Shown: in pieces, positions 1-64,000 of the stretch
Layout of the letters: the number at the start of each line of letters is the position of its first letter
How positions within the stretch are numbered: the first letter of the stretch is position 1
From: Octopus sinensis
Taxonomy: Eukaryota
Length of the DNA: 64,000 bases
Assembly: GCF_006345805.1 (NCBI RefSeq)
Contig: NW_021836134.1
Coordinates: 335,440 to 399,439 of the forward strand
Direction: 5' to 3'
Notes under the pieces: generated by a model
The model's database searches: none
Told to the model about the DNA's origin: nothing
Seen by the model: only the letters and a program-made list of their open reading frames with translations
Translations under genes and position numbers: made by a program

Positions 1-844
1 CATCCAGGAATTTTATGATTGACGATCTAAGGTGATCATCGAGATTGTCAATATCATCTCTGCTTCTCAGAGGCTGGGACACGACATTTCGAAGAGAATC
101 CCGCATATATGATTCGAATAAACTCCAGTTCATGTTCACGAGGTTGTAACCAATGAACAAGTCCTCCGTAACATTCATAGTCATCTTTATCAACATCGTT
201 TGCGGCACGTGGTCAGAGCCAATGTCCGCTTCCAACCTCGGTATGTAACATAAAGGACTAATTGATGCCGAGCATAGAAAGAGACCCAAGCGATCAGCCC
301 TGCCTCTGTCTGCATAATGATTCAGTTCTTCCGATGTAAAGACCGAAAAACCCAAGCTACTGGCCAAGTCCTCAAGGACAGTTCCATCCATATTCGTAGT
401 TTCACATCCATAACTCACATTTTTGGCATTAAGATCTCCTGCTAGGATTGACAGGCAATTTTCCTCAAAGAACGTCCCAATAACGTTTGAATAGCGCCTT
501 AGCGACTTTGAGTACATTCCCCCGACGGTTAGCCAGCCAGCAGTCGTGTGCAGCTCGAGCACAATAAGTTCACAGAGTGACTCCTCCACAATTCTGATGT
601 TTCTTACCTTAAGGTTCGCCCTGTAGTAGACTGAGGTTCCTGTCCCCGCCACTGAGTTTATTTTCCATGGTATATTAATAGACTTATAGCCTTCGAATTC
701 CACCCTCGTAGCTTCCTTCAGCTTAGTCTCATTGATAATCAATATGTGAGACTTCGCTGTGGCCAGCAGGAGCCTCAGCTCCGATGCCCGTCTCGCAAGC
801 GAGCGGGCATTTAGAATTGTCAGAGCAAGGAATCCTTCCGACAT
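1..844 (-). CDS. LINE ORF2 N-terminus (AP endonuclease), copy A, cut by window edge
   Basis: Same sequence as 13413-14256: ILNARSL, INETKL, GDLNAK, SDHVP motifs. Confidence 0.9.
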   Translation of the reverse strand, partial: MSEGFLALTILNARSLARRASELRLLLATAKSHILIINETKLKEATRVEFEGYKSINIPWKINSVAGTGTSVYYRANLKVRNIRIVEESLCELIVLELHTTAGWLTVGGMYSKSLRRYSNVIGTFFEENCLSILAGDLNAKNVSYGCETTNMDGTVLEDLASSLGFSVFTSEELNHYADRGRADRLGLFLCSASISPLCYIPRLEADIGSDHVPQTMLIKMTMNVTEDLFIGYNLVNMNWSLFESYMRDSLRNVVSQPLRSRDDIDNLDDHLRSSIIKFLD

Positions 845-2001
845 GGGTGGCTGACCTCCCGTGGGAGCGCCACCTTTTTCGGTAAAGGGGGTCTGCCTGC
901 TTTCCGTTTGCCACCGGTTTCAGCCGGCTCTGGAGGCGTCCCATCGTCCTCCAGCCGGGCTTCAGGGCTTGGCAGCTGAACTCCAGATTTTGCTACTGCA
1001 GTTTTCTTCACTGCTCTCGCCTTCGGGGCGGCGGGTTTTGTTTCTGGGCATGGGTCCGTTTGAATTCCCGTGTTAATGAAGCAGGTCTGACTTCCGGATT
1101 CGATCAAGTTCTTGACGATAACGTCAGTTTGAACACCAATATCGCATTTCGGATTAAGTAACTTCTTCGACCAAGACATTTGTATGCCAGACATTTGTAT
1201 TGCATTTACACGATTTCTCTTAGTGGGAGTCACTTCCAGTTTCTTCTTTGTCGATTGTTTCGCCACCGGACAGCCCAACCAGTTCGCCCGGTGTCCATGT
1301 GATCCGCAGTTGATGCACGGGAGTTTGACGTGTGTTCCGATCGTACATTGGGTGCGATCGTGTGCATCACCACACAACAAACAGCGCACTGTCTCTTTAC
1401 AGTATAACGAGATGTGTCCAAATTTGTAACATCGATAGCATTGCCTCTCGGGATTTTTGTACCAGGTAAAACGGATTTGGTTGAAGCCAATTTTAAGACC
1501 TAGGGTGATCAACGACTGTGCTTCGTTTCTGTCCTGGATAGTAAGCTTGCCAAGTGGCAGATTTTTCCCATTTTTACTAAATCTTTCCAGTTTGAACCCT
1601 GGGGATAGCACTTTCGACAAAAGCCTGTGTAGATCCTCGTTATCAACCCAAAAAGGTAGATTCCTCATCATTAAGGTCGAATCCCTGGGTGTTCGGTGCT
1701 CTATTGTGTGCCCATTGTCACCAAAAGGAAGCTTCATTTCCCAATCGTTTTTAAAAGACTCGAAATCCCGTTCCGAATTAAAGACAAGTTCGTATGAGCC
1801 ATCAAAGCGACGGGAGATTCTCGCCTTGAGGGCAGTTTTCGAATTACAGATGATGTTGGCAACCTCAATTGAATCAAAAGAGGTGTTTGACACACGTACA
1901 ATTATCGACACTTTCCGATTTTCTTTTTCTTGTTTGAAATTAACATTAATTTTGCTATTTTCAATTTTGCTATTTGCACAACCAGAAACGAAACGCACCA
2001 T
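820..2001 (-). CDS. LINE ORF1 gag-like protein with three CCHC zinc knuckles, copy A
   Basis: 393 aa; CYRCYKFGHISLYC, CLLCGDAHDRTQC, CINCGSHGHRANWLGC; identical protein to 14232..15413. Confidence 0.92.
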   Translation of the reverse strand: MVRFVSGCANSKIENSKINVNFKQEKENRKVSIIVRVSNTSFDSIEVANIICNSKTALKARISRRFDGSYELVFNSERDFESFKNDWEMKLPFGDNGHTIEHRTPRDSTLMMRNLPFWVDNEDLHRLLSKVLSPGFKLERFSKNGKNLPLGKLTIQDRNEAQSLITLGLKIGFNQIRFTWYKNPERQCYRCYKFGHISLYCKETVRCLLCGDAHDRTQCTIGTHVKLPCINCGSHGHRANWLGCPVAKQSTKKKLEVTPTKRNRVNAIQMSGIQMSWSKKLLNPKCDIGVQTDVIVKNLIESGSQTCFINTGIQTDPCPETKPAAPKARAVKKTAVAKSGVQLPSPEARLEDDGTPPEPAETGGKRKAGRPPLPKKVALPREVSHPCRKDSLL

Positions 2002-2003
2002 GC

Positions 2004-2770
2004 TTTCCTTTTTTTATTTTTCGATTTTTTGTTTTTTATTTTCTTTTTTTGTCTTTTGCGGTGTTTTATTTTATTTTTGATTTTTTAACTTTTTTTTGAT
2101 TTTTTTCTTATTTTTTTGTTTTTTTATTGTGTTTTTATTTTTTAATTTTTTTTATTTTTTGATTTTTTAACTTTTTTTTGAATTTTTCTTATTTTGTTTT
2201 TTATTGTGTTTTTATTTTCTTTTTTATTTTTTTAATTTTTTTTTCCTTTTTCATTTATTTTTTAAATTTTTTTTTTATTTTTGAATTTTTTTTGTTTTTA
2301 TTTTTTATTTTTTGTTTTTTTTATTTTTTGTTTTTTTTGTGTTTTTTATTTTTTTATTCTTTTTTTTGTGTTTTATTTTCTTTTTTGATTTTTTTGTTTT
2401 ATTTTCTTTTTTTATTTTTTAGTTTTTTAATTTTTTGATTTTTATTGTGTTTTTATTTATTTTTTTATTTTTTAAAAGTTTTTTTATTTTTTAATTTTTT
2501 TTTATTGTTAATTTTTTTATTTTTAAATTTTTTTTTATTTTTAAATTTTTTTTTATTTTTAATTTTTTTTCTTTTTTTGTCTTTTAGTTTCTTTTTTTTA
2601 TTTATTAAGTTTTTTTTTTCTTTTTTTGTTATTTCTTTTTAATTTTTTAAGTTTTTTTCTTTTTTTTTATTTTCTTTTTTTGGGCTTTATTTCTTTTTTT
2701 TATTTGTTAACTTTTTATATTTGATTTTTTCGTGTTTCTTTGTAATTTCCTTTTTTTTCTTTTTTTATTT
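2004..2770 (+). repeat. T-rich low-complexity tract
   Basis: ~770 bp almost entirely T with scattered A/G/C; source of spurious Phe-rich ORFs. Confidence 0.95.
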
Positions 2771-2784
2771 GGGTGAGATGGGGG

Positions 2785-3139
2785 AAATGCGGAAATGCGG
2801 CAGGCAGAGATGCGGCAGGCGGAAATGCGGCAGGCAGAGATGCGGCAGGCAGAGATGCGGCAGGCAGAGATGCGGCAGGCAGAGATGCGGCAGGCAGAGA
2901 TGCGGCAGGTAGAGATGCGGCAGGCAAGAAAGCGACAGGCAAGAAAGCGACAGGCAAGAAAGCGACAGGCAAGAAAGCGACAGGCAAGAAAGCGACAGGC
3001 AAGAAAGCGACAGGCAAGAAAGCGACAGGCAAGAAAGCGACAGGCAAGAAAGCGACAGGCAAGAAAGCGACACATAAAAAAGCGACAGGCAAGAAAGCGA
3101 CACACAAAAAAGCGACAGGCAAGAAAGCGACACACAAAA
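2785..3139 (+). repeat. 15-bp minisatellite, ~23 units, two unit types
   Basis: ATGCGGCAGGCAGAG x8 grading into AAGCGACAGGCAAGA-type units and ACACAAAAAAGCGAC variants. Confidence 0.95.
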
Positions 3140-3825
3140 AAGATTTGATTAATTACCTTATTAAGCTGACCGTTTTTTCTTCAGCTTCGTTTTTCCTCCT
3201 TCGGTTATCTATTAAAAAAATTATTTTTGAATAATAAAAAAGTTTAGGATAAGAGGCATACCGAAAATAAATTCTATCTTTACGAAAAACTTCTTTTCTT
3301 AAGGTCGTCTTCCCTCCTTCGGTTATCTATTGAAAAAATTATTTTTGAATAATAAAAAAGTTTAGGAAAAGAGGCATACCGAAAATAAATTCTATCTTTA
3401 CGAAAACTTAACTAAATAGTTAATATTTTTACGCAAATTCTTCTGATTGCGCTGTCAATGGGTGGTAAATGTGTTAATGATTGTCCTAATGTGGTTTCAA
3501 CTATCAAAGTGTTTTTCAAAATCTGTTAATTGCACACTCTATTCAGGTCGTGCGTCAATTTGTGGTAAATTGTGTTAATGATTGTGCTAATTGGTTTCAA
3601 CTATCAAAGTGGTTTTTCAAAATCTGTTAATTGCACACTCTATGATAATAGCTTTAATTTTGATTCATGGTCGTTAATGATATATGCATTTAATTTTAAA
3701 GAGAAAAATAGGATGAATTGAATTTCTTTATCGCGAATAATTGGGAGTTCATCATTGTTAATATTCTCGCTGTCGTTTTCATCAAGGATATTCTTAATAC
3801 GTGAGATTTTTGCCTGGAAAGTTTT

Positions 3826-4330
3826 AATGGACCTCATCATGAATGTCGAGGACATCGTAGTTATTCATTTTAACCAAAATGCAGAAAATTTTTTTTTAAT
3901 TTTTTTGGGGGGGAAGGTTTTAAGGACCTCATCATGTAAGTCGAGGACATCGTAGTTGTTCATTTTAACCAAAATGCAGAAAATTTTTTTTTGATTTTTT
4001 TGGGGGGAAGGTTTTAAGGACCTCATCATGTAAGTCGAGGACATCGTAGTTATTCATTTTAACCAAAATGCAGAAAATTTTTTTTAATTTTTTTGGGGGA
4101 AGGTTTTAAGGACCTCATCATGTAAGTCGAGGACATCGTAGTTGTTCATTTTAACCAAAATGCAGAAAATTTTTTTTTAATTTTTTTGGGGGGGAAGGTT
4201 TTAAGGACCTCATCATGTAAGTCGAGGACATCGTAGTTGTTCATTTTGACCAAAACGCAGAAAAATTTTTTTTAATTTTTTTTGGGGGAAGGTTTTAAGG
4301 ACCTCATCATGTAAGTCGAGGACATCGTAT
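3826..4330 (+). repeat. ~93-bp tandem repeat, 5 units plus one diverged unit
   Basis: TAAGGACCTCATCATGTAAGTCGAGGACATCG recurs at 3921, 4015, 4107, 4202, 4296. Confidence 0.95.
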
Positions 4331-4355
4331 TGCCAATTTGAAGTTGGTGTGCACA

Positions 4356-4415
4356 CACAGACAGACAGACAGACAGACAGACACACAGACAGACAGACAG
4401 ACAGACAGACACACA
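4356..4415 (+). repeat. (GACA)n microsatellite at Helitron-like 5' end
   Basis: cacagacagacagac... run; also at ~17787-17848 and, reversed, 52270-52306. Confidence 0.9.
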
Positions 4416-4489
4416 CCATACCATTTTATTATTAAGATTTGTTGCTAAGTTATCCAAACTTTGTTTACCTAAAATTTAGAAAAACTTTT

Positions 4490-4900
4490 TTAACATAGTA
4501 ATAACATAATAAACTAACCACGTGATCCCGATTCACTTCACAAAGGACCTCATCTTTCACGGTAATCTTCCCACTAGTCACAAAAAATCGGAACGAATGA
4601 ATGGTTGGTTGCAAGGACATAGCCCGGCAATCTGAAGTTCAGCTTAATCAGATTTTCCAAACGAGCCGCCCCGGAACCTTTGTTTCCATTTGACCAATGT
4701 TTGGCTTATTTGCACGCCCTTAATTGAGCCTTCTCGGTTTTCCTCCTGTTTGATAAATAAGGTTCCCGTAAACCACAAGCATAGGAAAAACATGGTTTGA
4801 TGTATTGAAGATATATGTTTTTGAAGACCGGGTGAGAACTACTCTTCCATAATCCCAATAAGGTTTCAACAAGTTCATTTATTTTTCGCATTTCATAAGT
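4490..4900 (-). mobile_element. LINE 3' fragment (also ~17930-18330; related 3' end near 49600-49700)
   Basis: IYLQYIKPCFSYAC resembles post-RT LYKxYIRPxLEY; shared end AAGATGAGGTCC...ATCGGGATCACGTG with 49620-49660. Confidence 0.5.
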
Positions 4901-7716
4901 ATTTTATCTAAATTTTGAGAAAAGCAGAAATCTATATCATTACTCACTTGTAAAATCCTCTGCATTTTTCACTGTTTTCTTATTGTCTCCTGAATCTTAG
5001 GCATAATCTCAAGATTTTAAAAAATGTAAATCATTAGCTGAATAAGCGAGAACTCTTTTTTTCATTCAAAAGTCGGAACGAAGATCCAATAAATGCAAAA
5101 ATTGGTAATAAAAAATCACCTTAGTTAAGTTAGTTAATTAATCCACTTTTGCGCTACCAATTGATCGTTAGCGTCCTTCAATCAACCCCTGATGACAGCA
5201 TAATCCTCCGAAAGTGTCTTGGGAAGACATCCTTCTGGACGTCCTTTATAAGTTGGATATTCAAAAAATCACGTTTGAGGACATTATTTTCTTAACATTT
5301 CGATTCGGAAATCTATATTTATTTCAAATGTAAATAAAATTTCAAACAAATTCAATTTTGAAATTCCATTATAAAAAGTTTATTTACAAAAACAAAAATA
5401 AGAATTAGTAGGAATTTAAATCAAGAAAATTTGGTGTGTATCTTCTGCTTGTTTCAACAAATTTAGATACAGCATTAATTTATACGTCAATTTCATAGGT
5501 TATCAATTAAAAAAAGTACTGAGATTTTAAACATTTTAACTAAATGAGTTCAAAATTTCGAAAAATTATTTCTGAGCTGATAACGGTATGTTTGAAGTTT
5601 TACAAAATATCAAATCAACAAATAATATTCCTTGTGTTCATTAATATTTTCAAAGTTTTATGCTACTATAAAATCAGAGATGAAATCAGTGTACGATTTA
5701 ACAACAACTGGATATTTAATTGCAAATTAAGCATGGATTGCTGAATCAAAAAAAGTTCAGATGATTGTTGAAGGAAAAACGAGTTATTACAAACTTGCGG
5801 GAAATGCTATGTCAAAAACATTGAGGATGTTGGCAGTAGCTATCGCTGAAATTAACTCTGCTTTAAAGGAGATCCAAATGGCATTCGAAATTGTCTAAGC
5901 TCAAGGTTTATCAGGACTTTTCCGTTTTTACATTTTTCGATGGGTTCTTCGGACAGGATTAGGAAACAATCTCTTCCGATGCTGTTTCAGTAAAAACCAC
6001 ATTTTTAGAGGTCTCTCTTTATGGATTCCATTCGTTTTGTTGTAGATTAGTTTAATAGTTGAGTGGTTTGTTTTTTTGACTATTCAGGAGGTTTTTAGAA
6101 AAAAGTTAAGATTTAGAATCAATAATGTGCAAAGAGAATAAATTGACTGTTTTTAGGAAAATGGCAATTGAAATTCTTTGTAGGAATCATGATGATTCAC
6201 TTTGCTCACATTTACGCGAAGAAATCCTACTTCTGAGGTCATAGATAAAATTTCCTGCATCTCCAAAGACTTCAACTAAGACGGGAGCAAAAAATGATGA
6301 TATGAGAGAGTTTGATATTTGTCGATTTTCACACGCTCCCTGCGTGCGCAAGGAATACGGCCGAAGAGATAATTTTCAACACAAAAAACTTGCCTTTGTA
6401 GATCGCATCCCACACAAGTGACATACCTTTTTAGAATAGGAAGATTGTCTTTTGTCATCACCTCAATGATAACTATAAACTATTCTTCATTATTTATTTT
6501 TACTGGAGAATTCGTACTTATTAAGTTTAATATCAAATGAATTTTCTCTTCAATACGAAGAAAAAAAAATTGACTGAGAACCTAATCATTTAAGAGTTTC
6601 AGTAATTTGTCTTTAAGAAACTAAGCTCAACAAGGATTTCGATGAGATTATCTTAGTTTAATATTTTATTTATTTGGGTTAACAATACTCAATTTAACTA
6701 TCATTAATTGATGTTTCTTCATATAAGACAACTACTCCGCAGACCGATCACGTCTCGACACCTCTCCTAATATTATTGTAGTAAGAAAGCCGACTCCTCT
6801 GACAGGTCAACTGACACTCGAAATTACTCTTTCCTAACGATAAGATTATTTTCTTCTTCCGCAATTTGTTGTTGTCAACCTTAATGCAATGCATGGATAG
6901 CGATCATGCTTGCCAACGTTTCTTGATTGTCACTAATTGGATGTATCCATTAGTCCAGATATTTAATTTTTTATGTAGGACTATAACTTGTTCACTATTC
7001 TATCCCATGTAAATACGACAAGGACTATTGTGACTGTGCCAAATTGTCCAGCAAGTAGATTATACTTGTAAAATTTATCTACTTCGACTTGCTTTAAGTT
7101 GTCTTTAAATGTAAACACGACTTCAAATATTGTTATCTAATTTTATATTTTATGAAACACTTGTTTTCAAGGCCATGTCTACTTTCGTGTCAACAGGACT
7201 ATTTCCCACGATCACTAACCTACCTAAATAATACATATAAATCTCATGTCTTTTTAACTGGAGGAATTTCCAGTCCTGATTGATGCGATTCTTAAATGAG
7301 ACCACCACATTAGTTCACTGCTTTATTAACATGACTATTTCTAAGAAAATTCATTAGGTAGGTCATTAATTAGTTAAAGCAATTAAAATTCACTTTAATT
7401 GCATCAACATACAAGGCATGCATGATGGAAATGATGGCATCATATCGAACTAATTGAATGTCTATTTTTTAATAACTACTGATATAATATAAAATTCAGG
7501 TATAAAAAATTATCCTAATAGAAAGTGTTATCCGGCATCAGTAAGTAAAAGTCATCCTTATATCAGAATCATGACTGACTTAAGAATCATCATCTGCCAT
7601 AAAATCAATTTAACAAATAGACGTTAATTATATATAACTTTAGCTAGACTATTTAATTTAGATTCTCAGTCCCGATTATTGGAAATCTCTTTCCTTCTCT
7701 TAAATAACAAGCGAGA

Positions 7717-7862
7717 CCCTGGGACATCGTCGTCTCAGGCCGATCTTGCGGGAAGGATTGAACCTTTCAGAAGGATCTCCCTCGTTTGGATCGGCAATCA
7801 CGGGAATAACTATAATTAACTGGCTTTGCCCGTGTTTGGTCTTTAAATAAATAAAATAAATA
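7717..7862 (+). mobile_element. Short retroposed insertion (SINE or truncated LINE 3' end)
   Basis: 146 bp, (AAATA)n tail, 15-bp TSD AAATAACAAGCGAGA (7702-7716, 7863-7877); absent from duplicate unit B. Confidence 0.8.
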
Positions 7863-8199
7863 AAATAACAAGCGAGATAACTTTACTAACGTTATTTTGC
7901 AGTGTGCTTATTAATAATAAATAACACAACAAATAATTAATAATCAAATTTTAAAAATATTACTAAACACGTTAAAAAAAATTATATAATTTAACTTTAA
8001 ATAGGAAACACAGAAACTAGGCAGTCATTTCTTAGATCCTAAACTGGAATGTATAAAAGATGCACCTCTCTAGCAACAGGAGAGAGACTCCTATTCAGAA
8101 ACTAGGGTAGTGTTGAGATCCTAACACCAGTGGTGTTGGCAAGCTTTGTGAGATATTAGCTAAAATGAACTTGTGCAAAACAGAAATACAAAATTCTAA

Positions 8200-8580
8200 A
8201 CTTATTTTTTCAGAAATCAGCTACAACTAATTCTTTTTTCGCGAAGTCGATCAAAAATGCCGTCCCGAATCCTCTATAAGAGAGAAAGAACCACGTCAAT
8301 CTTGGAGGAGATTCTAGAGGCCAGATTGAATATGTTTTGTCACATCCTCCGGATAGATATGAATGCCCGCACAAACTCAGCGCCATGTAGGATCACTTTT
8401 CTTTGGACGCAATACATTTCAGAGGCTGATCAAAGACAACAGTGTCGTCTGTCCTTCACGAGGACTTCAAAAATTGAGAAGCGCCTTAAGGATAAGAGTT
8501 ACGCAATCTGGCTCAGAATATAACAAAACATAGAAAGGTGACTTCACATGCCTATTGTGCTTCACGTGCTTTGTCATGAT
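8200..8580 (+). mobile_element. RTE-like LINE C-terminal fragment (also ~21430-21800)
   Basis: ILEARLNMFCHILR and FRG*SKTT resemble RTE-type RWRLFGHILR...RGRPKTT. Confidence 0.55.
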
Positions 8581-8734
8581 AGTTTGTTGTTGTTTTTGTT
8601 GCTGACATCGCGTAGTGCTATTAAGAATATGCATTCAGCTCAAAAGGAATTGAAAAAACTTATTTAGTGAGCATGATTTACATAAATAATTTCAATATGT
8701 TTCAATTATAATTTTTTGAGAAATTTATTAATGA

Positions 8735-9005
8735 CCAAAGGACCAGGGTAAACCTGTTAATTATAATTCCCATGATCCTCGATGCACTTCGCAAGAGACG
8801 GAGATCCTCCGGAAAGGTTCGATCGACCTGTGAAAAAGATTTCCCTTGGGATCAGATTTCTACAAGTTCTTTTTCGGTAGGGATTAGGTGCCCTCTGAGC
8901 GTTTTCATATCCAATTGAAGTTCCAACTAACATGGTAAACCACATTACGCCACGCTGAGATCCGGCAGGTAGGAGATTCCCATTCACAGGACTCGTCGCC
9001 TCACG
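8735..9005 (-). mobile_element. SINE-like element related to 7717-7862 (also ~21950-22220)
   Basis: Minus strand shares GAACCTTTC.G.AGGATCTCC and GGGAAT..TATAATTAAC.GG..TTTGGTC.TTAA.TAAAT with 7717-7862. Confidence 0.6.
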
Positions 9006-9720
9006 TTAATTCTACATAAACTGTCGTTTATTTCCTCTTCATACATTTAACAATTGTATGATAGATAAGCATTACATGCTTTAAAATCAATAATTTCAAT
9101 CTGACTGTGATGAACGGGTGTACCAATTTTATCAGGATTATGAAGTTTCTCAATTTTTAAAAAATTTCTATTAAGTTACTTGAACAAGCTGGCTTTTTCG
9201 ACAACTCTCGGTCGCTGTGCTCAACGAAAATACGCACCCCGGCGTCGTTAAGCTGACTCTTAGGCTCTCGATTATTCTCTTAGCTACTTACCTAGCTAGC
9301 ATCTAATTTTGTTTTTGATTTTATGATTTATCCCAAAAAGAAATTATTTGAAATAATCTAATAGTCAATCATTATACAATTTTAATACAATTGATAATTA
9401 ATTTTCCGACCATTATTCTAAGAGTTATTAATGATTTAATTGGCAATTTGTTAATCTACATTTTGTTAATGATAAAATAGATTAAATAAAAACCAATTTT
9501 TGTAATAAAAAACTACATTTGCTGACTCATAAACGTATTTTTCAAATGAACTAAATATCTGTAGAAATTTTTTTTCTTAAATAAAAATACATTAAATAGA
9601 AAAATGATAATGGTCAAATTTTTTTCATCATTAATTAATCATTTGTGGGTAATATTAAAAAAATTAAATATTAAATTATGGTTAGAAAAATCGAGATAAT
9701 CAAATTAGAATTAAATTAGA

Positions 9721-10135
9721 TTAAGTTGATATTTTTTGGAGAATGATCTGATAAATATCAATTCCTCGCAAAAACGTATCAACATTTAGATACTCATCAT
9801 GGTCATGAGGAAGCACAGGAGTGTTATTCATCGGGGAAAAGTTGAGAACTGGAATTCCAGTCTATGTATTGTTAGATTTAATAATGTACTCCACGAAGAT
9901 ATCTTGCATCAGTTCCTGCCGGAAAAATCATGACCTGTGTTTCCAGTTCACTAAAGTTTTTTATCAAAAATTTAAAATTAAAATATAATTTAACTCAATT
10001 ATTGATTAAAACTCACAGTTCATCAATAGCAGAAAAAAACGATTTACAAAACGGGGAATCAAGGGACGAAGGTTGAATTTGTTCACTATCCTGTCAAATA
10101 TTACAAAAATTCAAATAAAACATAAATTTTATTGA
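9721..10135 (-). pseudogene. ACY1: Duplicated 3' exons of aminoacylase-1, lacking the 5' part
   Basis: Near-identical to 22934-23348: [30 protein letters not shown]...RGIDIY. Confidence 0.85.
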
Positions 10136-10302
10136 CCTACACTACCTACACTCCCTGCGCCCACATTTCCTGCATTTCCTACACCTATATTACCTATGCC
10201 CGCACCTACATTACTTACACTCCCCCCAAGCTCAGTTTGTTCGTTTGTTTTAGCATCCACGATATCTTCGGTGAAACTCTCCATATTCTGACTACCCACC
10301 AT
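10129..10302 (-). other. 57-aa Gly/Val/Asn-rich ORF ending at the duplication junction
   Basis: MVGSQNMESFTEDIVDAKTNEQTELGGSVSNVGAGIGNIGVGNAGNVGAGSVGSVGQ*; the stop comes from ACY1-derived sequence. Confidence 0.3.
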
Positions 10303-10351
10303 ACTAATCTTATTTTTTACGCCACGCAGTAATACATATTGAACATTTAAC

Positions 10352-10535
10352 GCTCTTAAGCCTTGTCTTATCTTAATTGCTATCTGAAGTGGTTTGTCTA
10401 ATCAAGGTCACTAAGCCTAATTTCCGTAAACTGTAAAGGGCTCTTAAGCCTTATCTTAATTGCTATCTGAAGTGGTTTGTCTAATCAAGGTCACTAAGCT
10501 AAATTTCCGGAAACTGTAAAGGGCTCTTAAGCATT
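10352..10535 (+). repeat. ~85-bp tandem duplication, about 2.2 units
   Basis: GCTCTTAAGC at 10352, 10440, 10523. Confidence 0.85.
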
Positions 10536-10759
10536 ATCTTAATAGGCTGTTAAAAAATTGACAGGTTGTTAAAGATAAGTGAAAATAAGAATTAATCTAA
10601 TTTTAATTCAAAGTAAATAATTTTTAAGTGAAAATAAGAATCAATTAAGAGATCCAGCTCGATCTGCGTGCTCGACGGGGCAGGGGTTAGAGCCCAGCAG
10701 TACGGTTGCTTCCGCGTTCCGCGCACGGTTTGTTGAAGTGTGCACACACGGCGGCAGAC

Positions 10760-11531
10760 AAATTTTTAAAGTTTTTTTGTTATTTTCTTTTTTTTATTTT
10801 TAAAAATTTTTTTTTTATTTTATGAATTTTTTTTTGTGTGTTTTATTTTTTTTTATTTTTTGTTTTTTATTGTGTTTTTATTTTATTTTTTATATTTTTT
10901 TTCTTTTTTTGTGTTTTATTTTCTTTTTTTTATTTAAATTTTTTGTTTTATTTTTTAATTTTTTTCTTTTTTGGTGTTTTAGTTTCTTTTTTTTATTTAA
11001 ATTTTTTGTTTTATTTTTTAATTTTTTTCTTTTTTGGTGTTTTAGTTTCTTTTTTTTATTTAAATTTTTTGTTTTATTTTTTAATTTTTTTCTTTTTTGG
11101 TGTTTTAGTTTCTTTTTTTTATTTAAATTTTTTGTTTTATTTTTTAATTTTTTTCTTTTTTTGTGTTTTATTTTCTTTTTTTTTTATTTTTTAACTTTTT
11201 TTTTTATTTTTTTTTTTTTGTTTTTATTTTCTTATTTTTTGATTTTTTTGTGTTTTATTTTTTTTAACTTTTTTTTTATTTTTTAATTTTTTTTGTTTTT
11301 ATTTTCTTATTTTTTGATTTTTTTGGGTTTTATTTTCTTTTTTTATGTTTTAAATTTTTTTTATTTTATGTTTTAAATTTTTTTTCTTTTTTTTATTTTT
11401 AACTTTTTTTGTATTTTTTGATTTTTTTTGTTTTTTATTTTCTTAGTTTTTGCTTTTTTGTGTTTTTATTTTCTTTTTTTATTTTTAAAATTTTTTTTCT
11501 TTTTTTTTGTGTTTTATTTTTCCTTTTTTTA
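10760..11531 (+). repeat. T-rich tract with four 63-bp units
   Basis: TATTTAAATT recurs at 10931, 10994, 11057, 11120. Confidence 0.9.
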
Positions 11532-11658
11532 GAATAGAATAGAATAGAATAGTGTTTATTGAGCGAAAAGAAAAAGAAAAACAAGGAAGAAAAACATCGG
11601 CGGGGAGATAAAAACAAGGCACCGAAGTGTCTCTTTCCATGCGTATCCCCAATACTAG

Positions 11659-14256
11659 TCATGTTTGACGACAATTCTCCAAGACCATCCGGATCGTGGG
11701 CACAGAGGATTCTTGTGAGTCTTTTAGCCTTCCGTCAAGTTGTACTCCGTAAGCCAATTTCATAGCGAAACGTCTTGTCTTTTCCAACTGTTCGATCAGG
11801 TAGTCACTCTCCTCCGTACCGTACCAGCCCTCGTAGCCATATGTGAGGACTGGCTGCACACACGTTTTGTATACGTAGATGTACGTTTCCGGATCCAGAT
11901 GGAACCTGGTTAAGCTTTTGAGGATCCTCACACTCCTCTTTCTCTGATTTGCTATATGCTCTACGTACGAGCCACGACAGTTAATGGTTGCTCCCAGGTA
12001 AGAAAGATTTTTTCTTTTCGAGAGATCCATCACATAGCTACTCATCGCATATGCACAAGACTCCGCATAGCGACTCCCTCTCCGCAACCATGAAATGGTG
12101 CTCTTCTCCGGTGCTAGGGTCAAACCCTTCTCTATAGTCCACATCTTTAGCGTTGCAATGTATGATTTCAGTCGTCTCCAAGACTGCGATATCCTTTTCG
12201 AGGTATCCATGACCAGGATATCGTCAGCATAGATAACGAGCTTGCCAGTACGTGTCGACGGCAGAGGAATGTCCGCCAAGAAGAGGTTGAACAGAAGTGG
12301 ACTCAAGATAGATCCCTGCGGGACTCCCCTTCTAAGTTCCACACACCCCGATAGGCGGTTTCCACAGCGGACAAATGATTGTCTTCCTGACAAGAAGCTC
12401 TCCAGCCATCGATAGGTCTTTATCCCGGCTCCGATGTCATGGATTCTGGAGAGTAGGCCCAGGTGCCACACGCTATCGAAGGCTTTGGCCAGATCCAGAC
12501 ACACCACAGTTAGCCATGCTTCATTTCTGTCAGCACGGGATAATTGGTGCTCTAACTCCCTGAGGCAGTCCCCTGTGGATCTTCCTCCACGAAATCCCCA
12601 TTGTTCAGGTAAAAGCAAATTTTGTGATTCTATATGACCAGAGAGTCTGTTAAAGACAATCTTTTCCATTGTCTTAGAGAAAGCACAAATGAGGCTAATT
12701 GGCCGGTAGTTCTGTGCCAGCAGTGTCGATTTACCAGATTTTGGAATCATTCGAACAATCGTATGCTTCCACGCCGATGGAAGGTGTCCGAACGTCCAGC
12801 TGGCGTGAAACAACATAGTCAATGCTCGTATCAAGATTTCAGGGGCCTTCTTTAACAACTTCGGAGGGATGTAGTCGAAGCCAGGCGCCTTGTTCTTCAA
12901 CCCAGCAATTGCCCTTTCAACCTCTTCCTGTGTTATCGCCCCACATAATGGTCCCTCCGATAATTGCGAAGAGCCAAGCTTCTTCACAATTCGGTCATAA
13001 GTCCCTCGTGGAACGGTAGATTCGACCTCTTGAACCTTACTCAGTTGGTTCCTGAGTACTTCCGGGATACGATCAGAGGAGATATATTTCCCGTCTGGTT
13101 CTTTTAGTGAAATTTCAAATCCTTTGGCATCATTTCTGGTAAGGCGTTGATATGCTTTCCAGAAATTAGGGTTTCGCTTATCCAGTTTTCTGCATTCAGA
13201 CCTCCATTTACTTTCGACCTCAGTCTTGGCCATTTTTGCAATAGTAGATTTTATCTTGTCGATCTCCAATTTCAGGCGGCATTTGATTGACTCAACCCGA
13301 CATCTTCTCCTGCGATTTTCCAGGGTACCTTTCGTTCTGATCAGAGTGACAAGTTTCGAATTCATCCGCTTTTGCGTTCCTTTGGGTTTCCATACATTTT
13401 TTAATGCATAAACATCCAGGAATTTTATGATTGACGATCTAAGGTGATCATCGAGATTGTCAATATCATCTCTGCTTCTCAGAGGCTGGGACACGACATT
13501 TCGAAGAGAATCCCGCATATATGATTCGAATAAACTCCAGTTCATGTTCACGAGGTTGTAACCAATGAACAAGTCCTCCGTAACATTCATAGTCATCTTT
13601 ATCAACATCGTTTGCGGCACGTGGTCAGAGCCAATGTCCGCTTCCAACCTCGGTATGTAACATAAAGGACTAATTGATGCCGAGCATAGAAAGAGACCCA
13701 AGCGATCAGCCCTGCCTCTGTCTGCATAATGATTCAGTTCTTCCGATGTAAAGACCGAAAAACCCAAGCTACTGGCCAAGTCCTCAAGGACAGTTCCATC
13801 CATATTCGTAGTTTCACATCCATAACTCACATTTTTGGCATTAAGATCTCCTGCTAGGATTGACAGGCAATTTTCCTCAAAGAACGTCCCAATAACGTTT
13901 GAATAGCGCCTTAGCGACTTTGAGTACATTCCCCCGACGGTTAGCCAGCCAGCAGTCGTGTGCAGCTCGAGCACAATAAGTTCACAGAGTGACTCCTCCA
14001 CAATTCTGATGTTTCTTACCTTAAGGTTCGCCCTGTAGTAGACTGAGGTTCCTGTCCCCGCCACTGAGTTTATTTTCCATGGTATATTAATAGACTTATA
14101 GCCTTCGAATTCCACCCTCGTAGCTTCCTTCAGCTTAGTCTCATTGATAATCAATATGTGAGACTTCGCTGTGGCCAGCAGGAGCCTCAGCTCCGATGCC
14201 CGTCTCGCAAGCGAGCGGGCATTTAGAATTGTCAGAGCAAGGAATCCTTCCGACAT
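11659..14256 (-). CDS. LINE ORF2: AP endonuclease plus reverse transcriptase, no RNase H
   Basis: 865 aa; GDLNAK, SDH, KAPGFD, YRPISL, QWGFR, LDLAKAFDSV, GVPQGSILSPLLF, YADD. Confidence 0.96.
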   Translation of the reverse strand: MSEGFLALTILNARSLARRASELRLLLATAKSHILIINETKLKEATRVEFEGYKSINIPWKINSVAGTGTSVYYRANLKVRNIRIVEESLCELIVLELHTTAGWLTVGGMYSKSLRRYSNVIGTFFEENCLSILAGDLNAKNVSYGCETTNMDGTVLEDLASSLGFSVFTSEELNHYADRGRADRLGLFLCSASISPLCYIPRLEADIGSDHVPQTMLIKMTMNVTEDLFIGYNLVNMNWSLFESYMRDSLRNVVSQPLRSRDDIDNLDDHLRSSIIKFLDVYALKNVWKPKGTQKRMNSKLVTLIRTKGTLENRRRRCRVESIKCRLKLEIDKIKSTIAKMAKTEVESKWRSECRKLDKRNPNFWKAYQRLTRNDAKGFEISLKEPDGKYISSDRIPEVLRNQLSKVQEVESTVPRGTYDRIVKKLGSSQLSEGPLCGAITQEEVERAIAGLKNKAPGFDYIPPKLLKKAPEILIRALTMLFHASWTFGHLPSAWKHTIVRMIPKSGKSTLLAQNYRPISLICAFSKTMEKIVFNRLSGHIESQNLLLPEQWGFRGGRSTGDCLRELEHQLSRADRNEAWLTVVCLDLAKAFDSVWHLGLLSRIHDIGAGIKTYRWLESFLSGRQSFVRCGNRLSGCVELRRGVPQGSILSPLLFNLFLADIPLPSTRTGKLVIYADDILVMDTSKRISQSWRRLKSYIATLKMWTIEKGLTLAPEKSTISWLRRGSRYAESCAYAMSSYVMDLSKRKNLSYLGATINCRGSYVEHIANQRKRSVRILKSLTRFHLDPETYIYVYKTCVQPVLTYGYEGWYGTEESDYLIEQLEKTRRFAMKLAYGVQLDGRLKDSQESSVPTIRMVLENCRQT

Positions 14257-15413
14257 GGGTGGCTGACCTCCCGTGGGAGCGCCACCTTTTTCGGTAAAGG
14301 GGGTCTGCCTGCTTTCCGTTTGCCACCGGTTTCAGCCGGCTCTGGAGGCGTCCCATCGTCCTCCAGCCGGGCTTCAGGGCTTGGCAGCTGAACTCCAGAT
14401 TTTGCTACTGCAGTTTTCTTCACTGCTCTCGCCTTCGGGGCGGCGGGTTTTGTTTCTGGGCATGGGTCCGTTTGAATTCCCGTGTTAATGAAGCAGGTCT
14501 GACTTCCGGATTCGATCAAGTTCTTGACGATAACGTCAGTTTGAACACCAATATCGCATTTCGGATTAAGTAACTTCTTCGACCAAGACATTTGTATGCC
14601 AGACATTTGTATTGCATTTACACGATTTCTCTTAGTGGGAGTCACTTCCAGTTTCTTCTTTGTCGATTGTTTCGCCACCGGACAGCCCAACCAGTTCGCC
14701 CGGTGTCCATGTGATCCGCAGTTGATGCACGGGAGTTTGACGTGTGTTCCGATCGTACATTGGGTGCGATCGTGTGCATCACCACACAACAAACAGCGCA
14801 CTGTCTCTTTACAGTATAACGAGATGTGTCCAAATTTGTAACATCGATAGCATTGCCTCTCGGGATTTTTGTACCAGGTAAAACGGATTTGGTTGAAGCC
14901 AATTTTAAGACCTAGGGTGATCAACGACTGTGCTTCGTTTCTGTCCTGGATAGTAAGCTTGCCAAGTGGCAGATTTTTCCCATTTTTACTAAATCTTTCC
15001 AGTTTGAACCCTGGGGATAGCACTTTCGACAAAAGCCTGTGTAGATCCTCGTTATCAACCCAAAAAGGTAGATTCCTCATCATTAAGGTCGAATCCCTGG
15101 GTGTTCGGTGCTCTATTGTGTGCCCATTGTCACCAAAAGGAAGCTTCATTTCCCAATCGTTTTTAAAAGACTCGAAATCCCGTTCCGAATTAAAGACAAG
15201 TTCGTATGAGCCATCAAAGCGACGGGAGATTCTCGCCTTGAGGGCAGTTTTCGAATTACAGATGATGTTGGCAACCTCAATTGAATCAAAAGAGGTGTTT
15301 GACACACGTACAATTATCGACACTTTCCGATTTTCTTTTTCTTGTTTGAAATTAACATTAATTTTGCTATTTTCAATTTTGCTATTTGCACAACCAGAAA
15401 CGAAACGCACCAT
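14232..15413 (-). CDS. LINE ORF1 gag-like protein with three CCHC knuckles, copy B
   Basis: 393 aa, three zinc knuckles, directly upstream of ORF2. Confidence 0.93.
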   Translation of the reverse strand: MVRFVSGCANSKIENSKINVNFKQEKENRKVSIIVRVSNTSFDSIEVANIICNSKTALKARISRRFDGSYELVFNSERDFESFKNDWEMKLPFGDNGHTIEHRTPRDSTLMMRNLPFWVDNEDLHRLLSKVLSPGFKLERFSKNGKNLPLGKLTIQDRNEAQSLITLGLKIGFNQIRFTWYKNPERQCYRCYKFGHISLYCKETVRCLLCGDAHDRTQCTIGTHVKLPCINCGSHGHRANWLGCPVAKQSTKKKLEVTPTKRNRVNAIQMSGIQMSWSKKLLNPKCDIGVQTDVIVKNLIESGSQTCFINTGIQTDPCPETKPAAPKARAVKKTAVAKSGVQLPSPEARLEDDGTPPEPAETGGKRKAGRPPLPKKVALPREVSHPCRKDSLL

Positions 15414-15415
15414 GC

Positions 15416-17870
15416 TTTCCTTTTTTTATTTTTCGATTTTTTGTTTTTTATTTTCTTTTTTTGTCTTTTGCGGTGTTTTATTTTATTTTTGATTTTTTAA
15501 CTTTTTTTTGATTTTTTTCTTATTTTTTGTTTTTTTATTGTGTTTTTATTTTTTAATTTTTTTTATTTTTTGATTTTTTAACTTTTTTTTGAATTTTTTC
15601 TTATTTTTGTTTTTTATTGTGTTTTTATTTTCTTTTTTTATTTTTTTAATTTTTTTTTCCTTTTTCATTTATTTTTTAAATTTTTTTTTTATTTTTGAAT
15701 TTTTTTTTGTTTTTATTTTTTATTTTTTGTTTTTTTTATTTTTTGTTTTTTATTGTGTTTTTATTTTTTTATTCTTTTTTTTGTGTTTTATTTTCTTTTT
15801 TTGATTTTTTTGTTTTATTTTCTTTTTTTATTTTTTAGTTTTTTAATTTTTTGATTTTTATTGTGTTTTTATTTTATTTTTTTATTTTTTAAAAGTTTTT
15901 TTATTTTTTAATTTTTTTTTATTGTTAATTTTTTTTTATTTTTAAATTTTTTTTTATTTTTAATTTTTTTTCTTTTTTTGTCTTTTAGTTTCTTTTTTTT
16001 ATTTATTAAGTTTTTTTTTCTTTTTTGTTTATTTTCTTTTTTAATTTTTTAAGTTTTTTTTTTTTTTTTTTTATTTTCTTTTTTTTGGGCTTTATTTTCT
16101 TTTTTTTATTTGTTAACTTTTTATATTTGATTTTTTCGTGTTTCTTTGTAATTTCCTTTTTTTTCTTTTTTTATTTGGGTGAGATGGGGGGAAATGCGGA
16201 AATGCGGCAGGCAGAGATGCGGCAGGCGGAAATGCGGCAGGCAGAGATGCGGCAGGCAGAGATGCGGCAGGCAGAGATGCGGCAGGCAGAGATGCGGCAG
16301 GCAGAGATGCGGCAGGTAGAGATGCGGCAGGCAAGAAAGCGACAGGCAAGAAAGCGACAGGCAAGAAAGCGACAGGCAAGAAAGCGACAGGCAAGAAAGC
16401 GACAGGCAAGAAAGCGACAGGCAAGAAAGCGACAGGCAAGAAAGCGACAGGCAAGAAAGCGACAGGCAAGAAAGCGACACATAAAAAAGCGACAGGCAAG
16501 AAAGCGACAGGCAAGAAAGCGACACACAAAAAAGCGACAGGCAAGAAAGCGACACACAAAAAAGATTTGATTAATTACCTTATTAAGCTGACCGTTTTTT
16601 CTTCAGCTTCGTTTTTCCTCCTTCGGTTATCTATTAAAAAAATTATTTTTGAATAATAAAAAAGTTTAGGATAAGAGGCATACCGAAAATAAATTCTATC
16701 TTTACGAAAAACTTCTTTTCTTAAGGTCGTCTTCCCTCCTTCGGTTATCTATTGAAAAAATTATTTTTGAATAATAAAAAAGTTTAGGAAAAGAGGCATA
16801 CCGAAAATAAATTCTATCTTTACGAAAAACTTAACTAAATAGTTAATATTTTTACGCAAATTCTTCTGATTGCGCTGTCAATGGGTGGTAAATTGTGTTA
16901 ATGATTGTCCTAATGTGGTTTCAACTATCAAAGTGTTTTTCAAAATCTGTTAATTGCACACTCTATTCAAGGTCGTGCGTCAATTTGTGGTAAATTGTGT
17001 TAATGATTGTGCTAATTGGTTTCAACTATCAAAGTGGTTTTTCAAAATCTGTTAATTGCACACTCTATGATAATAGCTTTAATTTTGATTCATGGTCGTT
17101 AATGATATATGCATTTAATTTTAAAGAGAAAAACATAGGATGAATTGAATTTCTTTATCGCGAATAATTGGGAGTTCATCATTGTTAATATTCTCGCTGT
17201 CGTTTTCATCAAGGATATTCTTAATACGTGAGATTTTTGCCTGGAAAGTTTTAATGGACCTCATCATGAATGTCGAGGACATCGTAGTTATTCATTTTAA
17301 CCAAAATGCAGAAAATTTTTTTTTAATTTTTTTGGGGGGGAAGGTTTTAAGGACCTCATCATGTAAGTCGAGGACATCGTAGTTGTTCATTTTAACCAAA
17401 ATGCAGAAAATTTTTTTTTGATTTTTTTGGGGGGAAGGTTTTAAGGACCTCATCATGTAAGTCGAGGACATCGTAGTTATTCATTTTAACCAAAATGCAG
17501 AAAATTTTTTTTTAATTTTTTTGGGGGGAAGGTTTTAAGGACCTCATCATGTAAGTCGAGGACATCGTAGTTGTTCATTTTAACCAAAATGCAGAAAATT
17601 TTTTTTTTAATTTTTTTTGAGGGGGGAAGGTTTTAAGGACCTCATCATGTAAGTCGAGGACATCGTAGTTGTTCATTTTGACCAAAACGCAGAAAAATTT
17701 TTTTTAATTTTTTTTGGGGGGAAGGTTTTAAGGACCTCATCATGTAAGTCGAGGACATCGTATTGCCAATTTGAAGTTGGTGTGCACACACAGACAGACA
17801 GACAGACAGACAGACACACAGACAGACAGACAGACAGACAGACACACACCATACCATTTTATTATTAAGA
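15416..17870 (-). mobile_element. Helitron-like element, 5' portion, copy B (T tract, 15-bp array ~16195-16563, 93-bp array ~17255-17765)
   Basis: A|TC 5' end at 17870; same modules as 2004-4437; 15-bp array one unit longer. Confidence 0.68.
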
Positions 17871-20800
17871 TTTGTTGCTAAGTTATCCAAACTTTGTTTT
17901 ACCTAAAATTTAGAAAAACTTTTTTTAACATAGTAATAACATAATAAACTAACCACGTGATCCCGATTCACTTCACAAAGGACCTCATCTTTCACGGTAA
18001 TCTTCCCACTAGTCACAAAAAATCGGAACGAATGAATGGTTGGTTGCAAGGACATAGCCCGGCAATCTGAAGTTCAGCTTAATCAGATTTTCCAAACGAG
18101 CCGCCCCGGAACCTTTGTTTCCATTTGACCAATGTTTGGCTTATTTGCACGCCCTTAATTGAGCCTTCTCGGTTTTCCTCCTGTTTGATAAATAAGGTTC
18201 CCGTAAACCACAAGCATAGGAAAAACATGGTTTGATGTATTGAAGATATATGTTTGTGAAGACCGGGTGAGAACTACTCTTCCATAATCCCAATAAGGTT
18301 TCAACAAGTTCATTTATTTTTCGCATTTCATAAGTATTTTATCTAAATTTTGAGAAAAGCAGAAATCTATATCATTACTCACTTGTAAAATCCTCTGCAT
18401 TTTTCACTGTTTTCTTATTGTCTCCTGAATCTTAGGCATAATCTCAAGATTTTAAAAAATGTAAATCATTAGCTGAATGAGCGAGAACTCTTTTTTTCAT
18501 TCAAAAGTCGGAGCGAAGATCCAATAAATGCAAAAATTGGTAATAAAAAATCACCTTAGTTAAGTTAGTTAATTAATCCACTTTCGCGCTACCAATAGAT
18601 CGTCAGCGTCCGTCAATCAACCCCTGATGACAGCATAATCCTCCGAAAGTGTCTTGGGAAGACATCCTCCTGGACGTCCTCTATAAGTTGGATATTCAAA
18701 AAATCACTTTTGAGGACATTATTTTCTTAACATTTATTTCAAAAATGTAAATAAAAATTCAAAAAATTCAATTTTAAAATTTCATTATAAAAAGTTTATT
18801 TACAACAAAAAACAAAATAAGAATTTAAATCAAGAAAATTTGGTGTGTATCTTCTGCTTGTTTCAACAAATTTAGATACAGCATTAATTTATACGTCAAT
18901 TTCGTAGGTTATCAATTAAAAAAAGTACTGAGATTTTAAACATTTTAACTAAATGAGTTCAAAATTTCGAAAAATTATTTATGAGCTGATAACGGTATGT
19001 TTGAAGTTTTACAAAATATCAAATCAACAAATAATATTCCTTGTGTTCCTTAATATCTTCAAAGTTTTATGCTACTATAAAATCAGAAATGAAATCAGTG
19101 TACGATTTAACAAAAACTGGATTAAGCATGGATTGCTGAATCAAAAAAAGTTCAGATGATTGTTGAAGGAGAAACGAGTTAGTACAAACTTGCGGGAAAT
19201 GCTATGTCAAAAACATTGAGGATGTTGGCAGTAGCTATCGCTGAAATTAACTCTGCTTTAAAGGAGATCCAAATGGCATTCGAAATTGTCTAAGCTCAAG
19301 GTTTATCAGGACTTTTCCGTTTTTACATTTTTCGACGGGTTCTTCGGACAGGATTAGGAAACAATTTCTTCCGATTCTGTTTCAGTAAAAACCACATTTT
19401 TAGAGGTCTCTCTTTTTGGATTCCATTCGTTTTGTTGTAGATTAGTTCAATAGTTGAGTGGTTTGTTTCTTTGACTATTCAGGAGGTTTTTAGAAAAAAG
19501 TTAAGATTTAGAATCAATAATGTGCAAAGAGAATAAATTGACTGTTTTTAGGAAAATGGCAATTGAAATTCTTTGTAGGAATCATGATGATTCACTTTGC
19601 TCACATTTACGCGAAGAAATCCTACTTCTGAGGTCATAGATAAAATTTCCTGCATCTCCAAAGACTTCAACTAAGACGGGAGCAAAAAATGATGATATGA
19701 GAGAGTTTGATATTTGTCGATTTTCACACGCTCCCTGCGTGCGCAAGGAATTCGGCCGAAGAGATAATTTTCAACACAAAAAACTTGCCTTTGTAGATCG
19801 CATCCCACACAAGTGACATACCTTTTTAGAATAGGAAGATTGTCTTTTGTCATCACCTTAATGATAACTATAAACTATTCTTCATTATTTATTATTACTG
19901 GAGAATTCGTAGTTGTGAAGTTTAATATCGAATGAATTTTCTCTTCAATACGAAGAAAAAAAAATTGACTGAGGACCTAATCATTTATAGAGTTTTAGTA
20001 ATTTGTCTTTAAGAAACTAAGCTCAACAAGGATTTCGATGAGATTATCTTAGTTCAATATTTTATTTATTTGGGTTAACATTACTCAATTTAGCTATCAT
20101 TAATTGATGTTTCTTCATATAAGACAACTAGTCCGCTTACCGATCACGTCTCGACACCTCTCCTAATATTATTATAGTAAGAAAGAAAGCTGACTCCTCT
20201 GGCAGGTCAACTGACAGTCAAAATTACTCTTTCCTAAGGATAAGATTATTTTCTTTTGCAATTTGTTGTTGTCAACCTTAATGCAATGCATGTGATAGCG
20301 ATCATGCTCGCCAACGTTTCTTGATTGTCACTAATTGGATGTATCCATTAGTCCAGATATTTATAATTAATTTTTTATGTAGAACTAGAACTTGGTCACT
20401 ATTCTATCCTATGTAAATACGACAAGGACTATTGTGACTGTGCCAAATTGTCCAGCAAGTAGATTATACTTGTAAAATTTATCTACTTCGACTTGCTTTA
20501 AGTTGTCTTTAAATGTAAACACGACTTCAAATATTGTTATCTAATTTTGTATTTTATGAAACACATTGGCTTGTTTTCAAGGCCATGTCTACTTTCGTGT
20601 CAACAGGACTATTTGCCACGATCACTAACCTACCTAAATAATACATATAAATCTCATGTTTTTTTAAATGAAGGAATTTCCAGTCCTGATTAATGCGATT
20701 CTTAAATGGGAAGACGACCACATTGCATCAAAAAGCTTGCATGATGGAAATGATGGCATCATATCGAACTAATGGGATGTCTATTTTTTTAATAACTACT

Positions 20801-22933
20801 GATATAATATCAATAATATAAAATTCAGGTATAAAAATTTATTCTAATATAACATGTTATCCGGCATCGGTAAGTAAGAGTCATCCTTATATCAGAATCA
20901 TGACTGACTTAAGAATCATCATCTGCCATAAAATCAATTTAACAAATAGACGTCAATTGTATATAACTTTAGCTAGACTATTTAATTTAGATTCTCAGTC
21001 CCGATTATTGGAAATATCTTTCCTTCTCTTAAATAATTACAATAAAATAGCAACACAAGCGGGATAACTTTACTAACGTTATTTTGCGGTGTGCTTATTA
21101 ATAATAAATAACAGAACAAATAATTAAGCACGTTAAAAAATAGACAAATGTATTATTTAATCAAATTTTAAAAATATTACTAAACACGTTTAAAAAAAAT
21201 TATATAATTTAACTTTAAATAGGAAACACAGAAACTAGACAGTCATTTCTTGGATCCTAAACTGGAATGTATAAAAGATGCACCTCCCTAGCAACAGGAG
21301 AGAGACTCCTATTCAGAAACTAGGGTAGTGTTGAGATCCTAACACCAGTGATGTTGGCAAGCTTTGTGAAATATTAGCTAAAACGAACTTGTACAAAACA
21401 GAAGTACAAAATTCTAAACTTATTTTTTTCAGAGATCAGCTACAACTAATTCTTTTTTCGCGAAGTCGATCAAAAATGCCGTCCCGAATCCTCTATAAGA
21501 GAGAAAGAACCACGTCAATCTTGGAGGAGATTCTAGAGGCCAAATTGAATATGTTTTGTCACATCCTCCGGATAGATATGAATGCCCGCACAAACTCAGC
21601 GCCATGTAGGATCACTTTTCTTTGGACGCAATACATTTCAGAGGCTGATCAAAGACAACAGTGTCGTCTGTCCTTCACGAGGACTTCAAAAATTGAGAAG
21701 CGCCTTAAGGATAAGAGTTACGCAATCTGGCTCAGAATATAACAAAACATAGAAAGGTGACTTCACATGCCTATTGTGCTTCACGTGCTTTGTCATTATA
21801 GTTTGTTGTTGTTTTTTGCTGACATCGCGTAGTGCTATTAAGAATATGCATTCAGCTCAAAAGGAATTGAAAAAACTTATTTAGTGAGCATGATTTACAT
21901 AAATAATTTCAATATGTTTCAATTATAATTTTTTGAGAAATTTATTAATGACCAAAGGACCAGGGTAAACCTGTTAATTATAATTCCCATGATCCTCGAT
22001 GCACTTCGCAAGAGACGGAGATCCTTCGGAAAGGTTCGATCGACCTGTGAAAAAGATTTCCCTTGGGATCAGATTTCTACAAGTTCTTTTTCGGTAGGGA
22101 TTAGGTGCCCTCTGAGCGTTTTCATATCCAATTGAAGTTCCAACTAACATGGTAAACCACATTACGCCACGCTGAGATCCGGCAGGTAGGAGATTCCCAT
22201 TCACAGGACTCGTCGCCTCACGTTAATTCTACATAAACTGTCGTTTATTTCCTCTTCATACATTTAACAATGGTATGATAGATAAGCATTATATACTTTA
22301 AAATCAATAATTTCAATCTGACTGTGATAAACGGGTGTACCAATTTTATCAGAATTATGAAGTTTCTTAATTTTTAAATGATTTCTATTAAGTTACTTGA
22401 ACAAGCTGGCTTTTTTTACAACTCTCGGTCGCTGTGCTCAACGGAAATACGCACCCCGGGGTTGTTAAGCTGACTCTTAGGCTCTCGATTATTCTCTTAG
22501 CTACTTACCTAGCTAGCATCTAATTTTGTTTTTGATTTTATGATTTATCCCAAAAAGAAATTATTTGAAATAATCTAATAGTCAATCATTTATACAATTT
22601 TAATACAATTGATAATTAATTTTCCGACCATTATTCTAAGAGTTATTAATAATTCAATTGGCAATTTGTTAATCTACATTTTGTTAATGATAAAATAGAT
22701 TAAATAAAAACCAATTTTTTCAATAAAAAACTATATTTGCTGACTCATAGACGTATTTTTCAAATGAACTAAATATCTGTAGAAATTTTTTTTCTTAAAT
22801 AAAAATACATTAAATAGAAAAATGATAATGGTCAAATTCTTTTCATCATTAATTAATCATTTGTGGGTAATATTAAAAAAATTAAATGTTAAATTATCGT
22901 TAGAAAAATCGAGATAATCAAATTAGAATTAGA

Positions 22934-24499
22934 TTAAGTTGATATTTTTTGGAGAATGATCTGATAAATATCAATTCCTCGCAAAAATGTATCAACATTT
23001 AGATACTCATCATGGTCATGAGGAAGCACAGGGGTGTTATTCATCGGGGAAAAGTTGAGAACTGGAATTCCAGCCTATGTATTGTTAGATTTAATAATGT
23101 ACTCCACGAAGATATCTTGCATCAGTTCCTGCCGGAAAAATCATGACCTGTGTTTCCAGTTCACTAAAGTTTTTTATCAAAAATTTAAAATTAAAATATA
23201 ATTTAACTCAATTATTGATTAAAACTCACAGTTCATCAATAGCAGAAAAAAACGATTTACAAAACGGGGAATCAAGGGACGAAGGTTGAATTTGTTCACT
23301 ATTCTGTCAAATATTACAAAAATTCAAATAAAACATAAATTTTATTGATAAAAATCCCATTTTTTTCAGCTTCAGGAAAAACCTGATCACAAATTTCAGT
23401 AAAACTTGTGGTTGAAGGTAAGCGTAAATCAAATGCTTTTAAATAGCTTAAATAAGAAAAAAACTGGCAGAAAGAGTGGCCGGGATAACGTTTGTCTGTA
23501 CGCCGCCTTCAAGAACGGTTAAATTGACAGTTGTTACATCTCCCAGTTTCATCCCGGGATTTCTAAAATTAACAGTTTCATAACAACTCTTCAAGTTTTC
23601 GTCTTTCATTATTGCGGAAAGATTGTACTGCAGCGAGACAGTTTGCCTATAATTTAAAACGTAAAATTTATTACCATCTTCTCTCCTGCAGTGTTCTCCA
23701 AAAAAAGTGACCCATGGCCTGGGTTTCCATGACACGTCAATTTGAATGCTATAAATCATTCAAGTCAAAAAAATCAAACGCATTACAGTCCTTTCGCCAT
23801 AAAAAACTGAAAACGTTGCATTTGGGGATGCAATTCCTACAACTCTTAGTGACATAATAAACACCTTCATCAAGGGCAAAACCAATGTTGAGAGATTTAA
23901 AATACTCACTCTTCACAAACGTCGCCATTCCGGTCAGTCCACCGATTTCCTCATCTGATAACAATAAAATAAATATTATAAACCTGGTACTACGCTGACG
24001 TATATAGTTCGGCGCGGAACATAACCTTCTTTGATGAGTTTTCTGATCGCTTCTAAATATCTGACGTCAGTAAATTAAAAAATACTGAATTGTGACACAT
24101 TTCATATCCTAACCACAATTATAATATATTTAAACCTGACTTCCACGTGCATAGATGTTCCCATTATTGTCCATTTCTGCACCAAATGGATCAAATGTCC
24201 ACTTCTCCTTAAAATATTTGAATTTACACATAAATACTCTGTACACTGGAACAACGTCCATGTGAGAATTCAGTAAAATTGATTCCGCTTCAGGGTCGTT
24301 CCCTTGCCACTTTATTACAAGAATCAGCTTTGTTGGATAAAATTCCAAAACGGTAGGCTGAAGCCCTATTCCAAGGGCTAAATCAGAGAGAAATTTAACC
24401 GCAGGACCTAAAAATGCTTTTATTTAATAGAATGTCACCATAATCAGGATCTGGTTGGACTGTTGGAAATCGCAGATATTCACGGAATGCGTCGACCAT
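22934..24499 (-). CDS. ACY1: Aminoacylase-1 (peptidase M20A), ~13 introns
   Basis: Spliced reading: [88 protein letters not shown]; GT-AG introns of 25-31 nt plus one of 66 nt. Confidence 0.93.
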
Positions 24500-25662
24500 T
24501 TGATTAATAATTTATAACAAATTATGAACTTATATTATGATTAAAACAATTTAATATAAGTTAATTTATTTGTCAAAAAGTTAAAATAACAAACAAAACT
24601 CAAACAGATTTTAAGCTAATAAAGTAAAAAAGGTTTTAAGCTGACTCATCATTATAATCAATTGGAATTTTTGGGATTAGTTTATTAATTTTGTTTTTCA
24701 TTAAAGTCCTTTGCTTTGTCATTTAACTCTAGTCTCACTATCTTGTAGGAGCTTGGTGTTAATTAAGGTTCATGTAGCTTTTAACACAAAATAAAGCGTT
24801 CGGCTCCCACATGGAAACTATCTTTATGCAAAAGCAATTGAACAAGCTAGTAAAAGAACAAGAGACTAAATAAAATGAAATTTATTGTAATCAGGCGTCA
24901 AGTCTGTTGTCCCGATTATCAAAAGCAACTTTAAGTGCTCATCCGACAAGTTTGCTCGATATTTGGATTTTACATATTTCATTCATGAAAATGTTTGTTC
25001 ACAAAGGTATGTTGTACCAGAAGTAGATATAAATCCGCATGCGTATCGTTTCAAAATTGGAAACTGATTAGAATTTAAAATTTATAAAATTGAATAATAT
25101 TCTGTTTTTCATATTTATCTTTCAGAATATTATCTGATTGGAGTTCAATTATTTCAAGTTGAAGATAACTTGAATAGTTTCGGCTTCGCATTAAAAAAAC
25201 CTTATTTCATCGCTTCTCTTGTCAAGATCAGAAAATCGTTCAAGAAATTGTTTCTTCAAATCCTTAATTATTTTGGTACCAAATTCGACAGGAAATTCAC
25301 AAACGTTTTCTTTACAGAAATTTTCGCAAAATGCAAAATGGACATAGTTTTTATTTTTGAGTTGTTTTCCAAAAAGCACTAGTTTTTACCTAAATGCCTT
25401 GACATCTGTGAATAAATCACAAATAAGAGCATATTCACCTTCAAAACTAAAATATAATAAATTAACCTTGGAAATTGAGATTTAATTCATTCATATGGCC
25501 TGTAATGTCCACGAAAAAAGCCAATCTACAAAGCCATTCTGTGTCTGACAAAAGTGGTTCTTTTCGGTTTTTCTTTATGAGAAACAAATCTATTTCCTTT
25601 CTTATTGCCAAAAAAAGATATTTACAACAGCCGGGCCGGATTAAATCACATGGCGGGCCGGG

Positions 25663-25677
25663 GTTTGGAGACCCCTG
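25663..25677. mobile_element. Solo hAT (Charlie/Buster) terminal inverted repeat
   Basis: Reverse complement CAGGGGTCTCCAAAC, followed by TTCTAGAT target-like 8-mer; partner end not found. Confidence 0.5.
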
Positions 25678-25989
25678 TTCTAGATGAATTCTCGACTGCT
25701 TATAACCAGGCTCGTAATATTCTCAAATCTCCCAACAAAAGAAAATTATGTGCTACCTGTGCTGATTTGGAAAAAATTCTGTTGAAATCTCGTTGGGAAA
25801 TAGAGGAAAAAAAGATCAGCATTAATACCTGACTTTATCTCCATGAGGGCCACCCAGAGAAAATCATAAAAAATACTCCAAGAATCAATTGGAGGATCTC
25901 CATCTTAAATCGAAAACGACGACTAAAAAAACGTTTAAAAATTTACTGGAACTGGTGGCGCTCTTTATGGAGGACAGCCACCAAAACTT

Positions 25990-27130
25990 GACGAGATGAG
26001 CGTTTTTACGCTTATCAACCCCCGGTCAATTCGGAAACGGGCTACAGAGCTAAGCTACTTGGTTAGATCGGTAAACATATTGGTTGTTAATAAACAAAGC
26101 TTAAGGGAAAGCAGCATCACAAAATCCATGGTTTTCAGTCGATTGATATCCCATGGCGACCTGACATTATAAAGACAATCTAATGGTGAGGGACTTGAAA
26201 ATCGTTGAAGAAATTTTTGCGAACTAATTGCATTGAAACTACTAACATTCCTTGGATGGATATCTGTAGGAGCTATGTACTCCAAAGCAATAAAGAATTA
26301 ACCAAATCTTATTGAAGAATTTTTCCAAAACAATGATGGAGGAATTCTAATAGCAGACCTTAACGCAAAACACACATCGTACTGGTGTGCTAATACAAAT
26401 TCGGACGGTCATATACTCCTCAGATTATCGAAGAACTGCGGCTTTAGTGTTTTGACCTTACAAGAACCAAACCATTTCTCTTGTTATGGGGAGGATTGTA
26501 TTGAAGTTTTTCTTGTATCGGCTGATCTTGTTCATCAATGCAGCATACCAAGAATTTAGATAAACATTGGTAGTGATCACCTACCTCAATCTTTATGTAT
26601 GCAAACATCATCTACGATATGCGAAGATCTTTTCATCGGATATGATACGTCTCGGACAATCTGGTCTGACTTCGAGATATCAATGAAAATGCATTTGATA
26701 CCGTATCCAATAGAAAACATCTCCTCAAATAAAAAATTGAAAAACTCGATAAAATTCTCAGAGAAGCTAAACTGGATTTTCTCCAAAAATCTTCGGTCAG
26801 AAAATACATCATGTCAAATAGTAACAGAAAAACCCGGATTGACGAATCTTTGGGAAAACTTATAAAATGGAAGGGAAACCTTGAAAAGAAGCTAAGACGA
26901 TGCAGTGACACCATATATTGCATTCGTCTTCGGGATAAGATTCGTACCGTGAAAACAGAGATAAATGATGTCGCAAAAATCATTCAGACCTTGCTATGAA
27001 GAGACAATGCTAAAAACTGAATAAGAAAAACCCTCATTTTTGGAAGGTTTTCAACAGACTAAATAATATGGAAAACAAAGGAGAAGAGATCCGACTAAAA
27101 ACAACTGAAGGAATAACTATCCCGCTAGGA
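25990..27130 (+). mobile_element. Degenerate relative of the ORF-intact LINE (APE and linker)
   Basis: LINPRSIRKRATEL, HGFQSIDIPW, IADLNAKH, IGSDHLPQ, EDLFIGYD align with ORF2; stops and frameshifts. Confidence 0.8.
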
Positions 27131-27389
27131 TCCTAAAAACTAGGATCCTAGAAAATGAGAAATTTCTGAAGTTTGTATGAATTTTGTCAGTAATGTGTCA
27201 TTTATACTTGTTAGCAACTTGATAATTCCAATTTAGCTAAATTGTTAACTAGACTTTTGAAACTTAGTTGTAACCTATCGAAATACATATATAGCTTTTA
27301 TCAAATAGATAATATAAAAATAAACATTTAGAATGCATTCGCTTTTATTGAAGATTGAAATTAAGCCTCTTCCAAAACCATTTCTGTTA

Positions 27390-28124
27390 AAATAGTATCG
27401 TTATTTATTTTCAGGATTCAGATCTATTCGTAAATTGATTAGAATACGGCGAATTGCCAGATCAGTAGCTGCGAGCAATTGGTCACATTACTTCGTTTTT
27501 CTTGACGTTGATATCTCTATCCTCCAAGAATCCCTGGTAAAGTTGCCCAACGCAGTCATACAGACATTTTGTATCTTTCACATAGTGCAAGTTGGTCTGA
27601 GATTTTTCCGAGTCCCCCTTGAAGCAAAAAACATCGAAATATTCATCGAAATCTTCCATCATTTTTAGAACAATATTCTCATTCTCACCAATTATTTTCA
27701 CGTTTTCAATAAACAACAAATAGTTTGTCAAATATAAGACCGCAACCAGATCACTTTGGTTAGACACACCTTCCGGAATTTCATATTTAAAATCATACTT
27801 AACGGACCCATATAGTGAATCTTCTTGCCGGATTTCTCTTCCTAGTTTTACAGTTTCAATCCTTTTATTGTTGAGTTTCAAAATAATATTTTATTTGTTG
27901 ATTAAGGTTTTCACAAAATTTGCGTTCGGAATTCCGGACTGAAAAAGCACGTGATATATAAATTCTTATCGAAAAAGTCAAATGTCTTTCTGACATCAAT
28001 CCAAGTTCCAGGTTATTTTTATACTCTCTATTGACACATTAGATAATTGTCAAAAACGATAAACACGCCACAACACCACAACAATTTTAAATTATATGAA
28101 GATAATGTATCTACTATTAATAAT
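27390..28124 (-). CDS. Hypothetical protein, probably spliced
   Basis: 132-aa open stretch (27483-27881) with protein-like composition; no family recognised; ends uncertain. Confidence 0.35.
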
Positions 28125-28569
28125 TCCTGTAGCATGTTGAGATAACTCTATTCTTGGTTATAAAAATCGAAATAACCTTTATTAAATTGAGCTTTACTAT
28201 TAATTTTATTCATATTTTCTTTAAATGCCCTTGAAGAATTCAAAATAAATATTCGCAAAATTGCATATTTCGGTAGACGGAATACTTAGAATGCAGTAAA
28301 TGTCAGTTATTGTTTTATTATTTAGAGAATCAATCTCCTAAAACATACAAACAAATATTTTTATAAAATTTAAAAAAACTGAAAAAGCTCAGTTCTAATT
28401 TCTCAAAAGTTCTCCGGTTTAAATATAACTTGTCAGATTATTTGGTATGTAAATCAGGGTTATACTCGTTTTAACAATTCTGAGAATGAAATCCACAACT
28501 ATTACTTCCGCCATTAAATCTAAATAAAATAAAGTCATAAACAATAAAAATGTTTAAGAATAAGACCAT

Positions 28570-29067
28570 TTATTTATAAAACCAATTAAATTTTTTAATA
28601 ATGTCATAACAAAATATCGCGACAAAAAAATCATAGTCAACGTAGTGCCTATGAAAAGTTTTTCTTCGATCCAATTCCTTAAATGAGTTCAGGATCCTCG
28701 ATTTTATAACCAAATTAGGTCGATTCGAAGATTTCAGAAATATAGATTTCTTCCCATTTTCCACTGCAAGGAAAGTAATAAGGAGAAGAAATAATGCCAC
28801 TGTATTCTTCTGCTGCAGAGAAGATGCAAGTACTGTAGACTTTGGCAGGGCATTGAGACTTAATTGTTGAATTAAGTAGTCGTTTTTTAATGATAATTCA
28901 CGATTAGATTCTTCCAGTCTTGCATTTTCTTCTTTTAGCGTTTGAATACGGAATTTGACGGTGTCAATATATTGTTCAAGAGTCAATTTAGCATTCATTC
29001 TATTTCTAATTTTTCGAATTTTCGAATTTTTAAGTGACAAATTTCGTTTACTTCTTAGGTTCAACAT
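28570..29067 (-). CDS. bZIP-like factor with C-terminal hydrophobic segment (CREB3/ATF6-like)
   Basis: KIRKIRNR basic region, Leu heptads (LKEENARLEESNRELSLKNDYL), then TVALFLLLITFLAV. Confidence 0.5.
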   Translation of the reverse strand: MLNLRSKRNLSLKNSKIRKIRNRMNAKLTLEQYIDTVKFRIQTLKEENARLEESNRELSLKNDYLIQQLSLNALPKSTVLASSLQQKNTVALFLLLITFLAVENGKKSIFLKSSNRPNLVIKSRILNSFKELDRRKTFHRHYVDYDFFVAIFCYDIIKKFNWFYK

Positions 29068-29435
29068 GGTAACGCACAGTAACACATCATATTGTACGTA
29101 GACATTTTATTATATTAGGTTGACCGTTGATTAATATAAAAATAATATAATTATAGTATAATTAAATTATAGTAAAATTACTAAATTTAATTCTGAACTG
29201 TTATTATTTCTACACTATAGAATATTGAAATAGAATATTTTAAATCTTTTTTCTGAAATTTAAATTCTATTAGTTAAAAATAATGTTAACTAAATTGTCA
29301 TAAATTAAATAATACTAATTCATATAAAATTACAAATTTAAAATTCCTGTTGGTGTGTGGATGGATAAGTTTGATCATCCAAATGTTAAATAATCACAAA
29401 TTATATTTAATTTATAGTATACAGATAGACTGAAT

Positions 29436-32001
29436 TTGATGAAAGATTTTTTGGCTAACATTGACAGCTCGACAAACGCATATGTAGCTACATTAGAGTC
29501 ATTTTCCTCTCAACTAAAGAGCATTGAAGATTCATTCTCGTGCATATTTGACAAATCTCCCTTTCTCACTGAACTGTCATGGTATATCTTTCTCTCACTA
29601 CATCTCAGCTACGTGGAGGCCCTTAAACAGACCGATTCAATAATCCTTCACTATCAGGTCATCAAAAATATAAACAAGATCGGAGTCGACAAAATAAGGC
29701 ATATTTAATAACAAAATGTCATCCAGCAACGATCTCTCTGAAATGATCAGTGTTTTGGATGCTGTGAATAAGGCGAAGGACTTTTTCCATTCCAATCGTC
29801 CGGAATCCATCGAGACTAAAACCGCTGTATTTTATTTCTCACCAAAAAAGGCAATTTTATTCGATTCGCTTGTTTCTAAGCTGGAAAATGACATTATCTG
29901 TTTTATTAAGGATAATTTCACTCCCGATCAGTCCATTTTTATGTCCAGAACTGCTGATTCTGTCACAAACACTCCCCAGTCATTTTCCCGCTCTCGGAAC
30001 TACCACGGAATTGGTCCACCAAACGACGCGGGAATCAATTTTAAGGGTATTTCCCGACTTGGATTTTCAGTGCGAAATAATTTGGCTGGATATTATTCAC
30101 GGTCAGCCGACAAAATAAATAAATTGGCAAATTCTTATAACTGGATTAAAGTCAATTTGAAGAGTAAATTGGACTATTTTATGGATTTATTTGTGACGGC
30201 GAGATTTGAGTGTTTACGGACGACTAGTCGACCAGAAACAACCCACCAGACTCCTGCTTCAGTTGTACTTTTTATTTATTCCAATAGTGTAGTCCCAGTT
30301 ATCGTAATTTCTCACATTTGAAGTATTTGTTGTGACTTTATGTGATAGGAATATTTCAAAATTTTCCCCTTTGAACGCCTCCCAGGCTGCCATTCGTAAA
30401 AACGTGGGGGACTTGGATGGTTTTAGTGTCGATTTGCTGGTTCAGTCTTTGTATAATTTGACCATTCTGGCCGAGACTGAGCTCGATCTTATTAAAGCCA
30501 CTTTTTCCCAGTTTGGCAAGTCGCTTGTGAATCAAATATTCAAAATGATAATTATTCCTCGACTTGAACCACTCGAAAGTGACTCCAAGGTGGAGAACTA
30601 AACATAAAATATAGAATTGGACAATTTGATAATAACATTGGCACATGTGAGGGGATTTCAACCGCCTTATCCTCCCTTTTGGGTGGTCTGAGGAATATAA
30701 ACGAAATTGAGTCAGGCTTCAAGACTTGTGTTCAAAAGAATCAGAATCTTAAAGCATTGGAGGCATTTTCGTCCAAAATAACTTTCCTATACATCGATCT
30801 GCAGAACATGGCAGGAAAAATCATGGAACGACAACTGGAGTTGATAAGGGTTTATTCTGTCATATAAATTGCCAGATTGACCCAATAAACAACTCCTCAA
30901 TGCCCCCAGACGGGAATGTGCATGAGTTGGCTGCCAAGGTATTGGTATAATAAGTCCATTCAGACAATTGCCGTTTCTAAAAATAATATTTGAGAATAAC
31001 AGAGCGTGGGGGAGTGTCTGAAAATATATTACCTCAGGCGGAGTGAAGTCTCCTTTTCAGAGAAATGTGTTTTCCTGACTCATTTGATAGGTTCGGACGT
31101 GTCCTTGTCTGCTGCTACTCTTAATGTTGTCGATTTATTGGTAGGTGGGTTGGTTGAATGGCAGTGAGGGATTTCTCCCACCTTTGGAGGCCAATCTCCT
31201 GCAGAAAGCGACCCTTTATGGCGATTCGGGGATAAGAAATGTGTTTCTAATGAACAATTTTCATATATTCTGAGGAATCTGTCCTTTCTGGTATTTTCCC
31301 CGACGAGTGATAGGCATGTCTTGTTTGGCGATTTTGTAGGATAAGATCACAATTCGACTACTGGAGGACTCCGAGAGTAGAATAAGCAAGAAGATTGCCA
31401 GTTTGAGGGGAAATATTACAAATGTACATTGTTTATTATACATGAAAGATGAGAACATTTGTTTCAAGCCATTTGAGATTGATGTATACAAATCTGGATC
31501 AGAAGTTGTTCTTTTAAATTGTATTATTTTATAGTTGGGGACGGAACGGAAGGGCCATTCATAAGATTGCCAAGTTTGAGGGGGAATATTTACAAATGTA
31601 CATTGTTTATTATACATGAAAGATGGGAACATTTGTTCAAGCCATTTGAGATTGATGTATACAAACCTGGATCAGAAGTTGTCTTTTAAATTATATTATT
31701 TATAGTGAGGGAGCGGGAACGGAAGGCCATTAAAGACATGTTTAATGTGACTGAGTGCATGTTATTGTGGTAGGTGTTAATAAGGATTTGGAGGATATTG
31801 CCAGATCTCATGGAAATATGTATTTGGCCGACGTCAACAGCGGAAGGATATTGTGCCAAGTGTTTGTGTACTCGTTGTAAAGAAGTATCAGCAGGAAGTT
31901 ATGAGTTATGCCAGATTCTCCTTTCTTCGACGCCGACTAAGTATTTTAAGTACGATCAACAGTCCCTGACTTGTCTTATACGTAAAGTTTATGGAATTTG
32001 A
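29436..32001 (+). CDS. EXOC7: Exocyst component Exo70, many micro-introns, apparent 1-bp indels
   Basis: LESFSSQLKSIED, MPPDGNVHELA, LEANLLQKATLYGD, FLMNNFSYIL, RERERKAIKDMFN, TPTKYFKYD match Exo70 motifs in order. Confidence 0.82.
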
Positions 32002-32029
32002 TTATTTATTAATAAAACTTTTTAATGTA

Positions 32030-32900
32030 CAGTGGTCGTCAAAAAAATTGCTCACCAATGTTTATGTCTTATATAGCATTATTCTGATTTATTTTTTGTA
32101 ACATCTTTAAGTAGTATTTTATTATTATACCTTAATTTTTATAATAAAATTTTTCTTTTTTATTTATAAACTTAAACAAAAACAAAAAAATTGCAAGACA
32201 AAAAACATTAGCACAAATTTGGAAAATCTCATTATCAGTAATTAATATGTCCTCCCCTTGCTAAATATAAAGAATAACTCCTTTTTCTCATTGAATTTAC
32301 TAAGTTTTGTAAAAACTTTTAGGAATTGACTGCCAACCAAATTTCATAATAGTTGTCTTAAGATCCGGTGATTTGATGCGATGGCCAATCAAGAATAATA
32401 TATTTTTTGGTTTCGAAATATGCCTTAACCAACGAGATGTATGGCATGAGCATTATCCTGTTGAAAAATAACACGAGGATAAGCCCATTTTTTCAGCTGA
32501 TTGGTCCAGATTATTAGACAGTAAATTTATAAATATCCAGAGTTCATAGTTTCTTCGATAAACCAAATTGCATTACACCACTATACGATATATCCGCCCC
32601 CAAATCATAACTCTCCCTACTCCGAATTAACAGTCGGCAACAAATGTGCATTTTTTAACTCCGTTTTATTTTTTGTAAACAAGCTATGTTTTCTGTTGTT
32701 AAAACATCGAACATTGACTCATCTGAGAATATCACCGATTTCCATGTACTATCAGATATCGATAAAAAAATCGTAGTGACGCAGACCATCTCGAAATAAT
32801 ATTTTTTGAGAAGCAATGGGTTTCTTTTGCTACACGACAATATACCCATTTTTATTCAAAAGTTCTCAGGAATTGTCCTAGGGAAACATCAATATATGAA
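32030..32900 (-). mobile_element. Tc1-family transposon remnant
   Basis: TA|CAGTGGTCGTCAAAAAAATTGCTCACC end; WKSVIFSDES, FQQDNAH, LDWP..SPDL; other end only partly similar near 33200. Confidence 0.75.
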
Positions 32901-33539
32901 AGTTTCTTTAGTTTGGGAACAAATCCACTGCCAACAATGTAGGATGTGAATCGGTTTCATTACATAAAAAATTGTATTTGGGGGACTTAGTTTCGGAAGA
33001 CGTCTGAGCCGGTCTCCGATGCAGTGTTCCAAATTCTCGAAATTTTCGAATATTTAATGAAATGTTGGAATACGGCAAATTAAGTATTTTTGAGATCTCT
33101 GATATTGATTTTTACCCTCTTTAAAGTACGCAATAATCATCCTTTTTTAAATTCAGTTAACTGTTTCTTGGGAGAACGTTGGGATATTATAACAAGAAAG
33201 TGAGCAAGTTTTTTTTGTCACGTGATTTAAATTTTTATGCTTTAAATTCCTTATATTAATAAAATCGCATAATAAATTAATAAACTTAAGAATAGAATAA
33301 AAAATGAGCGTGATTGACGTACTGGCAAAATCTGCTGATTGAGAGGTTTTACTGCACATTGATCTAATTTTGACTAATTATATGCTGGATAAATATCTTA
33401 TCAGAAGTTAAACATAAACTTCAAATTGGTTTAAAATCAATAGATGGAGGATAGAGTTTGAGTATATCGGAATTCGTATGGCATAAATTTTCGATTACGA
33501 AGAAAACCAGTTTCTGGGCCCTTGAATATTACTGGTTTC

Positions 33540-33720
33540 ATTCAGAAAGTTCTGATTCAATCTATTGGGGCATAATTGTTATGAGTTCTTGTTGATGGAT
33601 TCAATAAAAATATTCGAAATGACAACTAATCACCTTGGAGTATACCACGTTCAATATTAACAGTTTCAAGCCTTTTTTCCAACCTTACGACACTCGCCAG
33701 TTCGGAAATCATAAATTTGA
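33540..33720 (-). mobile_element. RT fragment (R4/RLE-type)
   Basis: LETVNIERGILQGD*LS motif. Confidence 0.45.
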
Positions 33721-34289
33721 GATTTCAAATTTCAAAAATACAATCTGCTGGCAAACAAACTGTCGATCCTCTATGAAGCAAAAGTAAAGATTATTCCAAT
33801 TATTTTGACACGGGAGTTGTCTCAAATTTTTGTGAAAGTCATACGAATAAGTTATCCATTGAAGAAAGAACGAGGACATACATCCAGTAAATTGTGATGA
33901 AGAAATGTAAAATGAAAAAAGTTCGTGCCAAACTGACAATCTCGTAGAAGAGAAATTACTGCCAATCTGGATTCTTATTAGATACTTTAAAATAGAACTG
34001 TCATTTTATATTCATCAAAGTTTACTTGATCATTCTAAAAGCAGAAAGAGTAGTAATTCAAATAATAAAATAAAACGTACCAAGTCAATCCTTATTTTGT
34101 TAAATAATCCCTAGTCTGTAGCTAATCAACAAATTTAAAATCAAAAAAAAATTTTCAAAACCTTTCCTATTCAAAATTCGTAGAATACCCAGAAAGTTCT
34201 GAATATAAATATTTCAACTATTTTTCATATAAACAAAACTTTTCCTCTACAAACTAAGCCGTTTTACAATTTGTGATTAAATTATCTCA

Positions 34290-35045
34290 TAAAGTCAAAA
34301 ATAGTGTAAAATTATTTAATGATTCAAACTCCTCGACTCCCTTTCTTTCATAGCACTTACACTTAAGAATGCTTTCAGTTCCTAAACTACCGGATTTCCA
34401 CCTCACCTGAGAACAGGTTTTTAATTCACTCAATAACTGACACTCTTCAACAACAACACCGGCCAAAAGACTCTGAATTGTCTCGATCTTTTCCAACATA
34501 TCAGCCTGTGGATGCATCCCAGATTCCTCCCATTCTTCAACTTGGGCCATCAGTTCAACCATTCGTTCAAACTTTGATAAGAAAAAAATAAAAACCCTCG
34601 ACTTTTTAGTTTTTGAAGTCAATCCAGCCTTCATTGATGAAATGACTGAATTGGGAAACATTTCAGTATTCCCCCACGTGGTTAGCAATTCTTGGAGGGT
34701 TTGAGACACCTCCTCACTACGATTATAAAAATAAAGTCACTCATTTGAAATAAAAACATTGCAAAGACTTTTTTGGAATGTTTCGGAAAAATCTCGGCCT
34801 CGTTTCTTGCCATTTTGCAGTAAACGGTCACACAGATGTAAGAGATTGATTTTTTTATTTGGATTGGCTAAAAGTTGAGATGGTGGAATTAAACCTTTGT
34901 TGTATTGCTCGTTCCATATTTGTGCGATTTCCTGTTTATTTTTGTGATTTAAAACCACCCATTGGCTTATTTTTAGGATGCTATCTTCTGATTCAGTCAA
35001 CGTTTCGAGTAAATTTTCAAATGCACCACGTGAATAATCAAACAT
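34290..35045 (-). CDS. CID-domain protein, RPRD1/Rtt103-like; 3' end uncertain
   Basis: FENLLETLTESEDSILKISQW, NKKINLLHLCDRLLQNGKKRGRDF, LQELLTTW; short GT-AG introns. Confidence 0.78.
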
Positions 35046-36479
35046 TTAAAGCCTATATATTAATTTTTATAATAAAAGTTATATTCTACTAAAATCAAAT
35101 TTAAAAGAATCCAGTTAAAACTTTAACATTACAAAAATAATTGAATTGAGAAACATTGTAATTTATAGAAAACTACGTGAGAGCATATCTCCAATCTGTA
35201 AAACTTTAAAGTGAGAGACTTTTCCACGACATAATTTTGAAAATAAAAAATCAGGAGAGCTTTGAGGATGTATGGACCCCTGACGATCATTTCGAATAAT
35301 GATCGTATTTTTGCCAGGTAGACAACATTACTATTCGAATTATCCAGATTACTAATAATAATATTCAAAATCATCCAATAAAGAATTCAAGCTAATCTTT
35401 TTGATTAGCTATTCACAATGAGACTATAACGTTGCCAGGGCTCATTCGATTCAAAATAAATCAGAATAATGTTGAGCAATGATTGCTAATTAAATGCATG
35501 AAATAAATTATGTCCATTAAGACAAATTTACAGACCCTTTTCCGTTTCACTATAAAATTTATATTTTCTAGACACACAACAATACAAAATATTTAAGTTT
35601 GGAAAATCACCATGTATTTCAGTTATCTACTAGTACAAGAAACGAATTCCGTTTCATTAAACATTTCTTCATTCAAAAAACTACAGAAATCAAAATCTCA
35701 ACGTGTCTCTAGTGATCCTCACAATTAGAGAATAAGTAATTAATTTTAAAATTTGCTTTTCAGCAATGTCAGGCAAGTTTACTTCATAATCCTTTTACCT
35801 CTATTTATTTCCATTTTGAAGTTCTTTTGTTTATCGACAGAAATTATATTCTCGCAATATTTCCACTGATTTTAATTTTTCGTCAAATGAGTTATTTAAA
35901 GTAAAAATATTCTCAAACCAAATTTGTATTTTACTAACATTTTTTCCACTGTTTAGTCAAATCAACCGTCTGTATTGGACACTTTCTTTGATTTAAAAAA
36001 TCATTATTTAAAAAATGAATTATTCAAGTCGTAAATAACAAATTAATCATTAATTACTAGACAATTGTATTTTACAAAATATTGTTTACAAGATAGAAAG
36101 AAAGAGGAAATGTTGAAAAAAATTACAACAGCAAACATAAACTACCCCTAATTAACTAGTATAAATACTTTATCGGCGCTCATTAAAACTTGAAGTAATC
36201 TGAAAATGAATAAAGAAACGGATGAATTCTATACAGTTGATTCATTGTATTGTTTCGAGAAAACTCTTTAAACAAATTCTTTCAGTCAGAACAATGAAAC
36301 AACAATACAGTCTAACCCGGGGTGGGCCACCAAAGTGTCCCAGAAAGCGGAGGGCCCTCCCAAACAGGGGTCATGTTCAAACTATTTAATTATAGTTTCA
36401 TTTAATTTAAATTTCGTTTACTTTGCGAACAAAGAACTCTTTCAAATCTCCATAGTGTTTATATGCTGATAATACAATA

Positions 36480-36984
36480 CAGTGCTGGTAGAAAAAAAAC
36501 CGGTTGTGCAGTACTAACTTTTTTTTGATTGGGCTCCGCAATCTCCAGACAATTTTGATTGGGCTCCGCAATCTCCAGACATGAACCCAATGGAACATGT
36601 TGGGAATGATGAAGCAGAAGTATTCTTTAGATCCTGCAAAAATAACTGGATCTGGAAGTCAAATTAACAAAAATTTGGAACGAATTGCCGTCTGAAAGTA
36701 TTCAGAAGTTAATTGATAGTATGCCTAACAGGTCATACGAGCTATTTATATCGAGGATACCACACAACATATTAACTGTTGATTTTGTTAACTCTTTTGT
36801 TAAAACCGGTTTTTTATCACAAGCAAAAATTTAAATTTTTAAAATTTCGCCGATTATTGAAATTTTTTAAAAGTAAAAAAGATATACATATAATCAACTT
36901 CAAACTCTTATTCATTTAGAAAATTAATAGCTATCTGCCAAAAAAAGTTAGTAACTGCAAACCGGTTTTTTTCTACCAGCACTG
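36480..36984 (+). mobile_element. Tc1 deletion derivative
   Basis: TIR CAGTGCTGGTAGAAAAAAAACCGGTT, TA TSD on both sides, internal APQSPDMNPMEHVG. Confidence 0.9.
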
Positions 36985-37009
36985 TAAGTTGTGCTTTTTT
37001 GCTCTATAG

Positions 37010-37141
37010 CAGGGGTGCGCAAGTGCGGCCTAAAAAAAATTACTATATTAATATCGAAAAAATAATGCAAAAATGTGCGGCCGTGGAAGAGAAGGAAAAA
37101 AATGCTATGCGGCCGCAAACCCAAAAGCTTGCGCACCCCTG
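37010..37141. mobile_element. hAT (Charlie/Buster) MITE, 132 bp
   Basis: TIR CAGGGGTGCGCAAG; 8-bp TSD CTCTATAG. Confidence 0.93.
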
Positions 37142-37716
37142 CTCTATAGTTTGATATATTTCAGTCTGTTGTTCTAAAAAGGACTCTAGAAAGCATGGTA
37201 GTTGAACACAGACATGGATGAGAGTGAGAGTATCTGCCGAAGAATACCTCTGTTGCTTACCAGGTTGCAGAAGTGGCATGCTGCCGTGACACGCCGGTGA
37301 AGATACACATTTTAAGTCATGTGGTGCATGAATTAATTAATTATGATTAAAATATTCATAGACCGTAATATAGTCATGCAAAATCAAATTATGAACTAGA
37401 ACTAAGAAAATTAAATTCAAAATATTTTTCTGGCATTTAATGAAAACAAAAAACATTTTTTTTCTGACTTTATGATTCGATTATTCCAACGACGTAGGCA
37501 GTCATGTCTTCGACAAACGACTCCTATTCCCCAGAAAAATCAAATAAAATAATAACCCAAAAATGAGGAATTGACCTTTTAAAAACGTTCTTACTTGAAT
37601 GGAGTTTATGGACAATTTGGATTCTGAATTTTTCAACAATTCAAATTGTAAAGTTTGCCCCCATTCATCGCAAATAGAGGTAAATGCGAGACTTTTTATA
37701 TTATAGTCATTTAGAT

Positions 37717-39240
37717 CAGTGGTTCACAACCTTTATTTTTGTATTATTAGAAATATTTTTTATTAAAAAAATAAGATTTTTAATGAGATCCTCGCGGTTG
37801 ATGAAATTGACAAGTTTTTCAAAATTTATACTTCTTTTCGTAAGTGTAATTCTAATGTCTTCTCTTTTTCTATGTTAGTTTGTTTCTTTTTTCCGATCAT
37901 ACTATTCAGAGTGCTGAATCCTTGCTCTACGCAGTATGATGTAGGAAAAATAAAATTACTGGCATCATTTTTTTCATAATTTCGGGAATTTCATTTTTGT
38001 AGATTTTTCTGTCCAGAATTGACTCTAGTTTTCGTTTTAAATTTTATTTTGAGTTTTGGTCGGTCGTTTTTTAGTTCTATTAACTCTTGTTGACATTCAT
38101 CGTCAGAATCATAATGAATGGCACCCAAGGATTAATCATCAATCAGAAAAGTTTAAATTAATTAAATCTTCAAATCTTTTTTTCAAATCTTGTTCCAAAG
38201 ATTCGAAATGAAATTCAAATTTTCAAATCGTTGTCATCAAAAGTGTGGTCATAAAAATCGAATTTTCCAAATTTCTATTACTCAATTAAATTTTCTAAAA
38301 AACACGATATTTTCCAACCATAGCCATCAGTTGCGCACGATAAAATATGTTCCAAGGAATATTATTTAAGAATAAGATTGAAAACATTTTGAATATGACA
38401 ATCCTTGGTATCCGTGATTAAAGATTCTAACTCTTCTTGCAGAATAAAATCATCATCAAAATATCTGTATAAAAAGTATTTATAAAAAGTAATACCTTAC
38501 ATATGCCATAAAATTGACTGGTTATCAACGATAACTGATTCGTCAAATTGGACTGAAAACTTGCGTTCCCTGAGAAGTAAAATTAAGGATTGTTCAATTT
38601 CATTAGAAATTTCATCAATTCTTTTTCGTGGGGTGTCGTTGCTTAATGGAATAGTCTTCATAATATTTGAAGAATCGTTTTGTAAGATATCGTTTATAAA
38701 TAAATTTAAACAAGGACGGATAACATTTTCTGCAATCGAATGAGCAGTACTTATAATTTAATAATAATGAAACCATTTTTGTAATTATCTCTGCAACTTA
38801 TATGAAAAAGATAATCCAGAGACATTTTGAGATATATTTTTATTAAAGATTGACTGTAAGGTGTTTTTATTTTCAAAATTCTTTTTAATTCTAGAAAAAA
38901 GTCTTCCTTTTTTCCAATGAATTATGATATTTTCGCTTTAAATGTTCAATCAAACGAGACGATTTCTTTGCTTAATTCAAAAAGATTGCACCCCATTGAG
39001 GCAAAGTGGTTTATTAGGATCTTGAGGATCTTTAATAAAGCCAAGAGAGAAATATATTCATCTTTATACATTCTGACTTTTTTGAGCACGACCCATAAAG
39101 ATAACTAGAAATCACGCTTAGAAATTTAAATAAATTATAAAAAAAATATCATATTTATTCATTATTTCAATTATCGCCCCCATGGTGAAATAAATCGGAT
39201 CATCCCTAAGGGGAGAATCGTCCACCGTTGAGAACCACTG
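37717..39240 (-). mobile_element. Degenerate hAT (Buster) transposon
   Basis: TIR CAGTGGTTC(A/T)CAAC; 8-bp TSD ATTTAGAT; internal ESLEQDLKKRFEDL-like remnant. Confidence 0.88.
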
Positions 39241-39329
39241 ATTTAGATAATATCATCCAAGAAAGATTTTAAATTCATAGGCAATGTTTTTACAGTCAAT
39301 ATTTCTCGATGCAAAAACAATGTGATAAA

Positions 39330-39830
39330 ATCATCTCATTATTTTTAAATTTAACAGATGAAACAAGTCCATTAATACGACCAAACATATGGGGCTCCAT
39401 CTGTACATGTACCAATACAATTGGCAAATGAAATATTATTGATATTGAAATAATCGTTTAATATTGTGAACATATCAATTGCTCGAGTAGTAGTTAAAAG
39501 AGGCTTATAAAATACGAATTGTTCTGTAATTTTCCCAAAATAAACAAATCGTATATATACCAATAAATGTGCCATTCCGAAATATCCTCAGATTCGTCAA
39601 GTGAGTTTCTTTAATAAAAATGAGACACTATTTTCAATATTCTCCGACAAACCCAAATCCGACAAGAAGAAAATGTTATCTGACAAAGATATCTTCAATA
39701 TTATTTGTTCATATTATGCCTAAACACAGTCCGAGCAATAATACGACAAGCAGGGATTATCAAGTTTTCGCCAATAGTGAGGTTTTAGTTGTTTTGCTAT
39801 AAATTCTGAAATCAGATATGAATTTTTAAT
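39330..39830 (-). mobile_element. hAT/Buster transposase fragment
   Basis: EQFVFYKPLLTTTRAIDMF...CIGTCTDGAP. Confidence 0.75.
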
Positions 39831-39904
39831 GATTCCCTGTAATTACAAAAGTTTCACTGAACATCATTTGACTAGATCTACGAACATAATAAAAACTAAT
39901 AATA

Positions 39905-41092
39905 CAGTATAACCTCCATTTGGGGAGACCTCTGGCTGGGGAACCTCTATTTTGGGAGGAACTCTATTTTTGGGGGTAGTTGAAAAGGATATAATTTTTA
40001 TGCGGTAATTTCCAAATTTAGAAATTACCGGAACCTCTAAGTGGGGCACACGGATTTTTAATTTATATACATATTTGCTATTAAAATTAAAATTAATATA
40101 TATAAATTTTCATTTGGAAGCTTCGTGTAATTTTGTATTCTGTTGTTATGGCTCGTAAGCTTAGTCTTGAGTTAAGATCAAAATTGCCAAGGAATTAAGT
40201 GAAAATAAACATCTTACTGAACGAGATATTGTAGATAAGTAAAAATTAGTAAAGGTTTTTTATTAATGTAAGTTTTTAGGCGCTGTGGTCACGTATTAAA
40301 AAAATTATCTCAATTTTAATACTGGGGCTGTTCAAACAGATTTTCCATAAATATTCAACGCTCTCCTCATACTTATCCCAAAAATTGGATAAAATTGTTT
40401 TTGAGGCTTTCACCAAGACAAGGGAAGAATTTATTCCTGTGGTCCGGTCCTCTTTAAAAAATATTGCTTCCAAAGTAGCAAGGATGGTTGAATTATTCGG
40501 CGTTAAGGGGATATAAAGTATGAACAATACGAATTGTTGGGAAACAATTAATAAACTGTCGGCAACAGATTCCTAGTTCAAACTTTTTAGTTAACAGTGA
40601 GAAAGAAAATTTGGACACGATAATTGCAGACGTAATTGCTGAAAATGAAGAAGAAAATAATGATGAGTCAATATATGACCAAACTGAATGCAACTGTTCA
40701 CACTTGGACACGATAACAGCAATGAATAACCTTGAAGAGAATATTCACCGTTTGTTTCCCGATGCGTTAAAAGACTATTACAATTTCAGGAAAATATTGG
40801 GCATACATATGAAGAAATCTGCAACAGGAAACAAAATAACAGATTATTTTCGTGTATAATAGAGTAAAAATTTTTTCTACTTGAAAAATACTCTAATTAT
40901 CAATAAAATTAGTGGAAAACATGTTAAATGTTCTTAAAATACTTTATTTATTTATAAATTAATGAAAAATATGCTAGTAGAACTATTAAAATTTTTTATA
41001 AAAATAAAGAAAAATTTCAGACCTCCATTTTTGGGGAAACCTCTATTTTTGGGGAATTTTTCAAAATTGATGCCCAAATGGAGGTTATACTG
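39905..41092 (+). mobile_element. Tc1/mariner-pogo-type element with decayed transposase
   Basis: 20-bp TIR CAGTATAACCTCCATTTGGG, TA TSDs, subterminal ACCTCTATTTT(T)GGG repeats, HTH-like MARKLSLELRSK. Confidence 0.85.
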
Positions 41093-41564
41093 TACTTTTA
41101 TTGTTTTTCAGAAAACAAAAACGAAAAATTATTTGCCAAGAAGACCATGCAAATTAAACATTGAGGTTAGTTTATTTTTATCATTGCATATAAATCCAAA
41201 TGACAAATAAAAATCTTTATAAGAACTGACTTACCTAAAAGCACGTTGATACGGAGGTTATTAAAAATTAATAAATAATGGTTAACTAATGTAAATGTCA
41301 TAACTAATGTAAATGTCATAAACACAGTCATAAATACAGTCGAATGGAGAATATAAACATTTAAGCGATCAAGGATTAAACAAGTAGTGTTTAAAAATCA
41401 CTTTTTATAAATTTAATAAATTTGTAATTACTTAATTTGTCATTTATGTTAAAACTCAATAAAAAATTGGATAATCTATTTAAATGTATATACCTCAAAG
41501 CTAATTAAAAATCCATACATTTTATAATTTAGTTGTATCTATTTCCTAATGTGTGCATAGCTAA

Positions 41565-41703
41565 GTACTTACCTGGTCGTGCATGTTTTTATCAATTAGG
41601 CAATGTGCATTCGCTGGCCATCCATTGCACTTTGGGTCGCTTCGAGTGTGGTCGGTTCCATACGGGCTGTCCTACGGCGTATTTTTTCGTGTACTTCGGT
41701 ACA
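41565..41703 (+). ncRNA. U1: U1 snRNA, compact (~139 nt)
   Basis: ACTTACCTGG 5' end; helix H GTCGT/ACGGC; SL1 loop TATCAATTAG; SL2 loop ATTGCAC; SL3; Sm site ATTTTTTCG; SL4 TGTAC-TTCG-GTACA. Confidence 0.9.
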
Positions 41704-41789
41704 TTTTTATTTATAAATTTGAAAATTTTTTTTTAAAAATCAATGAACCACAAAAAACAAAGTAAATAACTACAAGTTAATTAATAAAA

Positions 41790-42330
41790 GCTTAATGGGC
41801 GGGATGCCGACGCGATCGAGAAGAATTAGAGCGTACTATCGCGAGGGATATCCGCTCGAAAAACCATTTGATTCGCGGGCGTCGCCTGTGATAGCAGACA
41901 TGCGGGACCCGATCTCCTGAACACCAATTATCTCACAATCGTCGTCCATAAAAGTACCGAATGAACTGTATGGAAATGCGTGGAGCCATGCACCCTTCCC
42001 GTGTTGTGGCCCAGAAAGCAAACAGACAAAACAGTGTTGGTTCAACCCCCGCTTTAGGTCATCAACAATAGCTTTGCACAATATTGCGTCCCAACAATTC
42101 TGTCTCGAGACATCATCCTGGATCGAAAGTTCAGCTTCCTTCTACTGCAAGCAAGCCTCGTCAAATACTGTGTCCAAGGATAGTAGTGTGAGTTTGGACT
42201 TTCTGGACGAGATGACTGCAGCTTAAAAGCGATAAGATATGCCGGAAGTGCGAATCCAGCGCCGACCTGATACCCGTGCCTCCGTGTGTAGTGTAGAAAG
42301 CTTGTAAAAATTTTTTGTCGGAGCCACAAA
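41790..42330 (-). mobile_element. CRE-clade non-LTR fragment with internal deletions
   Basis: HGKGAWLHAFP..FGT.MDD; EIGSRMSAITGDARES..F.RISLAIVR. Confidence 0.7.
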
Positions 42331-42499
42331 GAAACTCTTAATTATTGATTTAATTCTTGAAGGTTGAGAATTTCTTTTCTAATCTATAAAAATTCATCAA
42401 AGTTTGCATGAAGATTATTCAGAACATTACTTACTTTATTACAGAAGCAAACAAACTCATTCCAAATCAGTATTCTGTTTTTTTAACAGTAAGGAGAAT

Positions 42500-42830
42500 G
42501 AAAATGTTGAATCTTCTCAATAGCTTCCCACGAGAAATAGCAGCTAAATACAAAGCTATATATAGTGTTTAGGATAGAAATTAATTTTTTGATCCAAAAG
42601 AATCAACATGTAATTACTGTAAAAAAGCCAAGAAATCCGTTGATCATTGGTCAGAATGTTGAACAGTTACTACATGAGAGAAACATAACGAAGTTGTAGG
42701 ATGCATATATCTGTACATATGAACAATGTGTGGCATTGAAAAATCTAAATGTATCAACACAAATTCAGTTTGATCGATATTACGACACTGAAGTGAAAAT
42801 CTGGGTGAAAACTTCAATTTTTTTATAAAC
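42500..42830 (+). mobile_element. R4/Dong-like non-LTR fragment (CCHC before RLE)
   Basis: CNYCKKAKKSVDH and KHNEVVGCIYL in shifted frames. Confidence 0.55.
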
Positions 42831-43384
42831 TAGCTATATAAAACCAGAAAAAAAAGAGAATAAAATAGTTATTAACTAACTAAATTCCCGGCCTCGTAAA
42901 TGGAAACACAGTTTCCACGTACTATAGCCAAGGAAACACTTCAATTGTGATTGACATTCAAGTGAAACACAATTTTTGTTTATTGAAAAGTAAGATCGTG
43001 ATTTTCCCAACTGTGGAAAGACCTCAGTCATTAAAATTTTATGTATTCTGGACTCGATACAATTATCTAGCGGTATAAAGTCTATTGATGACGATGAAAT
43101 CATTGCACTGTTTCAAGAAGAATATACTGTTGAAGATATCATGCTTAATGCAGAAGATGGCCAAATCGATGAGAGCTACGATATTAGCCAATCACTTTAT
43201 TTGATGGAATTCAAATTGTCATAAATTAAGTTATGTTCGAATTGCTTTTCTCAAAATATAACAAAATACTGTAAAAAATTTGAAAAACATTTCGAATGAT
43301 TTACAAAAAATTAATTAAAAAACTATACAAATAACTTTATTCGATTTTTTCAATAAATAATTGTGTTTATAAACAGATTAGTAA

Positions 43385-43650
43385 TTTGACAATATTCCCG
43401 TACTCGTTCGGGAAAGCCCTCATATGGGATGTTACCGTTGTGGATGCCTTCTCAAAGTCGAGAATCGATTCCTCCGCTGCGAATCCTTGTTCGGCTGCAA
43501 ACCACGCCGAAAGGATGAAACTACAAAAGTATTCTCCCCCGCGGACTGTTTGCGTATTACGCCAATCGCCCGGAGCCGCGGGAAAGGAGGCTGACTCGTT
43601 CTTCAACGAGGTCGGGGTTTATAGATCAAAAAGGTTTCAAGACTCATAAA
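43385..43650 (+). mobile_element. CRE-clade RLE fragment
   Basis: LTIFPYSFGKALIWDVTVVDAF...AANHAERMKLQKY. Confidence 0.75.
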
Positions 43651-43899
43651 TAGCGAAAAGTAGAACAAAGAAATCTGGAACGTTGTTTTGATTTGGTAGA
43701 GACAGAATGCTCTCGTTACTAAGAGACCAAATATATTCAAGAGAAGAAATTTGTAGTGTGATAGCAAAATGTGTCTATTGCCAAGTAATGTTCTTAATCA
43801 GTGTTAGTCGAAAGATTTCATGGCAACAAAACCAACTATCACCCCAAAATTGCAAGAAGACCTAGAGATCGGTATATTGCAGATTTAGTGGATCTAAGG

Positions 43900-44880
43900 A
43901 GATATTCAAATCTTGACGGCAATTGTGGATGAATCTTTTTTTGAATAAGTCATAGTTGGTTTTTATAATCGACTCCTTTTCCAAATTTGGACTGATTGTT
44001 GGTGTATTATTTGTGGTGATATGAGCGCAAAGATCCCGATATGGTAAAAAATCAATCTCTCAATTCAAGAGGATCTCTACTATTAGACCAATTTGATGAT
44101 TTAGTTATCCTCAACAATCCCTCATCTCACACCAGAACACGTCAAGAAAAGGCTACGCAATTTCTTCTCCTGACATCTCGCTTGTGTACTCCAATTCTGC
44201 CCCTGTTACTTCTTGGAAGGTCATTTAAGACCTAATTTGATCACAACCCGATTATTATTGAGAATGTTCCTAAAGCCCAACATCGACATTCAACGGCGTT
44301 GTTATACGAATTACAAAAGAGCTTTCTGGGACGACTACAGTCTCGCTCTAGAAAAATCATTGAATGATTTCGACATTATCAACTTTCGTTCGACTGACGC
44401 AGCAGTCAATATCTCAATGCACTTATCATCTTGACCTCCAAAAATTCATTCCACAGGAATTATACCAAATTTCTCCCAAAGTTAAAGCCACGAAGTAAAC
44501 GCCCTTATAAAGACCCGTAACAAACTGAAACGGAAAATGGACAATTTGAGTGGAAATTTGCAAAAACCAAATCAGCTGAAGAAATAACAAGAAAGTTAAA
44601 AAAGATTTATTCAAGAACCTATCAATAAAAGACAGATCCATAGTTGAAAATGAGAAGGAATGGCGATCTTCACAAGCATAAGAAGTATCGACTGAAAAAA
44701 AGGAGAGAAATTCACAATAATTGAGGGGGAAATTGTATCTGAAGGATGTAAACGGGCTACACAAGCTCGTCATTGTGTCCACGACCAATCGATTGTAGCG
44801 TGCGAGAATGGTTGTGTTTCCTGTGGTGCACAGAAATCCGAATATTAAGGAGGAAAAAGTGATGGAAAACGATCGCGAAC
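43900..44880 (+). mobile_element. Degenerate APE-type LINE fragment
   Basis: CIICGDMSAKIPIW, NSRGSLL..DLVILNN, NYKRAFWDDY. Confidence 0.65.
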
Positions 44881-45398
44881 AGGATCTGATGTGCAACTTA
44901 CAAGGGTAGCCCGTGAGGACGGCTTGCGTACGTGGGGAAACCTAAACGTGTCGCTTGCCGTCCGGTCTCTAACAGTTTAGGTACTGCTAACTCGTCTCCA
45001 GAGGTGAATGCACACCAGAGGAAGACCGCCCGCGCCGGTGGTAGGATTACCTTCGGCGTGGTAGCACGACTAGAGGTCTTTCCCACCTTTGGAAGGCCTC
45101 AGTCGTTAAAATCTTAGGGTTTTGGACTCGATACAGCCGTCTAGGCTGTATCGAGTCCTGAAGAGGGAGCCCACCCAATTCCTGCTCGAGTGGAGGAAGT
45201 CTGAAGACTTTTCCAGTTTCGAAAGGGAGCTGGAAAAGTCCATCCCGTTTGTATAGTTCGACGGAACAAAATGCAGAACTAAGTGATGAGTCAAATTCAA
45301 ATATTAAGAATGACAATAAAAATACTGAGCAAACGTGCATGAAAACCTGTTAAAGCTGGTAAGGAAAATGAAAAACGTCGTAAGTGGGAAATATAATA

Positions 45399-47068
45399 TG
45401 TGACATGGTTTGCGCGATACATAGGGCCGCGCGATACCTGACGTGACCTTGAAATGTGCAATTATGACATTGATGGGATTAAATTATAAATCTTTTAATT
45501 AGACCGCGACTCATTCTTATCATTTAATAATTTACTAAATTAGCTAAAGACTCTCTCATTTTGACAAAAAATTATATTTGTAAGAATTTAATTATCAGAA
45601 ATTAATTTTTTTGGTGGGAAACCTAAATTTCTTGAGTTATTCTAGCGTGCAAGTATGTTTTGCAGCAATGTCCTCGTACAAAGGTTATGTAAAGAATAGT
45701 TTGGAATATCAAATTTTAAAAGATGTTTTACAGGATAAATTTCCTGAACATCTTACAAAGCAAAAAAAATATAGACTAGTTAAGAAAATTGAAAATTTTA
45801 CTGTAATTAATGAAAGGTATCATACAAATTGTAAATGTATAGATTGTATCTTAAATGTGCGAATTCAGATCACAAGCTAGTGATTTGTCTGGACAATGAA
45901 CCCGAAATGGAGATCGTTGCTAAAAGTTTGCATGACTTCTTGCATGGAGGAGTTAACAAAATTGAATATGAATGTCGACAACGATATTTCACAGTTAAAA
46001 ATGAGATTATTCGAAAAGTCATTCGAAACTGTGAAATTTGTAAATTTGCGCGACCCTTAAAAGTTTTAACTTTTTTAAATCCTAGATTGGAGATATAAAT
46101 AACCATGTCTTTGCATCTTGCCCAAATGAAAGATTTCAGATATATCTTATAGATCTGAAAAGTTTTTCTACTATAAATAAAAATTTTAAATGGATTTTAA
46201 CGGTCATTGACGTATATAGCAGGTTAGTTTTTTAACAATTTTTATAGATTTGCATTTGCGAGGCCGCTCTACACTAAGTCCTCAAATGAAGTTTGTGAAA
46301 ACCTTATTTTTCTTAAATGGTCCGTGTCAATTTCTTCAGTCCGATAATGGGACTGAATTCAAGAATCGTGAAATGACCAATCTATGTGAGGAATTCAATA
46401 TCAAACGAATTCACGGAAGGCCAAACAATCCCCGCTCACAAGGGATTGTCGAACGCTTCAACCAGTCAATTACAAAAAAATGGCAAAAATGATCGACAAT
46501 GATAATAAAAAGTGGCTGGAAAAATTAGAAAATGCAGTGTACAGTTATAACATTTCTGTCCACTCATCTTCTAATGAGAGCCTTTTGAAAGATACCGGGG
46601 AATAAGTGGAATAAATACAATATTTTATGGTTGTAATTATAAAATTATTCCTTAGATAATTCAAGTAATGATTTGTTGAGTCCTGATCAAGTCGATGATG
46701 CAAACAATTGTCCGAGTCTAATTGAAAATTCATGTAATTTGAATTTCTATATGTAGATGATTGTAATTATTCGTTTACAAGTCCGAAAAGATTGCGACTG
46801 AATAAGTTTGAATCTCCATATTATCCATCTGCAGAAATTATCAGTATTTTATCAAACAATCGCGTTGAGGTAGTTTAAACATTCAAATTTAGTAGATAAA
46901 AAATTCGATGAGCGAAATTTCGATTGTGCCAATGTCCAGACTTAAAAAATAATTAACAAGTTATTATTCTTTGAAGTTTAATATTAATTACAATATTGAC
47001 ATTAAGTTAAGCTGCAAGGTCACGTCAGGTATCGCGCGGCCCATAGGTATCACGCAAACCATGTCACA
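45399..47068 (+). mobile_element. Ginger (Ginger2/TDD-like) DNA transposon
   Basis: ~50-bp TIRs with TGT...ACA ends, 5-bp TSD TAATA, integrase with HHCC and DDE core. Confidence 0.88.
45668..46600 (+). pseudogene. Ginger integrase-like transposase with three micro-introns, probably inactive
   Basis: LHDFLHGG..CEIC; ERFQIYLID; IDVYSRFAFARPL; QSDNGTEF; SQGIVERFN; introns 45817-45842, 46063-46085, 46223-46247; apparent frameshift in A-run near 46475. Confidence 0.8.
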
Positions 47069-48699
47069 TAATAGGAGATACAGTGCTGCTGAAACACGAT
47101 AGGGATGATAACCCTGTTAACCGTAGATACCCATTATATGACGAACTGAATATAAATAAGTAAGCAGTTTCAGAAAAATTTGAAACTACGGGTACTATTA
47201 GTAAAAATAAAGATAATGAACATAATATAATCGGAAAAATAAAAACAAACAAAAAAGAGAATTGAATGAATAAAGATAATGTGTTTAGAAAGTTCAAAAT
47301 ATGTAGAAGAAGCGACAGATTAATGGAATAAAATGAAAAAATATCACAAAATGATGAAATTTCAGATAATCTAATAATTAAAAGAGACTGCATCAACAAA
47401 TATTCCTTCTGAATCCAATTACATTAAAAATAAAGTAAAGAAAAATAATAAAAAGAGTACAACAAAGTAAAACATAAACGTGATCACATGTGTGTAATTT
47501 ATTAGGTTTTCCATTAAAAATTAAGATAATTAAACAAATATTAATAAAAAATAAACTTTATTTTTATTAAAACCAATTTAAATGCCAGTGGAATCTCTCC
47601 AGATCTTTCGATTTATCTGTTCATCAAAAAGCGCCAAATCTGAAATTTGAACAAATAAACTAATATTTATGGAACTGAACGAATAATTTTAATGATTGGC
47701 TGACAAAATAATGTTTTATACAAAAAAATTTCATCATACGCGAGTGACCTACTTTTTCAGAACATAACGATTGTCTCTTGTCATCATTTTAATAATATTT
47801 ATAAAACTATTTTCATTGTTAAATTATTTAATTTTTAATGGCAACCTAATAAATTATGACATGCTTTTGATTTACTTTGTTGTACTGTTACTATTATTTA
47901 GTTCTGCTTTATTTTTTTATTACTTGGATTCAGAAGGATATTTTGTGATTTAATTTCTTTTGAATAAGTTATCTGAAATTTCATCATTTTTGTGGTATTT
48001 CCCGATTTTAATTTCCTAATCTGAATGAAAATTTTAATGGGTGTTTTTTTTAATGATTTCACGTTTTTCTTTATCATATTTATAAACGATTTTTTGATAC
48101 AAATCTTTATATTTTTCAAAAGATTCATTTTGTGCACAATTGGAACTAATCCATCTTTTAATGCTCCTAAAGATAAATTTTCAAATTGCTTGCATCTCTA
48201 CTTGACCCTGAATCCATTGTATTTTATCGAGTTTATTTTAATTATTTTTAAATTATTGAACAGTATACTTATACGTTTGATTCTTGTGCGATAATTTTAT
48301 TTTTTACAATTTAAGCCTATTTTTTAATTCGTTTCCTTGTAATATTTATGATCGCCGTCGATCGAATGTGTTTCAAAATTAAAGAATGCTATTGCTTAGA
48401 TGGGGTCCCATTAGGGAATTATGGATTGTTGTAATGTGGCCAATCCGTTAAATTATTTTCAAAATTAAGAGTTTTCGACACCACAAGAACCATTATAAGC
48501 ACGCTGTTAAATATATATGCTGTGACTCATGCCATTATTTTACTAAATATTGATTCGTATATTATTGCCCGGGAACACAGAAAGAGGAATAGTAATCGTC
48601 TAATTAAGTGATCCCGGTGTCATTGCGTCTCCTTTTATCATTGTCTCGAATTCTTAATCAACGTCCAAAAGGGGGATGGTTTTTTAAAAATTTTTAACA

Positions 48700-48960
48700 C
48701 ATTTCTCATAAGCAAGATACTCCTCTTCAAGGGGACCTCCGGTATATCTTGCCATTGTTAAGAAGATGTGCTGTCTTTCTGTAAGATGGTCCATTAATTT
48801 TTTAATGTATAGCACTTTTCTCAGTTCCGAAGTAGTCGTCATTTTATCACGTTTCATTAAAATCCGTAAGCACTGGTTCTGTACAATTTCCAGTTTGTTT
48901 TGTGCTTTACATATTTCATATATTCACTGTATGTTATATTTTGATTGATTCGGGGTACTA
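48700..48960 (-). mobile_element. LINE post-RT fragment
   Basis: QNKLEIVQNQCLRILMK. Confidence 0.5.
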
Positions 48961-49299
48961 TCAGTTATTAATGGTGTTTTTCTCGTAACAGTATCCATTG
49001 CTTAGTGTTATTATTCTAGCAATGTTTTGTATTGTTGATAGGACAACATTCATTGTCAAATATCTGATTTGTCATCAGCTTTATAATAAACGAAGACATT
49101 GTTGTTAGTTGCTCCACTTTTGAAATATTGTTTTTCCAATATTTTCCTCTTGATGAAAAATTCCGGACATTTGATGAATCGTTATTTTTATTATTAACTT
49201 TTCAAAATGTTGTGAATAAAGCAGAAAAACAATTTTTATGACAAAAAATTCCGAAAAAATGTCAAAACATATTAGTACGGTATATGTTTTCCTTTTGGT

Positions 49300-49585
49300 T
49301 TGAATAACTCTAAACTACGATTTTTCATCGAATTTATCAATTTTAATGTACTCCATTGGATTTTGATTTTAAATTTTGAGTATTTTATCCTTTTGTTCTT
49401 CGTTATTTTGTTCTCAATTTTCAATTTTTTCCTTCAATAATTCATATTTTATTTTAGCCCAAATGTTTTCAATTGGATTCATGTCCGGAGATTGTGTCGG
49501 CCAATCGAATAAATTAGTTTTATTTGCGGATGAACATTCCATTATTGCATTTGAAGTATGACATGGGGAATTGTCTTTATTTTAT
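49300..49585 (-). mobile_element. Tc1 transposase C-terminal fragment
   Basis: DNSPCHTS...DWPTQSPDMNPIENIW. Confidence 0.8.
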
Positions 49586-51239
49586 TTAACCGCCGAGATT
49601 ACGATAGAGATTAAACAAAACTCACGTGATCCCGATGTACTCGATCAGGGACCTCATCTTCGCGATAACAAAGTCACGTCTTGCTGAAATATGTCGCTGT
49701 TTAGCCTCATTTTAAACACCAAGGATATCAGAAATTCTTCTATAACAAAAATTTTGCTGACAGTTGGATATAATTTGTCCCTGGCAGTTGATAAGGAATC
49801 AGCGGCGAAAATGACTGGAATTCTGCGAATTCTTTGTTCCGGGCAACCGGAAAGAGGAAATCTTTAACAGATGGAATGATTGGCGAGGAATGGTTGGGCA
49901 GAGAAGCGTTGGCCGCATAGGGTGTTCCTTCGCACCCCATTGAAGGTTTGAGAGAGTGACTTGAGCATGAGAGGCATGATGGATACAGCAAGTTTGGAAT
50001 CTTTATGGCGGCCTCTTTCTAGATTTTAAGGCAGTTTAGATGGAAGTACTGATGGCATAGCGAATCTGAAACCGTTCTTCATGTGGTTGGAGGAGAGGCA
50101 ACTTTTGCAAGGGACGGCCTCATGCAGGCATGAATACAAGATAGACAGTGAGACATGGAGTGAGAAAAGGGTACGATAGATTGGTACAATGGAATACAAT
50201 CAAATGAAAAAAGAATAGATTGTTACAATTATATACAGTTTAATGAAAAAATCAATGGATGAAAGAATGAAATACAATGATAGAACAATGATATAATAAT
50301 GCACCACAATAAAAACGTACAATTTTAGAGCACTGCACACCTTCTCATCATTTTCTTAATGTTGTTTTCATAGATATGTAATTTTTCAATAAAAGGCATG
50401 ATAATTCTTTGCACATTTATTAAACTAATTTTGTTTCCTTGCAAGCTAATATTTACTTCATTCACTTTATGAAAATGTCAGCTAGATAAACTATCAGTTT
50501 TCAATAAAATCAATTTACTAAAATAATAAAGTAATAACCATTAACTAAAGACGAAGTAAGAGTATTTTATTCTTACCTATTCTTTTGCGCATCTGTTGAA
50601 TAAAGATGTGACTAGTATTGTTTTTTTGAAAAAAGGAATCCATTAGTATTTTTTAAAATAATTTAATAATTGACTCTTTTAACTATAATATCTAAAGTTT
50701 TCGAATTTTTGAGCCGCTAAAACCATGTTTTGTGCTTTTAATTGTTATTAAAAAGCACGTTCACAGAACCATTATTATTAAAAAGTCAATTTAATTGACC
50801 TTAAAATTTTAAAAATTGACTGAAAATTAACCTAAGAAATATATTACTTTATTTTTATATATAGACTACTCTTATGAAAATCTAAGGTAATTTTATACAT
50901 CTTTTATCAAGTTACTAACAATCAAGTAATATTTTACTTTATTCGATTTTAAATTTCCATTCTTTGTTAAGATTTGTTTAGAATCCACTGCGCACGATGT
51001 AGCCTAATATTCAACCAAGAAAGAATACTGCGAAGGTGAAATACGATGATCATTGAAATTCATTATTTTTGTAAAATCATTAGAATTTGACCTTGTTTAA
51101 TATAATTTTTTATTCCACATTCAGTGGGTCAAATTAGTCTTGGGAGACTTTTTTATTTTTAATGAAATTTTATTTTCTATAACATAACTGTTTTTAAATA
51201 AGTTTTTCAAAAAGTATAAAGTGAATCAGTACTAACCGT

Positions 51240-52190
51240 TTTACGGTGGGACAATTATGTTTATGTGAGAAGACTCGCGAAAATTATTGTATGGCAATTA
51301 AGAAAGAAATTATGAACGTAAATATGAAAAATCCCCTTGCAGTGGTTTGGGATTCAGTGGCTGAAGAAATAAAGAAAGTATGTTTGGATGTGCTTGGGAA
51401 AAAAACCGTCCGCATTCAAAAAATTATTTGATAACGAAATTGAACTTTTATCTGATAACTAGAAGAAAATAAGACTTAATATGGAATCTACGACAGATCA
51501 TGATACTTATAACTTGCTAAGAAAAGAAAGGAGTCGTGTTGTCAGGGAGATCAAAAAAAGAAAGAAGGAAATTTATGTCAGAAAAATACATGAAAGTGGC
51601 AGTAAAAATGAGAGGATGGGATATGGAAAGAAAATGTTTCGTGCTGTTCGCCTTTTGCAGAGAGGAGTGCAACCTAAGAATATTTGTATTCACGACAGTT
51701 AAGGAAGAAATTATTGGATAATAAAGAAAAAACTGGGTTATTGCTGAATACATTTCGTCAAAAAATGATCAGGAACTTGCATCTGTTTTGGAGAAAATTC
51801 CGGACGAATTTGAGAGATGGTGTTCGCAGGTTAATCAAGAAAAGACTGAACACATAAGAGAATTGAAATATATTGATGAAAGTTGGAGGAAAAAAGAAAT
51901 TGGATCATTACTTGGTGATAGTGAAGACATGAGAGTTTTAGCCTCTGCAATGTACAAGAAAATGCAAAAGATATGGAATCATCGAAAACTTCAAAAAACA
52001 AACATCAAGCTAAAGCTGTACAAAGCATATAAAAACCAGTTCTCATGTACAACTCGGGTACCTCGGGTGTCATAGAGGCAGAGTTACATAAAATAGACAC
52101 GTTTCACAGAAAATAACTACGCAATCTACTGGGCCTAGAATGGCCAAAAAAGATTCCTAACGGAAATTATACGCTATGACACGATTGTTC
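51240..52190 (+). mobile_element. RTE-like LINE remnant with RT core deleted
   Basis: WDSVAEEIKKVCLDVLGK linker; KIWNHRKL.KTNIKLKLYKA; IDTFHRK.LRNLLGLEWPKKI. Confidence 0.7.
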
Positions 52191-52248
52191 ATTAAATAAA
52201 CATTCTGTCGCTCATTTAATAAGCAAAGAATCTCCTTTTAGAGATATG

Positions 52249-54193
52249 TCTTAATATAAAATGGTATGGTGTGTGTCTGTCTGTCTGTGTGTCTGTCTGT
52301 CTGTGTGTGCACACCAACTTCAAATTGGCAATACGATGTCCTCGACTTACATGATGAGGTCCTTAAAACTTCTCCCCAAAAAAAATTAAAAAAAAATTTT
52401 CTGCATTTTGGTTAAAATGAACAACTACAATGTCCTCGACTTACATGATGAAGTCCTTAAAACCTTCTCCCAAAAAAAATTAAAAAAAATTTTCTGCATT
52501 TGGTTAAAATGAACAACTACAATGTCCTCGACTTACATGATGAAGTCCTTAAAACCTTCCCCCAAAAAAAATTAAAAAAAAAATTTTCTGCATTTTGGTT
52601 AAAATGAACAACTACAATGTCCTCGACTTACATGATGAAGTCCTTAAACCTTCCCCCCCAAAAAAATTAAAAAAAATTTTCTGCATTTTGGTTAAAATGA
52701 ACAACTACAATGTCCTCGACTTACATGATGAAGTCCTTAAAACCTTCCCCCAAAAAAAATTAAAAAAAAATTTTCTGCATTTTGGTTAAAATGAACAACT
52801 ACAATGTCCTCGACTTACATGATGAAGTCCTTAAAACCTTCCCCCCCAAAAAAATTAAAAAAAAATTTCTGCATTTTGGTTAAAATGAACAACTACAATG
52901 TCCTCAACTTACATGATGAAGTCCTTAAAACCTTCCCCCCAAAAAAAATTAAAAAAAAATTTTCTGCATTTTGGTTAAAATGAACAACTACAATGTCCTC
53001 GACTTACATGATGAAGTCCTTAAAACCTTTCCCCCAAAAAATCAAAAAATTATTTTCTGCATTTTGATTAAAATGAACAACGCGAATGTCCTCGACATTC
53101 ATGATGAGGTCCATTAAAACCTTCAAGGCAATAATCTCACGTATTAAGAATATCCTTGATGAAAACGACAGCGAGAAATTAACAATGATGAACTCCCAAT
53201 TATTCGCGATAAAGAAATTCAATTCATCCTATGTTTTCTCTTTAAAATTAAATGCATATATCATTATCGACCATGAATCAAAATTAAAGCTATTATCATA
53301 TTTGACTTTGACAGAATGTGCAATCACAGATTGCACGACTTTGAATAGAGTGTGCAAGTAACAGATTTAGAAAAACCACTTTGATAGTTGAAACCACATT
53401 AGCACAATCATTAACACAATTTACCACCAATTGACGCACGACCTTGAATAGAGTGTGCAATTAACAGATTTTGAAAAACACTTTGATAGTTGAAACCACA
53501 TTAGCACAACCATTAACACAATTTACCACCAATTGACAGCGCAATCAGAAGAATTTGCGTAAAAATATTAACTATTTACTTGAGTTTTTCGTAAAGATAG
53601 AATTTATTTTCGGTATGCCTCTTTTCCTAAACTTTTTTATTATTCAAAAATAATTTTTTAAATAGATAACCGAAGGAGGAAAAACGAAGCTGAAGAAAAA
53701 ACGGTCAGCTTAATAAGGTAATTAATTAAATCTTTTTTGTGTGTCGCTTTCTTGCCTGCCGCATTTCCGCCTGCCGTATCTCCCCCTGCCCCATTTCCGC
53801 CAGTAAAAAATAAAAAAAGAAAAAAGGAAATTACAAAGGAAAAATGAAAAAATTAAATATAAAAAAAATAAACCACAAAAAATGAAAAAAAAGTTTGCAA
53901 TGACAATAAACAAGGCCCAGGGACAGTCATTAAAGGTAGTTGGGTTATTTTAGAGAGTGAGTGCTTTTCACATGGACAGCTGTATGTGGGATGCTCGAGG
54001 GTAGGCAGAAGAGAAAATTTATTCATATATGCCAAGGAAGGACGGACGACAAACATCGTTTATCAACAGGCGATAGAATAGGGTTACATTAAACCAGGTA
54101 GTTTTATACATCTACATAAACTTATAGTTGTTTGATGAAACAGGCCCTCCGCAGGAGCTAGGTCGCGGTGAGCGAAGCGAGCTGCCGAGCTAG
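52249..54193 (+). mobile_element. Non-autonomous Helitron-like element, copy C, no LINE
   Basis: 5' TCTTAATATAAAATGG + (GTCT)n; 3' CTCC-GCA-GGAG and GCGAAGC hairpins then CTAG|T; base before TC is G rather than canonical A. Confidence 0.72.
52330..53110 (-). repeat. ~93-bp tandem repeat, 8 units plus one diverged unit
   Basis: Reverse complement of the 3826-4330 array. Confidence 0.95.
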
Positions 54194-56559
54194 TACTCTA
54201 TAAGTTAGTAAAAGATTATTACAATAATTCAGAAATGTCACGCCGATTATTTTAAATTTATTTTGACTCTTAAAATTATGATATGATTACATTTTAAATT
54301 TGTATTTAAAATTGACCTAATCGACCTAACAAACTTTTTATAAAAACTCTTTTGGATATTTATTTAAGTAATAACTATTTTTAGACTAAAGTCTAACTCT
54401 GAATTGAAATTGACTTTATTGACTTATGTTGCTCTAATTTATAACTAAATTCGTTTCATCAAATCCTGCGGCTTTTAAGATATTGAAATTAAATATTCTA
54501 TAATTTTAAGATTAATAACTAAGAAAATTTAAGTTTAATATGTTATAAAAATTTTTAATGTTAAATTCGAGCATAGGTAGCGCTCGCGACATAATCTTAT
54601 TCAGTCTTTTTTCTTCACGGCAGTACAACAATTAGTTTTCACATTGTAGAAACACCTTTTTAAAAAAATTTCTGTTTTTTAACTTAGAAAAAGAAAGTGA
54701 AAATTCCGAAAAAAAGCCATCCGAGACAGATAGGATAAAAATGACTCGTCAAAAAGTCTTTCCTAATTTATATATTCGAGCCTCGATTCAATTTTTAACA
54801 AAAACAGCAAGGGGTTATTATTAAGAAATCGAAGGTGACAAAGATAGCCATTGTGGATAAACTATAAAATTTTTGTTTTCGCAGAGAAATAAGGCCTATT
54901 AGCTTGTTTTGTAGTTTTTAAGAGTATGGAATTAGCTTACAATAATAAAGCTTTTGATGATATTAAAATAATGTTTATAAATTGCGAAGACTTTCAACGC
55001 TGTGAGGACTACACAATTTGCAAAGTTTAACTTTGTCTTTTTCAGTCAGGTCATTGAAGCAACCCTCAATTCTCTGTACTTTGTTAGAAACTTTTCTGCG
55101 TAATTTGTTCCCGACACATAAAATAAGTTCAAAACAGATTGAAAGAAAGTTTTGTTTAAGATTTATTAAATTTATTAAATCAATAGTTTGTTGAATCAAA
55201 AAATAGACTTGAACTTCAAATTTCATAAAATTTTGAATCACAATTTGAAAAATCAACATCATCTTGATAACTGTAGAAATTATTTTCTGGCCACAAAGAG
55301 TAATCTGGGATCAAACTTTTTTGGGATGAATATAAATTATCTAAATCATTGGATTTGTTGAACAACAAATTGGCCATAACTGGTTCGTCAAAAAATGCAA
55401 GTGTGCTTTCACCAAAAATGTCTAAATTGTTTTTTACCGAAGTATAAATAAATAAAAATATTCACGACAAAGCGATATTTTAAAATTTAGCATATTCAAT
55501 CGATTTTCTACGATTTTTGAAGTCTTCGTTTATTTTCTCGACATTTTTTAGCAGACTAAGAAAATCAATTAATATATATACTTCATTATTTTAAATCTTT
55601 TAAAGTAATAAACATCATCCTTTTCAGATTCTTTTTGAAATACGAGGGCGTCTTCGAGGTTTTGTGTCTGATAGAAACAGAAACTGGTCTATGATTAAAA
55701 ACAGGCAATAAACTTGAATCGCACATTTATTCTATTTCTGCAAAAGTTACTTATATAGTATTTTATTATATAATGTTCATAGAAAACACTCATCCGTATC
55801 CGTTACTTATGAAAATTTTTATATAATAATATCAATAATTTGATTTCAAGTATTCAAAAATCACTTAAATTTTATCAAATGCTATTTTTTGTTATTAAAA
55901 ATCACAGATTGAGAAATTTGTTAGATTTTTTCGCATAAAGAGTTATTTTATAATTAATTAAAAAAATGCTTTTGAAAGAATGTTAGAAAATTATATTTGA
56001 AACTTCCAAATAGTATAAAAACAGTAAAAAAGTATAAAAACCTAGATGTGTTTTAAAAATAACTTTCTTTATAAAACATGATCATGGGGACGTCAGAAGG
56101 AGAATCGAGGATACCCAACTAAGGCCGTAAAGATAAACTGAACGTTCGATTTATGATAACAAACGCTCCGGAACGGTTCCTTTGGAGGATCTGATCAATC
56201 AGAACTCCGTATTAACGGCTAATGTCGCGACAATATCGATCGGCCGTCTGGTGCGATCTGTTGTGGGCTCGTGGAAAGTTTACCGAGCGGGGATGAGCTC
56301 CCTGGTGGCGTCATCGGGATCGCATGACTATTTGTCCGGTTACTATTGCGGTCTTTGTGTTTAAACAAATAATATAGCCAAATTAAAATTTTATGTTATT
56401 TTACCGATTTATGTTATTTTACCGTTTCTTTAAGTTTTAATGAAAATTGAAAGAAAATGATTATTGATACCCAAACAAACACATCTCTTCAAAATTTTAT
56501 AAAAACAAATAAAAGAATAATTTTTTGAATTTAAAATTGTTCTAACTCAAATTGCAAAT

Positions 56560-57519
56560 GAATTTAAGATTGTTCTAACTCCCTCCCCGAAGGGAAATTG
56601 TCTGAAGTTTACTCTGCAGCCCGTGGTCGGTGGGAGGCTCGGTTGGTTCGAAGCTGCCCAACTCTCAATCTGTACAGCGCCAATGGGACGAAATCTCTTG
56701 TCAGGCAATCTTCGAAGGCCTGCTTCCTGTCTCCAATCAACACCGTGTCGCTTGCCTCCGTGCAGGTCGCTGTGAAAGCAGCGGTGTCTGGTTAAAGGCT
56801 CTCCCTCTCCCTTCCATCGGGAACCTGTTGGACAAGGAATGCCTAAGAATTGCAATCTCCCTCCGTGTCGGGCTGAAAATCTGCCAGTCGCACAAATGCC
56901 GTTGTGGGGGAACTGTTGACGAGTACGGTTTGCGATTCGGTTTGCCGGTGTGTCGTGCCCCCGTCACAGTGAACTCAACTCAGTCGTACAGAGAGCCCTC
57001 GCCTCAGCAGGCATCCCGTCTATCCTTGAACCTGTTGGATTGGATAGAGGGGATGGCAAACGCCCCTGACGGCATGTCCACCTTCCCCTACGAGCAGGGG
57101 AAATCCCTTATTTGGGATTCTACCTGCTCGGACACGTTCTCGCTGGAAATCTCGCGCTGTCCGCCGCCAATCCTGGGCACGCTTCCAGGCAGGCCGAGGA
57201 GCGAAAGATTCTCAAGTACGGCCACCTGTCCAACTCGCTGCTCTTTACTCCAATTGCCTTGGAGTCCTCCGGGATCTTCGGTCCCAAGACACTCCGCTTC
57301 CTTCGCTCGCTCGGTCGACGGATTTCAAGGACTAGTCACGATCCAAGAGAGTTTTCTTGGCTCCTGAACGTCTGTCGATTGCTGTGATCCGAGGGAACGT
57401 CTTCGCCATTCGCGCGGCTGGTCGGGTGTCTCGTGAGGCCTTTAACTAACTTAGCTATCTGTATTTTTGTCTTGTTTGTATAAATTAAATTTATTAGCTA
57501 AAAAAAAAAAAAAAAAAAA
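56560..57519 (+). mobile_element. 5'-truncated CRE-clade non-LTR element
   Basis: SGVWLKALP..IGNLLD, CRCG, PDG..FPYEQGKSLIWD, PIALES; poly(A) from 57500; 11-bp TSD AAATTGCAAAT (56549-56559, 57520-57530). Confidence 0.88.
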
Positions 57520-57837
57520 AAATTGCAAATATGTCCTAATTGATAAGAGAGGAAACAAATTTGTTGCAAAATTTTAATTATGTTGATAAAAGTTTTGAAA
57601 TTACAAATCTAGCCGAGGTGAAAAAACCAAAATGAGGTCATCCGATGAGTCATCAATTACGAGTGAAGATACAGAAACTCATCATTATTGATTTTAACAA
57701 ACACTCGTATTATTTGTTTAGAAATTTCGAATCCCATTTGTTTTACTACGCTTTCGGGATTAACAATTTCATTGTCATATAAATCTTATGATTCCACAGT
57801 TTATATCTTTAAATCGTGATTACTCAGTAGTGGAGTT

Positions 57838-59330
57838 ATGCAGGATTCAATTCTTGTTCGAACCTCTCCACCTTTCAGTAATTTATACGTAATAAAGCCT
57901 CCAATTTTCATTAATAACACCAATCATCGTAACAAGGAGCGACATTCATTTGTCAGTACGTATTCCAATCCGAATTCAACTACTCAAACAAAATACAGTC
58001 AAAATAATTTCATTAACAACATTCCAAATACAACTTTAGAGAAAACAAATAATATAAACCCAGTTCGAAATAAGTCAAAGAAAAACGATTTTATTGACAC
58101 CTGTCATGCAGTTGGCGCACTTTCAAACCCTTGTGATGAGACGAAGATCCGTGCTTTGCAGTTTCTTCTGAATGCTACAAATCAAAAACAACGTTTCTTT
58201 TCTAGAATACGGTATTTATTTTTTCAAGTTTGTCAGATTGTTTGGGGGGATTCAAAAACTATGCCATCTTCTACGTCATGAAAATTTAGCCATCCTGTCT
58301 CCCTTGCTTAAAATCCTAGATAACATGACTATCGAAGAGACGAAGAAGGTGAAAAAACCTGCGTAAAAAAACTTGTAAGTGAATTAGAAAATTGTAATGG
58401 AATCAATTACTATTCTGAGCAATTGATTTACTCTGAAAATGACAATTTTGAAATTGAGTTACAAGCCGCAATCATTCTAAAAACATATCTCAGTATCAGG
58501 CAAGATCATATCTAACAAATAGTGGACTCACATATCAATATTCGAGGCTATAATCGCTCTCTTGGAAAAGGTTGTACAAAATTTTGCTAACAATTTCTCC
58601 GACCCTAAAAAGAGAAAATTATGTTTAACTATTAACAAACCTCCTTTAAATCAAGTTCACTACTTACTGGAATGCCTTTTGTATCTAAACCGACTCTAAC
58701 GTTATCTAGAAATTGTTTGGAAGATGAATTGTGTCAATTCGCTCTATCTGAAAGAATTCTATTTAATAAAACATGTTGGAGGTGATAAAACTTGCAGTTA
58801 TATTTCGCAACATTAATCAAAGCACAGTGATCCTATTTATGAAATTTGAGATAATGTCTATTTTTATGAAAGTAAAATATCTTTCAGACAAACAGAAAGG
58901 CTTATTTTGTTTAATTTAGTTAATTTTAATTATAGTCTTAAACAAATGGCTAAGAAGAAAAGAAGAAGAAACTACCCAGATAATTCGTTGTAGCAAAGTA
59001 ATAATGTGACCAGATTGGCAATGTATTGGCTGAATAATGTGCAAGAAACTTTATTTATGTCTTATTAAAAGCTCTGAGCCACTATATGTAGAATATATAA
59101 TCGGAATATTTACTAATCTCATTGTGGGAGATCCAAAAGTAAGCATTCATTAGCATTTCTTAGTTTTCCTCTCAATTCAAAGAGAAGATGAAAGAAAATG
59201 ATGGATTATTTGCTATTCTTAATTTATTGAGTCTAGATTCTCCAGAAATGATGCTGGATATACTCTCTCTCCTAAGTATTTTGTCTCAGGATCCAGTTAT
59301 CGGAAGTATTCTTGGTCACCATTAATTCAA
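57838..59330 (+). CDS. Armadillo-repeat protein, spliced, with apparent indels
   Basis: IRLFGGIQKLCHLLRHENLAILSPLLKILDNM; NDGLFAILNLLSLDSPEMMLDILSLL; 24-25 nt introns. Confidence 0.5.
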
Positions 59331-60479
59331 AACGATATGCAGGTTTCATGGACTCAGGCGCGTTACAAGTTTAATGGATAAAATAACAAAATTTGAAAAG
59401 TTTGGCAAAAATGAAAAAATTGTTCACCTTTCATTAAATCTTTTCAACTTTATCTGAAACGGTCGAAAAATTATGGGCCTGAATTGTGTTTTTAAAGTTT
59501 CAATATTTATAGATTTTTTATTAAGTTTCGGGGAATACAAGTTTTGATTGAATTCAAAACAAATATAAAAATATTCAAAGGAGGTGGAAAAGGTAAACAT
59601 TTTTAAAAGTTTTGTAGATTCTGAAGTTATTTTTGAGAGATAAAAATATTCAAAACAACTTAAATGGCTTTAAAATCAATCATTATAAATGAAAAGTATT
59701 TTATGACGTATTTTATATTGATAGTATATCCAAGTTGAATCTATTAGTTTGAGGAAATCAATGAAAAATACAGACTTCAAAAACATTGGCGGTATTCTTC
59801 ATTCCACAAATATCATTTTAAGTGCTTCAATTTTTATTGATAAAATATTTTGTGTTATTTTGCAAATAAAAAAATAATTTTAAAAGAACAATTTTAAAAG
59901 ATCTCATATAAATACATTTTTTTTATTTTAAATACTTTTCTTACAATTTTTATTACAAATTTACAAATTGTATTTAAAAAATTCACAATTTACTTATAAT
60001 AAGACACTTACAAAGGCATTTAAAAAATAAAATTCATATAAAAGACTCTTTTCGAAATCTCGGAGTATCGACTTTGATTGCAAAGAAAAAGAAGATCAAC
60101 CCGAACCAAGTCTTCATAGGCCAGAATAGATGATTAATAAATTAGAGTTTAAGAACGTCTTTAAATTCATTTTTTATGTTCAGATTGATAATTGAGTAAT
60201 GATTACTAATTATATAAAATGTTTATCCGAACGGACATTTTAAATAAATTATAGGAATACTTTAAAATGAGTATTTCAACCAACAAGAAAATCTTAAAAA
60301 CAAATAAAATTAATATTTGTATTTACGAAAACAACAAACTTTCTAAACAAGCGACATTCCAAAGGTGTGCATTAGGTGGATCTGGGTTAAACTCTCAGTC
60401 GGAACAATTTAAAATAAGGTCATCGGGGAATAAATATTTAAAGGTGATTTACTTTTTGAGGGACGATAAAAACTTTATA

Positions 60480-60900
60480 CAATTTCATTGTCTCAACTGC
60501 CGAATTTTTGAGCGAACGTCGTGGGAAAGTGTGCGTCGGGAACGAGAGTTCAAAATCACCAGGGATCTCCTTTCTCCCGACCCTCTTCAACTTGTTTCTG
60601 AATGATCTCCCCGGTTCCTATGGAAAATAATGACATACTACTCTCCTATGCCGATGACATAGTTGTCGCATAGGAGATGTAAATGTCGAATACGCGAAGG
60701 AAAGACTACAAAGAATACTGGACGACTTATATGGATGGATATATGAAAACAGACTACATGCATGTTCCGAAAAGTCAGCAGTCACTCTATTCACCTCGTA
60801 GAGGCAAATGGGGGGATCGTGGAAATGGACCACAAACCATTCACCGTACATACAGAAAGTGTGTGGGGTCAGGTCGGAACATTGTGAAAAGATGCCTCGA
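60480..60900 (+). mobile_element. LINE RT fragment
   Basis: PTLFNLFLNDLP...LLSYADDIVV. Confidence 0.75.
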
Positions 60901-61246
60901 CTGTTAGAAGGTGGAATCACCTGAACGTGTTAGTAATGGTTAAGACGGTGATTTGTTTGGCCTAAATAATAATAATTGTCTCAACTGCCCCATTTCCAAT
61001 GCCAGCTCAACAAAAATAATCAAAAACAGAAATTCCTCTCAAAGCCTAACTAACATGTAAGCAATACCAAACTCGACTATTTCTAACATTAACTTTTGGG
61101 ACTTAAGTTTAATCCATGTCGAAGCTGAAAGAATTATCTCTTACCCTCCACATGAATCTAATTATAAAATTAGGTTCCACAATAAATTTGAAATATAATT
61201 ATATAATTTAATAATTTAGTTTTTGTTGTGCACTTGATTTTGACTG

Positions 61247-61960
61247 ATGGATTCTGAAATGAAATTTCTGAATTTTTTGATGCTGGACGAGACTTCTAAT
61301 TTAGAGGAAATAAATGAAGAAATTAATGTAGAATTATCACCAGAGGAATTAGATGTAAAATTATGAACAACATTCTAGAAACTAAAAAATGATATTCTCA
61401 AAGAAAAAAAGCATCGGAAATGAATTTTTCCAAACCAAAATACATTCAAGCCATAAATAAATATTCAGAAACTTTGAAGTTGTGTCCTTCGGAATATTTT
61501 CCGACATTAAAGCCAATTTATACCACAACACAGCAATCTCGTTAAAATTATCTTGTTATTAAACACAAAAATAAATATTTAGTCCCAAGACTCAGAAGCC
61601 ATCGAAAAATGTACCAATGCCTTGGAATTTGATCCAAATATCATCAAAGCTTATCTTCTGAGGGCAAAACTTTATGAAAAACCGAAAAATTGGAAGATGC
61701 TTTAAAAACTACAAAAAAAGTGTTGGAACTCGATCCAAAAACCAAGTCGCTCTTAAGGAAATTTTGAATTGCCCCCTCTGATTGAAACCAGGAACGAGAA
61801 ATTTAAAAACGGGAGGCAATGGGGTTTTGTTGGTGTATTAATTTGTTAGCTAAATTAAAAGAATTGGGAATATGGTTTTAAAACCATTTGGACGTCGACA
61901 GATAAACTTTAAATTTGATAAAGATAAGGAGGCGGGTATTCTGTCAATTTCCAAAAGTGA
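61247..61960 (+). CDS. TTC1: Tetratricopeptide repeat protein 1, with apparent 1-bp indels
   Basis: IGNEFF, LKLCPS, EAIEKCTNALEFDP..IKAYL, EKLEDALKNYKKVLELDP, LAKLKELGNMVLKPFG, GYSVNFQK. Confidence 0.8.
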
Positions 61961-62399
61961 CTATTTTGAATTTTAATTACTGTCTCTTATTGAAAAAAAC
62001 AATCTTTATTAAATTCGTTTCTTAAGAAGCTCAAAATCTTAGCTTGGGGCTTAAAAAAGGCTTAAGATACTAAACAACGTATTTTGGCGGTATTTAGAAG
62101 GCAAATATGAAAAAAATAACAATTAAATAAGCGTATAGATTTCTATAGTGACTTGAGACGCTTAAAGTGCCATTTACTGGATTATTTATTTAATTAGAGT
62201 ACAAACTAAATATTGTGGTGTGTAATTTTCCCATTTTAATTTTGTCACATTCATTGTTGTTTTCATTTGTACTGCCTTATTTTCTGTGTATCTCATTGTA
62301 TTGTCTTAGTTCTGTGTATTCCTTGTTTTTATTCTAATCTTCATGGAAAAAAAGTATAACCCACATGCCTTTCTAGCAAGAAATCGAACAGACAGAAAA

Positions 62400-63310
62400 C
62401 GTAGAATTAATTGCTCGACCTGTGGGAATTTTTTCCATCTTTCTTGTATTGGTCTCTAAGAGGAAGCAGCCATTTCCCCTCCAGACGTGGAATTTATTTT
62501 GTGCGTAGTTCCTGGTGGTTTCCACCTCCCTTTGTCCTTCCCGTCTCTGATGCAGGGGATTTCCTGCGATATCTGTCCCCTTTGCGACGGTGTAGGTACA
62601 TCCCCGTTAGGATTCCGAAGGCAGCCAGGTTACTTGCTTCAGAGAGTCTTGCCACCTTGATTGGAAATGCCACGAAGAAACACTCCGACGCCCTTCGTGG
62701 GCAAAACTATTCCTCTTTCCGTCTACGCTTTGAGCGTCCCGATACAGCAACGAACGGATGGGCAATCCTTGCTAAGCTTTGAAAGCGCAGATCCCTGAAT
62801 GAATGTCCAATTTCGAGTCCGTTCTCTACCCCCCCTACCGAAGAGACGCCGGCCTTCAGGGAAAAACAGTACTACCTGCTTGAAAACATCGTCGAAGGCA
62901 GGTTCTGGGGCACTTGTACCGTACTTCGTACCAACACAGCTCAAAGTTGGTATCCGAAGAGGCGCCGAGGCCGGGGGGTCCACGCTCTACGTGAGTTTGT
63001 TAACTCTTCCACTGATTCCAACGAATTCTGGCCAAGATCGACTTAAAGAATGCATTCAATTCTGTTAGAAGAGACTGTATCCTTGAAGCTTGCGCCAAAG
63101 AAATTCCGTACATCCTACCGATTGTCAACTTGGCATACTCCACTGGGCTCTTATATTGAGGAACTGTTTATCTATTCCAAAGTTAACATACGTTTTGAGG
63201 ACGGCCCAGTGCTATGAGGAAACAGATCTTCTCGAAGACTATTCCGAGCACATGAAAGCTTGCACTGAGGACATCCTCAACGTCAGCTTCTATACGCAGT
63301 CGTGTGGAGA
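62400..63310 (+). mobile_element. Internally deleted CRE-clade element
   Basis: RIPKAARLLASESLATLI; VPTQLKVGIRRGAEAG; LRNCLSIPKLTYVLRT. Confidence 0.7.
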
Positions 63311-63667
63311 CAGGCGATCCTCCAATGGCGTCACTTTTCCGAAAAAAGGGGGAAGTCAAAAACCTATTTTTTTTAATTTTATATTTTATAAAAATGGAAA
63401 AATATTAATTCTCTTTATTTTATAATATTTGAAATTATTAAATAAATATTTAAAAAGCATTAAATATTCTGCTACCAATATTGCTTTGTTATATTCTGTC
63501 GTGTATTTTAATAAATATTAATTTTTAGGTGCCACATAATGTCGTTTCTAAACCATCGTATCTTCGCATGCTGAGATGAAGATGACACAAGCTCAATTCA
63601 GTTCTTTTAAAAACAATTTGTAACTCATAGAGATCAATATCTGAGCATATATTTAGTATACACCGCT

Positions 63668-64000
63668 ATGTTTGAAGATTCTCCAAATGTTCAATTTAAT
63701 CAACTCGTGGACGCACTAAATGAGAATTTTCAAGTTTTTGTGAATGGGTTATTTAATTTAACGATTTAAAACGATTTAAGAAAAAAGATCAAAGGTATTA
63801 AAATCGGCTCTTAAAAGAATTAAAACATGTGTTTATGATACTCTGGAAGTAGACATGGGTGACACCTGTTCTATATGTCTGGACATTTACAAATCAGGGG
63901 AGAATGTGGCTAAACTAAAATGCGGTTCATTTTTCATTTCTCTTGCGTCAAGAAGTGGCTACAAGGAAAAAATTCTCGTAAATTATCTGCCCGTTCGTAG
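63668..64000 (+). CDS. RING-H2 protein, C-terminal part; start uncertain
   Basis: DTCSICLDIYKSGENVAKLKCG-HFFHFSCVKKWLQ, with frame slips. Confidence 0.72.

What the first reader, a model, noticed from the sequence alone, without database searches (positions are those of the whole stretch)
41565..41703. Miniaturised U1 snRNA: divergent 70K loop, U6-run Sm site, 5-bp SL4
All U1 elements fold correctly, but the RNA is ~139 nt versus 164 nt in human. The SL1 loop is UAUCAAUUAG rather than GAUCACGAAG. The Sm site is AUUUUUUCG rather than AUUUGUG. SL4 is cut to a 14-nt UUCG hairpin, while the U1A loop and 5' pairing end are conserved. Human SL4 contacts SF3A1 to bridge U1 and U2, so a shortened SL4 could be a co-adaptation to ~25-nt introns (inference). 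Together with the micro-introns, this is the best candidate for an undescribed reduced splicing system.
Basis: partly seen in the sequence, partly recalled or inferred. Interest (0 to 1): 0.72.

Follow-up and report, generated by a model that had tools for sequence, protein, structure and literature searches.

The report
Shrunken U1 splicing RNA gene
This is a real but unusually divergent gene for U1, the RNA that marks the start of introns, from an animal whose introns are only about 25-30 bases long; its last hairpin is cut to a stub, but nothing here shows that this is an adaptation to the tiny introns.

Summary
Window 41565-41703 (+) is a full-length match to Rfam U1 (RF00003). It scores 41.7 bits, E = 4e-7 over the whole window, which is below the family cut-off of 69.5, so a standard scan misses it.

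It keeps these parts:
- the 5' end ACUUACCUG
- helix H and stem-loops 1-3
- the U1A loop AUUGCAC closed by a C-G pair
- a U-rich Sm-like site

Stem-loop 4 (SL4) is a 14-nt, 5-bp cUUCGg hairpin. Of the 37 model base pairs that are present, 33 are standard pairs, and 15 of those are changed on both sides. That argues for a constrained RNA rather than a decayed copy.

The micro-introns are real. A neighbouring aminoacylase-1 gene has 13 introns, 12 of them 22-31 nt. The host is an animal, probably a dicyemid, but that is not proven.

- The stem-loop 1 loop AUCAAUUAG is not special. Twelve environmental U1 loci with the same loop include 161-164-nt genes with a normal SL4.
- Micro-introns in such animals are already published.

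The SL4-to-intron co-adaptation idea is untested. Stentor (15-16-nt introns) is reported to have ordinary snRNAs. Whether this is the main U1 locus cannot be told from one window.

The parts
41565..41703 (+). U1 snRNA gene, about 139 nt. The exact 5' and 3' ends were not determined. cmscan extends the match to 41705.
   Evidence: RF00003 full-length match, 41.7 bits, E 4e-7 for the whole window. Single copy in the window.
41565..41575 (+). Single-stranded 5' end GUACUUACCUG, which pairs with 5' splice sites. Identical to the consensus except that the first base is G instead of A.
41576..41579 (+). Helix H, 5' strand GUCG. It pairs with CGGC at 41675-41678.
   Evidence: cmscan alignment; constrained fold; 4 of 4 standard pairs
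41580..41609 (+). Stem-loop 1, the U1-70K site. It has 8 contiguous pairs, then a U x C mismatch and a U.G pair. The loop UAUCAAUUAG is at 41590-41599.
   Evidence: The loop variant is shared with canonical-length U1 genes.
41611..41645 (+). Stem-loop 2, the U1A site. The loop AUUGCACUUU at 41624-41633 is closed by a C-G pair.
41650..41672 (+). Stem-loop 3, 8 pairs with one bulge.
41675..41678 (+). Helix H, 3' strand CGGC.
41681..41689 (+). Sm-like site AUUUUUUCG. The U-run is kept, but there is no G directly after it and no purine pair around it.
   Evidence: Compared with the nonamer AAUUUGUGG / AAUUUUUGA in PMC4383343.
41690..41703 (+). Stem-loop 4 reduced to 5 bp (U-A, G-C, U-A, A-U, C-G) plus a UUCG tetraloop. 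Folding energy is -3.6 kcal/mol, against -12.6 for human SL4.
   Evidence: 5 of 10 model pairs are deleted.
22934..24499 (-). Context: an aminoacylase-1 gene with 13 GT-AG introns of 31, 30, 27, 25, 29, 28, 31, 28, 22, 29, 31, 66 and 28 nt. This shows the micro-intron setting in which this U1 works.
   Evidence: Hand splicing checked by script. The spliced protein aligns over 99% of its length at 50-54% identity to animal ACY1.

Best explanation
The locus encodes a working U1 small nuclear RNA of an animal with ultra-short introns, most likely a dicyemid.

Shown here:
- It is a full-length homologue of U1.
- It keeps the parts that do the known jobs: the 5' end that pairs with the intron start, the four-way junction, the stem-loop 1 (SL1) loop positions that U1-70K grips, the AUUGCAC loop with C-G closure for U1A, and a uridine run for the Sm ring.

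Inferred:
- It recognises 5' splice sites in the ordinary way. In this genome the sites offer only 3-7 of 11 matches to it, so proteins and intron geometry must carry much of the specificity.
- Stem-loop 4 (SL4) is a 5-bp stub without the G-C-rich stem that human SF3A1 reads. The human-type U1-U2 bridge through SL4 is therefore probably weakened, lost or made differently.
- The reduction is more likely part of the general fast, reductive evolution of this lineage than a demonstrated adaptation to short introns.
For: - Full-length RF00003 alignment, E 4e-7 over the window.
- Of 46 model pairs, 37 are present. 33 of those are standard pairs: 10 unchanged, 8 changed on one side, 15 changed on both sides. 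Paired columns are only 39% identical to the consensus. This is the pattern of a structure kept under selection.
- The canonical fold lies within 1.8 kcal/mol of the minimum.
- The SL1 loop AUCAAUUAG is a natural variant seen in canonical U1 genes that score 102-149 bits. It keeps the A29/A36, U30, C31 and A32 equivalents.
- The locus is single copy and not part of a repeat. No A-rich tail follows it that would suggest a retro-copied pseudogene.
- Micro-introns are confirmed next door.
- Human SF3A1 needs the GCG/CGC pairs under the tetraloop, and A-U replacements strongly reduce binding (PMC8833184). Here those pairs are U-A, A-U and C-G.
- The window fits the published Dicyema japonicum genome: 33% GC here against 36.7%, LINE-rich (49% repeats published), sparse genes, and introns of 25-31 nt.
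Against: - The score is below Rfam's cut-off.
- The unconstrained fold is not the U1 fold, and stability is not above shuffles.
- The Sm site departs from the nonamer at 2-3 positions.
- The loop-closing part of the SL1 stem is weak.
- There are no expression data, no recognisable promoter element and no second snRNA gene for comparison.
- The pair counts come from an alignment fitted to the model's structure, so they lean towards it.
- No related U1 of the same short type was found to test covariation independently.
- The host is inferred, not identified.
Confidence: 0.7

Rival explanations
1. It is a minor variant or dead copy, and the main U1 of this genome is a canonical-length gene elsewhere.
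For: - Only one window was seen.
- Animal genomes often carry many U1 variants and pseudogenes. Human variants are described in PMC10870369, and 34 U1 hits collapsing to about 3 genes are reported in Schistosoma (PMC2770079).
- The score is below the family cut-off.
- The Sm site is deviant, and stem-loop 4 is weak at -3.6 kcal/mol.
Against: - 33 of 37 present pairs are standard pairs despite 61% sequence change in paired columns, with 15 double changes. A neutral pseudogene would break pairs.
- All protein-binding loops and the 5' end are intact.
- There is no poly-A tail and no repeat context.
- Keeping two very divergent U1 paralogues for a long time is less economical than one fast-evolving gene.
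Confidence: 0.15
2. One reading: the short stem-loop 4 (SL4), together with the altered Sm site, is a specific co-adaptation of the U1-U2 bridge to 25-nt introns and defines a distinct reduced splicing system.
For: - The SL4 stem lacks the G-C pairs needed for human SF3A1 binding.
- 'In all species' compared by Sharma et al. the lower SL4 stem is G-C rich. Here it is not.
- In introns of 22-31 nt the U1 and U2 binding sites must lie only a few nucleotides apart.
- The 5' splice sites are degenerate, matching the reduced motifs reported for D. japonicum and myxobolids (PMC13644364).
Against: - There is no functional or comparative test.
- Stentor removes 15-16-nt introns with snRNAs described as similar to those of other eukaryotes (PMC9505925).
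- The S. pombe SL4, with a shorter stem and bigger loop, works in human U1 chimeras.
- General reductive and fast evolution in a parasite explains the same data.
- SF3A1 of this organism was not available.
Confidence: 0.12
3. It is a chance resemblance and not an RNA gene.
For: The 9-mer alone is expected by chance in 20% of shuffles. Thermodynamic z-score is only -1.32.
Against: - E 4e-7 for a full-length, correctly ordered match of five motifs plus four helices.
- The GC content is 48%, in surroundings of about 30%.
Confidence: 0.02

Closest known systems
Canonical metazoan U1 snRNA (Rfam RF00003; human U1, 164 nt)
   Same: The 5' end ACUUACCUG, helix H with three stem-loops in a four-way junction, a stem-loop 1 loop AUCA..AG, a stem-loop 2 loop AUUGCAC closed by C-G, a U-rich Sm site, and a 3' hairpin with a UUCG tetraloop.
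   Different: - About 25 nt shorter.
- Stem-loop 4 (SL4) has 5 bp and two G-C pairs, instead of about 10 bp with a G-C-rich stem (-3.6 against -12.6 kcal/mol).
- The Sm site is AUUUUUUCG, and the spacer to SL4 is almost gone.
- It scores 41.7 bits, under the family cut-off of 69.5.
Environmental U1 genes with the same stem-loop 1 loop (loci L002/L006, L008, L010, L011, L013)
   Same: An identical loop core AUCAAUUAG, the same 5' end and the same U1A loop.
   Different: They are 161-164 nt, score 102-149 bits, and the five printed in full (L002, L006, L008, L010, L011) keep the full GCG-UUCG-CGC SL4. They also keep G at the first loop position, where this RNA has U. They are not close relatives, because the stems differ.
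Schizosaccharomyces pombe U1 stem-loop 4
   Same: A natural U1 with a shorter terminal stem. It shows that a reduced SL4 can support U1 function (a chimera is active in human cells, PMC4233244).
   Different: S. pombe has a larger loop and, according to the paper, a G-C-rich lower stem. The hairpin here is A-U rich with a UUCG loop.
Stentor coeruleus spliceosome (15-16-nt introns)
   Same: A splicing system working on introns even shorter than those here, with a conserved U1 5' end.
   Different: Its snRNAs are described as similar to other eukaryotes (PMC9505925). No stem-loop 4 truncation is reported.
Reduced or hard-to-find U1 RNAs of reduced eukaryotes (microsporidia PMC5499648; nucleomorphs PMC6461891; Giardia PMC3510501)
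   Same: These are divergent U1 genes that standard searches miss, in genomes with unusual introns.
   Different: They are protists or organelle-derived nuclei with few introns. This is an animal with many introns per gene. Only titles and abstracts were seen, so their structures were not compared.

Membership tests
U1 spliceosomal RNA (RF00003) | Single-stranded 5' end ACUUACCUG complementary to the 5' splice site consensus | tested here: met
   GUACUUACCUG at 41565-41575, aligned to model positions 1-11
U1 spliceosomal RNA (RF00003) | Helix H plus stem-loops 1-3 forming a four-way junction | tested here: met
   cmscan alignment. Constrained fold -37.3 against a minimum of -39.1 kcal/mol. 28 of 32 present pairs in H and SL1-3 are standard pairs.
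U1 spliceosomal RNA (RF00003) | Stem-loop 1 loop carrying the U1-70K recognition motif | tested here: met
   UAUCAAUUAG keeps the A29/A36, U30, C31 and A32 equivalents. The same loop core occurs in U1 genes that pass the family cut-off. Binding itself was not tested.
U1 spliceosomal RNA (RF00003) | Stem-loop 2 loop AUUGCAC closed by a C-G pair (U1A site) | tested here: met
   AUUGCACUUU at 41624-41633 with C59-G70 closure
U1 spliceosomal RNA (RF00003) | Sm site of the type Pu-A-U(3-6)-G-Pu between helix H and the 3' hairpin | tested here: inconclusive
   AUUUUUUCG is in the right place. The U-run is present, but the following G and the flanking purines are missing.
U1 spliceosomal RNA (RF00003) | 3'-terminal stem-loop 4 | tested here: met
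   Present as a 5-bp UUCG hairpin at 41690-41703. 5 of the 10 model pairs are deleted.
U1 spliceosomal RNA (RF00003) | Score at or above Rfam's gathering threshold. This is an operational criterion, not a biological one. | tested here: not met
   41.7 bits against 69.5. Nothing is reported at the gathering threshold.
U1 spliceosomal RNA (RF00003) | Expressed, trimethylguanosine-capped RNA bound by Sm, U1-70K, U1A and U1C | not testable with these tools
   No expression data. The protein genes are not in the window.
Human-type SL4-SF3A1 bridge | G-C pairs (GCG/CGC) directly under the UUCG tetraloop, read by the SF3A1 UBL tail | tested here: not met
   The three pairs under the loop are U-A, A-U and C-G. 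The requirement is from PMC8833184.
Human-type SL4-SF3A1 bridge | SF3A1 with a UBL domain and a C-terminal RGGR motif | not testable with these tools

The most novel reading that the evidence does not exclude
In an animal lineage whose introns shrank to about 25-30 nt, the U1-U2 cross-intron bridge through stem-loop 4 and SF3A1 has been given up or rebuilt. U1 has been trimmed to the parts needed for 5' splice site binding and core assembly. That would be a different way of pairing splice sites in an otherwise intron-rich animal.
Probability: 0.15. Interest if true: 0.7.

Novelty: new variant of a known kind. Interest (0 to 1): 0.4.

Why it matters
- Animals with introns under 30 nt were only recently surveyed (PMC13644364). 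That work examined U2 and U2AF, not U1. No description of a dicyemid or myxozoan U1 was found in the searched literature.
- This locus shows that U1 in such a genome is divergent enough to be missed by routine Rfam annotation, yet it keeps every protein-binding loop.
- It gives a concrete, cheap test of whether the SL4-SF3A1 contact is dispensable when the two ends of an intron are only about 20 nt apart.
- If it is simply a fast-evolving U1, the value is mainly for annotation.

Tried and rejected
- Exact-product look-ups of two window ORFs found nothing on record.
- A reverse-transcriptase homology search for taxonomy gave only unnamed hits of 30% identity or less.
- The contig of the best aminoacylase exon hit (L001) has 50-70-nt introns, so it is an unrelated organism.
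- A neighbour-joining tree of ACY1 did not place the host.
- Two automatic splicing scripts (greedy, and dynamic programming without a coding model) gave wrong gene models. They were replaced by homology-guided hand splicing, verified.
- Searches for relatives with the short SL4 gave nothing useful:
  - Genome contigs gave 0 hits.
  - A looser pattern gave 5 hits in bacterial genomes. About 13 are expected by chance, so they were not followed.
  - Viral contigs gave 0 hits.
- Pol III transcription, suggested by the T5 run right after SL4, was rejected because the T6 run in the Sm site would terminate Pol III inside the RNA.
- U11 or another Sm-class RNA was rejected because U1 is the best and only significant family.
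- A longer SL4 formed with downstream sequence was rejected because no complementary bases follow 41703.

Full report
**1. What is there**

The sequence at 41565-41703 (+) reads GUACUUACCUG GUCG [SL1] [SL2] [SL3] CGGC GU AUUUUUUCG UGUAC-UUCG-GUACA.

Rfam at its curated thresholds reports nothing in the 64-kb window. With E-value reporting, the U1 model RF00003 aligns over its whole length (positions 1-166) to 41565-41705 at 41.7 bits. E is 2.8e-9 in a 451-nt search and 4e-7 for the whole window against all families. The family cut-off is 69.5 bits.

No other snRNA and no tRNA are in the window. The locus is single copy and not part of a repeat.

**2. Anatomy**

A fold constrained to helix H with an unpaired 5' end and Sm site gives the textbook U1 shape at -37.3 kcal/mol. 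This is 1.8 kcal/mol above the unconstrained minimum, which is a different fold. The elements, in RNA numbering with position 1 = window 41565, are:
- Helix H: G12-G15 with C111-C114.
- SL1: 16-45, with loop U26-G35 = UAUCAAUUAG.
- SL2: 47-81, with loop AUUGCACUUU closed by C59-G70.
- SL3: 86-108.
- Sm-like site: A117-G125.
- SL4: 126-139.

I read the pairs off the cmscan alignment.
- 37 of 46 model pairs are present, and 33 of them are standard pairs.
- Of those 33, 10 are as in the consensus, 8 are changed on one side and 15 are changed on both sides.
- Paired columns are only 39% identical to the consensus.

This pattern is expected for an RNA under structural selection and not for a decaying copy. 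The caveat is that the alignment was fitted to the model.

Sixteen of the roughly 25 missing positions are in SL4, where 5 of 10 pairs are deleted. The remaining hairpin has a folding energy of -3.6 kcal/mol, against -12.6 for human SL4.

**3. The individual claims**

(a) SL1 loop.
- A scan of metagenome contigs for a U1 5' end, then AUCAAUUAG, then the U1A loop found 12 loci holding four or five distinct genes.
- The six loci that were scored are 161-164 nt and reach 102-149 bits. The five printed in full have a complete GCG-UUCG-CGC SL4.
- So this loop is a recurrent natural variant.
- In the human crystal structure, C33 and G34 are held by stacking and phosphate contacts, whereas the A29/A36 pair, U30, C31 and A32 are the specific anchors (PMC4383343). 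All of these anchors are kept here.
- Only G28, which flips out onto Tyr112 in human, is U in this RNA and G in the environmental genes.

(b) Sm site.
- The nonamer is AAUUUGUGG in U1 and AAUUUUUGA in U4. The first seven bases sit in the seven Sm pockets.
- Here the sequence is UAUUUUUUC(G). The uridine core is intact, but the G after it and the flanking purines are not. It is plausible but unproven as an Sm site.

(c) SL4.

**4. Setting**

The window is eukaryotic, uses the standard genetic code and has 33% GC. It has GC-richer LINE-type elements (endonuclease plus reverse transcriptase), integrase remnants, and a 13.4-kb tandem duplication.

An aminoacylase-1 gene at 22934-24499 (-) could be spliced by hand through 13 GT-AG introns of 31, 30, 27, 25, 29, 28, 31, 28, 22, 29, 31, 66 and 28 nt. 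The product aligns over 99% of its length at 50-54% identity with ACY1 from many animal phyla. The micro-introns are therefore real, and the host is an animal whose proteins are not in the searched collection.

A 2026 survey of 51 animal genomes found median introns under 30 nt only in myxobolid myxozoans and Dicyema japonicum (PMC13644364). The published D. japonicum genome has 36.7% GC, 49% repeats with many LINE ORF2 copies, and only 5,012 genes in 67.5 Mb (PMC6736024). That fits this LINE-rich, gene-poor window better than the myxozoans do, which are described as having relatively few transposable elements. This is an inference. A single-gene tree did not place the host.

**5. Splice sites**

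In the 13 introns only GT is invariant. Watson-Crick matches to the U1 5' end over positions -3 to +8 number 3-7 of 11. This agrees with the reduced splice-site logos reported for these animals. The U1 5' end has nevertheless stayed canonical.

**6. Mechanism**

Shown: the RNA has everything known to be needed to bind a 5' splice site and the U1-70K, U1A and Sm proteins.

Inferred: it works as the U1 of this genome.

In human, the SF3A1 UBL tail reads the three G-C pairs under the UUCG loop. Swapping them or replacing them with A-U pairs strongly reduces binding, while changing the loop matters little (PMC8833184). Here those three pairs are U-A, A-U and C-G, and the G-C-rich lower stem that Sharma et al. 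found in all species compared is absent. A human-type SL4-SF3A1 contact is therefore unlikely in this form.

Whether this is adaptation or drift is open.
- Stentor, with 15-16-nt introns, is reported to have snRNAs like other eukaryotes (PMC9505925).
- The shorter S. pombe SL4 supports function in human chimeras.
- Parasitic flatworms have typical snRNAs (PMC2770079). Lu et al. give flatworms affinities to dicyemids. The reduction is therefore probably derived in this lineage.

**7. Rivals**

- A variant or dead copy beside a canonical U1 cannot be excluded from one window. The preserved pairing and intact loops argue against a dead copy.
- Chance resemblance is excluded by the E-value.

**8. 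Novelty**

It is a U1, so the kind is known. The combination of features makes it a new variant rather than just another member. Those features are a 5-bp A-U-rich SL4, an Sm site without the G, and a score below the family cut-off, in an intron-rich animal with micro-introns.

I found no description of U1 from dicyemids or myxozoans in the searched library. The 2026 intron paper analysed U2 only.

Interest is moderate. The structural deviation is real and suggests a testable hypothesis, but the functional reading rests on inference and a single locus.

Noticed in passing
window 28570-29085 (-), RNA motif at 28792-28855 (-): An ORF with a leucine-zipper-like stretch contains a match to the Hac1/Xbp1 unconventional (IRE1-cleaved) intron, RF04247. 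It scores 28.6 bits, E 0.0017 locally and 0.32 for the whole window, with twin hairpins carrying CUACAG and CUGCAG loops. This is probably the XBP1 orthologue. Pfam found no bZIP domain in the single-ORF translation.
   Followed up: partly
window 1-10135 and 13413-23348: A tandem segmental duplication with a period of 13,412 bp at about 97.4% identity. Each copy carries a LINE-type element (gag-like ORF with zinc knuckles plus endonuclease and reverse-transcriptase ORF, for example 11659-15413 on the minus strand). The copies are GC-richer (46%) than the host DNA.
   Followed up: partly
window 3641-4391, 17066-17824, 52270-53300: A satellite-like tandem repeat with a unit of about 95 bp, in three places, with 93-95% identity between copies.
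   Followed up: no
window 2773-3234 and 16025-16570: Short-period tandem repeats that read as long open frames (AAGRD / ATGKK and AEMRQ / ARKRQ peptide repeats). They lie next to the LINE copies and are probably not genes.
   Followed up: no
window 38102-38185 (-): A weak match to a C/D-box snoRNA family (snoU30, 31.3 bits, E 0.11), below the cut-off.
   Followed up: no
window 34287-35045 (-): A gene for a CID-domain protein (RPRD/Rtt103-like; Pfam CID, E 3.6e-16). The gap between its two ORFs is about 27 nt, consistent with another micro-intron.
   Followed up: partly
window 41780-42340 (-) and 56606-57364 (+): GC-rich fragments with related-looking open frames, probably remnants of transposable elements with no Pfam match. 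One lies only about 80 nt downstream of the U1 gene.
   Followed up: no
window 45584-46602 (+): Remnants of an LTR-retroelement integrase (Pfam rve, E 1.7e-6), broken by stops.
   Followed up: no
loci L008, L009, L011-L013 (metagenome contigs, 18-29% GC): Very AT-rich environmental eukaryote contigs that carry 161-nt U1 genes beginning UUACUUACCUG, with a shared upstream 'CCCATAA(T/A)AAAA' box about 50 nt before the gene. This may be a promoter element. The organisms are unknown.
   Followed up: no
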